Shown here: positions 1-64,000 of the stretch, piece by piece
Numbering within the stretch: position 1 is the stretch's first letter
How the letters are laid out: every line of letters begins with the position of its first letter
NCBI GenBank assembly: GCA_963739455.1
Contig: CAVUAK010000002.1
Span: forward strand, 160,001-224,000
Direction: 5' to 3'
DNA length: 64,000 bases
DNA from: an uncultured Gemmatimonadales bacterium
Lineage (GTDB): Bacteria; Gemmatimonadota; Gemmatimonadetes; Gemmatimonadales; GWC2-71-9
Notes under the pieces: generated by a model
Database searches by the model: none
Told to the model about the DNA's origin: nothing
What the model saw: only the letters and a program-made list of their open reading frames with translations
Program-made: the position numbers and the translations under genes

Positions 1-393
1 GAGCGCGGCGGCGTCCTCGGCGCCATGGAGCGCATGTACCAGCGGAGCCGCATCCAGGACGAGTCGCTCACCTACGAGAAGCGGAAGCACGACGGTACGC
101 TCCCGATCATCGGCGTCAACACCTTCCTCGATCCTGCCGGCTCGCCCACCAACACGCCGTCCGAGGTCATCCGGTCGACCGCGGAGGAGAAGGAGTTCGC
201 CATCACCACTCGCGAGGCCTTTGAGGCGCGCAACGCTGGTGAGTCGCCGCTCGCCCTCGCGGCGCTCCGGCACTCGGCGCTCTCGTCTGGAAACGTGTTT
301 GCCCAGCTGATGGAGGCGGCGCAGGTGTGCAGCCTGGGCCAGCTTTCGGCGGCCCTCTATGACGTGGGGGGACAGTACCGCCGCAACATGTAG
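1..393 (+). CDS. icmF: C-terminal part of fused isobutyryl-CoA mutase/GTPase (B12-dependent acyl-CoA mutase), truncated by window edge
   Basis: ERGGVLGAMERMYQRSRIQDES...IIGVNTF...CSLGQ...YDVGGQYRRNM* matches the characteristic IcmF C-terminus; frame is open from base 1. Confidence 0.85.
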   Translation, partial: ERGGVLGAMERMYQRSRIQDESLTYEKRKHDGTLPIIGVNTFLDPAGSPTNTPSEVIRSTAEEKEFAITTREAFEARNAGESPLALAALRHSALSSGNVFAQLMEAAQVCSLGQLSAALYDVGGQYRRNM

Positions 394-396
394 GCG

Positions 397-936
397 CTAG
401 CGATAACTCAGGGCGTATCGCAGGCCGAGGATGAGCTGGAGGGTACGGAGGTTCGAGCCGGGCGTCAGCACGGTGCGGTACTGCACCTCCGCGTAGGGCA
501 TGATGGGGTTGAGCCGAACGTCAAGACCAGCCGATCCATAGAGGGCCGGCGTGATGCCGTTTCCATCGTTGTCCTGCCAGTAGTCCACGCCCACACCAAG
601 CAGTACATACGGGCGTACCATGGCGGCCAGCTGCAGTGGCAGGAACGCCATTCCCATACCAGCCTGCCAGTCACCCACCACCCCGAATGGCGGCCCCTCG
701 ATCTGGTTGGCGCTGTAGCCGACATCGAGCTGCATGCCGAAGTGCGACGAGCCGAAATCGACCCGGGCCACGCCGCCGATGTTCCAGCCCGTACCGAGCG
801 AAACGGAGGACACTCCATATTCGCCCGCCGGTATCGTCACGCCACCGCGAATGCCAAGACTGACCTCCTGGCCCTTCGCAACGGCGCTGGTGCCGGCGAG
901 CCCGCCCAGCACCAGCAACATGCAGCGGACTCTCAC
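397..936 (-). CDS. Outer-membrane beta-barrel protein (OmpA/OmpW-like, about 8 strands)
   Basis: Signal peptide, alternating Gly/aromatic strands, 'RPYVLLGVGV', C-terminal LGLRY strand. Confidence 0.75.
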   Translation of the reverse strand: MRVRCMLLVLGGLAGTSAVAKGQEVSLGIRGGVTIPAGEYGVSSVSLGTGWNIGGVARVDFGSSHFGMQLDVGYSANQIEGPPFGVVGDWQAGMGMAFLPLQLAAMVRPYVLLGVGVDYWQDNDGNGITPALYGSAGLDVRLNPIMPYAEVQYRTVLTPGSNLRTLQLILGLRYALSYR

Positions 937-1473
937 CTAGAACTGGATCCGGACGCCGGCGTTGATCGGGAGGATGTTCAGGTTGTCGCCCGGGTTGAAC
1001 ACCGCATGGAAGCGGGCTTCGGCGAAGAAGCCGATGGGAGACTTGGAGATGGCAAAGTCCGCCCCGGCACCGATGTTCAGCCCGAAATTGCCATCGTACA
1101 TGCCGAGACCGGCAATGGCGTATGGCTCGAGCGCGTGCGATTCAGTCTTGAACTCGTAGACGCCGTTCACCGTGAACTGGAAAATGCTCGAGCTCAGGTC
1201 GATCCAGATGACGTCGAGCTGCACCCCCACCGGCCAGCTGGGGGGCTTGGCCCTGAAGCTGCCGCCGATGTCCCAGCCGAGGCTTCCGGTCGGGGCGAGC
1301 GGAATGACCAGGCCGATGGTCGGCCGGATCTCGAAGCTGTATTCCTTGGCCGCTGCCTTGAGCGGGCTTGGCTTGGCCGCTGCCGCGGCGGGTGCCTGGT
1401 CCTGGGCCTCGGCGCGTGGTGCCAGCAGCGGGAGCGCGCAGAGTGCCATGGCCAGCCGGATCGTCTTGCCCAT
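937..1473 (-). CDS. Outer-membrane beta-barrel protein
   Basis: Start MGKTIRL after GGAG; signal peptide ending AEA; 'EPYAIAGLG', 'FFAEARFH', terminal 'GVRIQF' beta-signal. Confidence 0.8.
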   Translation of the reverse strand: MGKTIRLAMALCALPLLAPRAEAQDQAPAAAAAKPSPLKAAAKEYSFEIRPTIGLVIPLAPTGSLGWDIGGSFRAKPPSWPVGVQLDVIWIDLSSSIFQFTVNGVYEFKTESHALEPYAIAGLGMYDGNFGLNIGAGADFAISKSPIGFFAEARFHAVFNPGDNLNILPINAGVRIQF

Positions 1474-1540
1474 CGGATCTCCAGAATCGGTGAAGGTGTT
1501 CAACATAGACAACCTGTGCGCGGTGCGCGACGCCCGCGGC

Positions 1541-2300
1541 CTAGCGCGACAGGAACCGGGCGATGGCGTCCCGAAAGTCCGTGGTGGTGCGCGCCAGCGC
1601 GTTGATCCGTGCGCCCAGCGCAATTCCGTCGGCGACACTGGCACCGTCCAGTTCGTGGAACAGCTTCTTGGTGAGGTGCAGTGCCGAGGGACTCGCGCCC
1701 GCCAGCCCGTCGATCAACACCTGTGCCGCCGCATCGAACGTGGCATCGGGCTCCACGCGTGTCACCAGTCCAGCGGCCCTTGCCTCTGCCGCTCCCAGCA
1801 CTCGCCCCGTGGCGACGAGGTCGAAGGCGAGCTTCTCGCCCGTCAGCCGCCGCAGGAAGACCATCACCATCGCCGGCACGAAGCCGCGCTGGATCTCGGG
1901 ATAGCCGAGCTGCGCTGACTCGGCCGCCAGCACGACATCGCAGGCCGTCGCCAGGCCGGCGCCGCCCGGCCAGCGCGCGACCCCTGACCAGCGCCACGAC
2001 GGGGCGCGGGCAGGCGCGAAGACGCCCGAGCAGTGTGCCGAGGCGGAGCGCGTCACGCTCGTTGTCGGCGGGCGCACGATCGGCCGATGCAAGCAGCTCG
2101 TCCAGGTCGGCGCCGGCGCAGAAATCACGGCCCGCACCCTGGATCACCACGACGCGCACCTCCGGGTCGAGGTCGACGCTGTCGAGGGCTGCATGCAGCG
2201 CCTCCACCATGGCACCGTTGAGCGCGTTGCGCTTGTCGGGCCGGTTGAGGGTGAGCCACAGGACGCTCGCGCGCCGCTCGGAGAGAAGGACTTCGCTCAC
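1541..2300 (-). CDS. Enoyl-CoA hydratase/isomerase (methylglutaconyl-CoA hydratase-like); one frameshift near 1965
   Basis: LNRPDKRNAL, FCAGADL, then GGAGLATACD and GYPE.QRGFVP in the second frame. Confidence 0.85.
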
Positions 2301-5160
2301 TTCGAGGCCGCGCCGGCGGCGGGCAGGAGCACGGCCTCGGTGGCCCAGATCTCGTCATCGCCGGTGCGGGCCAGCACCAGCCCGATCGGTACGTAGCCCA
2401 CCGGAGTCGGCCGCGCGCTGCCGGTTGGCGAGAATCGCATCATCCGCGACTCGCCCGGGCCCAAGCGTCAGGGCACGTTCATCGGCCGGGCTCAAGGACT
2501 GGGCTGAATCGGCGTAGAAGCGGATGGACACGTCGAGCGCCCACGGTGCCGCGTCGTCGGGCAGCGCGAATCCGGGGAACATCGAGAGGGTCATGCGCTG
2601 CGCCCCGTGACCGGCGTCGAGTTCGTGCTCTACCCGGCCGAACGAATAGTTGAGCGGCGCCTTTGCCAGCTGGTGCCCGGCCGAGTCGAACAGGCTGAGA
2701 CCAAAGTCGGTGATAGCGACCCCACTCGCCGCGCGGCATCTGGACATCGACCTGGACGCCGCGCGCCCACACGGGAACCTCGAGCACCACGTCACGCCGC
2801 GCGCTGCCTGCCGACTGCACCTTCTCTACCCGTCCGGCGCCCACGAACGCCGCACCGATTTCGGCCCGCACGCCGTCGCGCGTCAGGTTGGTGACCGACG
2901 CCTCGAGGCCAGTTCCGCTGGCAACCATCCCCATTCGCACCGGCGCCCGCAGGATGTTGATGTCGACGCGGCGCTCTCGAACTGCGAGGCCTGGACCACC
3001 AGTTCGTAGGTGCCCGGCATGGCATCCCGCGCAAGGACGTCATACACGGCGGCCTGATCGCCGTCGCCCGCAGGCCTCGACTGGTTGTCGCGGTACGGCA
3101 TTCCCCCCGGCTCGTGCAGGTAGGCCAGTGGCGGTGAGGCGGCGCCCGAGCGCACGCGTACCGTGAACGCCTGGCCGGAATCGATCGTGAACGGCACCCG
3201 GACCCATTGGCCGGTCGCGATCCGGACCTGCTTGAGATCGATGTCCGGGTCGCCGTAAGGCACCACCACCGTGGTCACCAGGCGAACCAGCGGTCCCGCC
3301 AGCGTGTCCGTGCCCCATCCGGAAATGACGCCGACATAGACGCCCGGCTTGGCCAGCGATGCAGCGCGGAGGCGCGCCTCGACGACGACAGAATCCGCGC
3401 CCAGCGTCACGCCGGGAGGCGCCTCGAGCCAGGGAACGGAGCTGCGGAACCTGAGCGCGGCAGGACCCTTCCCGCCTTCGCGCCGCAGTACGAATCGCTG
3501 GGCGCCGGGCTTTCCGTTGTCGAGCGCGGCATTGATGAATGCCGCGGAGGTGCCACCCGTGCTGGTGACGGCAACAACCGGAACGTCCGGGCGTGAACGC
3601 AGCCACGCCCACGCGCTCGACAGGTCCGGCACCCCGGTTCCCTCGTCCACGAACGTGGCGCCGCTCAGCGGCTGCGCCGTCACCATGAGCGCCTGCCGGA
3701 TCGTCCATGCGGAGGGCGACTTTCCTCCCTGGCGCGCGGCAGAAAAGAGCCGTGCCGCCAGCCCCGCCGCATGCGGCGAGGCCATGCTGGTGCCACCCTC
3801 GCGCTCTCCACCACGGTCCCACAGCGGAACGGTCGAATAGGCCACACCAGGCGTGACGATGTCGGGACCTGCCACCTCGCCACCGCGCGCGCTGAAGTCG
3901 GCGATGGTGGTGGCCGGTTCCGGGTCGGATGCCGTCGCGGTGAGGAACACCCCGGGAAAGAGCGCGCCCACCGAGATGATGCGGCTCGCGGACCCGGGGA
4001 AGCCAAGCGTCGAGAGCCCCGGGCCGTCGTTCCCGGCGCTGACGGTGAAGACCACCGCCGGATGCGCCGCCAGGGCAGAGTCGATGAGGTGATCGATGCG
4101 CGCCTGGCCCTCAATTTCGTTCCCCACGCCAAAGCTCATGTTGATGACGAGTGGCATGCGGCGCGACTCGGCAAACCGTATGGCATAGTCCATTGCGCGT
4201 ATCATGCTGCCGGTGCGGGAAATGCCACCCTGCGCATTGTCGGCGATCTTGAGGCCAATGAGCTGGGCGCCGGGTGCCACGCCGTCGAAGCCCTTCACGC
4301 CGTACAGGTCGTGCCCCGCCGCAATCCCGGACACGTGCGACCCATGCGCACTGGTGTCGAAGAAGAGGTCGAGAACGGGCTGCCCGTCCTGCTCGGCGAG
4401 GTTGACGGCGATGTTGACAAACGGCGTGGCGCCGTTCGGCGCCCAGCCGAACGTCTCTCGCGCAACGAGGTAGTCGTGCACGGCGCTGTCGTCGCGCAGG
4501 GAGCCGTCGCCGTTCGTGTCGGCAAACAGCACCCATCCATCGGTGGCGCGGGTGACGACGACGAGCAGCGTGTCGGACACGTCACCATCGCCATTCAGGT
4601 CGGCGGCCTCCGGGTCGCCCAGCGCCAGCTCGGCGATGGAGCCGCCGTACCACGGGCCATCGACGTCGATCGAGCGCACATGCGAGAACCCGCCCAAGGC
4701 GCTTTCCGGCAATCACCACCGTGTCGCCCACCGGCGTGAGGCGCGTCAGTGCGATCCTGCCCTCACCGGAGAAATCGCGCAGGTCGAGAATCTTGCGGTC
4801 ACCGGTGCTGGTCAGCAGCAGGCCGGGAATGGTGGGATCGATGCCGCTGTCGAGGATCGCAATGAGCACCCCTCGCCCGTCGAACGTGGGGTGCTGCGCG
4901 GCGAACGCGTTCACTCCAGTGGCGGTGAGCGGCATCCATCCGCGGCGAAACGCGGCGTCGGGGGCGAGCACCGGCGGGGGCAACTTGCGCTGCTTCGAAA
5001 CCACGGCGGGCGGCCCGGAAGGTTGGGCAGCGGGCGGTTGGGCGGGAGCCGGTGTCGCCGGCGACACCGGTTGATGGCCCGAGGGCGTACAGGCGCCCAG
5101 GGCAAAGAGGAGGAGCGAGATTGTCGACGGTCGGACCCTGACGGCGGGAATCGGGCTCAT
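2297..5160 (-). CDS. S8 subtilase, tripeptidyl-peptidase II-like, predicted lipoprotein; several frameshifts (about 4705, 2970, 2715, 2400)
   Basis: Lipobox LGAC; FDGRGVLIAILDSGIDP (Asp), HGSHVSGIAAG (His), SAGNDGP (oxyanion Asn), GTSMASPH (Ser). Confidence 0.85.
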
Positions 5161-5747
5161 TGGAGCTGATGGCGCCCCTTCAGCAGCACAATGATGCCGA
5201 TGTTCATGTTGATGTAGGCGCCCTCACGCGGATCGGGCCCGAAGATGCCCAGCATCCTGAAGTCGATGAGCGGTGCGATGCGGGAATGATCACTCTTGAA
5301 GGCGATGCCTCCGCCCAGCACGATGCCGAATGCCGTTTGCGATCCGTAGTTGTCGATGGTTCGCGGATCCTGGACCGAAAGTCGGTTGATCGCCCCGCCG
5401 AGCAGGAAGTAGGGCTCGATCGGCGACGCGTCGAGCTCCACCTGGTAAACGACCGACAACGCGCCGGTCAGGATGTTGAGCCCCCGGTCGGAGATGTTGT
5501 CGTTGTTCCGGTTGTAACTGGAGTAGGTGCCGTCAAACTGGAGGCCGAAGTTCCACTTCCCCGGGACGACCCGGATGCTGCCGCCCGCCGTCCAGCCGGG
5601 GACATACAGCCTGTTCGCGTCGTTGGTAGGGAGACTGAGGCCCAGCAAGCCACCGACGTCGATCTCGGTCACCTGGGCCTCGGACACCCTGGCGATGCCC
5701 ATCAGCGCCACAAACGCGAATCCCAGTCCCTTGGTCAGCAGTCGCAC
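5157..5747 (-). CDS. Outer-membrane beta-barrel protein
   Basis: Signal peptide ending SEA, 'FGLQFDG', 'EPYFLLGG', amphipathic strands. Confidence 0.7.
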   Translation of the reverse strand: MRLLTKGLGFAFVALMGIARVSEAQVTEIDVGGLLGLSLPTNDANRLYVPGWTAGGSIRVVPGKWNFGLQFDGTYSSYNRNNDNISDRGLNILTGALSVVYQVELDASPIEPYFLLGGAINRLSVQDPRTIDNYGSQTAFGIVLGGGIAFKSDHSRIAPLIDFRMLGIFGPDPREGAYINMNIGIIVLLKGRHQLQ

Positions 5748-5762
5748 ATCGTCCCCCTTCGA

Positions 5763-7424
5763 CTACGCAAAGTGAGGTAAGTCCATCGGTGGCAGCACGA
5801 ACGGGCCGAGATGCGGCCCGGCATACCGGGCGGTGACCTGCAGGAGGAATGCCACCTGGTCGCGGGTCTCCTCCGCCGTCACGATGGCGTCCACGAATCC
5901 CCGCGCCGCGGCATAGCGGGCATCGAGCTGGTGTTCATAGTCGGCACGCATCTCGGCGACCGACGACTGGACCGGTGCGGGAAGCGGGGTCCCCGCGGCC
6001 TGGGCCTTGGTGATCTCGGCCCCGTGGACCGCCATGACCGCTGACTCTCCCTCCATCACCGCCATCCGCCCCGTTGGCCAGGAGATGATGAAGTCAGGGT
6101 CGAACCCCTGCCCGGCCATGGCATAGTACCCGGCGCCGGAGGCGTGATTCACGGTGAGCACAATCTTCGGCACCGTCGCCGTGGCCATTGCCTCCACGAA
6201 GTGCGCACCGGCCCGGATGATCCCCGAGTGCTCTGCATCAGCGCCGACCATGAAACCGCTGACATCCTGCACGAACAGGATCGGCAGCCGCTCCCGGTTG
6301 GCGGTCTCGATGAAGAACGCGGTCTTCTCGGCGCTCTCGGTATAGATGATGCCCCCGAACCGCGGCCGCTCGCCCTCGCGGCCCTTGATGATGCCTCGCG
6401 AGTTGGCGATGACGGCCACCGGCCATCCCTCGATGTGTCCATGGCCGCAGATCATCTCCCGGGCCAGGTCGGGCTGGAACTCATCCAGCGTGCCGCCATC
6501 AAGCAGGCAGGCAAGTACCTGCCGGGCATCATACGACAAGCGGTGGTCGTGCGGCAGGATGTCGTTGAGATCGGCCGGATCACGGGCGGGCGGCACGCTG
6601 TCGCGCCGCGCGTGCTGCAGTCCACCAGCGACCGGCAGCCGGCCGACGTACTCACGAATGCGTGCCAGGCACTCCACATCATTCGGTGCCCGGTAGTGTG
6701 CCACCGCACTGAGCTCGGTGTGTGTCCTGGCACCGCCGAGCGTCTCGGCGTCGATCGTCTGGCCCGTGGCTCCCTTCACCAGGTTGGGCCCGCCCAGGCC
6801 CATGAAGCTGGTGCCCTCGACCATGAAGATCACGTCACTCAGCGCCGGCAGGTAGGCGCCGCCAGCGATGCAGCTGCCCATGACTGCGCTGATCTGCGGC
6901 ACGCGCAGGTAGCGCCGCATGAGGGAATTGTAGTAAAAGATGCGCGCCGCCCCGTACTGCCCCGGGAACACACCCTCCTGGTACGGCAGGTTCACTCCGG
7001 CGCTGTCCACCAGGTAAATGATCGGGATCCGCTGGCGCATGGCAACTTCCTGCGCCCGGAGGATCTTCGTGATCGTCTCCGGCCACCAGCTGCCCGCCTT
7101 CACCGTGGCATCGTTCGCCACCACCACGACCTCCCGCCCCTCCACCACGCCCACCCCGGTGATGACCCCGGCGCCAGGGGCCTGGCCGTCGTAGCGATCA
7201 TGTGCGACCAGGAGACCGATCTCGAGCCAGGGTGCGCCGGGGTCGAGCAGCGTCGTCACGCGCTCGCGCGGACTCAACTGCCCCTTCTCGTGCATGCGCT
7301 TGACGCGCGCGGCGCCGCCACCTTCACGGAGCCTGGCGGCAAGCGCCTGGTACTCTGCCGTCAGGGTCCGCAGGCGGCTCGGCTTGGCCGCTGGTGCCTC
7401 GTCCTTGGACCGGGGTCGCGCCAT
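5763..7424 (-). CDS. Acyl-CoA carboxylase beta (carboxyltransferase) subunit, methylcrotonyl-CoA carboxylase-like
   Basis: ANDATVKAGSW, LVDSAGVNLP, CIAGGAYLP, GLGGPNLVK, DVSGFMVG, GAGYYAM. Confidence 0.9.
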   Translation of the reverse strand: MARPRSKDEAPAAKPSRLRTLTAEYQALAARLREGGGAARVKRMHEKGQLSPRERVTTLLDPGAPWLEIGLLVAHDRYDGQAPGAGVITGVGVVEGREVVVVANDATVKAGSWWPETITKILRAQEVAMRQRIPIIYLVDSAGVNLPYQEGVFPGQYGAARIFYYNSLMRRYLRVPQISAVMGSCIAGGAYLPALSDVIFMVEGTSFMGLGGPNLVKGATGQTIDAETLGGARTHTELSAVAHYRAPNDVECLARIREYVGRLPVAGGLQHARRDSVPPARDPADLNDILPHDHRLSYDARQVLACLLDGGTLDEFQPDLAREMICGHGHIEGWPVAVIANSRGIIKGREGERPRFGGIIYTESAEKTAFFIETANRERLPILFVQDVSGFMVGADAEHSGIIRAGAHFVEAMATATVPKIVLTVNHASGAGYYAMAGQGFDPDFIISWPTGRMAVMEGESAVMAVHGAEITKAQAAGTPLPAPVQSSVAEMRADYEHQLDARYAAARGFVDAIVTAEETRDQVAFLLQVTARYAGPHLGPFVLPPMDLPHFA

Positions 7425-7454
7425 CGTTACAGGCTCATTGAGAAAGGAGGCGAA

Positions 7455-8138
7455 TCACGCTGCACGGGCGGCGAGCAGCCGGTCGGCAAGTTCGGCCACG
7501 GAGCGGACGGTCCGCGCGTCCCGACCTGAGTGCTCGCCAGTCGGGTCGAGCAGGACAACGTCGAGCCCGGCGGCCCGGGCACCCACCACGTCGACCTCAT
7601 AAAGGTCGCCAACGTAAAGTGCGTCGGCGGCGCTCACACCCATGCGCTCGAGCGCGATCTGGAAGATCCGCGGGTCGGGCTTCTCCACGCCGACTTCGGC
7701 GGAGTCGATGACGAACTCGAATGCGCCCAGCAGTCCGCCGGCCGCGAGGGCTGCCGCCGCCCGCCCATCACTGTTCGACACCACAGCGAGCCGGATGCCG
7801 GCCTGCTTGAGGCGCTGGAGCGCCTCGCGTGTGCCAGGAACTGTGCAGCCCCAGAGGTGCGCCAGGCGATGCAGGTCGAGGAGCGCTTCCTTCAATTCCT
7901 CCGTGCGACTGGCAGGGACCCCCGCCCGCTCGAACAGCGTCAGCAGGAACACGGTGCCACGCTCCCGGTCCGTCAGCCTCCCCTGCTCCATGGCACGCGC
8001 CGCTGCCGTCGCATGCTGCCGCAACCCGGACTCGGTGAGCGGCAAGTCGAGCGCGGTACCGATGGCCGCGGCCAGCCGCCCGTAGTCGAGAAAGACCAGC
8101 GTATTCCCGGCGTCGAACAGCACGGCTGACGGGTTCAA
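7455..8138 (-). CDS. HAD-superfamily hydrolase
   Basis: FDAGNTL, VVSNSD, EKPDPRIF, VGDLYEVDVVGA. Confidence 0.9.
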   Translation of the reverse strand: MNPSAVLFDAGNTLVFLDYGRLAAAIGTALDLPLTESGLRQHATAAARAMEQGRLTDRERGTVFLLTLFERAGVPASRTEELKEALLDLHRLAHLWGCTVPGTREALQRLKQAGIRLAVVSNSDGRAAAALAAGGLLGAFEFVIDSAEVGVEKPDPRIFQIALERMGVSAADALYVGDLYEVDVVGARAAGLDVVLLDPTGEHSGRDARTVRSVAELADRLLAARAA

Positions 8139-9328
8139 CGGAATCGCAGGAGGGCGCCAAGTCCGTCGATGCGCGCCGCAGCTTCCGGTTCGAAGATGAC
8201 GTTGACCTCCACCCGCTGGCCCAGCGCATCCTCGATGGCATCATCGACCACGTCGACCACCGCCACCGCTTCTGCCTCGCCCCGGCACTCGCGGGCGTCG
8301 AGCACGAGGCGTCCACCAGGGCCGCAGCGAAATCCCGGCTCGCTCGCATCGGCTGCCACGAGGAGCGTGCGGACCTGGCCACGCGCCAGCGCCGCAAGCG
8401 TATCGGAGACCCCGCTCACGGCCCAGCCTTCCCCGGCGCGCTGGCGCACCTCCTCGACGAGGATGCGCTCTTCCTCGCGCTTGAACAGTTCCCGTGCCGC
8501 CAGTGCCGCTTCATGCACGGCGGCGGGAGTCACGTCGCGCGCGTTCAGCTTGATCGATGCCACCACTCGCTCTTGCAGCGATTGGTGAAGGAAGGGCGTC
8601 AGGGCCGCCGCATCGGCGCCCGTGCCTGCTACCAGGATGCCATGGGCCGGTGCCGCGCGATCCAGGGTGAAGAGCGCCCGGGCCACCGCGTCGTAGTGCC
8701 GCTGCTTCTCCTCACGGATGCGATTGTTATAGTGATACTCGCCCCAGCCTGGAGCGTCCTGGTCGGCGCGGAAGCGCCCACCGCGTGTGGATGAGGCCGT
8801 GAGTGCTGCCACTTCCCTCGCTTCGGCTGCCGTAACCTCGAAAATGCGCGCACTGGAGCGATCCGTCACCACGGCGTAGAGCCGGCCGAATTCCTCCTGT
8901 GCCGCCACCAGTTCGCGCACGAGGGGCGACTTGTCGACCGCGAGCCGGGAGCGATGCACGGAGGGCAGGGCCACTGCCTCGAACAGCTTGATGGCACTGC
9001 AGGCGAAAAGGGCAATGCCATTCGCGGACGGGAGGTTGCCCGGCGTGCTGAGGTACTGCTGGATCCGGTCGATGTCGGCCAGCACCGTCTCGGCGGCCGC
9101 GCGGTCCAGCCCCAGTCGTGGCAGCGCGCGCTGCAGGTCGCGCACGCGATTCTTGAGCTTGATGAGGAACTTGTTCCGCGAACGGTCGCGCGGCTCGATC
9201 TTGAGGTAGCAGGACACCACCCAGTGCGGGCCGGGACGGATCGCCTCGAGCCGGGTCATCACCGCCGCAATGGTCGCCTGCTTGCTCCGGCTTCCTGCCG
9301 GGGTCCGTGTCTTTGTCGAAGTCTTCAT
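8135..9328 (-). CDS. Bacterial aeRF1/Pelota-fold (baeRF) protein lacking GGQ
   Basis: Three-domain aeRF1-like layout; domain 3 'AVSGVSDTLAALARGQVRTLLV...IDGLGALLRFR'; start MKTSTK at 9328. Confidence 0.75.
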   Translation of the reverse strand: MKTSTKTRTPAGSRSKQATIAAVMTRLEAIRPGPHWVVSCYLKIEPRDRSRNKFLIKLKNRVRDLQRALPRLGLDRAAAETVLADIDRIQQYLSTPGNLPSANGIALFACSAIKLFEAVALPSVHRSRLAVDKSPLVRELVAAQEEFGRLYAVVTDRSSARIFEVTAAEAREVAALTASSTRGGRFRADQDAPGWGEYHYNNRIREEKQRHYDAVARALFTLDRAAPAHGILVAGTGADAAALTPFLHQSLQERVVASIKLNARDVTPAAVHEAALAARELFKREEERILVEEVRQRAGEGWAVSGVSDTLAALARGQVRTLLVAADASEPGFRCGPGGRLVLDARECRGEAEAVAVVDVVDDAIEDALGQRVEVNVIFEPEAAARIDGLGALLRFR

Positions 9329-9416
9329 GGTGACTCTTTCTCCAGTCGCCCCCGGGTCGGGGATGCGAAAGGTGTTGCGTCCGGACTGGGGGAGCAAGCG
9401 CCCCAGCATCTGGTCG

Positions 9417-11114
9417 CTATGCGACCTGGCCCCATTGCGCAACCAGCTGTGCCGCCAGTGCCAGCGCCTCGCGGTACGTCGGCACGAATCGATTCGCCCC
9501 CAGCTCCTCGACGAGGCCGGCGCGCCCCATCACTTCCCGGGGCTCCGCCTCCACTCCGCAGAGGATGACGGCGGTTCCCTCCCTGCGGCTTCGCTGCAGC
9601 ACGTCCCGCAGGGCGCTGATTCCCGTGGCATCGATCGTGGGCACCTGCCGCATGCGCAGGATGAGCACTCGGGGCGCCGCGCCGCCGCTGCCCGACAGCA
9701 TCGCCTCCTTGAACGACTCCGCCGCCCCGAAGAAGAAGGGCCCGTTCACGTCATAGACCTGCACCCCGGCCGGTACTGCCAGCTGTCTTCCACGCGCACG
9801 CGCGGCTTCCGCGTCGGGATCTTCGTCATCGCTCATCTCGTCGGAGATCATTCGCACGTTGGTCACCTCGCTCATGCGCTTCATGAACAGGAACGCGGCG
9901 AGCACGACACCGACCTCGACCGCCACGGTGAGGTCCACCAGCACCGTCAGCAGGAAGGTCGTGACCAGCACCGCCACGTCGCTCCGTGGTGACCTCAGCT
10001 CGGACCGGAACGTCCGCCATTCGCTCATGTGATACGCGACCACCACCAGGATTCCAGCCAGCGTCGCCATCGGGATGAGCGCAGCCCACTTCCCGAAGAA
10101 GAGCATGACCAGCAGCACGAATACCGCGTGGGTCATCCCGGCGACAGGCGTCCGCCCGCCGTTCCGCACGTTGGTGGCCGTCCGGGCCAGCGCACCGGTT
10201 GCGGGGATCCCGCCGAAGAGCGGACTCGCAATGTTGGCCACTCCCTGGGCGACCAGCTCCATGTTCGAGCGGTGCCGGCTGCCGATCATCCCGTCCGCCA
10301 CTACCGCCGACAACAATGACTCGATGCCGCCGAGAAGGGCGATGGTGAACGCCGGCTGCACCAGCCTGCCCATGTCGTCCCACGCGAGGCTCGGGAGGCG
10401 GGGCATCGGCAGGGCCGCATGGATCTCCCCAAATCGGCTGCCGATCGTCTCCACCGGCAGGTGCAGGGCCTTCACCAGGACCGTCGTCACCACCAGTGCC
10501 ACGAACGGGCCCGGCACCCGGTTCCGGAGCCGCGGCCATGCGACGAGGATTGCCAGCGTCAGGACGGAGACTGTGATCACCGGGAGCGAAACGGCAGACG
10601 CGCCCGTGAAGTACGTGTGCCACTTGCCGATGAAGCTCACGGGCAGTGTGCCGACCTGGAGGCCGAGCAGGTCCTTGATCTGGCTGGTGAAGATGATGAG
10701 CGCAATCCCGGCAGTGAACCCGGTGGTCACCGGGTGCGGGATGAACTTGATCACGCCCCCCAGTCCAGCCACCCCGAGAACGATGAGCATCAGCCCCGCC
10801 ATCAGTGTCGCGATGGAGAGGCCGTCGTAGCCATACTGCTGCACGATCCCATACACGATTACCACGAACGCCCCGGTGGGACCGCCGATCTGCACTCGTG
10901 ACCCGCCCAGCAGCGAGATCAGGAAGCCGGCCACGACCGCCGTGTAGAGCCCGCGCTCCGGCGGCACTCCGCTGGCAATGGCGAACGCGATGGCGAGGGG
11001 GAGGGCCACGATCCCCACGATGACGCCCGCATTCACGTCCGCGGCGAACTGCTGCCTGGTGTAGCCCTTCAGGGTGGAGAACAGCTTTGGCACCAGGACC
11101 ACGTTGCGGCGCAT
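9417..11114 (-). CDS. SulP/SLC26 anion permease with STAS domain
   Basis: ALPLAIAFAIASG, GGSRVQIGGPTGAF, IESLLSAVVADGM, GPFFFGAA, IDATG. Confidence 0.95.
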   Translation of the reverse strand: MRRNVVLVPKLFSTLKGYTRQQFAADVNAGVIVGIVALPLAIAFAIASGVPPERGLYTAVVAGFLISLLGGSRVQIGGPTGAFVVIVYGIVQQYGYDGLSIATLMAGLMLIVLGVAGLGGVIKFIPHPVTTGFTAGIALIIFTSQIKDLLGLQVGTLPVSFIGKWHTYFTGASAVSLPVITVSVLTLAILVAWPRLRNRVPGPFVALVVTTVLVKALHLPVETIGSRFGEIHAALPMPRLPSLAWDDMGRLVQPAFTIALLGGIESLLSAVVADGMIGSRHRSNMELVAQGVANIASPLFGGIPATGALARTATNVRNGGRTPVAGMTHAVFVLLVMLFFGKWAALIPMATLAGILVVVAYHMSEWRTFRSELRSPRSDVAVLVTTFLLTVLVDLTVAVEVGVVLAAFLFMKRMSEVTNVRMISDEMSDDEDPDAEAARARGRQLAVPAGVQVYDVNGPFFFGAAESFKEAMLSGSGGAAPRVLILRMRQVPTIDATGISALRDVLQRSRREGTAVILCGVEAEPREVMGRAGLVEELGANRFVPTYREALALAAQLVAQWGQVA

Positions 11115-12748
11115 CAGCGCTCCGGCCATGACCGGCGGTATCGCAGCGGGTTCTGGAACAGGTGGCTCGGCAACAGGAAGATGACCAGGAACATGCCGAA
11201 CGACACCGTCAAGCCGACCAGCAGCACCTCGAGGCGCCGGCTCACCGCCCAGATCACGACACTCACCAGTCCGAAGGTGAACGCGAAAAAGGCCAGCAGC
11301 GCGCGCCGCACCTGCTGGGCCAGGAACCGTTGCAGCTCGAGGGTGTCCCGCGGATGCCAGCGCACCCGGAACTCTTCCCGCTCCACCCGCCGCAGCAGTT
11401 CCCGCAGCGAGCGCATCGCGGTCGAGAGTTCGGTGCCCCAGTCGGCCAGGCGCGCGCGCGCCTCGCCCGCCGCGCCTCCCAGCAGTCGCGCGGCGAAGTG
11501 CGTCACCACCGGCTTCGCCACACCCGCCACGTTGAAGTTCGGGTCGTACCGGAGCGCCACGCCCTCCACCAGTACCGCGGCACGGCCGAAGTAGACCAGG
11601 TCGCTCGGCAACATCAGCGGCCAGTCGTAAAAGGTGTGCAGCACCTCTTCCACCACCTGCTGGATGTGCTTCGGCGTCGCATCGTCACGCTGCACGGCGG
11701 TCATAAGATGCCGTGCGGCGTCCTGTACCGTGCCACGGTCCACGTCGGGATCGAGGATGCCCAGCGCATAGAACCCGTTGATGACCCCATCCACGTCCTG
11801 CCGTGCCACCGCGAGCACCGTCTGGATCAGCCGGGTGCGCAGCTCCTGCTCCACCCGTACCACCATCCCGAAATCGAGCAGCACCAGCCGCCCTGACGGG
11901 TCGATGAGCAGGTTCCCGGGGTGCGGGTCCGCGTGCACGAACCCGTCCTCCAGCATCATCTTGAGGTACACCTCGACCAGCGTGCCCATCAGCGTGTCGA
12001 GATTGAGCTCGCCCGAGGCGAGGCGCTCGTGCAGCCGATCGACCCGCGTCCCCTCGACATACTCCAGCACCAGCACCCGGCGGCGCGTGAATGCCGTCAC
12101 CACTTCCGGCACCACCACCCTCGGCTCGGCGGCGAAGTTGCGCCGCATCGTCTCCGCGTTCCGCGCCTCATCGCGGAAATCCAGCTCATCGCCGATGCGC
12201 TTGGCGAATTCGCTCACGATCGCCGAGAGCGCGCGCATGTGATGGTTGGGGAACAGCAGGTTCAGCACGAACAGCATGCGGAAGGAGATGTCGAGGTCGC
12301 GCCGGACCATTGCCTCCGCGCCCGGCCGCAGCACCTTCACCACCACCTCGCGCCCGGCGTAGCGTGCCCGGTGCACCTGTCCCAGCGACGCGGCGGCGAG
12401 CGGCACAGGGTCGAACGCCTCGAAATGACTCGCCACGGTGCCGCCCAGCTCTTCCTGCACCACACGCTCCGCCACACCCGGCGCCAGCGGCGGGACCTGG
12501 TCGGTGAGCCGCATCATCGCGGCCAGGTACGGTGCAGGCAGCAGGTCGGCGCGCGCAGCGAAGACCTGTCCCAGCTTGATGAAGGTGGGACCTAGCGCCG
12601 CGAGGGTGTCGACCAGCCGGTTGGCGCGACGCTCATGCTCCTCGGGCGTGCGACGGGCCGGAGCGCCCACCACGATCCAGCGTCGCCGATCGCGCAGGAA
12701 CGCGATGACGAAGGGTGAGAGCCGGCCGACAATGACTACCGGTCGCAT
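11114..12748 (-). CDS. AarF/UbiB/ABC1 atypical kinase
   Basis: LGPTFIKLGQ, AAASLGQVHRA, VKVLRP, HADPHPGN, LDFGM; real start MRPVV at 12748. Confidence 0.92.
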   Translation of the reverse strand: MRPVVIVGRLSPFVIAFLRDRRRWIVVGAPARRTPEEHERRANRLVDTLAALGPTFIKLGQVFAARADLLPAPYLAAMMRLTDQVPPLAPGVAERVVQEELGGTVASHFEAFDPVPLAAASLGQVHRARYAGREVVVKVLRPGAEAMVRRDLDISFRMLFVLNLLFPNHHMRALSAIVSEFAKRIGDELDFRDEARNAETMRRNFAAEPRVVVPEVVTAFTRRRVLVLEYVEGTRVDRLHERLASGELNLDTLMGTLVEVYLKMMLEDGFVHADPHPGNLLIDPSGRLVLLDFGMVVRVEQELRTRLIQTVLAVARQDVDGVINGFYALGILDPDVDRGTVQDAARHLMTAVQRDDATPKHIQQVVEEVLHTFYDWPLMLPSDLVYFGRAAVLVEGVALRYDPNFNVAGVAKPVVTHFAARLLGGAAGEARARLADWGTELSTAMRSLRELLRRVEREEFRVRWHPRDTLELQRFLAQQVRRALLAFFAFTFGLVSVVIWAVSRRLEVLLVGLTVSFGMFLVIFLLPSHLFQNPLRYRRSWPER

Positions 12749-14106
12749 CAGATGAGGAGCGCGCTGGCGAGACCGAGGAGAAGCGAGAAGCCGCACACGT
12801 CGGTGAACGTGGTGACGAAGATCGAGGAGGCGATGGCCGGGTCGACCCCGATCCGCTCGAGCAGGATCGGGATGAAGGCACCGGCAAAGCCGGCCACGAA
12901 GAGGTTGACGCTCATGGCGAGGAACACCACGATGCCGAGCTTGGCGCCGTGTCCCAGCAGGAGCGCCACGATGCAGACGATGGTGCCGATGACGAGGCCG
13001 TTGACCAGGCCGGCGGTCATCTCTTTCGCCACCACCCGGAACGCCTGGTCGCGCGGGATCACGCCGACGGCGAGGCCACGCACAGTAACGGCGAGTGCCT
13101 GGGTGCCGGCATTGCCGCCCATGCCGGCCACGATCGGCATGTACGCTGCCAGCAGGACGATCCGCGAAATCACGTCCTGCCGGGAGAGCACCACGGCACC
13201 CGCGACGAAGGCCGTCGCGAGGTTCACGATGAGCCACGGAAGGCGGCTCTTCACTGCGGCTTGCCAGTCGCCCTTCAGTTCCTCGCCGGCCGAGACACCA
13301 CCGAAGCGCAGGATGTCCTCGGTGTTCTCGGCTTCCACCACGTCGGACACGTCGTCGAAGGTGACACAGCCCAGCAGCCGGCCCTCCTGGTCCACGACGG
13401 GAACGTTGGGCAGGTTGTAGCGCGCCATCACCCGCGCGACCTCTTCCTGGTCTTCCTCGGGACCCACCGTCACCACCGGTGGCTCCATGATCTCGCGCAC
13501 CGGGCGCCAGGCGGGGCTGATCGCCAGCGCCCGGAACGAGAGCACCCCCACCAGCCGGCGCCGTGCATCCACGACAAAGACCTCGTAGAAGTCCTCCACC
13601 TCCTCGGTCTGCCGCCGCACCTCGTCCAGCGCCTCGCTCACTGTCACCGTGTCCCTGACGGTAACAAGGCGCGTGGTCATCAGTCCGCCGGCGCTCTCCG
13701 CGTCGTAGACCAGCAGCTTCTCGACCTCGGCGCGCCCGACATCCTCGACCTCGCTGAGGATGCGTTCCTGCTCCGCCGGCGCGAGGTCGCCCAGGATGTC
13801 GGCGGCATCGTCGTCGGCCAGCTCCTCGACAATGTCCGCGGCCTGCTCCGGGTCGAGAGCGGCCAGCGTCTCACCGGCATGCTCCTCGTCGGGCATCTCG
13901 ATGAGGGCCTGGCTCGAGATCTCCGCCGGCAGGGCCTGCACCGCCGTGACCCGCTCATCGTCCTCGAGCGCCGCGAGCACGTCCGCGAGGTCGGCGGGCT
14001 CCAGTTCCGCGGCGCGCTCGGCAAACCGCTCCAGCTGGCCATCGCGCACCAGCGCGACGAGCTCGCTTACGAGTCCCTCGCGCTCGCGCTCGGCGACATC
14101 GCTCAC
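12748..14106 (-). CDS. mgtE: Magnesium transporter MgtE
   Basis: Acidic N-domain, CBS pair, RLPWL, GMGGNAGTQ, DPAIASSIFVTTFTDV. Confidence 0.95.
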   Translation of the reverse strand: MSDVAEREREGLVSELVALVRDGQLERFAERAAELEPADLADVLAALEDDERVTAVQALPAEISSQALIEMPDEEHAGETLAALDPEQAADIVEELADDDAADILGDLAPAEQERILSEVEDVGRAEVEKLLVYDAESAGGLMTTRLVTVRDTVTVSEALDEVRRQTEEVEDFYEVFVVDARRRLVGVLSFRALAISPAWRPVREIMEPPVVTVGPEEDQEEVARVMARYNLPNVPVVDQEGRLLGCVTFDDVSDVVEAENTEDILRFGGVSAGEELKGDWQAAVKSRLPWLIVNLATAFVAGAVVLSRQDVISRIVLLAAYMPIVAGMGGNAGTQALAVTVRGLAVGVIPRDQAFRVVAKEMTAGLVNGLVIGTIVCIVALLLGHGAKLGIVVFLAMSVNLFVAGFAGAFIPILLERIGVDPAIASSIFVTTFTDVCGFSLLLGLASALLI

Positions 14107-15293
14107 GTGGTGCGTCCCGCGAGCGCGGTCGCGGGGGGCGGCGTGGTACGGATGAGGATCCGCTCGACACGGGTTGGCGATGCCTGCACCACGTCGAGTT
14201 CGAGCCCCCCCATGACGAACCGCTCGCCCGGCCCGGGAATGCGGCCCGCCAGTTCCACGAGCAAGCCACCGATCGACGCCGACCGGCCCGGTGGGAGGCG
14301 CGCCTCGAAGCGTGCCTCGATCGCCTCCCGCGACGCGCTGCCATCTGTCTCGAACACCCCCGGCCCGGTGCCGGTCGCCGTGGCGGGCTCGTCGTCGTCC
14401 ACGATCTCGCCCACGATGGACTCGAGCAGGTCGTCGAGCGTCACGATGCCGGCGGTGCCGCCGTACTCGTCGAGCACGACCGCCATCAGGCGCCGCTCGC
14501 GCTGCATGTCGATGAGGAGGTCGCCACAGGCGCGGCTCGCCGGCGCCATCGCCACAGGCCGGATCGGCAGCGGCGAGCCCTGCTGTACCCGGAACAGGTC
14601 GAAGGCGTGGAGCATCCCGACGATTTCGTCGAGCGTGCCGCGGTACACCGGGCAGCCGGCTGTAGCCGCTCTGCGAGAATGCCTGGCTGATCTCCGCCTT
14701 CGTGGCATCCTCCGCAATGGCGACGATGTCGGTGCGCGGCGTCATGACCTCACGCACCGGGCGCTCGGCGAAGGTGAGCACGCCGCCCACGAGTTCCAGT
14801 TCGCCGGACGCATCAGGATCGACAGCGGCGCCCCCGCGCAGGATCGCGCGGAACCGCGACTCCGCACCGGGACCATCCGCCGGCAGCAGCAGCGCGAGCA
14901 GCGCAGACCAGGGTCGCAGCACCGGCAGCGTGACACGAAGCGCCTGCTCCGCTCGCCGTGTCGCGAACAGCCGTGGCAGCAGGTAGCCGCCTACCACGAC
15001 AGCGGGAATGCCGACGAATACCAGCACGAGGAGTGACGTCAGCCGCCCGCCGCCCGCCGAGCAGGCCGACCAGCGCCGCCCCCAGCAGCAGGACGCCGAG
15101 AGACGTCGTGGACGAGGCGGCGATCAGGAGCCGCTCCACTTCCGCGAGGCGCGCCAGCCGGCATGCTGCCGCCGCGCAGTTGCGTCGAGGCGAACCGGGC
15201 CAGCTCTGCCCGGCTGGTCGCGATGAGCGCGCTGCCCGCCGTGGCGCCGAGCGTGGTCAGGAGGAGGCCGAACACGAAGACGGTCCAGGTCAT
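14103..15293 (-). CDS. CNNM/hemolysin-family CBS-CorC domain protein (frameshifted)
   Basis: TM N-terminus, [40 protein letters not shown], CorC-like C-terminus. Confidence 0.85.
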
Positions 15294-16470
15294 CGCTCCA
15301 CCTCCACCGATGTCGACGGCTCCAGCCGCCGAACCGTGAGGCGACGAATGCGGCGCCGCGCCACCTGGTCCACGGTGAACTCGTACCCGTCGACGGTGAC
15401 CCGTTCGCCCTGGCGCGGCACCCGGCCGAACTCGGCCAGCACCAGGCCGCCGGCGGTGCTCACGTCCTCACGCACGAACTGGTGTCCCAGCCATCCCTCG
15501 AGCTCGGTGAGGCCCACGCCACCCAGCACGCGCCAGCCCGTCTCATCAAGTTGCAGCACCGGCGCCACCTCGTCGGTGTCGTGCTCGTCCTGGATCTCGC
15601 CGACGATCTGTTCGAGGATGTCCTCGAGCGTCACGATGCCCGCCGTGCCGCCAAACTCGTCGACCACGACTGCGAGGTGACCCGGCCCGCGCTTGAAGTC
15701 GCGCAGCTGGCGGTCGAGCGTCTTGCCCTCCGGCACGATACGCCGCCGGACGGATCAGGGCAGTCCACTGGCCTGGCGCCGCGTGGCTGTCGAGCGCGTT
15801 CAGCATGTCCTTGGCATAGAGCACGCCGGCGATGTTGTCGGGATGCCCATCGTAGACGATGAGGCGGGCGTGCTCGGAGCTTCGCAGGAGCTCGAGGACC
15901 TCATCGCGCTCCATCGAGACATCCACGGCGATGATGTCGATGCGCGGTGTCATGACCTCGGCAACGATGGTCTCGGCGAGAGCGAAGACACCACCCAGCA
16001 TTTCCCGCTCGAGGTGCCCACCACCCTCCTGCCCGCCGAAGCTCAGCCGCACGCTGCGCTCGACCCACCCGACCATGCGGAAGAGCGGCTGGAACGGAAT
16101 CAGCGTGCGGAGTGCGAGGCGCTGTACCGGGCGCGCCACTTCGGGCGCAATCGACGCCACGAGACGGGGCAGGAGGTCGGCCACCACCCAGACGAGGCCG
16201 ACGGCCGCGAGGAGCCGGGCGAGCGCCGGTCATTGGCGGATAGGTCCACCAGGCAACCGCGCCACCGGCCATGGCGCCCGCCAGGACGACGAGCACCAGG
16301 TGCGCGAGGTGGAGGCTGCGCTCGAGCCGGAGCGGGCCGTCCTGCTCCATGCGCGCCGCGAAGAGCCGGGGCAGTTCCGCCTCGGACTCCGCAGCGAGCG
16401 CCAGCCACGCGGCCCAGAGCGTGAACACGCCGGCGAGCAGCGGGGCCAGGAAGAGTTGCAGTGCCGCCAT
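15290..16470 (-). CDS. CNNM/hemolysin-family CBS-CorC domain protein (frameshifted)
   Basis: [45 protein letters not shown]...GRVP. Confidence 0.85.
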
Positions 16471-16901
16471 CAGCCGAACCGTCTTCACGTAGCGCTCCTG
16501 CCGCCGCCACATGGGCGAGCGGGTGCGGTGATCGCCATCGGGATGATCGTAGCCGAGCACGTGCAGGGTCCCATGAATCACGAGGCGCACGAGCTCCTGC
16601 CGGAGGGGAACACCGTGCCGTCGCGCATTGCGCGCTGCGATCGCACGGCAGACGTAGACGTCACCGGCCAGGCGCCGCGTCGGGGCCCGCGAGGCCGAAG
16701 CTGATGACGTCGGTGGGCCGGTCGTGGCCCAGGTATTCGCTGGTTGAGCCGGCGCATGGACACCGCGCCGAGGAACGTGACGGAGATGTCGGCATCCCGG
16801 CGCTCCGCGCGCAGCACGCCGCGAACCGCGCGCCGCACGGTGACCGCGCCGAGGGCGGGACGCCGGCCCGACACGTGCACGTCACCCTGGCCGCGCGGCA
16901 T
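16470..16901 (-). CDS. ybeY: rRNA maturation endoribonuclease YbeY (frameshifted)
   Basis: [23 protein letters not shown] zinc motif; follows phoH. Confidence 0.9.
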
Positions 16902-16913
16902 GACCGGCGTCCC

Positions 16914-17869
16914 TCAGCCGCTCTGGTCCTCGGCGTAGGCGCGGATGATCTCGCGCACCAGCCGGTGCCGGACCACGTCGCTCTCGTTCAGGTAGCAGAA
17001 GGCGATCCCGTCGATGCCCGGGCAGGATCCGCTCGATCTGGATCAGGCCCGAGTCCTCGCGGTGCGGCAGGTCGATCTGGGTCTTGTCACCGGTCACGAC
17101 GGTGCGGCTGTTCACGCCGAGGCGGGTGAGGAACATCTTCATCTGGGCGCCGGTGGCGTTCTGCGCTTCGTCCAGGATGATGAAGGCGTCGGACAGCGTG
17201 CGGCCGCGCATGTAGGCGAGCGGCGCGATCTCGATGGTGCGGCTCTCGAGCGCCCTCTGCACCCGGTCGGCGGCATCATGTCCTCGAGCGCGTCGTACAG
17301 CGGGCGGAGATACGGATCCACCTTGGCCTGCAGGTCGCCGGGCAGGAAGCCGAGCGACTCACCGGCCTCGACGGCGGGACGCGCCAGGATGATGCGCTTG
17401 ACCCGCTTCCGCGCCAGCGCCTCGACCGCCTTCGCCACGGCCAGGTAGGTCTTGCCGGTGCCGGCCGGACCGATGCCGATCACGATGTCGTGCTTCTGCG
17501 ATCGTGTGCAGGTAGTCGCGCTGGCCCGGCGTCTTGGGCATGATGACCCGCCGCATGCCCGGCAGCACGATGCGTCCATCGGCCCGCTGGCCACGAGCTC
17601 CGGCGGCACGCCCTCGGACGCCAGCCGCTGCACGTCCTCCGGCGTCGACCGTCTCGCCCATCCGGGCCAGGTCGATCATGCCCCTGCACCACCGGCGTCG
17701 CGCGCTCGAGCTGCTCGACGGTGCCGCCGAGCGTCAGCGTGTCGCCGCGGAACGAGACCCGCACGCCGAGCGACCGCTGCAGCTCGAGCAGGTTGGCGTC
17801 ATTCACGCCGCCGAGCAGCAGCGGATCGGCGCCTTCGGTGGAGAGCTGGTTCGATGAATCGTCGGTCAT
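16914..17869 (-). CDS. phoH: PhoH family ATPase (YbeZ); several frameshifts
   Basis: [55 protein letters not shown]. Confidence 0.92.
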
Positions 17870-19722
17870 GAGCGTCCCAGTTCCCTGTTCACCTGTTCCC
17901 TGCTCCCGCTTCAACTGAAGGTGCAGCGCAGCCAGTTCCGCTCCGTCGACCGGCGTCGGCGCTCCCTCGAACAGGGCCCGGGCCGCCGTGGTCTTGGGAA
18001 AGGCGATCACGTCGCGCAGCGATGGTGGCGCCGGCGAGCAGCATCGCGATCCGGTCGAAGCCGAGGGCGAAGCCGCCGTGCGGTGGCGCGCCCGCCGGCC
18101 AGGCCGTCGAGCAGGAAGCCGAAGCGCCGGCGGATCTCCTCCGGGCCGATGCCCGAGCAGGCCGAAGATCTTCTGCTGCAGCGCGGGATCGGTGATGCGG
18201 ATCGAGCCGCTGCCCAGCTCGTTGCCGTTGTACACCGCGTCGTAGTGCAGCGCACGGCACCGGACACGGGTCGCTGTCGAGGAACGGCAGGTCCTCCGGG
18301 ATGCGGCGACGTGAACGGATGGTGCACGAAGATCCGCTCCCCGGTCACCGGGTCCTTCTCGAACAGCGGGAAGTCCACGATCCAGCAGAAGGCGTGCGCC
18401 GTCAGACGGCGTGACGCCGGGTCGGCGCGTCAGCAGCGTCCGCACGGCGTGCAGCGCCGGCGACGTCACCGCGTCCGCCCCGGGCACCGCGAGCAGCAGG
18501 TCACCGTCGGCGCCGCCGATCTTCGCCAGCGTCTCGGCGCCGATCGCCTTGACGCCCTGCCCTTCCCAGGCACCGTTCGCGCGGCGCGCCCAGATGAGCC
18601 CGCCGGCCCCCGCCTCCTTGGCCGCTGCGGTCAGGCCGTCGATTTCCTTGCGCGACGCGCTGGCGGCGCCGCCCGCCAGGATTCCGCGCACCCGTCCGCC
18701 GGCTTCGACAGCGCTTCGTGCACGAAGGGCGCCGCATCGGGCTGCACCAGCGAGGTGAGGTCGCTGAATCTCGAAGCCGAAGCGCAGGTCGGGCTTGTCG
18801 ATGCCGTACCGCTCCATCGCCTCGCGATACGACATGCGGCGGAACGGCGCCGACACCTCCTCGCCCGCCTCGTCCCACAGTCCCGACCAGCACCTGCTCG
18901 ATGAACCGCCTGCACATCCTCCTGGCTCACGAACGACGCCTCGATGTCGATCTGGGTGAACTCGGGCTGGCGGTCGGCGCGAAGGTCCTCGTCGCGGAAG
19001 CAGCGCGCGATCTGGAAGTAGCGGTCGTAGCCCGCCACCATCAGCAGCTGCTTGTAGATCTGCGGCGACTGCGGCAGCGCGTAGAACTCGCCCGCGTGCA
19101 CCCGGCTCGGCACGAGGTAGTCGCGCGCGCCCTCGGGGGTCGGCTTGGTGAGGATCGGCGTCTCGATCTCGAGGAAGCCGAGATCGCTCAGCGTGCGCCG
19201 GGCCCGCTGCACCAGCCGGTGGCGCAGCATCAGATGCTCGCCTGCAGCTCGGGACGGCGGAGGTCGAGCACCCGGTGCTTGAGCCGCAGTTCCTCGCCAG
19301 GCGAGTTCCTCGCCCTCCTTCCGCGCCACCGGAATCGCCGGCGTTACGGCCGGGCCGACCACGTCGAAGGTCGGTGACGTGCACCTCGATCTCGCGCGTG
19401 GCCAGCGTGGTGTCGCGCGCCATTTCCGGGCGCAACGCCGACCGTGCCCTCGACCAGCACGACCGACTCCGTTCCCGCCGCTGCCGCGCGAGCCATCACC
19501 TCGGCCGACTGTCCAGCGCGGATCGCAGGACAGCTGCACGATGCCGGCGCGGTCGCGCAGGTCGATGAAGACCAGTCCGCCCAGGTCGCGGCGACGGTGG
19601 ACCCAGCCGCCAAGCCGCACCGTCTCGCCCACCTGGTCGCGCCCCAGCTCACCACAGCGATGCGTGCGCATCGCCGTGGCGGCGGATGGGTCAGCCACCA
19701 TCGAATCGGTCACATGTGTCAT
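17866..19722 (-). CDS. aspS: Aspartate--tRNA ligase; many frameshifts, 3' end approximate
   Basis: [81 protein letters not shown]. Confidence 0.95.
17875..17907. repeat. Short degenerate heptamer tandem repeat (GGGAACA-like, about 4 copies on the minus strand)
   Basis: Minus strand reads GGGAGCA GGGAACA GGTGAACA GGGAACT GGGA at the aspS/phoH junction. Confidence 0.55.
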
Positions 19723-19776
19723 GGCCCAAACGTAACTCAGATCACGAGTTACGGCTACGGGCGCCGGAAGCGCATC

Positions 19777-20535
19777 TCAGCGCGAGAGATGAGCGAGGGC
19801 CTCCCGCAGCGGCTCGCTCGAAATGCGGACGAATCCGATGAAGGGTCGGCTGAGTTCGAGGATGAGAAATGTGGCGCCCGCCACCGACAGGGCGGCAGCG
19901 ACGAGGGCCGCGTTGCTCGTACCATTCGGTGGAGCGAAGATACCGAGGCTCACGAATATCATGGCCATCCAGAAGACCACAATCAGCAGGATGGCGCGCG
20001 AAATCGTGGCCTTCGATTGCTCGGCGATCAGCCAGCGGATCTGGCCAAGGGTGCTGGTGAGTGCCACCGCCTGCGCCTTGAGAGCCCGCTGTTCGTCCGT
20101 ACCTGGGGCCAGGGCATGGACCGCGCGCGGAAGTCGGCGGGCCCAATCCGGGCTTGTATCAAGCGCTACCCCGGCGACCGTCTCGCCCGGCCACCCGTGA
20201 AGCAGCGCCTGCTCTACCGAGTATCGGAGCGCGGCCCGGACGGGGGCCGCGTCCGGCCCATAGTCAGTGAGCACGCCGTCGAGGAACTTGGTCTGCGCCA
20301 CCGCCTCGGTCACTTCCTTGTGTTCATCATCCCACGTGGTCTTGGCAGCAGCCACCAGCAACCCCAGGACCAGTGCCGACATGGTGGCAACCATGCCCAT
20401 CGACACGCGCACCGTGTCCTTCGTTTCCGGGCTCAGGTGACGGTCTGGCAGCTTCGCGCGGAGCATGCGACCGACCGTCGCCGAGGCAACGAGACAGCCA
20501 AACACAATGCACCCGGTCACCAGCGGCGGCAGCAC
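19777..20535 (-). CDS. Membrane protein, DUF4239/bestrophin-like
   Basis: 'GMVATMSALVLGLLVAAAK', 'FLILELSRPF.G...IS.EPL'; four hydrophobic segments. Confidence 0.7.
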   Translation of the reverse strand: MLPPLVTGCIVFGCLVASATVGRMLRAKLPDRHLSPETKDTVRVSMGMVATMSALVLGLLVAAAKTTWDDEHKEVTEAVAQTKFLDGVLTDYGPDAAPVRAALRYSVEQALLHGWPGETVAGVALDTSPDWARRLPRAVHALAPGTDEQRALKAQAVALTSTLGQIRWLIAEQSKATISRAILLIVVFWMAMIFVSLGIFAPPNGTSNAALVAAALSVAGATFLILELSRPFIGFVRISSEPLREALAHLSR

Positions 20536-20536
20536 G

Positions 20537-21562
20537 CTACTTGTCGAAGGCGAAGATGCGCTTCCAGTCCTGCTTCATGCTGATGACGATCCATCCGCCC
20601 TTGGTCGCCTCGTCGTAGAGCGCCTGGGAAAATGCGCCGACATGTGTGTCGGGTAGCCCCTTCGCTGGCCCATAGGCGTACTCGCGCGCTGCATCATCGT
20701 GCAGCACCAGGAGGGAGAGTCGGGCCCCGTCCCCCGCGGCAGTGTACTCCAGCATCTGCTGGTCACCCGCCGTGTTGCCGAACGCGATATGGGGTCGCCG
20801 CCCGATCATCAGGTGAATCCCCTCGACCTTGCCGCCGTCATTGTCGTTCAGGACCATCTTCGGCTCCTTGGTCAGGAACGGCTTCCCGTCCTTGTCGTAG
20901 CCGAACTTCGTGGCCCCTGCCGTCCCCACCACCTGCTCCGGTGGAATGCCATACGTCTTCTCTGCGTAGACTCGCACGAAGTCCTGGCCACCCCCGGTGA
21001 CGATGTAGGTCTTGTATCCGTTCGCTCGCAGGTACTTGAGCACTTCCTGCATCGGCTGAAAGATCAGTTCGGTGTAGGGCCGCTTCCAGCGCGGATCGCG
21101 CGCCGTGGCCAACCAGCTGCGCACCTGATTGGTGAAAGAATCGACAGGCATTCCAGTAAGCGTGGCAACCGCGATCTTCTCCAGGTCCGGCAAGGTCAAT
21201 TTCGCCATCGCCGCACGGTCGCCTGACATCACGGTCTTGAAGGGCTCGACCCCGGCCAGTTCCGGCTTCGCCTTCACCACGGCCGGCACCCGCTCCAGGA
21301 TGTACATGAGCTGCGTGTACATCGGGTGCTCGACCCAGAGGGTGCCGTCCTGGTCGAACGTCGCGATGCGCTCCGGGACGGGCACGAACTTCGGGTTGCC
21401 CGGGGTCGTGGTCGCCTTCACGAATTCCACGATCGCCTTTTTCGCCGCACCCTCGTTCCAGGACGGCAGGGGATCCGATTGGGCTTGCACCACAGAGCTC
21501 AAGGCGACAACAGCAGCTCCGGCGAGGGCTCCAGTGGCTCTCAGCAAGGTGACTCTCATCAT
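20537..21562 (-). CDS. Exported HAD-family hydrolase (nonspecific acid phosphatase-like)
   Basis: Signal peptide, DPLPSWN, FDQDGTLWVEHP, IVTGGG, AFGN..GD..ML, HDDA.REYAY. Confidence 0.88.
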   Translation of the reverse strand: MMRVTLLRATGALAGAAVVALSSVVQAQSDPLPSWNEGAAKKAIVEFVKATTTPGNPKFVPVPERIATFDQDGTLWVEHPMYTQLMYILERVPAVVKAKPELAGVEPFKTVMSGDRAAMAKLTLPDLEKIAVATLTGMPVDSFTNQVRSWLATARDPRWKRPYTELIFQPMQEVLKYLRANGYKTYIVTGGGQDFVRVYAEKTYGIPPEQVVGTAGATKFGYDKDGKPFLTKEPKMVLNDNDGGKVEGIHLMIGRRPHIAFGNTAGDQQMLEYTAAGDGARLSLLVLHDDAAREYAYGPAKGLPDTHVGAFSQALYDEATKGGWIVISMKQDWKRIFAFDK

Positions 21563-21638
21563 TTGCCTCCTGAACGTGGAACGGACGGACGCCCACTACG
21601 GAGCGCCCGTCCATGGTCACCGGGATAGAACAACGGCG

Positions 21639-23387
21639 CTACTGGCCGGGGCCCTTGTTCCCCATTTTCCTCACCTGATCCAGGACCTGCGTCAGGTTGT
21701 AGCTTGCCGGATCCTGCAGCGCGGGAAACTCGGCGAAGGATTCGAGCTCTCTCAGCCACAATTGCTGGCCCACCGGCAGCATGTTCCAGTTGTAGATGTA
21801 TGCCGTACTCGGCGCGGCCAGCGTGCCACCGATCGACATCACGGATTTCTGGTCGTCGCCCACTGCCTGCTCGTAGGGATCGCGGCGGATGTTCTGCACC
21901 TGCGCCCAGCCATAGGTCTGCGGCCCCAGGAGCGCCGACGCGCCGCCTGATCCTTCCATGGTGAAGTAGATCTTCCAGTTCTTGTACCGGACTGCCGACG
22001 GCGTTGCCCCGGTGTAGTAGAGGAAGAAGTTCCGGGCAGACGTGTCGGAGGCGCCGGTGAGGTACGCGAGTTGGTTGACCCCCTGCAGCTTCGTCTTCAC
22101 GATACCGGGATACTTCCCCGCCATGATCTGCTCGTTGAGTTCGTTGCCCTTGGGGCCGCCCGCGATCTCCACCAGCGTCGGCAGCCAGTCGTACGACGCG
22201 AAGATCTGGTCCAGCATAGTGCCCGGCTTGATGTGCCCCGGCCAGCGGATCACCATCGGCACCCGCATGCCGCCCTCCCACGTCGTCAGCTTGTTCGCCT
22301 TGAATGGCGTCATGCCGCCGTCCGGGAAGGTCTGGCTCTCGGCTCCGTTGTCGGTGGTGAACGCGATAATCGTGTTGTCCAGCTGACCCATTGCCTCGAG
22401 CTTCGCCAGCACCACGCCGATGTTGTCGTCCAACTGCTTCATCCCGGCTTCCTGGATACCCCAGTCCTTCCCACCCTCTTCGCCCAGCATCGCCAGGTAC
22501 TTCGGCGGCAGCATGGTGGTGACATGCATGCGCGCCGGGTTGTACCACACGAAGAATGGCTTCCCCGTCTTCTTCGGGTCGTTCCGGTCCAGGAAGTCCA
22601 CCACATGACCGGATATCTCCTCGTCGACCGTCTCCGAACGTTTGAGCGTCAGCGGCCCCTCATCCTTGCAGCTCTGGTTGGCGGACGAGCCGTCGGTGGA
22701 CTTGCACCACATCACCGGTCGTGGCGGCGTGAGGCAAATGGTTTTCCGTGGATCCACCGAGCCTGCCGGCTCGGCGATCCCCGGTATCGGCGTGTTCTGG
22801 CACGGCGGCGCGAACCCCTGCTTGACCGGAGTTGCATTGATGTCGGGGAAGCTCACCTGTTCCATCGCGTCCAGGTGGTAGAGATATCCCCAGAATTCCT
22901 GGAACCCATGCGCCGTTGGCAGCGCATCGGTGTGGTCGCCCAGGTGGTTCTTGCCGAACTCACCCGTGCTGTAGCCCAGGTCATACAGGAACTTGGCCAT
23001 CGCCGGTGTGCCGGGACGCAGGTACGACGGGCTGCCCGGCAATTGCGGCGGGATCATCCCGGTGCGGAGCGGCGTCATGCCGGTGAAGAACGCGTTGCGC
23101 CCCGCTGTGCAGCTCTGCTCGGCGTAGTACGACGTGAACATCGCACCCTCGCGTCCGATCCGGTCGATGTTCGGCGTGTCGGCGAGCCCGATGCCTCTCT
23201 GGTAGAGTCCTACCTGCATCCAACCAATGTCGTCGCCCATTATGAACAGGATGTTCGGCTTCTGCGACGCTGCGGCGACCTGGGCCGGGGCTGCCTTCGC
23301 TGGTTTCTTCTGCCCCGCCAGAGGCGCGGCTGTTCCGAGACTGGCGGCGACCAGCGCCAGAAGGACTGCGGACGTCGTTCTACGCAT
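21639..23387 (-). CDS. Arylsulfatase (Cys-type), exported
   Basis: KPNILFIMGDDIG, SCTAGR (CxAxR), GKNHLGD, TDNG, WEGGMRVP. Confidence 0.92.
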   Translation of the reverse strand: MRRTTSAVLLALVAASLGTAAPLAGQKKPAKAAPAQVAAASQKPNILFIMGDDIGWMQVGLYQRGIGLADTPNIDRIGREGAMFTSYYAEQSCTAGRNAFFTGMTPLRTGMIPPQLPGSPSYLRPGTPAMAKFLYDLGYSTGEFGKNHLGDHTDALPTAHGFQEFWGYLYHLDAMEQVSFPDINATPVKQGFAPPCQNTPIPGIAEPAGSVDPRKTICLTPPRPVMWCKSTDGSSANQSCKDEGPLTLKRSETVDEEISGHVVDFLDRNDPKKTGKPFFVWYNPARMHVTTMLPPKYLAMLGEEGGKDWGIQEAGMKQLDDNIGVVLAKLEAMGQLDNTIIAFTTDNGAESQTFPDGGMTPFKANKLTTWEGGMRVPMVIRWPGHIKPGTMLDQIFASYDWLPTLVEIAGGPKGNELNEQIMAGKYPGIVKTKLQGVNQLAYLTGASDTSARNFFLYYTGATPSAVRYKNWKIYFTMEGSGGASALLGPQTYGWAQVQNIRRDPYEQAVGDDQKSVMSIGGTLAAPSTAYIYNWNMLPVGQQLWLRELESFAEFPALQDPASYNLTQVLDQVRKMGNKGPGQ

Positions 23388-23606
23388 GTTGTTGCTCCGG
23401 GACCTGTGCTGTGGAGGGGCGCCACTGATCGGAGATCCATTACCGCAACCTTCATTGGTAACGATCCAGCCTGCTCAAGATCTGAGCTGCATAGTGAGAT
23501 TACCTAACCTTCCCGTTGGCGCAAGCCTGCGCTGCCCCGAGCACACGTCACCGATCTACTTCCTGCCGCACGTCGAGACACCAAGGGGAGCCGCAGCCTG
23601 TGTAGG

Positions 23607-24684
23607 TCACGGCTTGGGTCCCGTAGCTGGTCCGGGCCCTGGCCGTGGCCCAGGTCCTGGCCCGTCCGACGCCCCGAGCCATCCTCGCACGAGTTCCGAG
23701 ATTCGCTCGGCCGCAGGCGGGTCGAGGTTGCTCGCGACCGCAAGGTCGTATCCCCCCGGAAGGTCACCCTCGAGGACCGCATTGAGTCCGCCCGATCCGC
23801 CCGCAATGCCGATCCCTGCCGGCGGCCCCGATGGCACCTGACCCGCCCTGAGCGCGGCGAGGAACTGCAGCAAGTCCCCGATCGTCGAATAGCCCCCGCC
23901 CGCCGCACTGCCACGACCCGGCAGTTCCCTCGAGTTCGCGTGCACCGGGGCATTCGCCGGCGCATCCTCGTCTCCCCTGGTATATCCGATCGGCGGTGTT
24001 GGGTGGGAGCGAGTCAACCCTGAACGACCCGGTGTGCGTCATCCCCGCCGGCGCATAGACGTGCTGCTGGATGTACGCGTAGTAGTCCTCGCCCGACACC
24101 TTCTCGATCAGCATGCCCAGCACCACGTAGCAGGCATTGCAGTATCGGCGGCTTGTGCCCGGCGCGAACGCCTGCGGAGCATTCACGAACAGCACGAGGT
24201 ACTCGTTGTTGTGCTTGATGTCATTCCGCGTGCCGCCGGGCGGCGGGTCGAAGATGTTCCCGCCCAGTCCCGCCTGGTGCGTCATCAGCTGGCGGATCGT
24301 GGCACCGCGCGCCGTGGCGTTGGGATAGTCCGGCCAGTAGTGCCCGAGTGTCGAGTCGAGGTTGAGCTTCCCCGCCGCCGCCAGCTGTCGGATCGCTGTC
24401 TCGGTGAACACCTTGTTGATCGAACCGATGTTGAACTCGGTGGTCACGGTGTTGGGGCGCTTCGTGGCCCGGTCGGCCATCCCGTACGCCCGCTCGAATA
24501 CCATCGTGCCCGCCCGGTTGATGCCGACGGCGCCCGAAAACTCCCCCAGCGCCGCGAGGGAATCGAGGGTCTTGGCGAGGCGTTCGGTGAGTTGAGCCTG
24601 AGTGAGGGGCGGCGGGGCCTGCGCGGCGAGGGTCGGCGCCGCCAGGAGCGACACCGCGATGGAGATGGCGACTGGTCGGGTCAT
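23607..24684 (-). CDS. Serine hydrolase, beta-lactamase class C/S12 family; frameshift near 23990
   Basis: Signal peptide, IGSINK (SxxK), LMTHQAG, YCN (YxN), AAGGGYST..DL. Confidence 0.85.
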
Positions 24685-24742
24685 GGCAGCAAGGATGCGT
24701 ACCAGCGTCCAACGGTTGCAAGCGCCCGTGTATCTTTCCGCC

Positions 24743-25806
24743 ATGTCAGCACCGCCCGACACCTCGATTCTTTCCCTGGCACCAGCCGACGCGCGGGCGC
24801 GCCTCTGCGGCATGGGTCACCGAGCGCGGGCTCCCCGCCTATCGCCTCGAGCAACTCGTGCGGCGCCTGTGGGTGGCACCGGTCGAGGCGTGGTCTGGTG
24901 CCACCGAGCTGCCGCAGGCCCTGCGCAACGACCTCGATGCCGCGTTTCCGCTTCTCCGCCTGGACGCCGTCACCATCCAGGAGTCGCAGGACGGCACCAT
25001 CAAGTACCTCTGGCGCCTCCACGATGGCGAGATGATCGAGTCGGTGCTGATCCCGAGCGGGGCGCGCCGCACCCTGTGCATCTCGTCGCAGGCCGGGTGC
25101 GCCCTCGGCTGTGTGTTCTGCGCCACCGGCACGATGGGCTTCCGCCGCAACCTCACCGCCGCAGAGATTGCCTGCCAGGTGCGCGCGGTCGTGCTTCGCA
25201 ACCCCGACGACAAGCCGACCAATGTCGTCTACATGGGCATGGGCGAGCCGCTGCTCAACTGGCCTGCGGTCGATGTGTCGCTCACGCATCCTGAACGACC
25301 AGGAGGGATTCGGCATCGGCGCGAGGCATATCACGGTTTCCACCGTCGGCATCTTGCCCGGCATGGAGCAGTTGGCCGCCCGGCCCGAGCAGTTCCGGCT
25401 CGCGATCTCCCTCCACGCCCCGACGCCGGCACGGCGGCTTGCGCTGATGCCAATCGAGAAGAAGTATGATCTGGAGGCAGTGCTGAAGGCGGCCGCCACG
25501 TTCAGGAAGCGTGTCACGTTCGAGTATGTGCTGATCGCCGGGAAGAACGACGCAGACGCCGACGCCGACAAGCTGGCCAAGCTCGCCGGGCGGCTCGGCG
25601 CCATGGTCAACCTTCTCCCGCTGCATCCCGGCGGCGAGGGCGGGTTGACGCCTACGGCGCCGGCGCGCATCCGGGAGTTCGCCGATCGCCTGCGGAACCA
25701 GGGCATCGAGGCACCGGTGCGACGCAGCCGCGGGCTCGACATCAACGCCGCCTGTGGACAGTTGCGGGTCAAGATGGAGAAGAAGGAGCGCAGGACACCC
25801 ACCTGA
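24743..25806 (+). CDS. rlmN: 23S rRNA/tRNA m2A radical-SAM methyltransferase; frameshifts near 24805 and 25285
   Basis: CISSQAGCALGCVFC, MGMGEP, ISLHAP, FEYVLI, DINAACGQL. Confidence 0.93.
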
Positions 25807-25823
25807 AAAGGAGTGATGCTGAC

Positions 25824-26403
25824 ATGAGCACTGCCAGTTTCGCCCGGACGTTCCGGCTGTCCCTCCCCCTCGTCGTCACCGTTGCTGCCTGTTCGTCCCC
25901 ACAAGCCAAGCCCGAGCCAGCCCAGTCGATCGTAGCGCGAGGTGAGTACCTCACGAACTACGGCGGTTGCAACGACTGTCATACGCCGAAGGTCTTCTCG
26001 GCGGCCGGGTCCGGCACCCGACCTGAGTCGCCTCCTGTCGGGCCATCCCGCCGAGGCGCAGTTGCCAGTGCTGCCAGCTGGAGTCGTTGGGGCGGACCCG
26101 ACCAAGTGGGGCGCGGTCACCACCGGCGACCTCACCGCCTGGTCAGGCCCGTGGGGAACCTCCTTCGCCGCGAACCTCACCCCGGATGCGACAGGTCTCG
26201 CCGCGTGGAACGACTCGCTCTTCATTGCGACCATGCGCACCGGCAAGCACTGGGGTTCAGGGCGCGGAATCCTTCCACCCATGCCGTGGTTCAGCCTGAA
26301 TGCGCTGACGGACGACGACCTGCGCGCGATATTCGCGTACCTGCGTTCCATCAAGCCGGTCGCGAACCTGGTGCCCCAGCCGCTTCCGCCCGCGACACCA
26401 TGA
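25824..26403 (+). CDS. Lipoprotein c-type cytochrome (c-553-like); frameshift near 26010
   Basis: Lipobox VAAC; ARGEYL..GGCNDCHTP; GPWGTSFAANLTPD..TG; PPMPW (axial Met). Confidence 0.85.
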
Positions 26404-26481
26404 ACGGTCGCGCGAAGGGCTCGGCACCCCTACCCTTCACGCAGGCCGCTCGCGTCCGTCGGAATCACCTCGAGCCGGAGA

Positions 26482-26817
26482 GTGCCCATGCTGGTCCTCC
26501 AAGCCGTTCCCGCCGGCAAGCTCAACGCCTTCAAGCTCCTGCGCGCCCGCATACGCGAGGCCAGTACCTGGTCCTGGAGCAACAAGGCCCGTACCCGGCT
26601 CAAGCACGTCGCCCGGCCCAAGGGCGGTCACATCGAGGTCAGCAGCGCCGGGGGCGTGCTCGTGGCACACATCAAGCCCAAGACGCCGAGCGACCAGTTC
26701 TACCTGACGGAGAAATTCATCGGGCGGCTGATCGGCTGGTTCGAGGGAGAGCTGCTGTCGATCAACATCCAGTTCGTGCCCGATCCGCCGGCGCCGGCCC
26801 GGCGCCGGCGGCGCTGA
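26482..26817 (+). CDS. Hypothetical basic protein
   Basis: GGAG RBS, GC3-biased codons, in run of + strand genes. Confidence 0.65.
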   Translation: MPMLVLQAVPAGKLNAFKLLRARIREASTWSWSNKARTRLKHVARPKGGHIEVSSAGGVLVAHIKPKTPSDQFYLTEKFIGRLIGWFEGELLSINIQFVPDPPAPARRRRR

Positions 26818-26829
26818 AAGCGCAATTCG

Positions 26830-27135
26830 ATGCCCCTCACCGCTGCTGATGTCCGCGCCTCGATCGAGCGTGCCGGCGCGGCACATTGGCAGGCCCTGGT
26901 GGACCACCACGAAGGCGCTTATCCGCGCCCCTGCCCCACGCCGGGCGCGATCTGTCACGCTGAAGCGGAACGACTGAACCAGCTGGGATGGGGAGAAACG
27001 CGCGGCCCGCTGTTCGAGTCGCGCGTCCGACGGGTGGGCGACGCAGTGGAGATCATTCATGGCTTTCACCACGCCGACAGCTCGGTGCCGGAGTGGACGC
27101 CCCCATTCCGGAACTATGAACCTGACGTCGCATAA
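26830..27135 (+). CDS. Hypothetical protein
   Basis: Compact ORF closely spaced within the + strand run. Confidence 0.55.
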   Translation: MPLTAADVRASIERAGAAHWQALVDHHEGAYPRPCPTPGAICHAEAERLNQLGWGETRGPLFESRVRRVGDAVEIIHGFHHADSSVPEWTPPFRNYEPDVA

Positions 27136-27151
27136 GAAAGTTCTGGGTTGA

Positions 27152-27466
27152 ATGGGTGCGAGCGCCGCGGTCGCCGTGATGGTCCGGCATGAGAAGGACA
27201 TCGTGAAGATCTTCCAGTCGGCAGGTGCGCTGGGCACCGCCACCGCGAGGCCGCTCGGCGCGCTCGGTCTCGAGGAGTCGCGTCACTTCGAACGGCTTCG
27301 GCATGCTGGCGTGATCCGGAACGGATCGCCGGGCACCTGGTACCTGGACGCAGCCGCCTGGACCGAACGCATGCTGAAGCGGCGTCGCATCGGGATTGTC
27401 CTCATTGCGGTATCGCTGTTCGCGCTGGCGCTTGGGCTGGGCCTCCTTCCGACGGGCCCGCGGTAG
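27152..27466 (+). CDS. Small hypothetical protein with C-terminal TM anchor
   Basis: 'FERLRHAGVIR...TWYLD' (winged-helix-like), then KRRR and a hydrophobic helix. Confidence 0.6.
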   Translation: MGASAAVAVMVRHEKDIVKIFQSAGALGTATARPLGALGLEESRHFERLRHAGVIRNGSPGTWYLDAAAWTERMLKRRRIGIVLIAVSLFALALGLGLLPTGPR

Positions 27467-27477
27467 CCCACCTCACC

Positions 27478-28269
27478 ATGAGTGACGGACCCGCCTTCGT
27501 CGATCACTTCGCGAGCGTCGCAGCAGACTACGCCAGGTTCCGTCCCGGCTACCCGTTGGCGCTGTTTGATTTTCTCGCCGACGCCTCACCCGATCGCGAC
27601 CTGGCGTGGGACTGCGGCACCGGTACCGGCATCGCGGCGATTCCGCTGGCCGACCGATTCCGCACCGTGGTCGCGACCGACGCGAGCGAGGCGCAATTGG
27701 CCCAGGCACCGGCCCATCCTCGCATTACCTGGCGCGCCCTGCGCGAAGGAGCATCCGGCCTCCCTGATCGCTCGGCGTCCCTCGTCACCGTCGCACAGGC
27801 TGCGCACTGGTTCGACCTCGATGCGTTCTATCGCGAGGTGGACCGGGTGCTGAAGCCTGGCGGAGTGGTGGCCCTCTGGTGCTACGGGTTGCTTGCCATC
27901 GACGCCGGCATCGACGCCATCCTGCACCGGTTCGAGCATGGCCGGGTCGGGGCTTACTGGCCGGAGGAGCGCCGCCACGTGGACGCGGAGTATCGCACGC
28001 TCCCGTTTCCGTATGCGCGCATCGACGCACCCGCATTCATGATGGACGCCACGCTCACGCGATCGGCGCTGCTGGGCTACCTCGGAAGCTGGTCGGCCGT
28101 GAGTCGCTATCGATCCGCAACGGGCAGCGATCCCCTTCCCGAACTCGAGTCCGAACTCGCGCGCCTCTGGCCCGCGTCGGAGCCCAGGGTGGTGCGCTGG
28201 CCACTCACCGTCGTTGCAGGTCGCGCCGCGGCGCCGCATGCCCGGGAGCAATCCGGTATACTGCGGTAG
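27478..28269 (+). CDS. Class I SAM-dependent methyltransferase
   Basis: DHF...A..YA.FRP.YP, AWDCGTGTG, TDAS, VAQAAHWFD, RVLKPGG. Confidence 0.92.
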   Translation: MSDGPAFVDHFASVAADYARFRPGYPLALFDFLADASPDRDLAWDCGTGTGIAAIPLADRFRTVVATDASEAQLAQAPAHPRITWRALREGASGLPDRSASLVTVAQAAHWFDLDAFYREVDRVLKPGGVVALWCYGLLAIDAGIDAILHRFEHGRVGAYWPEERRHVDAEYRTLPFPYARIDAPAFMMDATLTRSALLGYLGSWSAVSRYRSATGSDPLPELESELARLWPASEPRVVRWPLTVVAGRAAAPHAREQSGILR

Positions 28270-28286
28270 CTATCCAGCAGGAGTTC

Positions 28287-28520
28287 ATGATGAAGACACT
28301 CGCCTACAAGGGCTTCGCGATTACTGCGCGAACCTGGCAGGTCCGCGGCACCGGACGCTGGACGCTCGACCTGCTCATCAGCCGGCGGGAGGCGCTGCGC
28401 GCATTCAGTCGCCCGACCACCTTTGCCACCGAGGATGCCGCGGTAGCCGGGTGCTGCGAACTGGGACGTCGGATCATCGATGGGAACGAACGGGATTGTT
28501 CGGTAGCGGACCTGTCGTAG
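28287..28520 (+). CDS. Small hypothetical protein (CV_2116/HlyU-like pattern)
   Basis: AGGAG RBS; 'YKGFAI.A...GRW....I...F.TED.A....GRRIIDG'. Confidence 0.6.
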   Translation: MMKTLAYKGFAITARTWQVRGTGRWTLDLLISRREALRAFSRPTTFATEDAAVAGCCELGRRIIDGNERDCSVADLS

Positions 28521-28593
28521 CGGAGGGCTTCCTCGTGAGGGCGCACCACTCGTCGTAACGCAACACCTGCCTCGATCCAACCCCCGAAAACAC

Positions 28594-28711
28594 AACGACC
28601 CGGCAGTGCTCTGGGCACCGACCGGGACGATGGTTCTGGCAGATTAATCACCCGGCCTGCCCCGGGGCCCCGAAGGGCTATGTTCACTGCCACAAGAGTA
28701 ATCAGGTCGTT
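28594..28711 (-). ncRNA. Candidate structured non-coding RNA element of unknown class
   Basis: Nested stems 28594-28600/28705-28711, 28602-28608/28685-28691, 28613-28617/28658-28662, 28622-28626/28651-28655, plus a cUUCGg hairpin at 28667-28678 on the minus strand. Confidence 0.55.
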
Positions 28712-28713
28712 CG

Positions 28714-30436
28714 CTAAACGGTAGTCCCCACCCCCCGAAGCTCCCTCGCACCGCGCGCGGCAAGCAGGTCCAGCACGGCAGCCCGGCTGCTGTGCACCGT
28801 CAATACGAGCAGGTCGCCTGGGCGCGCCCAGGCGAGTGCCCTGCTCACCGCGTCCACTTCGCTCTCACCATACTCAATCGCCTCCGCCGGCAGCCCGAGC
28901 CGGTGGAATTCGTCCGCAAGCATCCCGGGGATCTCCCCGATCGCGCGGCCGCGGCGATATGCCTCCATCTCCTTCACCACGACATGATCGATACCAATGG
29001 GCCAGGCACTCCGGGCCAGTCCGCGGATCGAGTCGTCGTCGCGGTTGCCGGCCTGCCCCAGGACCAGTCCGCGCCGCCCGCCCGGGAGCGCGCGGGCGAT
29101 CGCGGCCAGTGCCTGCATCCCGTGCGGATTGTGGGCGTAGTCGAGCAGCACTCGTACACCGCCGACATCAAACAGGCTCGCGCGCCCGGGGTTGTCGCTG
29201 TTGCTCTGGCCGAAGCTTGCGAGGGCCGAGCGTATCGCCTCGGGGGAGCAGCCAAGACACCACGCGGCCAGCGATGCGCCCAGGGCGTTTGCCACGTTGT
29301 GCACCGCCGCGCCACCCAGCGTCACCGGTGCCTCGTCGACGCCGAGCAGGTCGATGTACTCCTCCCCACGCCGCAGGACGAACCGGCCGTCGATCACCGT
29401 CGCCCACTGCTGCCCCGACGGCCGGGCTGCTTCCGCAGCGACTGCGCCATCCAGGCCAAACCAAGCCATGGGTACCCGGCCCGGCAGGACCTGCGCCGCC
29501 TGCCGCAGCACGCCGTCGTCCGAGTTGAGGACGAGGCGCCCATCATTTTCGATGACTTTCGCCACCACCAGCTTCGTCGCCGCGAGGCCCGCGAGGTCGG
29601 TGATGCCATACTCGCCGAAATGGTCGGCGGCAATGTTGGTGACCACAGCGACATCGGCATGCGTCACTGCCAGCCCGCGACGCAGGATCCCGCCGCGAGC
29701 CGTCTCGAGCACCGCAGCATCGATCCGCCTGTCCCGAAGCACGAGGCGCGCCCCCTCCGGGCCGGAATAGTCCCCCTCGGCGACCCGCTCGCCTCCAATC
29801 AACACGCCGTCGGTGCTGCTCCAGCCCGGGTGTCGCCCCTCGGCCCTGAGCATGGCGGCCATCAGCCGAACGGTTGTCGTCTTGCCGTTGGACCCCGTCA
29901 CCAGCGCCAGCGGCACGTCATGTATTGCGTGCCAGTCGATGGCACCTGCCTCCGGCAGTGCATCGAGCGCGAACGTGCGCGACCCGTTTCCCATGCCGAT
30001 CGTCACTGACTCGTCATCGCCGTAGAGCGACACCCCGTGCGCGCGCGCCGCCTGTTCGAGCGCAATCAGGCGAGGCTTCCGCTCCTCGGTGGCCAGCTGC
30101 GTGATCCGTTCGCGTGCGACATCGCGCGACTCGGCGACCGGGCCGCCCGTGAGTTCCACGGCGCGCGCCCAGGCCCACTCGTTGACTTCAGTGGCGGTGA
30201 GGAGAAGGTCGGCAGGCGCTTCGAAGCCGAGGCTGGCGCCGCCGCGGCGCGGAAGGACATGTGGCGTGGCGGGCACCCAGCCGAGGTCGTCCAGCATGAG
30301 CCGCAATCCGTCCGCCCAGCGCGAAATCAGCGATTCGGATTGCGTCGCATCGAACTCGACCTCGAGCACTGCCCCGGCCCCGTCCATGACACGGCTCGGT
30401 CCCAGCAGCCGGCGGGAGTCGAGGACGGTGGCCTGA

Positions 30437-30444
<8 letters not shown>
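28714..30444 (-). CDS. Cyanophycin synthetase-like protein: N domain plus Mur-ligase (M) domain, ATP-grasp domain largely absent
   Basis: DSRRLLGP N-terminus; VTGSNGKTTT, LETARGGILRRG, TNIAADH, DYAHNPHG; overlaps the cphA stop codon. Confidence 0.85.
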
Positions 30445-33289
<2,845 letters not shown>

Positions 33290-33307
33290 GGGTGAGGCCC
33301 CTCGGCG

Positions 33308-34150
33308 TCAGCCCCGGCCGGTGGCAGCCGGCGGGGCGTGCGCCTTTCGTCGGTGGAGATCGTAGCCGGCACCACGTACGAGCACGTGGAGCCGTACCCC
33401 GATCAGGCAGATCGGATCGCCCTTCTCCGCCTGGTCCATGGAGGAGTACTCCACGTCGGCAGGGTCGATGATGGTGATGGCATTGCTGCCCACCACCTCC
33501 AGCGTGTCATCCGGCCCGATGAACGCCGCCGTGTCCTCGTCCAGCCCAAGCCCGATGCCGAACGGATTGTACGCGAGCGCGGTCAGCAGCCGGCCCAGCC
33601 GGTCGCGCTGACGGAAATGTTGGTCTATAACGACGCGGTTGGTAAGACCCAGGCCCGGGGAGAGGGTCACGTCGCCCGAATGGGGGGTGGACCCCTCCTC
33701 CCCGCTGGCGATCATGTGCTCCGACAGGAAGGCCGCACCGGCCGAGGTACCGGCCACATGCACCCCCGCCGCGTTGAGCCGCCGGAGCGCGCGTGCCACC
33801 GAGGTGCCGCCCAGCGTGGTGGCCAGCCTGAGCTGGTTGCCACCGGTGAGGAACACGCCCCGCGCATTCTCGAGCGTGGCCAGCTTGTCGCCGTCCTCGC
33901 AGTCGGCCCGGGTCTCGAAGTCGAGGATGTCCACTCGCTTCGCACCGAGCTCCCGGAAGAGCGCCTCGTAGCGCTCACCGGTGTCGGCGAGGCTCGAGGC
34001 CGTGGGGATGACGACGATGCGCGCATCGCGCCCGCCGCAGAGCCGCACGAACCGCTTCAGGATGAGGGGGCTGCCGATCTTCGATTCGGCGCCGCCAACC
34101 GGGATGATGAAACCACGCACGTCGCCCTCCAATGACTTTGCCGGGCTCAC
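33308..34150 (-). CDS. cphB: Cyanophycinase (S51 peptidase)
   Basis: GGAE, IPTAS, TGGNQLRL, GTSAGA (catalytic Ser), DQHFRQRDRLGRL, GLDEDT. Confidence 0.95.
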   Translation of the reverse strand: MSPAKSLEGDVRGFIIPVGGAESKIGSPLILKRFVRLCGGRDARIVVIPTASSLADTGERYEALFRELGAKRVDILDFETRADCEDGDKLATLENARGVFLTGGNQLRLATTLGGTSVARALRRLNAAGVHVAGTSAGAAFLSEHMIASGEEGSTPHSGDVTLSPGLGLTNRVVIDQHFRQRDRLGRLLTALAYNPFGIGLGLDEDTAAFIGPDDTLEVVGSNAITIIDPADVEYSSMDQAEKGDPICLIGVRLHVLVRGAGYDLHRRKAHAPPAATGRG

Positions 34151-35317
34151 GAATCCTCTTTCTCAAAGGGTCCCTGAATGCGGGGCCGCCCATCGAACCG
34201 ATGCCAGCGCCCGCGCGCCATCACGTGCCGTACCGCATTGTCGGCCTGCAGTACCACGAGGTCGGCGTCAGCACCGACCTCGAGCCTGCCCTTCCCGGGG
34301 AGCCGCAGGAGCTCCGCCACGTTGCTCGTGAACGGCGGCAGCACCTGCTCCAGCGGACGCCCGCGCGCGAGCAGCGCACTGAGCGTGACTCATGAGCGCA
34401 CCAGGCGCGCCCACGTCCATTCCCGACACCCGACCATCGCTGTCGAACCGCGGCAGGCACCCACCACCATCCGAGCTCACCGTCACCCGCTCGGCGGGCA
34501 GGCCGGCATCCCAGTAGCGCTCCAGCGCATCCTCGGCCGCCCAGGCATCCTCACCATCCTCCACCGGGAATGCCGTGATGTCGATGGTCGGGCCGCGCTC
34601 CACCAGCGCCATGGCCTCGGCGAAGAGCGCCTTCCTGCGATTGACGTGCGTCGGGTTGAACACCCGCGCCGGCAACTCGCTCGTGTCGAGCGCCTGGCGC
34701 ACCAGCTCGAGACCGCGCGTGCCGTCGCCCACATGCAGGTGCACGATGCCGGCCTTGCCGCTCATGAGCCCGCCCACGTGCGCCTCGGAAGCGAGGCGCA
34801 GCAGGTCGTCCAGGGTGGGCTGGCTCGATCGATGATCGCTGATCGCCACCTCGCCAACCCCGATGATCTCATCGATGAGCGCGATGTCGCCACGCACGGT
34901 GCCGCTGAGCGTCGTCGGCGGCAGGTGGTAGCCGCCGGTGTGGCACCAGGCGGACAACCCGAGCTGCCTGAGGCCACGCGCCACGGTGACCAGTTCCGCT
35001 GTGGTGCGCACCGCATCGTCGGTGCCGAGCACCCCGATCGCGGTGGTGATACCACCTGCGGTAAGCGCGGTGACCTTGAGCGGTGGCACCCGGGTATGCG
35101 GACCCGCCTCGCCGCCGCCGCCCGTGAGGTGCACATGCCCGTCGATGAGGCCGGGGATGACGCGCAGTCCGCCGAGATCCATCTCGGCCACACCGAGCGC
35201 CGCCGGAAGATCCGGGAGCCGGGAAGCCATGGCGACGATCGTTCCGCCGGCAATGAGCAGGTCCTGGCGGCCGAGCCGCTCAGGAGCGTACAGCTCCGCC
35301 TGACGGAGGACGATCAT
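34147..35317 (-). CDS. iadA: Isoaspartyl dipeptidase (beta-aspartyl peptidase); frameshift near 34385
   Basis: IDGHVHLTGGGGEAG, GVLGTD, GEVAISDHRSSQP, HVGDG, PTHVNR, SSDGGG. Confidence 0.93.
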
Positions 35318-35388
35318 CGATGACAGCGGCTGCTCCGGGAAGGTTTATTCAATTTACCCAAGCGACCCCGCGTCGTGTAGCTTGGAGC

Positions 35389-36552
35389 ATGCCACTCCGG
35401 TACCGGGGCCTCGCCGGCCCCCTTCTCTTGTCCGTCACGGCCTTCTCCCTGGTGGCAGCCGGCCCGGCCGCGGCCCAGATACGGATGTCCGGACCCGCAA
35501 CCGTCGCCCTGATGACGGGCAGCGACGACGTCCGCTACGCTGTCTATGAGGTGGAACTCACCAACTACCGCGGGATGCCGATCCTGCTCACGCGCGTGAG
35601 CTTCCACTTCGATTCATCCGCTGCCGAGATCGTTGGGTATCCGGATACGTCACTTTCGCCGTTGCTGCAGCGGCCGGGGCAGCCGACTACCCCGGAACCG
35701 AGACTGCTTGCGCCCGGCGCCCTTACCGTCCTCTACGCCTGGGTGCCATTGCCACCGGGGAGCTTGGCGGACCGGACGATCTGGACCCGGGTGGGCGCCG
35801 AGCCGCGCGCGCCTGATGGCTCCGCCGCCGTGAAATTCACCACGATTGCGGTGTGGGGCGCACCGGTCCGCATTCTCGCCACGAGCCCTCGCGTGCTCGC
35901 CGCGCCCCTGACGGGCGGGCCCTGGCTGGCGGCCAATGGACCCAGTTCCGCGTCGGCGCACCGCCGGGCGCGCTTCGTCTTCGACAGTGAGCCATGGGAT
36001 GCCCAGCGATTCGCCATCGATTGGGTGAAGGTGAACACTGCCGGCAAGACCTTCGAGGGCGACTCCACGAAGAACGCGAACTATCTGGCATACGGCGCAC
36101 CGCTTCTTGCCGTGTCCAATGGCGTCGTGCTCGGCTTCGTCGATACACTTCCAGAGAACGTGCCGAACAGTGACAAGATCGCAATTGCAGTCACACGGGA
36201 GACGGTGGCCGGGAATCGGCTCTTGCTCAAGGTGGGCGACAGCGCGGTCGTGCTGTACGCTCACCTCCAGCCGCACAGCGTGAAGGTGAAGGAAGGGCAG
36301 AAGGTGAAGAAGGGTGACGTCCTCGCGCTCCTCGGCAACTCGGGCAACTCCTCCGAGCCGCACCTGCACATTCACCTCGCCACCGGCAGCAACATTCACG
36401 ACGTGCTCACCGGGGATGGCCTGCCCTACGCCATGCCCTCCGCGTCGATCATTGGCCAGTGCGCCGCGTTCGGCGCCGAGTGCACCCCGACCGCCCCACG
36501 ACCAGAGGGCAAGACCATGCCGCTCGAAAACGTGCTCGTCGAGTTCCCGTGA
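35389..36552 (+). CDS. Exported M23-family peptidase-domain protein
   Basis: Signal peptide, QRFAIDW, GN...YAHLQ, GNSGNSSEPHLH. Confidence 0.85.
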   Translation: MPLRYRGLAGPLLLSVTAFSLVAAGPAAAQIRMSGPATVALMTGSDDVRYAVYEVELTNYRGMPILLTRVSFHFDSSAAEIVGYPDTSLSPLLQRPGQPTTPEPRLLAPGALTVLYAWVPLPPGSLADRTIWTRVGAEPRAPDGSAAVKFTTIAVWGAPVRILATSPRVLAAPLTGGPWLAANGPSSASAHRRARFVFDSEPWDAQRFAIDWVKVNTAGKTFEGDSTKNANYLAYGAPLLAVSNGVVLGFVDTLPENVPNSDKIAIAVTRETVAGNRLLLKVGDSAVVLYAHLQPHSVKVKEGQKVKKGDVLALLGNSGNSSEPHLHIHLATGSNIHDVLTGDGLPYAMPSASIIGQCAAFGAECTPTAPRPEGKTMPLENVLVEFP

Positions 36553-36971
36553 GCCACGCCGCCAGGCTGGTCCGCCCCCTGATCGCCGTCTCACTCGCCC
36601 TCGTGATGGGCTGCCAGGGTCTCACCGGCGATTCAGCCGAGCGAGTCGCGTTCGGATTGCGCGAGGGAGCGAGCCGCCTGGGCCAGTCGCGAAGTGCCAC
36701 CGATTCCATGCCGGTCCGCATTCCAGCCCGCACATGGCCGAATGGGTGCCCGGGTGCGTATCGAGTTCAGCTGTTTGCGGATTCGGCCAAGGCGAGCGGG
36801 ATCGTCGTTTCGTGCCTGCCGAAGGGGCGCCAGTACACGACCGCCTACGCGAAGCGGTTTGTGAGGACGCCAGTGACGCTCGAGGTGGAGCGGCAGTCGG
36901 GGCAGCCGGTGGACATCATCCTGCGGAAACAGGGGAAGGACATCGAGGTCATCGGGTTCGACGAACCCTGA
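36549..36971 (+). CDS. Hypothetical lipoprotein
   Basis: GTG start overlapping the upstream TGA; lipobox VMGC. Confidence 0.6.
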   Translation: MSHAARLVRPLIAVSLALVMGCQGLTGDSAERVAFGLREGASRLGQSRSATDSMPVRIPARTWPNGCPGAYRVQLFADSAKASGIVVSCLPKGRQYTTAYAKRFVRTPVTLEVERQSGQPVDIILRKQGKDIEVIGFDEP

Positions 36972-36986
36972 GCCCTGCTACGGCAA

Positions 36987-39248
36987 CTACGCACCCGGAA
37001 TTCCCATCGCCTTGAGCAGCGCGAGATATCGCGGGTCGCTGCGCAGCGGATCCCAGAGCGGGTCCACCTTCATGTAGACGATCCACCCTCGTCGCTCGAC
37101 GCGGCTCCGCTCGGCAAATGCAAGCGCCTCATCCCACAGTCCCAGCGTTAGCGCCAGCTTGGCGTGATCGGTCGGCGACACATAGCGCGTCGCACTGAGT
37201 TCCGTGAACCGCGTCCGGATCGCCTCGGCCGCTGTCCTCCTGCCCTGCAGCACAAGGGAACGGGCGAGCACCGCGAGGAGCGCCGTATCGTCCGGTGCAA
37301 CCGTGAGGCCCTCGCGCAGCGTCGCTTCTGCGTCAACCGGACGCCCCGCCTGGTTGTACACCATCGCCAGCACGAGGATGGACTCGAGCGCCGTGGGGTT
37401 CAGGGCGAGCGCGCGCCGCATGTGCTCGATGGCCTGTTGCGAATCTCGCGCATAGAAGTGGAGCCAGCCGAGGCCCCGGCGCACCGACACCGATGCCGGA
37501 TCGAGCTCGACGGCTCGCTCCCCTGCGCGCAGCGCCTCCCCGGTGCGCCCCTGGGACGCCAGCAGCCACGCATACCACTGGTGCGCCGAGGCGTAGTTGG
37601 GGTTGGCCTTGATGGCACGCCGGAACTCCCGCTCCGCACCGGCCCAGTCCCAGTCGTGAATGAACGTGACCCACGCGAGCGAGGTGTGGGCCTCCGCCAG
37701 GCTGTCGTCGAGCGCTATGGCGCGGCGGGCAAGCTCCTTCGCGCGCTCGAATCCCTCCACGACAGGGCCGTTCCTGTAGTCCACACCGATCGCGTAGGCG
37801 TCCGCGAGCCCGCTCCACGCGAGGGCATAGTCGGCATCCTCCGCGATGGCCTGTTCAAAGAACATGATCGCCTGCTTCATGCCCTCGGCGCTGCGCTGGT
37901 TCCAGGCAAAGCGCCCGCGCAGGTACAGGTTGTACGCCCGTGCATTCTCGGTGTAGCGCCTTGGTACCGGCTCGCCCAGGTCACCGAGCAGCCGCGAGCG
38001 CAGCGTCCGCACGATGGTCGCCGTGATCGCGTCCTGGATCGCGAAAATGTCCTCGTCGTCGCGGTCGAATCGCTCCGACCAGATCAGGCGCCCGTCAGCC
38101 GCGTCACTGAGCTGAGCGGTGACGCGGATGCGATTCCCGGCCTTGCGGACCGTGCCCTCCAGCACGGTACCAACGCCCAGTAGCGCGCCGAGGCTGCGCA
38201 CGTCTTCCTTGCGTCCCTTGAGCGCGAAGGCCGACGTGCGCGATGCCACGCGCAACCCATCCACGTTCGCGAGTGCACTGATGAGCTCGTCCGTCATCCC
38301 GTCGCTCAGGTACTCGTTTTCGGCGTCGCTGGTGGCGTTGACGAACGGCAGGACCGCAATGGCTCGCCGGCGGGTGGACGCACCCTGGCTGGCCTCCACT
38401 TCTCCCGAGCGGGCCGCCAATGCGACGGCCCAGTCGGCGGCGCTCTCGTAGCGCTCACCCGGTTCCTTCGCCATCGCCCGCAGCAGGGCCACGTCCACCG
38501 GCCATGGCACATCCGGGCGGACGACCCGCACCGAGGGCGGAGGTTCCACCACGTGACGCAGCATCACCTGTCGTGCCGTGCCGCTGAACGGCGCGTGCCC
38601 GGCGAGCATCTCGAACAGCACGCAGGCAACAGCGTACTGGTCGGTGCGGCCATCGAGTTCCCGTTCACCTGCAGCCTGTTCCGGGCTCATGTACGCCGGC
38701 GTGCCGACCGCGAGACCCGGCGCCGTCGTGTTGTCATCGGTGCTGCAGGCCTCCCGCAGCGCCATGGCCACGCCAAAATCGGCTACGAGTGCGCCGCCCT
38801 CGTGCAGCAGGATGTTTTCCGGCTTGATGTCGCGATGTACGTAGCCCTGGCGATGGGCGTAGTCGAGTGCGCTGGCGACCATGCCGGCAATGCGCAACGC
38901 GTCGGCAATCGGGAGGCGTCCCTCACGGGACATCCGGTCGCGGAGGGACTCGCCCTCGATGAGCGGCATGACATAGTAGAGAAGGCCGCCTGCCTCCCCG
39001 GAGTCATGCACCGGGACGATCTGTGGATGGGTAAGCCGGGCGGCAATGCGGATCTCGCGCTCGAAGCGGCTCGCTTCCATCCGGCGGGCCTGGGCGCCGG
39101 AGAACACCTTGATCGCAACCATGCGGTCGAGTCGCAGGTCGCGCGCGAGGTAGACGATCGCCATGCCGCCCTGGCCCAGCTCGCGCTCGACCTCGTAGCG
39201 ACCGGCGAGGGCTTCATTGAGCTCAGCGACAAGCGGCGCGGATGTCAT
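36987..39248 (-). CDS. Hanks-type Ser/Thr kinase with TolB-like N module and TPR repeats
   Basis: GQGGMA, HRDIKPEN, DFG, GTPAYMSPEQ; IAVLPF.N...YLSDG; TPR helices. Confidence 0.93.
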   Translation of the reverse strand: MTSAPLVAELNEALAGRYEVERELGQGGMAIVYLARDLRLDRMVAIKVFSGAQARRMEASRFEREIRIAARLTHPQIVPVHDSGEAGGLLYYVMPLIEGESLRDRMSREGRLPIADALRIAGMVASALDYAHRQGYVHRDIKPENILLHEGGALVADFGVAMALREACSTDDNTTAPGLAVGTPAYMSPEQAAGERELDGRTDQYAVACVLFEMLAGHAPFSGTARQVMLRHVVEPPPSVRVVRPDVPWPVDVALLRAMAKEPGERYESAADWAVALAARSGEVEASQGASTRRRAIAVLPFVNATSDAENEYLSDGMTDELISALANVDGLRVASRTSAFALKGRKEDVRSLGALLGVGTVLEGTVRKAGNRIRVTAQLSDAADGRLIWSERFDRDDEDIFAIQDAITATIVRTLRSRLLGDLGEPVPRRYTENARAYNLYLRGRFAWNQRSAEGMKQAIMFFEQAIAEDADYALAWSGLADAYAIGVDYRNGPVVEGFERAKELARRAIALDDSLAEAHTSLAWVTFIHDWDWAGAEREFRRAIKANPNYASAHQWYAWLLASQGRTGEALRAGERAVELDPASVSVRRGLGWLHFYARDSQQAIEHMRRALALNPTALESILVLAMVYNQAGRPVDAEATLREGLTVAPDDTALLAVLARSLVLQGRRTAAEAIRTRFTELSATRYVSPTDHAKLALTLGLWDEALAFAERSRVERRGWIVYMKVDPLWDPLRSDPRYLALLKAMGIPGA

Positions 39249-39281
39249 GGCCGGAAAATACCTGCCGAGGCAGGAACGTGG

Positions 39282-42050
39282 TTACCCCGTGGCCCCGAAC
39301 CCCGCGGCAATCGTGCTGATCGACAGCAGTAGCGCCGAGAGCACTTCCTTCCGCTCGGCCTCGTCGGTGGCACCCCGGAACTGCCGGATGAATTGCACCT
39401 GCTGACGGCTCACCTGGTTGAGCACCGGGAGCCGCCGGCCCAGCCGCCGCAGGAACCGGGGGAACTGCTCCGCCGGCGTTGCTGCTCCGGTGACCCGCAG
39501 CACCATCTCGCGTGTCCGCTCATACTCATCGACGATGAGCCCGAAGATCGCCTCCCGCGGTTCCGCGTCAGGCACCAGCGACGCAAACTCGCGCGCGATG
39601 TCCAGGTCCACATAGGTCAGCGTCTTCTCCACCTCATCCATGATCAGGCGGAACAGGCGCGAGTCGCGGTACATCCGGCCGATGAGCGCCTCGCCCCGCG
39701 CACCGCGCACCTCGAGGAAGGTCGCGAGCCCGCTGCCGACGCCGAACCACCCCGGCACGAAATGCCGGTTCTGTGACCATGCGAAGACCCAGGGAATGGC
39801 GCGGAGGTCGGAGAGTGATCGGGCACCGAAGCGGCGCGCGGGGCGCGAACCGAGATTGAGCAGCGCAAGCTCGTCGAGCGGGCTCGCCGCCTGGTAGTAG
39901 GTGAACAGGTGCGGGTGCTCGACGAATCGGCGGTACGCTGCCTGGGCAGCGCCGGACAGGGCCTCCAGCGCCTCGTCGAATTCCCCGACCGGCGCCAGCG
40001 CCTCCTCGCGCTCCGACTTGAGCGTGTGCACCATGACGCTCGATGCCAGCAGCTCGCACTGGTACTGCGCCGTGCCGCGGTTGGCGTACTTGTAGGACAC
40101 CACCTCGCCCTGCTCGGTGATGCGCATCCGCCCCTGCACCGATCCCGCCGGCTGTGCGGCGATCGCGCGCCCCAGCGGCGCACCGCCGCGACTCACCGAG
40201 CCGCCGCGACCGTGGAAGAACACCAGCGGCACGCCCGACTCCACTCCCACACGCGTGAGCTTCCGCTGGGCCTTGCTGAGTTCCCAGTTGGAGGTGAGGA
40301 ACCCGCCGTCCTTGTTCGAGTCGGAATAGCCGATCATCACTTCCTGCACCCCGCCCTGTCCCCGCACGCTGCGCTTCACCACCGGGATTGCCAGCAGCTC
40401 CCGCATGATGCCGGGGGCCCGCTGCAGGTCATCGATCGTCTCGAAGAGCGGAACAATCGGCAGTGAACAGCGCTCCACTGCCGCCTGGTCGGCGAAGAGG
40501 CCGCCTTCCTTGGCGAGCAGGAACGCCCCGAGCACGTCACTCACCGACCGCGTCATGCTGAGCACGAAGGAGCCGAACGCCTCGCGATCCACCTCGTCGC
40601 GCTGCTCCGCCACCAGGCGGAACATGCCCAGCGTCTCCTGCTCATCGGCGGGCAGTATCACCGGCGCTTCGTCCGGCCGGCGGGGACGGGCCAGTTCCGC
40701 CAGCAGCCAGTCGCGCCATTCGTCGCTCGTCACGTCGGGCGGATCGCCGGCGGCCGGCTGGCGCACGCGCCACAGGGCATGCAGCGCTGCCGTGAGCTTG
40801 GTGGAGTTCTCCCGCAGGTCGAGTCGCGTGGTGCTGAAGCGGAACGCCTCCACCTCGCGCCGGAGCGGTGTCACCACCCGGTGCTCCAGGCCGCCGCCCA
40901 TCGCCTCCGCAAGCGCCTGCTCGAGCAGCCGCAGGTCGGCCAGCAGCAGGTCGGCGCTGGGATAGCCATCCTCGCCCGCAATTCTCCCCTGCTCTGCCGC
41001 GTGCAGCGTTGCATCAAGCCGGAGCGTCATGCATGCGAGGAACTGCCGGAACACCTCGCCGGGGTTCCGGTTCGTGATCCCGTCTCCGTCCCCACTCTGC
41101 GCCAGCGCGCGGTCGAGCGCCAAGCGGAACGCCGGCGCCACCTGCACCGCGCGATCCGAGATACTCAATCGCCTCACCAGCTCCGTGAGCCGCTGCCGGT
41201 ATCGGCGCAGGGACGCGACCCGGTTCTCGTTGAGGGTGTTTCGGGTGACTTCGTTGGTGACGAACGGGTTGCCGTCGCGGTCTCCACCCACCCACGATCC
41301 GAACTGGAAGAACGGTGAGACATTGAAGGTGACGCCAGGATAGAACTGCGCGAGCGCCAGCTCCAGGCGCTCCAGGGTCTCGGGCACCGCGTCAAACAGC
41401 GTTTCCTGGAAGAAGTGCAGGCCCCAGTACACCTCCTGGGGCACGGTCGGCTTCTCCAGCCGCAGCTCGCCCGTCATCCAGAGCAGGTCGATCTCGTCCC
41501 GCAGCTGGTCCTCGAGCGCCCGGCGCTCGCGTGGCGTCCAGCGCGGCGACTCGAGGTCCACCAGCCGACGATAGATGCGGCGGTGCTTTTCCAGCACCGT
41601 CACACGCTTCGCCTCGGTGGGATGGGCCGTGATCACGGGACGTATGCGCAGGCGCTCCAGCAGGGCCTCGATCGCGGACGCCGGCGTGTCGGTCGCCACC
41701 GCCTCGGCGAACACGCCGGCAAAGGTGCCCTTCACGCCCTCCAGGCCGCGCGCCACTTCGACCTGCCGGCGGCGACGCATCGCTGCATTCTGCTCTGCAA
41801 TGCTGAGGAGCTGAAACCAGATGCCCTGCGCCTGGAGTGCCCGCACACACCGATCGATGGGAAGGTCCAGGCCGGACGCGTCGCCGCGCACGACCGGTTC
41901 GATGTCCGGGGCCCGGACGCGAATGACGTCGACCAGCAATGTGTAGAGGAGTTCCGCGACCTCGGTGGCATACGCCGCCGCGCTCGCGGCCACCGGGTCG
42001 GCCGATGTGGGGAGGTCCGCCGACGCGAACGGGTGCAGCAGGTCGGACAT
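39282..42050 (-). CDS. ppc: Phosphoenolpyruvate carboxylase
   Basis: ITAHPTE, SWVGGDRDGNP, VPLFETI.DL, VMIGYSDSNKDGG, HGRGGSVSRGG, LRAIPWVFAWSQ. Confidence 0.97.
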   Translation of the reverse strand: MSDLLHPFASADLPTSADPVAASAAAYATEVAELLYTLLVDVIRVRAPDIEPVVRGDASGLDLPIDRCVRALQAQGIWFQLLSIAEQNAAMRRRRQVEVARGLEGVKGTFAGVFAEAVATDTPASAIEALLERLRIRPVITAHPTEAKRVTVLEKHRRIYRRLVDLESPRWTPRERRALEDQLRDEIDLLWMTGELRLEKPTVPQEVYWGLHFFQETLFDAVPETLERLELALAQFYPGVTFNVSPFFQFGSWVGGDRDGNPFVTNEVTRNTLNENRVASLRRYRQRLTELVRRLSISDRAVQVAPAFRLALDRALAQSGDGDGITNRNPGEVFRQFLACMTLRLDATLHAAEQGRIAGEDGYPSADLLLADLRLLEQALAEAMGGGLEHRVVTPLRREVEAFRFSTTRLDLRENSTKLTAALHALWRVRQPAAGDPPDVTSDEWRDWLLAELARPRRPDEAPVILPADEQETLGMFRLVAEQRDEVDREAFGSFVLSMTRSVSDVLGAFLLAKEGGLFADQAAVERCSLPIVPLFETIDDLQRAPGIMRELLAIPVVKRSVRGQGGVQEVMIGYSDSNKDGGFLTSNWELSKAQRKLTRVGVESGVPLVFFHGRGGSVSRGGAPLGRAIAAQPAGSVQGRMRITEQGEVVSYKYANRGTAQYQCELLASSVMVHTLKSEREEALAPVGEFDEALEALSGAAQAAYRRFVEHPHLFTYYQAASPLDELALLNLGSRPARRFGARSLSDLRAIPWVFAWSQNRHFVPGWFGVGSGLATFLEVRGARGEALIGRMYRDSRLFRLIMDEVEKTLTYVDLDIAREFASLVPDAEPREAIFGLIVDEYERTREMVLRVTGAATPAEQFPRFLRRLGRRLPVLNQVSRQQVQFIRQFRGATDEAERKEVLSALLLSISTIAAGFGATG

Positions 42051-43022
42051 CTAGACCACGCGGTCGCGGAGCGGCTTGCCGGAAAAGAAGAGGCGAAGGT
42101 TTTCGAGCGCTCGCATGCCCATGGCGGCACGGGTTTCCCGTGTGGCGCTCCCCAGGTGCGGGAGGAGGACCACGTTCTCCATGGTGAGCAGCGCCGGCGT
42201 CACCACCGGCTCGCGCTCGAACACGTCGAGACCTGCGCCGGCGATCTGCCCCGACTGGAGCGCAGCAACCAGGGCGGCCTCATCCACCACGTCACCGCGA
42301 GCGGTGTTGATGAGGAATGCCGACTTCCGCATGCGGCCAAACCGTTCGGCATTCATGAGGTGCCGCGTCTCCGGCGTGGCGGGACAGTGCAGCGACACGA
42401 AATCGCTGCGCTCCAGGACCTCCTCGAGCGACCCGAGTCCTTCGGCGCCGAGTGCAGCCGCTTCCTGCGGTGATGGCGGGAACGGGTCGTGGAACAGCAC
42501 CTTCATGCCGAAGCCGTGGTGTGCCCGTCGCGCCACGGCGCGCGCGATACGGCCCATGCCGATGAGGCCAAGGGTCTTTCCGCTGACCTGCGTACCGATC
42601 ATGTGCGTCGGGCGCCAGCCCGTCCACTGTCCTGCCCGCAGGTGCCGCTCGCCCTCGCCTGTGCGGCGCGCCACGGTGAGCAGCAGGATCATCGCAATGT
42701 CGGCGGTGGCATCGGTGAGCACGTCGGGGGTGTTCGACACCGAGAGCCCGCGCGCCTTTGCGGCGTTCACGTCGATATGGTTGAACCCTACCCCGAAGTT
42801 GGCCAGGAGCCGTGCCCGCAGGGGCTCCGTCGCCAGCACATCGGCGGTGAACTTGTCGGTCACCGTCGGCAGGATCGCGTCCGCCGAGCGGAGTGCCTCC
42901 TGCAGCTGGTCCGGCGTCAGCGGCTTGTCGTCCGGGTTGAGTCGCGCGTCGAAATCCTTCTGCAACTCCGCTTCCACCTCGGCCGGCAGCTTGCGCGTCA
43001 CCACCACAACGGGGCGGCTCAC
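42051..43022 (-). CDS. hprA: D-glycerate dehydrogenase / hydroxypyruvate (glyoxylate) reductase
   Basis: NTPDVLTDATAD, GMGRIA, INTARG, GLDVFE.EP, LPHLGSAT; symbol assigned from serine-cycle context. Confidence 0.8.
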   Translation of the reverse strand: MSRPVVVVTRKLPAEVEAELQKDFDARLNPDDKPLTPDQLQEALRSADAILPTVTDKFTADVLATEPLRARLLANFGVGFNHIDVNAAKARGLSVSNTPDVLTDATADIAMILLLTVARRTGEGERHLRAGQWTGWRPTHMIGTQVSGKTLGLIGMGRIARAVARRAHHGFGMKVLFHDPFPPSPQEAAALGAEGLGSLEEVLERSDFVSLHCPATPETRHLMNAERFGRMRKSAFLINTARGDVVDEAALVAALQSGQIAGAGLDVFEREPVVTPALLTMENVVLLPHLGSATRETRAAMGMRALENLRLFFSGKPLRDRVV

Positions 43023-43930
43023 ACCTTCACCGTTGTCTTGCTGCTGCGCGACGCGAGCGCCTTTGCTACCGTGGTGCCCAGCTCCGCCGGGCTCGGCGCG
43101 ACCGTCAGGCCCAGCGAGCGCATGATCTCCGCCTTCTCGGCCGCCGTATCGCCGAATGCCGAGATGATGGCGCCCGCGTGGCCCATGCGCCGGCCCTTCG
43201 GCGCGGTGAGACCTGCCACATAGCCGACCACGGGCTTCTTCATGTTCTCCTTGACGAACTGCGCGGCCTCGGCTTCCTGTGGCCCGCCAATCTCGCCGAT
43301 CATCATGACGGCGTCGGTCTCAGGATCCTCCTCGAACAGCTTGAGGACGTCGAGGAACGAGCTGCCGTTGATCGGGTCGCCACCGATGCCAACACTGGTC
43401 GTGATGCCGATGCCCAGGGCCTTCATCTGGGACGCCGCCTCATAGCCCAGTGTGCCCGAGCGCGATACGACACCCACGTTGCCCTGCATGTAGATGTGGC
43501 CCGGCATGATCCCCATCATCGCCTTGCCCGGCGAGATGACGCCCGCGCAGTTGGGACCGACGAGCATGGTCCGCTTCTCCTTGGGGAAGCGCAGCATGTA
43601 GCGCTTCACCATCATCATGTCCTGCGCCGGGATGCCATCGGTGATGGCCACGACGAACTTGATGCCCGCCGCCGCGGCTTCCATGATGCTGTCGGCGCAG
43701 AATGCCGCCGGCACGAACACGAGGCTCGCCGTGGCGCCCGCCTGCTGCACCGCTTCCTTCACGGTGTTGAAGACCGGCCGGTCGAGGTGCTTCGCGCCGC
43801 CCTTGCCGGGCGTGACGCCGCCCACGACGTTCGTGCCGTAGGCGATCATCTCCTTCGCGTGGAAGGTCGCCTTGTCGCCCGTGAAGCCCTGGACGATGAC
43901 GCGCGTGGTTCCGTCGATCAGGATGCTCAT
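43019..43930 (-). CDS. mtkB: Malate--CoA ligase (malate thiokinase) alpha subunit
   Basis: SucD fold with MtkB-type segments 'GDKATFHAKEMIAYG', 'DGIPAQDMM.VKRY..R.PKEKRT', 'GGDPINGSSF'; MGHAGA. Confidence 0.88.
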   Translation of the reverse strand: MSILIDGTTRVIVQGFTGDKATFHAKEMIAYGTNVVGGVTPGKGGAKHLDRPVFNTVKEAVQQAGATASLVFVPAAFCADSIMEAAAAGIKFVVAITDGIPAQDMMMVKRYMLRFPKEKRTMLVGPNCAGVISPGKAMMGIMPGHIYMQGNVGVVSRSGTLGYEAASQMKALGIGITTSVGIGGDPINGSSFLDVLKLFEEDPETDAVMMIGEIGGPQEAEAAQFVKENMKKPVVGYVAGLTAPKGRRMGHAGAIISAFGDTAAEKAEIMRSLGLTVAPSPAELGTTVAKALASRSSKTTVKV

Positions 43931-43933
43931 GGG

Positions 43934-45131
43934 TCAGGCCCTCCCCGCCGCAGTAGACCGCCCCTTCGCGTCATTCATTGCCTTCACCACTCGCTCCGCC
44001 GCATCCGCCAGGGAGTCGGCGGTGATGATCGGGAAGCCCGCTGTCCTTGAGGATCTTCTGCCCCTCGACGACGTTGGTGCCGGCCAGGCGCACCACCAGC
44101 GGGATCTTCATCTGGGTCTCGCGCGCGGCCTGCACCACGCCCTGCGCCACCCAGTCGCAGCGATTGATGCCGGCGAAGATGTTGACCAGCATCGCCTCGA
44201 TCTTGGGATCGGCCAGCACCAGCCGGAACGCCGCGGCAACGCGCTCCGGGCTCGCGCCACCACCCACGTCGAGGAAGTTGGCCGGCTCGCCACCGGCGTG
44301 CTTGATCATGTCCATGGTCGCCATGGCCAGGCCGGCACCATTGATGATGCAGCCGATGTTGCCGTCGAGCGCCACGTAGTTGAGGCCGTGTTCCCCCGCC
44401 TGCGCCTCGCGCGGATCCTCTTCGGCGTAGTCGCGCAGCTCGGAGACATTGGGCCGGCGGAAGAGGGCGTTGTCGTCGAACGTCATCTTCGCGTCGAGCG
44501 CCAGCAGCGACCCGTCCTTCGTCACCACCAGCGGGTTGATCTCCACCATCGTCGCGTCGAGGTCCCGGAACGCCCGGTAGGCGCCGAGCAGCGTGGTGAC
44601 GGCACGGCTCACCTGCGCCGGCCCGAGGCCCAGCCCGAAGGCGATCTCCCGCGCCTGGAACGCCGTCATGCCGATCGCCGGCTCGACCACTTCGCGCAGG
44701 ATCGCGTTGGGCGTGTTCTTGGCGATCTCCTCGATCTCCATGCCGCCCTGTGGCGCCGCGACCACCATGATGCGCTCGCTCTTCCGGTCGAGCACCAGGC
44801 CGACGTACAGCTCGCGCTCGATCGGCACCGCCTGCTCGATATAGAGGCGGTGCACCACGCGTCCCTCGGGGCCCGTCTGGTGCGTGATCAGCCGCTTCCC
44901 CAGCAGCGCCTTGGCGCCCTGCCGCACCTCGTCCTCGGTGCTGCAGATCTTCACGCCGCCCGCCTTGCCGCGCGCGCCGGAATGGATCTGCGCCTTCACG
45001 GCCCAGCGCGTACCGCCGATTTCCGAGGCCCGGTACACCGCCTGCTCGGGACTGTAGGCCACGCCCCCGCGGGGAATGACGACGCCGAAACCGGCGAGAA
45101 GTTCCTTGGCCTGATATTCGTGGATGTCCAC
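43934..45131 (-). CDS. mtkA: Malate--CoA ligase beta subunit; frameshift near 44035
   Basis: [26 protein letters not shown], MtkA-type '[14 protein letters not shown]' (SucC has GGIVRCD). Confidence 0.9.
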
Positions 45132-45143
45132 AGAGGTCTCCGT

Positions 45144-46097
45144 TTACTTGGTCTTCGTGCGGGCGGCGACCTTCTCGCCGATCTCAACGATCACCTGCGC
45201 CTGCCGTGCACTCGCCGCGTCGATCATGCGGCCGTCGAGTTGTGCCGCACCCTTGCCCTCCTTGGCCGCCTCGATCGAGCGCCGCCAGGATGCGATGCGC
45301 CCGGTCCACCTCCGCCGGCGGCGGGGAGAACACCTCGTTCGCCAGCGCCACCTGCGACGGATGGATGGCCCACTTCCCCTCGATGCCGAGCGCCGCATCG
45401 CGCTTCGCGGCGAGGACGTAGCCGTCGGGGTCCTTGATGTCGCCGAACGGGTCCGTCGATGGCGCGCAGTCCGTAGGCGCGACAGGCCACGGTCATGCGG
45501 GAGAGGGCGAAGTGCCACTGGTCACCGGGATAGTCGGGATTGAGGCCGCCGATGTTCACGGTGCGCGCGCGGACACTGGCCGCATAGTCGGCCACGCCGA
45601 AATGCATCGCCTCGAGGCGCTTGCTCGACTGCGCAATGGCCTCGACGTTCGCCATGCCGAGCGAGGTCTCGATCAGGACTTCCAGGCCGATGCGATGGGA
45701 AATGCCCTTGGCGATCTCGATCTGCGTCAGCAGCGCATCGGTGAGGTAGACATCCGCGGCGACGCCCACCTTCGGGAATCAGCACCAGGTCCAGCCGGTG
45801 CCCGGCCTGCTCGATGACGTCCACGACGTCGCGATAGAAGTAGTGGGTGTCGATGCCGTTGACCCGCACCATGATCGTCTTGCCCGCCGCCCGCCAGTCG
45901 TGCTCCAGGAGCGACGCAATCACGTTCAGCCGCGCCTGCTCCTTGTCCGCGGGAGCCACGGCGTCCTCGAGATCGAGGAACACCGTGTCCGCGTCACTCT
46001 CCAGCGCCTTGCCGAACATTTGCGGCTGGGAGCCCGGGACCGCCAGTGTGCTGCGCTGCAGGCGGGTCTGGGCTGGCTCGAACCGCGTGAAGCTCAC
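45144..46097 (-). CDS. mcl: Malyl-CoA lyase; frameshifts near 45775, 45450 and 45290-45410
   Basis: MSFT...RLQRS.LAVPGS, DLEDAVAP.DKEQAR, IETSLGMANVEAIA, FGVADYAAS, ACRAYGLR.IDGP, LDGRMID. Confidence 0.9.
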
Positions 46098-47335
46098 GCG
46101 ACCCCCGCCGGCTGCCGTGCCGGCGCCGCCGACTCGGCGGGCCCGGCCACCTTCTTCGCCGGGAGCGGCTTCGACGTCTCCAGCCAGTACTTCTGGGCGG
46201 CGGCGACTCCACTCCCCAGGTCCACCTTGATGCCCACATCGGACATCGCCATCTCGGCGCCACCGATTCCGGCAAGCAGCGTGATCTCGTTCAGGTCGCC
46301 CAGGTGACCGATGCGATACAGCTTGCCGGCCACCTTGTTGAGCCCGGCGCCGAGCGCAAAATTGTACCGGCGGTACGCAACGTCGATCACGTCACCACCG
46401 TTGAACCCGCTCGGCACCATGATGGCGCTCACGGTGTCGGAGTGCCACTTCGGCGCCTTCGCGCACAAGGTGAGGCCCCAGGCCTTCACCGCGCGACGAC
46501 ATCCTTCCGCCAGCCGGTTGTGCCGCGCAAAGACGTTCTCCAGCCCCTCCTCGAACAGCATGTTCAGCGCCTCGCGCAAGCCGTACAGCATCGGGATCGA
46601 CGGCGTGTACGGGAAGTAACCGGTCGCGTTTGCCTTGAGCATGTCCTCATAGCTCCAGTAGCAACGCGGGAGCTTCGCCGTCTTGCCCAGGTCGATGGCA
46701 CGCGGGCTGGCGCACACGATGCCCGCCCCGGCCGGAAGCATGAAACCCTTCTGCGAGCCGGTGACGCAGATGTCGACCTTCCATTCATCCATGCGGAAGT
46801 CGAGGCTCGCGAGCCCCGAGACGCTGTCCACGAACAGGAGCGCCGGGTGCTTCGCGGCATCCATCGCCTTGCGCACCGCGCCGATGTCGCTGGTGACACC
46901 CGTGGCGGTCTCGTTGTGCACCACGCACACCGCCTTGTACTCGTGCTTCGTGTCCTTGCTCAGCAGTTCGTGGATCGTCTCGGGCGGCGCGCCCTCGCCC
47001 CACTCGACGTCCACCGCCGTCACGTCGAGCCCCAGCCGCTGCATCATGTCGATCCAGAGGTGGCTGAACTGCCCGTAGCGGAACGAGAGCACCTTGTCGC
47101 CCGGCGACAGCGTGTTCACCAGCGCCGACTCCCAGCCGCCGGTGCCGGTGCCCGGGAAGACGATGGCCTGGCCCGTTTCCGTCTTGAAGACCTTCTTGAG
47201 GTCGCTGAGGATCGGGCCGGCGAGCGCCGGGAACGACGATGAGCGGTGATCCTCCATCGGCACGTGCATCGCCCGGAGGATCCTGTCGGGGGAATTCGTT
47301 GGCCCCGGCACGAAGAGAAGATTGCGACCCGACAT
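46094..47335 (-). CDS. sgaA: Serine--glyoxylate aminotransferase
   Basis: GRNLLFVPGPTN.PDR, EDHRS, GTGGWE, HNETATGV, TGSQKG (PLP Lys), GYFPYTP, RIGHLGDLNE. Confidence 0.92.
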   Translation of the reverse strand: MSGRNLLFVPGPTNSPDRILRAMHVPMEDHRSSSFPALAGPILSDLKKVFKTETGQAIVFPGTGTGGWESALVNTLSPGDKVLSFRYGQFSHLWIDMMQRLGLDVTAVDVEWGEGAPPETIHELLSKDTKHEYKAVCVVHNETATGVTSDIGAVRKAMDAAKHPALLFVDSVSGLASLDFRMDEWKVDICVTGSQKGFMLPAGAGIVCASPRAIDLGKTAKLPRCYWSYEDMLKANATGYFPYTPSIPMLYGLREALNMLFEEGLENVFARHNRLAEGCRRAVKAWGLTLCAKAPKWHSDTVSAIMVPSGFNGGDVIDVAYRRYNFALGAGLNKVAGKLYRIGHLGDLNEITLLAGIGGAEMAMSDVGIKVDLGSGVAAAQKYWLETSKPLPAKKVAGPAESAAPARQPAGVA

Positions 47336-47419
47336 TGCCAAACCTCACGCGAAGTAGGAAACCTGCTCCGCGGCCTCACCGGGCCCCGGCTCACCCCGAG
47401 CAGCGCGACTGTCCGCTAC

Positions 47420-47428
47420 TGGTATATT
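47420..47428 (+). promoter_or_regulatory. Possible extended -10 promoter (TGnTATATT) for gck in the divergent sga/gck intergenic region
   Basis: TGGTATATT in an AT-enriched patch about 40 nt upstream of the ATG at 47468. Confidence 0.3.
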
Positions 47429-47467
47429 CAACCGCTCAGCGACTCAACACCAGCCTGCAAGAACTTC

Positions 47468-48802
47468 ATGATCGAGAACTTACCCGCCGGCACGCCGGAC
47501 CGCGCGTTGCTGGAGGACCTGTACCATGCCGCCGTGGCGGCCGTCGATCCCGGCCCCGCCGTGGCCGCGGCACTCGAGTCGGGCGGGCACCTGCTCGCCG
47601 CTCGTGGCCACGGGCTCTGGATCCTCGCGCTCGGCAAGGCCGCGATGCCAATGGCCGAGGCGGCAGTGCGCGCGACGCAGCGTGCCGGCCTCGAGATCAG
47701 CGGTGGCCTGGTGGTCGCCCCCGCCGGCGCACCGGCCCCCCATCCTGCCATGCCGCTCGTCGTGGGCGATCACCCCGAGCCAGAGCAAGGCTCGCTCGCC
47801 GCGGCGGCGGCGCTTGGTCAGGTCGCCTCTCGCGTCCGCCCCGGCGACCATGTCTGGGTGCTGCTCTCGGGCGGCACAACGAGCCTCATCGGCGCGCCCG
47901 TCGAGGGCATTACCCCGGGCGACCTTCGCGAGTTGTACCGACTCCTGCTCGGGTCAGGCCTCGACATCAGCGCCATGAACCGGGTCCGGAAGCGCTTCAC
48001 CCGCTGGGGAGGCGGAAAGCTCGCCGCGGCACTCGGTCGGGCCACGGTCCGCCAGTTCATCGTCTCCGATGTCATCGGCGACGACCTGCCATCCATCGGC
48101 TCGGGGCCGTGCGTCCCCGATCCCGCGACTGCCACCGAGGTGCGCCAGGCCCTCGAACACGCCGGCACTCTGGCAACGCCTGCCCGATTCGCTCCGCCAG
48201 CTCGTCACCGACACCGAACATGGCACACGACCGGAAACACCGAAGCCGGATCACCCGGCGTTCGCCTCGGTGGTTACGGAAATTGTGTCGAGTAATCGGC
48301 TGGCGCTGGAAGCGGCGGCCGGGCGTGCGGCAGTGTTGGGCCTCGTCCCCGAGATCGCGCCCGAACCCCTGGCCGGGGAGGCGAACCTGATCGGAACGAG
48401 TGTAGCCGCGACTTTGAGAAATTATTCACAAGCGCACGGAACGCAAGGGACCGCAAGGCGTTGCGTGATTCTTGGGGGTGAGACCACAGTGACGCTGGGG
48501 ACGGGTCACGGATTGGGCGGACGGAGCCAGGAACTGGCCCTGGCGGCGGCGAGGGCACTGGCGGGAACAACGGGGAATTTCGCTGCTCGCGGCCGGCACC
48601 GACGGGCGGGATGGGCCGACCGACGCGGCAGGCGCCATGGTCGACGGGTCCACCTGGTCGAGCGATGACGGCGGCGGGACGAGACCCGGCCGCCGATCTG
48701 GCCCGTCACGATGCCTACCCTGCCCTGAAGGCCGCGGGCGCGCTCTTCCAGCCCGGGCTTACTGGAACGAACGTGATGGACGTCGTGATCGGGCTGGCGT
48801 GA
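47468..48802 (+). CDS. gck: Glycerate 2-kinase (DUF4147 + MOFRL); frameshifts near 48170, 48580 and 48660
   Basis: LGKAA..MA, GDHP.P, LLSGG.TSL, SDVIGDD...IGSGP, GGETTV, GGRSQELAL, GTDGRDGPTDAAGA, TGTNVMD. Confidence 0.9.
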
Positions 48803-48805
48803 CGC

Positions 48806-49689
48806 TCAGCCACCGATCGGACCCTGCTTGACGCTCGGCGCACCCCACCGCTCAGCTGTCGCCGCGGCCTCCCAGGCCCCGGCCCGACGCGGGTCCTCCA
48901 GCGCGGCCGGACATCCGAGAATCCATTCTTGATGCTGCACCGCCAGCGCGTCGTGCAGACCGCGCCAGCCCGGCCTGCTGTCGCGGGTCGAGCGGCGGGC
49001 CGAACATGGTGCGTGCCCGGAAATGCCGGAAACTGCCGCATCGCCGGCACCACCAGGGCGCCAGTCTGTTCGGCCAGCCTGGCCGTTCCGGAGGCAAGCC
49101 ACACCGGCCTGCCGAGGAACGTCGTCTCCGCTGATCCTGGCCAGTCAAACGCCATCACGACGACGGCTCCGCTGGCGAGCAACTCGGTGACGACCGGAAA
49201 ACATCCCATCTGCTGGAATCAGGGGTACACCGGCCCGGGTGAACATCGATCGCCACTGGTGCCATCGCGAGACCCTGCGGCTGGTCCGGCCGGCGGACTG
49301 GGCGAGCCACATGCCGGCGACCTGGTGCACGTTGGCCGCGTGTTCCGCGACCGTGACGGCCACGCCGGGGAACGGCCCGAGATGACAGTAGCTCACGAGC
49401 ACGCCGCGCCCCGCCGCGGAAGCGGCCCGCAGGTGGCTCGACACCATCCACCGGTGTGCCCTGCACCATCGAGGGCCGCCGGATGAACTTCTCCCGGGCG
49501 TACTCGTGCGCGAGATGTGAACGCGCCAGCGCATCGCGGGCTGGTCCGTCGCCGACGATCGCCTCGATGGCGCGCCTGCTTCGCTCGCGCGCCACTGGCT
49601 CGAGCCATCGCAGGCGTCCGCGAACGGACGCGAGAGGCGATTGCCATCCGGTCCAGCAGGTCATGGTACCTGGCAGCGACAGTGCCCAC
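48806..49689 (-). CDS. Lysophospholipid/lipid A acyltransferase-like protein; at least four frameshifts, possibly a pseudogene
   Basis: 'GRGVLVSYCHLGPF', 'VMAFDWPG...FLGRPV....GTARLA..TGALVVP' spread across frames. Confidence 0.55.
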
Positions 49690-49759
49690 CGCACTTCCCT
49701 TCCTCCGCGAAGGTGGTCCAACGCGGTAAGTTTCCCCCGACCGTCAACCCCGGATTCCA

Positions 49760-51447
49760 ATGACTGCGCTTATCGAATGCGTTCCCAACTTCAGCGAGGG
49801 ACGCGACCCCGAAATCATCCGGCAGATCACCGCGGCCATCGAATCGGTCGAGGGCGCGACCCTGCTTCACGTCGACGCGGGCAAGGCCACCAACCGTACC
49901 GTGGTCACGCTCGCCGGCCCGCCCGAGGCGGTCGTCGAGGCGGCCTTTCGCGGGATCGCGAAGGCCACCGAGTTGATCGACATGCGACACCACTCCGGCG
50001 AGCACCCGCGCATGGGCGCGACCGATGTCTGCCCCCTGGTGCCGATCAGCGGCATCTCGATGGAGGAGACGGCCGCGTTCGCGCGCCAGCTCGCCGGGCG
50101 TGTCGGCACCGAGCTCGGCGTCCCGGTCTACCTCTATGAAGCCGCCCAGTCCAACCCGGCGAAGAAGAACCTCGCCACCATCCGCGCCGGCGAGTACGAG
50201 GGACTGGCTGCGAAGCAGGCCGACCCGGCATGGAAGCCCGACTTCGGCCCGACCGCCTTCAACGCGAAGAGCGGCGCCACCGTCATCGGTGCGCGCGACT
50301 TCCTCGTCGCCTACAACGTCAACCTCAACACCACCTCCACCCGGCGCGCCAACGCCATCGCGTTCGACGTGCGCGAGGCGGGGCGTCCTGCGCGCGATGG
50401 CGACCCGCTCACCGGCAAGGCAGCTGACCGACGCTGCGGGACGACCCGTGATGGTGCCGGGCACGCTCAAGGCGGTGAAGGCGATCGGATGGTATATCGC
50501 CGAGTACGGCCTGGCCCAGGTGTCGATGAACCTCACCGACGTCGCCGTCACGCCACTGCACGTGGCGTTCGATGAAGTCTGCCGCGCGGCGGAAGCAAGA
50601 GGCGTGCGAGTGACCGGGTCGGAGCTGGTGGGCCTTGTTCCGCTCCAGACGATGCTCGACGCCGGTCGCCACTTCCTCCGGAAGCAGCAGCGCTCGCTCG
50701 GCGTCTCGGACCAGGAACTGGTCCGGACGGCCATCCGCTCCCTGGGCCTCGATGAACTGGCGACGTTCAACCCCGACGAGCGGATCATCGAGTACCGGTT
50801 GCGCGACCGTTCGGGCGGCCGGCTGGTCAGGATGACGGTGCAGGCCTTCGCCGACGAGACCGCCGCCGAGTCGGCGGCACCGGGTGGCGGCTCAGTGGCC
50901 GCCTTGCTGGGCACGCTGGGCGCCGCCCTCGGCACCATGGTGGCCAACCTGTCGGCACACAAGCGCGGCTGGGACGAACGCTGGGAGGAATTTTCACAGT
51001 GGGCTGAGCGCGGCCAGCGGCTCAAGGACGAGCTGCTCCGGCTGGTCGACGAGGACACCATCGCCTTTGAACGGGTCATGACGGCACTGTCGATGCCCAA
51101 GGCCACACCTGGGGAGAAGGCGACTCGCGCCGCCGCGCTTGCCGCGGCCAATCTCGGCGCGCTCGAGGTGCCATGGCAGGTGATGCGCACGTCGTTCGAG
51201 GCCTTCGACCTCCTGGCCGCGATGGCCGAACGGGGCAACCCCGCGTCGGCGTCCGACGCGGGTGTCGGCGCCATCTGCGCCCGCGCGGCGGTCCGCGGGG
51301 CCTGGCTCAACGTCCGCACCAATGCGGGTGGCGTGAAGGACAAGGTGAAGCTCGAGGAGATCCTGGCGGCAGGCGCTCAGCCTCGAACGAGCGGCGGCCG
51401 AGCGCGAAGCCGCGATCCTGACGATCGTTGAATCGAAGTTCGCCTAG
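49760..51447 (+). CDS. ftcD: Bifunctional glutamate formimidoyltransferase / formiminotetrahydrofolate cyclodeaminase; frameshifts near 50420 and 51380
   Basis: IECVPNFSEGR, GEHPRMGATDVCP, GARDFLVAYN, QVSMNL, APGGGSVAA, GNP.S.SDAGVG. Confidence 0.95.
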
Positions 51448-51496
51448 GCTCGCGGCGGGCGACATTACAGACAACCCATGCAACCGGAAACAGTCG

Positions 51497-51976
51497 ATGA
51501 ACCTCAGCGTGCTCAAGTCGATCGCCATCTGTCTCTGCACCGCCAGCACTGCGCCGCTCGCCGCCCAGTCGGCGCCGGCCTTCATCAACCCGCCCGGTCT
51601 TGCATCACCCGGTGGCTACACCCACCTGGTCGACGTTCCGGCCGGCATGCGGCTTGTCATCATCTCCGGCCAGGTGGCACTCGACAGCGCGGGAAGGGTT
51701 GTCGGGGGAGACAACATGACTGCCCAGGCGACGCAGGTGTTCGAGAACCTCAAGGTGGCCCTCGCCGCGGTTGGTGCCACCTTCAACGACGTGATCAAGC
51801 TCAATACCTACCTCACCAGCATGGCGAAGTCGCAGGCGTTCCGTGAGGTGCGCGACCACTACGTCAACCCGAAGGCGCCGCCCGCCAGCACCACCATCGA
51901 GGTGCGCCGTCTCTTCCGCGACGAGTTTCTCGTCGAGGTGGAAGCCATCGTCGCGGTGCCGGTGAAGTCACCCTGA
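51497..51976 (+). CDS. RidA/YjgF-family protein with N-terminal signal-like peptide
   Basis: GYTH, ISGQVA, QVFENL, FREVR, PASTTIEV..L, VEVEAI. Confidence 0.88.
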   Translation: MNLSVLKSIAICLCTASTAPLAAQSAPAFINPPGLASPGGYTHLVDVPAGMRLVIISGQVALDSAGRVVGGDNMTAQATQVFENLKVALAAVGATFNDVIKLNTYLTSMAKSQAFREVRDHYVNPKAPPASTTIEVRRLFRDEFLVEVEAIVAVPVKSP

Positions 51977-51998
51977 TGCTGCCAGCGCGGAGGCGCCG

Positions 51999-52436
51999 AT
52001 GCTGATCCTCGTCTGTGTTGCCTTCGTCATCGGCATGATGCTGCCCCTCCAGGCGGGGATCAATGCCCAGTTGCGCGGCGGCCTCGGGCATCCGCTGCTG
52101 CCGGCAATCGCCTCGTTCGCCGTCGGGACCGTGGGGCTCCTGCTGGTGGCGGTCGTCGCCCGCATTCGCCTGCCGACCGGGCCCATCTCGGCGATTCCCT
52201 GGTGGCACTGGACCGGCGGCCTGCTCGGCGCCGTCTACATCACGGCCGCAGTGATCCTTGCGCCGCGCCTTGGAGCGGCTGCACTGATGGCAGCCGTCGT
52301 GGCGGGGCAGATGGTGACATCGCTTGTGCTCGATACGCGGGGCTTGGTTGGATTCGCCCAGCAGCCACTCACTGCAGCCCGTTTGTGCGGCGGCGTACTG
52401 GTCATTGCCGGGGTGCTGCTCATCAGCCGACGGTAG
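51999..52436 (+). CDS. DMT family transporter (YdcZ-like)
   Basis: LQAGINAQL, SFAVGT, WW.WTGGLLGA, PRLG, GQ...SL..D. Confidence 0.9.
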   Translation: MLILVCVAFVIGMMLPLQAGINAQLRGGLGHPLLPAIASFAVGTVGLLLVAVVARIRLPTGPISAIPWWHWTGGLLGAVYITAAVILAPRLGAAALMAAVVAGQMVTSLVLDTRGLVGFAQQPLTAARLCGGVLVIAGVLLISRR

Positions 52437-52445
52437 GAAATTGCG

Positions 52446-52826
52446 CTACGGGTGGACCTCGTTCGGTCCCCTGAAGTCTGGGCCAAGGATGACCGTCACG
52501 TCCACGTGCCGGGTCGAATCCCGCACCGTCTTCACCTTCCCCGAGCCAAGCGCCTTGCGCACCCGCTCGCCTGCCTCCGGGTCACCCCGACGAACCAGGA
52601 CCATTGTCGACTCCGCGGCCGGCGCCGTGGCCAGGTAGACCACGTCCAGGCCGGCCTTCCGCAGTTCGCGCGCGCCGACGCGCGCCAGTCCTGAGGTCTC
52701 GGTTCCATTCAGGACTTCAACCAGCACCCGATCCGTGCTTGGCGGCACGGCGAACGCGTGGCCCTCGACCAGTTCGGGCCGATGCTCGAGATAGTAGATC
52801 ACCGCGCCGAGGCCAACGGCCAGCAC
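52446..52826 (-). CDS. LytR C-terminal domain membrane protein (start approximate)
   Basis: TM helix, VEVLNGT..SGLA, DVTVILG.DF. Confidence 0.85.
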   Translation of the reverse strand: MLAVGLGAVIYYLEHRPELVEGHAFAVPPSTDRVLVEVLNGTETSGLARVGARELRKAGLDVVYLATAPAAESTMVLVRRGDPEAGERVRKALGSGKVKTVRDSTRHVDVTVILGPDFRGPNEVHP

Positions 52827-52843
52827 GAGCGCTGCGATGACCT

Positions 52844-53428
52844 TCAGGACGCGGGACGTGATGCGACGAGGCTGTTCCAGAAGCGTACGGTAGGCTCGGG
52901 GAGGGTCCAGCCGGACCTGATGGAGTGCGCGATGCGGGCGCGCGCGACCTCGCGAATGACACCGCTCATGTCAGTGGGCAGGCGGGCAGCGAGTTCGGCC
53001 CGTTCGTCTCGCAGGAACTCGCGGCCCGGCTCGAGATAGTCGGCGCAGTAGAGCACTCGCCCCACCATGTCCCACTCGGCCAAACCCAGCGAGTGATACC
53101 GGACGGCGTCGAGCACCCCGCGATCAATCTCTCCCTCGGCCTTGGCCCGTGCCGCACTCGCCGGTCCGTGCTTCAATTCCACGGGGCCAGGAGTGGACGA
53201 GGCCCACTGGTCGAGATCAGCCTGCGATGCGTCGCGCATGGCGTCGTGCAGCCAGGTGGCCCGCAGCCAGCGGTTACGCTCGCTGTCGTGAATGAGCATG
53301 GCGTCAGCCCACTCCGAGACGAGCTCGGCGACGCGGATGGTGTGATCGAGTCGCTCGGGTGACATCGCGGCCCACATAGGAATGGTGGGCCGGAGTGAAG
53401 GCGGCGTCGGGCGTGCGGGGCGGGACAC
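52844..53428 (-). CDS. HD-domain hydrolase, YqeK-like Ap4A hydrolase
   Basis: R..HT.RV, LHD, HGPASA, AVRYHS.G, ADYLEPGR. Confidence 0.8.
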   Translation of the reverse strand: MSRPARPTPPSLRPTIPMWAAMSPERLDHTIRVAELVSEWADAMLIHDSERNRWLRATWLHDAMRDASQADLDQWASSTPGPVELKHGPASAARAKAEGEIDRGVLDAVRYHSLGLAEWDMVGRVLYCADYLEPGREFLRDERAELAARLPTDMSGVIREVARARIAHSIRSGWTLPEPTVRFWNSLVASRPAS

Positions 53429-53439
53429 CGGTGCCGGGG

Positions 53440-53811
53440 TCAGCCCTGGGCGCGGAGCGGCGGACGGACGATGCGGTTCTTGGCGTCGACGAACACCACG
53501 CGCGGATTGTGACGCTCCGCTTCCTTCGCGTCGAACACGGCGTACGAGATGAGGATGACCAGGTCGCCGGGCATGCCGAGTCGCGCGGCGGCCCCGTTGA
53601 GCTGGATGACGCCCGAGCCGCGGGGCCCGGGGATGACGTACGTCGAGAAGCGCGAGCCGTTGTTCACGTTCACGACCTGGATTTCCTCGTAGGTTACCAG
53701 GTCGGCGGCGTCGAGCAGGTCCTCGTCCACCGTCAGCGACCCCTCATAGTGCAGGTCTGCCGACGTGATCGTGGCCCGGTGAATCTTCGACTTCATGAGA
53801 TGCCGCTGCAT
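53440..53811 (-). CDS. panD: Aspartate 1-decarboxylase
   Basis: [26 protein letters not shown]. Confidence 0.97.
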
Positions 53812-53812
53812 A

Positions 53813-54664
53813 TCAGAGCCCCTTGCTCAGGATCACGTTGTCGATCAGCCGTGTGGACCCGACCCGGGCGGCGATGAGGACGACGGTGTCATCATCCGCA
53901 GTTGCCACTGGCTCCAGCGTCCGGGGATCCGCCACCGCAATATACTCGACCCTGATCCCCGGATGGACGGCCAGCCCACCCTGCATGACGCGTTCCAGCG
54001 CCGCCGCGCCATGCTCGCCGCTCGCGAATGCCATGGCCGCCGCCCCAAGCGCGCGGCTCAGTCCAAGTGCCTGATCGCGGTCGGCCGCTGAGAGAAATGC
54101 GTTCCGGCTGCTGAGCGCCAGCCCATCGGGCTCCCGGACGGTGGGCATCACCTCGATGGCCAGCGGAAAATCCAGGTCGCGCACCATCTGGCGGATGAGC
54201 GTTGCCTGCTGGAAATCCTTCTGGCCGAACCAGGCCCGCTCCGGCTCCACCAGGTGCAGGAGCTTGGCGACGATGGTCAGCACGCCGGCGAAGTGTCCCG
54301 GGCGGAACTCGCCCTCCCAGCGCGCGGCAGCCTTTCCCGGCACGACGCGGATCTCGGCGCCCGCGGGGTACATCGCCTCGACACTCGGTACGAACAGCGC
54401 ATCGACGCCACGCGCCACCGCCAGCGCCCGGTCGCCCGCCAGGTCCCGCGGATAGCGACTCAGGTCCTCATTCGGGCCGAACTGCGTCGGGTTGACGAAG
54501 ATGCTCATGACCACGGCGTCACTGCCTGCGCGCGCCGCATCCACCAGCGCGAGGTGCCCCTCGTGCAGCGCGCCCATGGTGGGAACGAGGCCAATGCGCC
54601 GGCCGGACGCGCGGGCCTTCGCGACCCACGCCTTGAGCTCGGCAATGGTGGTGAGTTCGATCAT
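53813..54664 (-). CDS. panC: Pantoate--beta-alanine ligase
   Basis: [43 protein letters not shown]. Confidence 0.97.
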
Positions 54665-54686
54665 GCGATGGATGGATTCCTGCAGG

Positions 54687-55499
54687 TCACTCGAAGCTGT
54701 GTTCCCTGCCGGGGTACTTTCGCTGCCGCACCTCCGCGCCGAATCCCTCGACTGCTGTCCTGACCGCACTCGAGAGGTCGGCGTACTTTCGCAGGAAGCG
54801 CGGGTTGAAGCGATCGTCGAGGCCGAGCAGGTCGTAGAGGACCAGCACCTGGCCATCACAGCCTGCCCCGGCACCGATGCCAATCGTCGGGATGCCCACC
54901 GCCTTCGTTACGCGCTTCGCCAGCGCCGCCGGCACCAGCTCGAGCACCAGCATGCTCGCGCCCGCCTCCTCCAGCGCCTTCGCATCGAGCACCAGCTTCT
55001 CGGCGGCACGCGCCTCACGCCCCTGCACCTTGTAGCCACCGGACACCTGCACCGACTGTGGCAGCAGGCCGAGATGCCCCACCACCGGGATGCCCCGGTC
55101 GACCAGCGCGCGCACGGTCGGCGCCATCGCTTCCCCGCCCTCGAGCTTCACCGCATTCGCGCCGGTCTCGGCGAGCACGCGCCCGGCATTCCGGATGGCG
55201 TCCTCGATGCTCACCTGGTAGGTGAGGAATGGAAGGTCGACGACTATCGGCATCGTGGGCGCCCCGCGCCGCACGGCCGCGGCGTGATAGAGCATCTGGG
55301 GCAGCGTGGCACTGAGCGTCGTCGCATGTCCTGCCACGACCGTGTTCAGTGAGTCGCCCACCAGCAGGACATCCACGCCCGCGACGTCCAGCAACCGCGC
55401 GAACGTGGCATCGGCGCACGTGACCATCACGATCGGCCGGCCCGCCGCCTTGAGGGCGACCAGGTCGGGGATGCTGCGTGGACGGGCTTCAGCGCTCAT
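54687..55499 (-). CDS. panB: 3-methyl-2-oxobutanoate hydroxymethyltransferase
   Basis: LVGDSL, DLPFLTY, VKLEGG, HLGLLPQS, IGIGAG..CDGQVLV. Confidence 0.97.
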   Translation of the reverse strand: MSAEARPRSIPDLVALKAAGRPIVMVTCADATFARLLDVAGVDVLLVGDSLNTVVAGHATTLSATLPQMLYHAAAVRRGAPTMPIVVDLPFLTYQVSIEDAIRNAGRVLAETGANAVKLEGGEAMAPTVRALVDRGIPVVGHLGLLPQSVQVSGGYKVQGREARAAEKLVLDAKALEEAGASMLVLELVPAALAKRVTKAVGIPTIGIGAGAGCDGQVLVLYDLLGLDDRFNPRFLRKYADLSSAVRTAVEGFGAEVRQRKYPGREHSFE

Positions 55500-55914
55500 G
55501 GCTCTCCAGCTCCGCAATTTCTCGCCGCCAGAACTCGCGCAGGGCGAGCCCGGGATGCGGCAGGACGAGGTCGGGCTCCGCCAGCGACAGGTCATCGTAG
55601 CGGACGATATCGATGTCGAGCGTGCGCGAGCCCCAATGCGCGAGGCGCACCCTGCCGTTGGCTTCCTCGATGGCCTGGCCCGCGTGCATGAGGTCGCGCG
55701 GCGGCATCGTGCTCTCCAGCAGCAGCATCTGGTTCAGGTACGCGGGCTGGTCCATCTCACCGAGCGGCTCCGTCTCCTCGACCGACGAGGCACGAAGTAC
55801 CCGTGTCCCCGGCAGCGCTCCCAGCGCGGCACGCGCCGCGGCAAGATAGCCCTCCCGGTCGCCGAGGTTGCTGCCGAGTGCGATGAAGACGCGCGACGGC
55901 CGCGTCGCGCTCAA
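55489..55914 (-). CDS. folK: 2-amino-4-hydroxy-6-hydroxymethyldihydropteridine diphosphokinase
   Basis: [31 protein letters not shown]. Confidence 0.95.
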
Positions 55915-57992
55915 TGGTCGACGGCGAAGTGGCGCGCGATGCGCTGCAGCTCGGTCGCCACCTCACCCAGTTCACGGATCGCGCCCTCGAGGTCGGCCTG
56001 CCCACGCGCCGCGCTCGTCGCCTGCTCCGTGAGCGCGTTGGACTCTTCCCTGGCCCGCCGGGCCACCATGGCGACGCGCTCGATCTGGCTCGACAGCGTG
56101 TCCACCTGGCGCCGCTGCTGCGTCGCGGTTTCCGCGATGCGACTGGCGTGCTCGCCTGCCTCACTGGTGGCGCGGCTGATGGCATCGAGGGCAGTCGCGG
56201 CGTCGGTGCTGAGCTCCTCGACGCCGCCCACGATTTCCTGTCCCCGGCGCATCTGGGTGGTGACGCTTTCAACCTGGGCGCCGATCTCGCTGACGAGGGT
56301 ACCGGCTTCCCTGGCCGCGTGCAGGCTCTGCGCCGCGAGGTTCCGCACTTCTTCGGCCACGATGGCGAAGCCACGCCCCTCACGACCGGCGCGGGCCGCC
56401 TCGATGGCGGCGTTGAGCGCAATGAGATTCGTGGCGTCGGCAATTTCACGGATGGTGCCGATGAAGCCGGTGATGCGACGCGTCACCTCGCCCAGGGCCG
56501 CCACCTGGTGCGAGCTGTCGGCCACGAATTCCTTGAGGTTGACCAGCCGCGAAATGGCGTCGCCAATGACGATGCGCTTCTGCATCGCCACCTCGGCCGC
56601 GTCCCGGCTCGTCTTGGCCGCCGCCGCTCCCTGGTCCGTCATCGCCTGCGAATCGCGGGCGAGGGCCGCGGTGGCGTCGAGGCCACCGCGCACGAACGCG
56701 TCCTGCTCCGCCACCGTACGCTGGATGGCCCCAGACGCCTGGGTCAGCGCCGCGGCCGATGTGCGCAGCGACTCGGTAGCCCGCGCGAGAGCCGCGACCT
56801 GCTGGCTGATCTGCTCGACCGTGCTCACCAGCGGGCGTCGCAACTCGGCGATGTGGATCGCTGTCGCCACCTGCGCTGCGATCGTGCTCACCGCCGAGAG
56901 GTCCTTGGGGCCGTAGGCATTTCGCTTGAAGTGATCGATCTCGAAGGTGCCGAGGAGGTCGTCGCCGAAGCGCACGGGATAGATGAGGATGCTCTGGACA
57001 TCGGGATCCGCGGCGCTGATGCGCGGATCACGCCCGGCATCACGGATCATGACGGGCCGCGCGGTGGCGACCACCTCGCGGCGGAACGTCGCCAGCTCGG
57101 GAATCAGTCGCTCCCGGTTCGGGCGGCCAATCCTTCCCCGGTAGGCCAGCGTCACCTCGGCCCCGTTCCAGCGACACACCCGATAGTCGCCCCAGTCCAG
57201 CAGCCGGTAGGCCAGGCGCTCGATCTGCTCGAACGAACCGTGCAGGCCGGCGTTCCCCGTGATCGCCGACTCCATGAGGTGGATCTTGTTCAGGTCCTCG
57301 GCGGCAATCGCCTCCTCGAGGATGCGCTTCGTGAGCATGCCGATGGCCGTGAGTACACCCGCCACCGCCACCCATCCAGCCGGGGAGAGCGACTGCAGTG
57401 CCGCGATGACCACCACGCAGGCCCCGAGCGTGAGCAGCATCGACACCACTTCCCAGCGCAGGATGAGCAGCTGCTCCACCTGCTCCAGCTTGTCGCGCAC
57501 CAGCAGCGTGAAGTAGAACAGCGCCCGCGATGCGAGGAAGTACATCGCAACCAGGCTGAAGCCCGCAGGGAGGAAGTCGAGCGAGAGGCCCGGGCTGCCA
57601 CTCGCCTGCATCACCGCGGCGTAGACGCCGAAGGCGCAGGTGAAGGCGATGATCTCGCGGCCCGCATTGATGAATGCCACGCGCTGGGACTTGCGGAGCC
57701 AGATCGTGTCGGCGCCGATGACCCCCACGAGGATGGCCAGTACCACCGACGACGGCCCGACGGCCAGCGCACCCACCAGTACCGGTACCGCCACCTGCGT
57801 GAGGTAGGAGTACTTGCTGAGACGAACCGGGTACGCGCGCAGGAACGTGACCGAGGCAATCAGCGCCAGGCTCGAGATCGGCGCATTGATGAAGCGCTGG
57901 TCGGTCAGCAGGACCGCGGCGGCGAGCGCAATCCCGCCGATGGCGAGAAAGCGGGCATACAGGTCGATGACGCGATTGAGGCTCTGGCTCAT
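55911..57992 (-). CDS. Methyl-accepting chemotaxis protein with multi-TM N-domain and GAF domain
   Basis: About 7-8 TM helices, GAF (DA..DPR...S.LI.P...LLG), MCP core [33 protein letters not shown]. Confidence 0.92.
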
Positions 57993-58783
57993 GCCGCCGC
58001 CTCCGTCCGATCCACGGCACCCCGCAGGCTCGACAGCAGCTCGCGGACGCCGGCCACACCGTCTGCCGCGAGGCGATCGACCAGCGCACTCCCGACGACA
58101 ACACCATCGGCGAGCCGCCCCACCCTCGCGGCCTGCTCCGCCGTCGAGATGCCGAAGCCGACCGCGATCGGGAGCGGAGACGCCGCGCGCACCCGGGCAA
58201 TCGACGCTTCGAGGTCGGAGGCAAGCGTCGCGCTTGCGCCGGTAACCCCGAGGCGGGAGACGAGGTACAGGAAGCCCTGCGCCCCCGCCACGGACCGCGT
58301 GAGCCGGTCCGGCCGCGTCGTGGGAGCGACAAGCCGAATCAGGTCGAGCGAACTCCGCTGCACCTGCTGCTCGATGCCCGGGTCACTTCCCGAGGGGAGG
58401 TCGGTGAGGAGCAGGCCCGCGATGCCCAGGCTTGCCGCGTCGCGGAGAAACCGCTCGATGCCGTACCGCATGATCGGGTTGAGGTAGCTGAAGATCACCA
58501 CCGGCCGCGACAGGCGGGCCTGTTGCACGAGCTCGAGCGTGCGCGGCAGTGTCATGCCCTGCTCCAGCGCGGCAAACGTGCTCCGCTGGATGGTGGGCCC
58601 ATCGGCCAGCGGATCGCTGAAGGGCACACCCACCTCAATGATGTCGGCGAGGGCGTCGGCGACCTGCAACGCCTCGCGGCTCACCTCGTAGTTCGGGAAC
58701 CCGGCTGTCAGGTAGGTGACGAGTCCGGGGCGGCGAGCCGCCCGCAGCCGGGCCCACGCGGCCGCGATCGGGGCGTCAGACAA
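57989..58783 (-). CDS. trpA: Tryptophan synthase alpha chain
   Basis: [47 protein letters not shown]. Confidence 0.97.
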
Positions 58784-60246
58784 AGTAGTTGCCGACGGTC
58801 AGGCCGTAGCGTGTCGGGTTGGTCACCTTCACGATCGACCGCACGAAGTGCCCCGGCCCATCCTGGTCCGCCAGGTTGACGAGCGTGCCCGGCGCCGGCA
58901 CCGCGCCACCATTCACGTCGATCGCGATCCGCACCAGCGGACGGTTGAGCAGCGTGGCGTCGGGATTCGGCGCGTACACGATGGCCACTTCGAGGGTATC
59001 GAGGATGACGCACGTCCCGACCGGGATAGATGCCGATGAGGTTGATCAGCGCCTTCACCAGGATCAGGTCGTAGCCGCGCTTCGGGTTCTCCCACATTTC
59101 GCGGAGCACCTGGTCGGGCTCGATCGGGATCGTCTGGTAACTCCGACGCGTGGTGGCGGCATCGAACCCGTCGGCCACCGCCACAATGCGCGAATAGAAC
59201 CCGAGCTGGCGCGGACGGATCGGCTTCGGATAGCCGGTGAGGTCCGTCTTCATGTGGTGCTCGTGGGCCACGAGGATCGCCCGGTACGGGATCTCATCGT
59301 ACCCCCGCAACCCGAACAGCGTGAGGCCCCCGAGCCAGGGATGCGCCTGCATCGCCTTCCACTCGGTGTCATCAAGGCTGGTGGTCTTGTTGAGGATCTC
59401 GTGCGACACGCGCGCCTTGCCCAAGTCGTGCATGAGCGCCGTCATGCCAAGGTCGTAGAGCTGCAGGCGGCTCAGGCTGAGCTTCTTCCCCAGCGCCACC
59501 GAGAAGATGCACACGTTCACCGAGTGGGTGAACGTGTACTCGTCGTAGTCGCGGATGGTGGTGAGGCCCACGATCGAGGTCTCGTTGTTCAGCACCTGGT
59601 CCACGATCATCTGCACGGCGCGCTTCACCTTCTTGGCCCCGCTCGCCCGGCCCATCCGGATACTGGTGATCACCTCGCGCGTCACCGCCACGCCCTGGGC
59701 ATAGGTGCGCTTCGCGACTTCCTTCTGCCGCTCCTGGTCCTCGAGGTTCTCCTCGCTCGGCTGGGCCAGCTCGATCTCGAGGTGGGTCACCCCTGCCCCC
59801 TCGAGCCGGCTGCGCACCTCCTCGTACACGCCCTCGATGCCCGCGCGTGGCTGCAGGCTGAGGAGCACGCTCAGGAAGGCCTGCCATTCCCGCCGCTCGA
59901 CGCCGGGATGTACCCGGACGACACCGATCTCGTAGGCCCGGAACTGCGCGAGGATCTGGCTGAACGACGCGTAGTTGTCGAGTTCGAGGCGGAGGCGTGT
60001 CTGGTTGATGAAGATGAAGTCGCCCGCCAGGCGGATCTCGACCTCGGTCTCGGTGCGCAGGATGGTGACGGCAGTTCCCTGCAGGTCGTCGAGCGCCTTC
60101 TGCACCGTGGCATTCTCGACGGGATAGAGCTTGAGGCTCCGGAGTGCCGCGTACAGGTCGAGCAGCAGCCCGCGCCCGGCGGTGCGCAGTGCGCCGTCCT
60201 GCGACGGCGGTTCGCCCTGGCGCTGACCCGGCATGCCGGTGCTCAT
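58776..60246 (-). CDS. HD-GYP domain phosphohydrolase; frameshift near 59025
   Basis: [24 protein letters not shown]....[18 protein letters not shown]. Confidence 0.9.
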
Positions 60247-61929
60247 GCCGCCGGCTGGCCCCGAAGCGCACGGCTCACCGCCTGGCGCACGACGAGGTCC
60301 TTGTCGTCGACCACCTTCTGCAGCACTGCGCGGGCCTCCGGCGTGCGGATGCGGCCGAGCGCCACCGCCGCACAGGCGCGCGTCTCCGGTCCCGCCTTGT
60401 AGCCGAGGAGGCCGCGCGTGAGCAGCATGCTCTGAAGCGTCGGAGATGGCGGTGGGCCCGGCGATGGCGCCGTAGGCCTCGAAGAACGCCATCTTCTCGG
60501 TCAGGTCGAGGTCCTTGCGTTCCGACTTGCCGAGAATGACGGGTTCGATGCGCTTCAGGGCATTGCGGATGCCGCGGGCGCCCATCGCGCGCACCGCCGC
60601 CAGGCGCACCGAGCGGTCGTCGTCGTCGATCGCGAGTTCCATGGCGGTCAGCGCACCGGGAGACGCCACCTCGGCCAGCGCCAGGACCGAGGCGAGGCGT
60701 ACCACCGGATCCGGCGAGCGCACCGTCTCGCCCAGGCCCGGCACGGCGCCCTGCAGCTTCAGTCGCCCGCACATCTCGACGACTTCCTTCACCGCAGTGC
60801 CAGTGGGATCGCGCAGCAGCTTCAGCACCTCGGCCGGGGAGCTCGCCGCGATGCGATCGGCCGCCTGCTCCAGCAGCTCGCGCACATGCGCATTGTTGAG
60901 CGTCGGCAGCCAGGTGACGATGGCCCCGAGCGCCGATGGGTGAAGTTCGCGCAACACCTCGGTGACATCCTCGTCGCCGGCCAGCGCGGCTGCGCCGTCG
61001 AGCGACACCATCAGCTGGCGCACGATCTCGGGCTCGCTCAGCTTCGCCTCGAAGGCGAGCAGCCGGTCGCGCAGCTCGGTGGAAAGGTGCGGAGCCTTCT
61101 GTACGAGGGAGCGTACGTCGCGCATGACCGACGCGACGGCGCGGAACTCGCCGGCATTGAGGAGGTTGGGCAGCAGCGTCTCGAGGACACCGATGATCTC
61201 GTCCCGGATCGCCCGGTCCGATTCCATCTCGAAGATGTCGTAGAGGGCGGCGAGGGCGCTGGCACGCGCGTCGCGCGCGTACTCCTGGCGAAGCTGCTCC
61301 GCCACGGCGGCGATCTCGTTCTCGTCCAGGAAGTAGAGCGTGCTGTCGAATTCCTCGAGGTCGACGATCCCGCCCGGCTTGGGCGGCGCCTCCTCGCGCA
61401 CCTGCTGCTGCACCTGCGCCGCCGACGTGGCGGTGTTGCCCCCCATCGCGCCCATCGCCTCGGGCACGACCTCGTCCCCGAAGCCCTCGACGAATCGGTA
61501 CGCGATGTGGTTGAACTCCTGTTCCCACAGCAGCGTCAGCAGGTCATCGCTCGCATCCTGCTGCATGAACCGCGCACGATTGACCACCTCGAGGAACCGG
61601 ATGATCTCCTCTTCCTCGACACCCTTCCGCAGGGTCAGCACCCGCATGCCGTCCTTGTACAGCGTCCAGGCGAGGCTCTCGGTCTTGGTGAGCTGGTGGT
61701 ACACCACCTGCTCCTCCCAGATGAAGTCGGTCTCGGCCACCTGCAGCACGAGGTCGTCGAGCACGGGCCAGATCGGGGCGAAGCCCGCGCGCACGTTCTG
61801 GCTGGCGCGCTGGTACATCGGGTTGTTGGGGAGGTACATCTGGAAGGCGCGGAGCGCCTTCACCAGGCTCTGGATGAGCTCGGAGACCTGTGAGGTCGGC
61901 AGGATCATCTCGTTCGGGCCGGCGGTCAC
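60243..61929 (-). CDS. HEAT-repeat protein; frameshift near 60435
   Basis: All-helical, C-terminal HEAT/PBS repeats ([43 protein letters not shown]). Confidence 0.85.
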
Positions 61930-63129
61930 GCCTTCTCCCCGAGGATGGACGCGACGTGCGCGACGTCCTTGTCCCCGCGTCCGCTGAGACAGACGAGCAC
62001 CGAGGCGTCCGGCGCCCGCATCACCGCGCTGGCGAAGCAGCCACGCGAATGCGTGGGCCGTTTCCAGCGCGGGAATGATCCCCTCGAGCCGGCAGACCGC
62101 CTGGAACGCCGCCAGTGCCTCGGCATCGTTCGCGGTTTCGTAGCGCACGCGCCCGCTGTCGTGCAGCCAGCTGTGCTCTGGTCCCACGCCGGGATAGTCT
62201 AGTCCGGCCGACACCGAGTGCGCGGGCGACACCTGACCGTCGGCGTCCTGCAGCAGGTAGCTCAGGCTTCCGTGCAGGACGCCCGGGCGGCCGGCGGTGA
62301 GCGTGGCACTGTGGCGGTGCCCTTCCAGTCCCTCGCCGGCCGCCTCCACGCCAATCAGTTCGACTTCCGGGTCATCGAGGAATGCCGCGAAGACGCCGAT
62401 GGCATTCGAGCCACCGCCGACGCAGGCCACCACACTGCGAGGCAGCGCGCCGGTGCGTGACAGCATCTGTGCCCGCGCCTCCCGGCCGATGACCGACTGG
62501 AAATCACGCACCATGCGCGGGTACGGATCCGGTCCGACCACGGAACCGATGATGTAGTGCGTGGTGGGAACATTGGTGACCCAGTCGCGCAGCGCCTCGT
62601 TGGTGGCATCCTTGAGCGTGCGAGTGCCCGACTCGACCGGCACCACGGTGGCCCCAAGGAGCTGCATGCGATAGACATTGAGCGCCTGCCTTGAGACATC
62701 TTCCGCGCCCATGTACACGACGCACTCGAGACCGAACCGCGCGCAGACGGTGGCCGTTGCCACCCCGTGCTGGCCAGCGCCCGTCTCGGCGATGATGCGG
62801 CGCTTGCCCATGCGAAGCGCGAGCAGCGCCTGCCCGATCGTGTTGTTGATCTTGTGCGCGCCCGTGTGGTTGAGGTCCTCACGCTTGAGCCACACCGGCA
62901 CGCCGACCTGCTGTGAAAGCCGCGGCGCTGGCGTCAGGGACGACGGACGACCCGCGATGTCGGCGAGGTATCCCTCAAACTCGGCCCAGAACGACGCATC
63001 CTGCCGCGCGACGTCATACAGCTCCGCCAGGTCGTCCAGTGCAGCCACCAGCGTCTCGGGCACGTATCGACCACCATAGGGGCCGAAACGTCCCACGATG
63101 CCGCTGTCTGGCGTCACGCTAACCGTCAC
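61926..63129 (-). CDS. trpB: Tryptophan synthase beta chain; frameshift near 62030
   Basis: [51 protein letters not shown]. Confidence 0.97.
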
Positions 63130-63751
63130 GGGCTACCTCCAGAAACCGGGCCAGCCGGGTGGCATCCTTGAGACCGGGTGCTGATTCCACCCCTGAACTT
63201 ACATCAACGATGTCGGGAGAAACGAGGGCAATCGCGCGCGCAAGCGTGTCGGGCCGGAGCCCGCCCGCCAATGCCATCCGCGCCCGCCCGATCCGGGCGC
63301 GCGCCGCCTGGGCCAGCGACAGGTCCAGCGCCACGCCAGTGCCGCCAACCGCACCCGGCACTCGCGGCTCGATCATCACTACGTCGGCACCATCTGCCTG
63401 CTCCAGGAGCCGATCGACATCATCAGGGCCATCGATGTGCTGCACCGCCCAGGCTGGCAGCTTTTCCCGCCGAAGCCGCATGCGCGCGGCCGCGTCATAG
63501 GCACCATGCAACTGAACCGCGCTGAGCCCGGCGGCATCGCGGAGCCGGAGAATCTCGTCGACGGCGTGCGAGACGAAGACGCCGACCACCGGCACGCCTC
63601 CACCGGCAGCCACGATGTCCCGGGCCATCGCGGGGCCCACTTGCCTGGTGCTCTCGGCGAAGACGACGCCGAGATACGCGGCACCCAGCCTGGCGGCGAG
63701 CGCGGCGTCGCCAGGACGGGTGAGACCGCAGATCTTGGCGTCAACGGCCAC
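63119..63751 (-). CDS. trpF: Phosphoribosylanthranilate isomerase
   Basis: [37 protein letters not shown]. Confidence 0.95.
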
Positions 63752-64000
63752 GACGCGCGACTCCGGCAAATTGGCGCGCCAGTCCGGCGGGATCGTCCGT
63801 GGCGCTCAACGCCGTGCCGATCAATGCCGCATCGGCCCCGGCCGCGGCCGCCTGGGAGACATCTTCCACGGTAGACATGCCACTCTCGGCGACGGCGACA
63901 ATGCCCTGCGGCACCAGGGCAAAGAGTTGCCACGCAGCGCGGACGTCAATGCGGAAGGTATCGAGGTCGCGGCTGTTGACGCCGACGATCTCGGCCCCCG
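63741..64000 (-). CDS. trpC: Indole-3-glycerol phosphate synthase, C-terminal part (truncated by window edge)
   Basis: Manual translation: GAEIVGVNSRDLDTF...VAESGM...GADAALIGTAL. Confidence 0.9.
   Translation of the reverse strand, partial: GAEIVGVNSRDLDTFRIDVRAAWQLFALVPQGIVAVAESGMSTVEDVSQAAAAGADAALIGTALSATDDPAGLARQFAGVARRGR

Follow-up and report, generated by a model that had tools for sequence, protein, structure and literature searches.

Does the compact set of serine-cycle enzyme homologues in a 64,000-nucleotide stretch of DNA (the window) from an uncultured Gemmatimonadales bacterium serve the assimilation of one-carbon units, and, if so, how is the glyoxylate that the cycle consumes replaced? 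Our best explanation, to which we give a probability of roughly three in four, is that the seven genes belong to one conserved operon whose products, homologues of serine-cycle enzymes, would assimilate methanol-derived one-carbon units, and that a divergent isocitrate lyase is predicted to replace the consumed glyoxylate. Given that methanol- and formaldehyde-oxidation genes are encoded in the same genome, the bacterium likely builds biomass from methanol.

A compact serine-cycle operon

As the earlier note had described, sga, mcl, mtkA, mtkB, hpr and ppc form a compact unit on the minus strand, with a divergently transcribed glycerate kinase gene, and all seven genes lie where it had placed them. 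The intact sga (46094-47335) encodes a serine-glyoxylate aminotransferase whose top PDB match is the serine--glyoxylate aminotransferase 6PK1 (E = 9.8e-144). Next is mcl (45144-46097), encoding malyl-CoA lyase, which the assembly breaks into four pieces by three frameshifts; its intact orthologue in a genome of another genus (G080) matches the malyl-CoA lyase 5UGR (E = 3.5e-125). The beta and alpha subunits of malate thiokinase are encoded by mtkA (43934-45131; one frameshift near 44030 in the assembly) and mtkB (43019-43930; 303 aa, intact, with a SucD-family match). The product of hpr (42051-43022; 323 aa, intact) is a hydroxypyruvate/glyoxylate reductase of the GyaR/GhrB type, which scores 309.4 bits on the GyaR model, under its cut-off of 455, and whose PDB matches include the D-glycerate dehydrogenase 1GDH (E = 6.6e-70). 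Last in the unit is ppc (39282-42050; 922 aa, intact), the single copy of a phosphoenolpyruvate carboxylase gene found genome-wide, with NF000584 as its sole family match (757.9 bits, under the cut-off of 815). The sga/mcl and mtkB/hpr pairs overlap by 4 nt, and hpr and ppc abut. On the plus strand, gck (47468-48802; four frameshifted pieces in the assembly) encodes a MOFRL-type glycerate 2-kinase, with PF13660 in the N-terminal piece and both PF13660 and PF05161 in the intact G080 orthologue. By profile and structure matches, the signature set of Sga, Hpr, Gck, MtkAB, Mcl and Ppc is complete at this locus. The 132-bp sga/gck intergenic region (47336-47467) presumably holds the promoters; no regulator gene lies next to it, the SecR motif CCYACCCG is absent from it, and an Rfam search of the 64-kb window gave zero matches. 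Upstream of sga in the Gemmatimonadota, no 8-mer is shared by more than eight of 32 loci.

The frameshifts in mcl, the 3' end of mtkA and gck, which the earlier note did not mention, are most likely assembly indels, because the frames are intact in congeners and because sucC, fhs, mch and eno of the same genome are broken likewise. Of the four translated congener loci, G203, G206 and G208 carry each of the three genes as a single open frame, the remaining locus (G209) being broken throughout, and genome-wide some 643 of 4265 predicted fragments in this 84% complete genome abut out of frame. The same frameshifts could be read as the mark of a cluster decaying into a relic in this strain, but the breaks spread across the whole genome, fall equally on the essential eno and sucC, and spare the congener genes, and we reject this pseudogene reading as highly improbable.

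We next asked whether the MtkAB pair is of the malate thiokinase rather than the SucCD type, as had been claimed. MtkA scores 675.8 bits on the malate--CoA ligase beta model NF010647 (cut-off 604) versus 527.7 on the SucC model, and the order is reversed for a separate SucC piece of the same genome (371.1 bits on the SucC model, 298.6 on the MtkA model), which belongs to a sucCD pair at 79.7-81.7 kb of contig C2. In trees MtkA groups with Mtk, and long, fully supported branches divide Mtk from SucC. MtkB is 69% identical to the corresponding subunit of an Aminobacter cluster, versus 56% for the SucD of this genome. Since the genome encodes sucCD separately, the Mtk-like proteins are not its only SucCD. 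If the Mtk-like pair were instead an additional succinyl-CoA synthetase or a different dicarboxylate-CoA ligase, and the aminotransferase the BhcA of the beta-hydroxyaspartate cycle, two observations would fit: MtkA also exceeds the SucC cut-off, and the best NCBIfam model for Sga is BhcA (599.2 bits, under the cut-off of 650). However, three annotated BhcA proteins form a clade of their own, apart from Sga; we found no homologue of bhcD in this genome, whose bhcB- and bhcC-like matches (27-40%) lie elsewhere, so that there is no bhcABCD cluster. Together with the separate sucCD and the MtkA/SucC tree, this leaves both parts of that reading with very little probability, and we reject them. The malate specificity of MtkAB is a prediction from sequence; its solved relatives are succinyl-CoA ligases only.

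Host, inheritance and one-carbon metabolism

The closest MtkA matches (81-89%) are titled Gemmatimonadales or Gemmatimonadota, in agreement with the host phylum first suggested; the contig is not that of a known proteobacterial methylotroph, and the host is likely a member of the Gemmatimonadales. The full 9.5-kb cluster is present in nine of nine congeners (77-88%), and in G080 it sits between the same rlmN and panBCD flanks. GC is flat across the window, and the GC3 of the cluster genes falls between the 46th and 95th percentiles of 2011 genes. On these grounds we reject recent horizontal transfer. The horizontal acquisition that had been suggested is plausible only if it happened once and long ago, close to the base of part of the order: the cluster proteins of the order form one clade in trees, with the Methyloversatilis, Methylocella and Methylocapsa MtkA and Sga as near neighbours. 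An ancestor inside the order probably acquired the module a single time, and inheritance and loss followed.

The one-carbon sources as well as glyA, eno and mdh, which all lie outside the window, are present elsewhere in the genome; of the genes whose search had been suggested, xoxF, pqq, formate oxidation genes, fhs (ftfL), folD and glyA were found. The xoxF gene (contig C1, 1137807-1139615; 637 bits on TIGR03075) and its neighbors xoxJ, which is over its cut-off, and xoxG adjoin a full tetrahydromethanopterin (H4MPT) island in which fae, fhcA and fhcD are over their cut-offs and mch, fhcB, mtd and mptG-like genes also occur. Elsewhere, glyA and the fdh alpha and gamma genes are over their cut-offs, eno is seen as a fragment, and fhs and aconitase genes were found. 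We assigned folD, mdh (which precedes sdh genes), gltA and pqqE by motif and gene list; two further genes picked from the list by their sequence features are presumably pqqB and pqqC. The cluster has no mtdA or fch gene; fhs and folD would provide for methylene-tetrahydrofolate. A motif scan of the genome found no RubisCO motif, and therefore no other route of one-carbon assimilation was seen.

Based on this gene content, we propose that methanol would be oxidised by XoxF with XoxJ, XoxG and PQQ, presumably in a lanthanide-dependent manner, and that formaldehyde would be converted to formate on tetrahydromethanopterin via Fae, Mtd, Mch and Fhc. Formate could either be oxidised by an NAD-linked formate dehydrogenase or be loaded on tetrahydrofolate by Fhs, with FolD then acting reductively. 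GlyA would form serine, and Sga, Hpr, Gck, Eno, Ppc, Mdh, MtkAB and Mcl, if expressed and active as predicted, would convert serine and bicarbonate to acetyl-CoA and glyoxylate. A second glyoxylate could arise from acetyl-CoA via citrate synthase, aconitase and isocitrate lyase (the "icl+" serine cycle).

Alternatively, the operon might serve mainly heterotrophic C2 metabolism, with methanol going to CO2 and supplying nothing beyond extra energy. Glyoxylate or glycolate would then yield C3 compounds via Sga, Hpr and Gck with C1 units from glycine cleavage, for which gcvP and gcvT are present, and Mcl and Mtk run in reverse on acetate would substitute for malate synthase. An isocitrate lyase without malate synthase occurs in 10 of the 40 mtk-positive genomes with a lyase versus one of the 50 mtk-negative ones, a pattern that agrees with our preferred reading and that Mcl as a stand-in explains equally well. 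Methylococcaceae, which assimilate carbon mainly via the RuMP route, carry loci with related genes. In the main text of a soil study by 13C-methanol proteomic stable isotope probing (SIP), Gemmatimonadetes are never named among the labelled genomes (PMC6908837). Against this, Ppc and MtkAB, which serve the forward cycle, are encoded within one transcription unit, fhs is present and the scan found no RubisCO motif. Moreover, in one fixed sample of 201 genomes of the order, mtk tracks the methanol genes. MtkA is over its cut-off in 41 genomes and MtkB adds two (G134 and G198); fae is found in 41 of these 43 versus 9 of the 158 mtk-negative genomes, and a xoxF orthologue in 38 of 43 (absent from five) versus 5 of 158, counts that are not independent because the genomes are kin. 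C2 use and C1 assimilation can coexist and are not exclusive, but a mainly heterotrophic role seems unlikely to us, and we retain methanol assimilation as the preferred reading.

A divergent predicted isocitrate lyase and the regeneration of glyoxylate

Of the glyoxylate-regeneration routes that had been proposed for checking, the ethylmalonyl-CoA pathway is rejected: the best ccr score in this genome is 162.8 bits (cut-off 378.55), and ccr was found in none of the 201 genomes, with up to eight candidates scored per genome. No protein of this genome reaches the score of a canonical aceA either, and malate synthase was not found in it. What we do find is a divergent isocitrate lyase homologue of 380 aa (contig C2, 400613-401752), 190 kb from the operon on the same contig, which falls below the curated cut-offs (176 bits on TIGR01346, cut-off 276; 186 on NF011645, cut-off 562) and is 31% identical to E. 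coli AceA versus 27% to PrpB. We predict from its sequence that this protein is an isocitrate lyase that refills glyoxylate.

A possible objection, confined to this regeneration step, is that the bacterium does run the serine cycle but the divergent protein has an activity other than isocitrate cleavage, so that only acetyl-CoA is made or glyoxylate comes from co-substrates (mixotrophy). Relative to AceA of E. coli, M. tuberculosis and Brucella, with which it has the fold and most active-site motifs in common, the protein has RTCGH in place of KKCGH (in 54 of 55 aligned members), a 7-residue insertion after this loop, and neither the central small-domain segment nor the C-terminal lid, which in AceA is tied to catalysis (PMC5430663). 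It adjoins hflX and polysaccharide genes, with no C1 or TCA genes nearby, and its GC3 in this genome is low (7th percentile). On the other hand, the catalytic Cys-Gly-His is kept, as are the AceA-type SGW, DxE, HxE, CGH, ARTD, WxE, NxSPS and FxTL, at several of which PrpB differs; we take the SGW, WxE, NxSPS and FxT positions to set the choice between AceA and PrpB substrates. All 25 Foldseek matches among those listed are isocitrate lyases, and across genomes the hflX neighbor is constant whereas the polysaccharide genes vary. The distribution also argues for the assignment, although among these related genomes such counts are again not independent. None of the 27 genomes with the divergent lyase, this one included, has canonical AceA, which occurs in 63 of the other 174, and the divergent lyase is present in 21 of the 26 genomes that have malate synthase without canonical AceA. 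An isocitrate lyase homologue of either kind is found in 40 of the 43 mtk-positive genomes (27 divergent, 13 canonical; three have none) and in 50 of the 158 others. All nine congeners have the divergent lyase and four have malate synthase, which is missing from three that are 97-99% complete. We consider the objection fairly unlikely and favor the divergent protein as the glyoxylate-regenerating lyase.

A broader proposal, for which we see even chances, is that a soil-type branch of the Gemmatimonadales spanning at least seven genera consists of lanthanide-dependent methylotrophs with a complete icl+ serine cycle, acquired in one ancient event, in which glyoxylate comes from an undescribed clade of lid-less RTCGH lyases that replaces AceA. 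If so, curated models miss this lyase, and pathway surveys judge that such genomes cannot complete the cycle. Gemmatimonadota are abundant in soil, as is their XoxF in soil proteomes (PMC5103831, PMC6784897). A marker set of MtkA over the NF010647 cut-off, fae, a xoxF orthologue and either isocitrate lyase singles out about one fifth of the sampled genomes as candidates for enrichment with methanol and lanthanides, and the divergent lyase is a cheap and decisive biochemical target.

Comparison with known serine-cycle systems

The analysis of this locus is sound but describes what is largely known already, and the novelty claimed for it in the earlier note mostly does not hold. Methylotrophy in a phylum with little evidence for it was one such claim; the pathway had already been reported in soil Gemmatimonadetes by Butterfield et al. 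2016 (PMC5103831). In their Fig. S4 the malate-CoA ligase, malyl-CoA lyase and isocitrate lyase columns are filled in Gemmatimonadetes rows, as far as a machine-read and unreliable column alignment goes. Among the rows listed in the 2016 proteome table, none is for K14067, K08692 or K08691, and those for K00830 and K01637 belong to other taxa. In the portions of that report considered here, regeneration by isocitrate lyase is credited to Rokubacteria, whereas we predict it for a Gemmatimonadales genome; a 3-phosphoglycerate route is put forward, while the kinase encoded in this cluster is a MOFRL-type glycerate 2-kinase; and neither the layout of the operon nor its distribution across the order nor a tree is shown, all of which are given here. 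The sole Gemmatimonadales genome from 13C-methanol DNA-SIP is 58% complete and may be that of a cross-feeder (PMC10994693).

Nor is the gene order new. It differs, as had been stated, from the Methylobacterium layout sga-hpr-mtdA-fch-mtkA-mtkB-ppc-mcl, and neither the order nor the HprA-type reductase of this Type V arrangement is matched; but sga-mcl-mtk-hpr-ppc is the published Type I order known from Mesorhizobium (PMC13199381). We observed the same six-gene order in Mesorhizobium kowhaii (L071) and in four gammaproteobacterial loci (L023, L024, L042 and L058). The reductase is GyaR-like, as claimed, but this is normal for the Type I layout, which shares the GyaR-type Hpr. The secR gene beside sga and the upstream CCYACCCG of Type I are not matched, with gck in that place instead, and two of the 32 Gemmatimonadota loci have the motif upstream of sga, versus 13 of 51 other loci, mostly from Rhizobiales. 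The cluster therefore shares the Type I layout but is not classed as a SecR-regulated member. The one-carbon source here appears to be methanol via XoxF and H4MPT, as opposed to the methylamines of Type I.

Two further systems are close. The Type II cluster of Aminobacter aminovorans pAA01 (PMC8235418) has the order sga-mcl-mtkA-mtkB-hpr in common with ours (identities of 58% for sga, 66-76% for mcl, 70% for mtkA, 69% for mtkB and 62.6%, or 63%, for hpr), but it is plasmid-borne, linked to the N-methylglutamate pathway, and has gck after hpr and ppc elsewhere with glyA; in Aminobacter NyZ550 the sga-mcl-mtk-hpr-gck operon is methylamine-induced (PMC13199381). Methyloversatilis universalis FAM5 (PMC5023235) expresses the serine cycle and Icl on C1 compounds and resembles this genome in its serine cycle, H4MPT oxidation, FtfL and regeneration of glyoxylate by isocitrate lyase; it differs in having MtdA/Fch, an HprA-type reductase (33-35% identical to the Hpr here) and another gene order. 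The operon alone leaves knowledge of the serine cycle unchanged. With pathway and gene order already published, the new contribution is the likely glyoxylate-regeneration route and its divergent, predicted lyase.

A serine-cycle operon and its genome context

The cluster at window positions 39282..48802, with sga-mcl-mtkA-mtkB-hpr-ppc on the minus strand and a divergent gck on the plus strand, is a complete, real serine-cycle operon in a Gemmatimonadales lineage that likely uses methanol. The earlier note had placed all seven genes correctly. In NCBIfam, ppc matches PEP carboxylase, hpr a reductase of the GyaR/GhrB type, mtkB an alpha subunit of the SucD family and mtkA the malate--CoA ligase beta subunit, above cut-off (675.8 vs 604); the mcl pieces fall in the CitE/Mcl family, sga encodes an aminotransferase of the BhcA/Sga type and gck a glycerate 2-kinase. 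The best solved relative of the aminotransferase is serine-glyoxylate aminotransferase 6PK1, and that of the intact mcl orthologue in G080, a genome of another genus in the family, is malyl-CoA lyase 5UGR. For the reductase, the best solved relatives are glyoxylate reductases, including D-glycerate dehydrogenase 1GDH, which we take to be the Hyphomicrobium serine-cycle enzyme. Frameshifts affect mcl, the 3' end of mtkA and gck in the studied genome (G000). Given that frame breaks of the same sort occur throughout this assembly and that G203, G206 and G208 each carry all three genes as uninterrupted frames, we read these breaks as assembly errors.

The G000 assembly (3.6 Mb, 4 contigs, completeness 83.7%, contamination 0.44%) encodes the remaining C1 functions. 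A xoxF-xoxJ-xoxG unit (contig C1, 1,136-1,140 kb) lies beside a 25-kb H4MPT island with fae, methylene-H4MPT dehydrogenase, fhcB/A/D, mch and cofactor-synthesis genes. On inspection, the XoxF sequence carries a DYD motif, presumably the mark of a lanthanide-binding enzyme. Also present are pqqB-E, an NAD-type formate dehydrogenase, fhs, folD, glyA, eno, mdh, sdh, citrate synthase and aconitase. The earlier note had raised three grounds for rejecting a serine cycle in this host: Mtk proteins that are the only SucCD and succinate-specific, a genome without a C1 source or glyA, and a contig from a known proteobacterial methylotroph. All three came out negative, since the genome has a separate sucCD (on the same contig as the cluster), the C1-oxidation genes and glyA; a Gemmatimonadota host is supported by the record titles of the closest MtkA and lyase relatives and by core-flank synteny with a genome of the same family.

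Several further features were observed in G000. Four more PQQ-dependent dehydrogenase homologues (C3:119747-121549, C1:1404728-1406515, C1:1571009-1573000 and C1:913146-914933) include one that exceeds the TIGR03075 cut-off. At C1:2506324-2512327, a tRNA-Sec gene is directly upstream of the formate dehydrogenase genes, yet no stop codon interrupts the single 949-residue frame of the alpha subunit. Two tRNA gene arrays (C1:1362006-1364015 and C3:281799-301339) possibly derive from integrated elements.

A divergent lyase and its predicted role in glyoxylate regeneration

Neither ccr nor malate synthase was found in G000. Its sole isocitrate-lyase-like gene, at C2:400613-401752 (L104:2614-3753 in the excised locus), scores below the curated cut-offs. 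Orthologues of this divergent lyase (>70%) occur in 27/201 genomes of the order, all of them mtk-positive and none with canonical AceA. Among the other mtk-positive genomes, 13 have canonical AceA and three, in 160-340 contigs, have neither lyase. Among lyase-bearing genomes, malate synthase is absent from 10/40 mtk-positive vs 1/50 mtk-negative ones; in nine congeners, the divergent lyase gene is present in 9/9 and malate synthase in 4/9. The constant neighbour of the gene is hflX, which has no metabolic role.

In an alignment with the E. coli proteins AceA and PrpB, the divergent lyase is AceA-like at SGW, WxE, NxSPS and FxTL and retains Cys-Gly-His. RTCGH replaces KKCGH, followed by a short insertion, and the C-terminal lid is missing; both regions are important for catalysis (PMC5430663). 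Isocitrate lyases are the best structural matches to its model (TM about 0.65), which has a pLDDT of 80.5 overall and under 50 in the catalytic loop. We predict, with a probability of about three in four, that this protein cleaves isocitrate.

The predicted glyoxylate regeneration through this enzyme is the one part that we did not find in print: a literature search, mostly outside subscription journals, returned no paper on the clade. Many members are already labelled 'isocitrate lyase' by JGI, and Gemmatimonadetes bins appear to have entries for isocitrate lyase in Fig. S4 of PMC5103831. Given that the third-ranked Atlas cluster matching the divergent lyase (score 0.95) is commonest in Chloroflexota, the clade may extend past Gemmatimonadota.

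Distribution and origin of the module

We surveyed 201 genomes of the order, comprising G000 and 200 others of completeness at least 85% (G079, an unpublished genome, enters the denominators as a negative row only). MtkA is above cut-off in 41: G000, 32/92 others of its family, 8/92 of a second family and 0/16 of a third. MtkB at 78-81% adds two genomes, giving 43/201 mtk-positive. In a phylum-wide draw, 0/62 genomes outside the order have MtkA above cut-off. One of them, G216, encodes a Mtk/Suc-like beta subunit (C268:10566-11729) scoring 505 bits, where SucC scores about 400 and MtkA over 660. Because the genomes are kin, we read these and the following counts as describing a co-inherited module and not as a statistical test: fae occurs in 41/43 mtk-positive genomes (G056 has a weak paralogue only) vs 9/158 others, and a xoxF orthologue in 38/43 vs 5/158. 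Five genomes with a xoxF orthologue and fae but no mtk (G066, G074, G166, G175 and G190) may oxidise methanol while not assimilating it by the serine cycle.

The whole 9.5 kb cluster is found in 9/9 congeners. In the relatives' loci, mcl-mtkA-mtkB-hpr is unbroken in 27/27, sga is upstream of mcl in 26/27 (the remaining locus ends at a contig edge), ppc follows hpr in 24/27 and gck is divergent in 19/27.

Quick, unrooted IQ-TREE phylogenies (SH-aLRT support only) were built against the 80 best MtkA loci, a set in which Methylobacterium, Rokubacteria and Binatota are absent. All 50 Gemmatimonadota MtkA fall in one clade (85) within the Mtk family, with the second family's sequences as a subclade (98); single Gemmatimonadota clades are likewise recovered for Sga (93) and Mcl (97). 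The Hpr tree gives no monophyly, since a distant HprA-type outgroup attaches within the Gemmatimonadota rows. Sister groups differ across trees: MtkA and Sga lie close to sequences of the Methyloversatilis/Methylocella/Methylocapsa type, with support of 84 or less, whereas no sister of Mcl is supported. GC and codon use of the cluster are native to G000. The simplest reading of these sequences is one ancient acquisition followed by inheritance and loss. Separately, mtkA lies beside sga or mcl in L057, L064, L079 and L091, whose record titles are Ca. Cybelea, Verrucomicrobiia, Acidimicrobiales and Pseudonocardiaceae; these represent either the module in further non-proteobacterial phyla or binning errors.

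Comparison with known clusters

Both the host group and the gene order of the cluster were already known. In the available excerpts, PMC5103831 describes soil Gemmatimonadetes with XoxF, upstream H4MPT genes and a canonical malate-intermediated serine pathway; those of PMC6784897 and PMC10875860 confirm XoxF in Gemmatimonadota, with the serine pathway in most XoxF genomes of the latter. Gemmatimonadetes are unnamed among the 13C-methanol-labelled genomes in the excerpt of PMC6908837, and labelled DNA yielded one partial Gemmatimonadales MAG in that of PMC10994693. Methanol assimilation by Gemmatimonadales is predicted from genes. The main value of our analysis is a testable divergent lyase and an order-wide map of mtk genomes.

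The surroundings of the cluster hold other genes. A cyanophycin cluster (window 28753-35317; two synthetase-like genes, with cyanophycinase and isoaspartyl dipeptidase above cut-off) separates rlmN from ppc, unlike in G080, where the two are directly adjacent. A glutamate formimidoyltransferase/cyclodeaminase (window 49760-51431; TIGR02024 above cut-off), a tetrahydrofolate-linked C1 donor, is 1 kb from gck and does not flank the cluster in G080. A 1370-residue open frame (window 59023-63132), whose start we take to be tryptophan synthase beta-like, is much longer than the usual TrpB and is either a fusion or an assembly artefact.

The order sga-mcl-mtk-hpr-ppc has been classed as Type I (PMC13199381). 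Unlike Type I, the Gemmatimonadales cluster has no adjacent secR, and the secR-associated motif is missing from the G000 cluster. Mesorhizobium kowhaii, like four gammaproteobacterial MAGs, has the same six-gene order, and the first five genes of the Gemmatimonadales cluster are ordered as on A. aminovorans pAA01.
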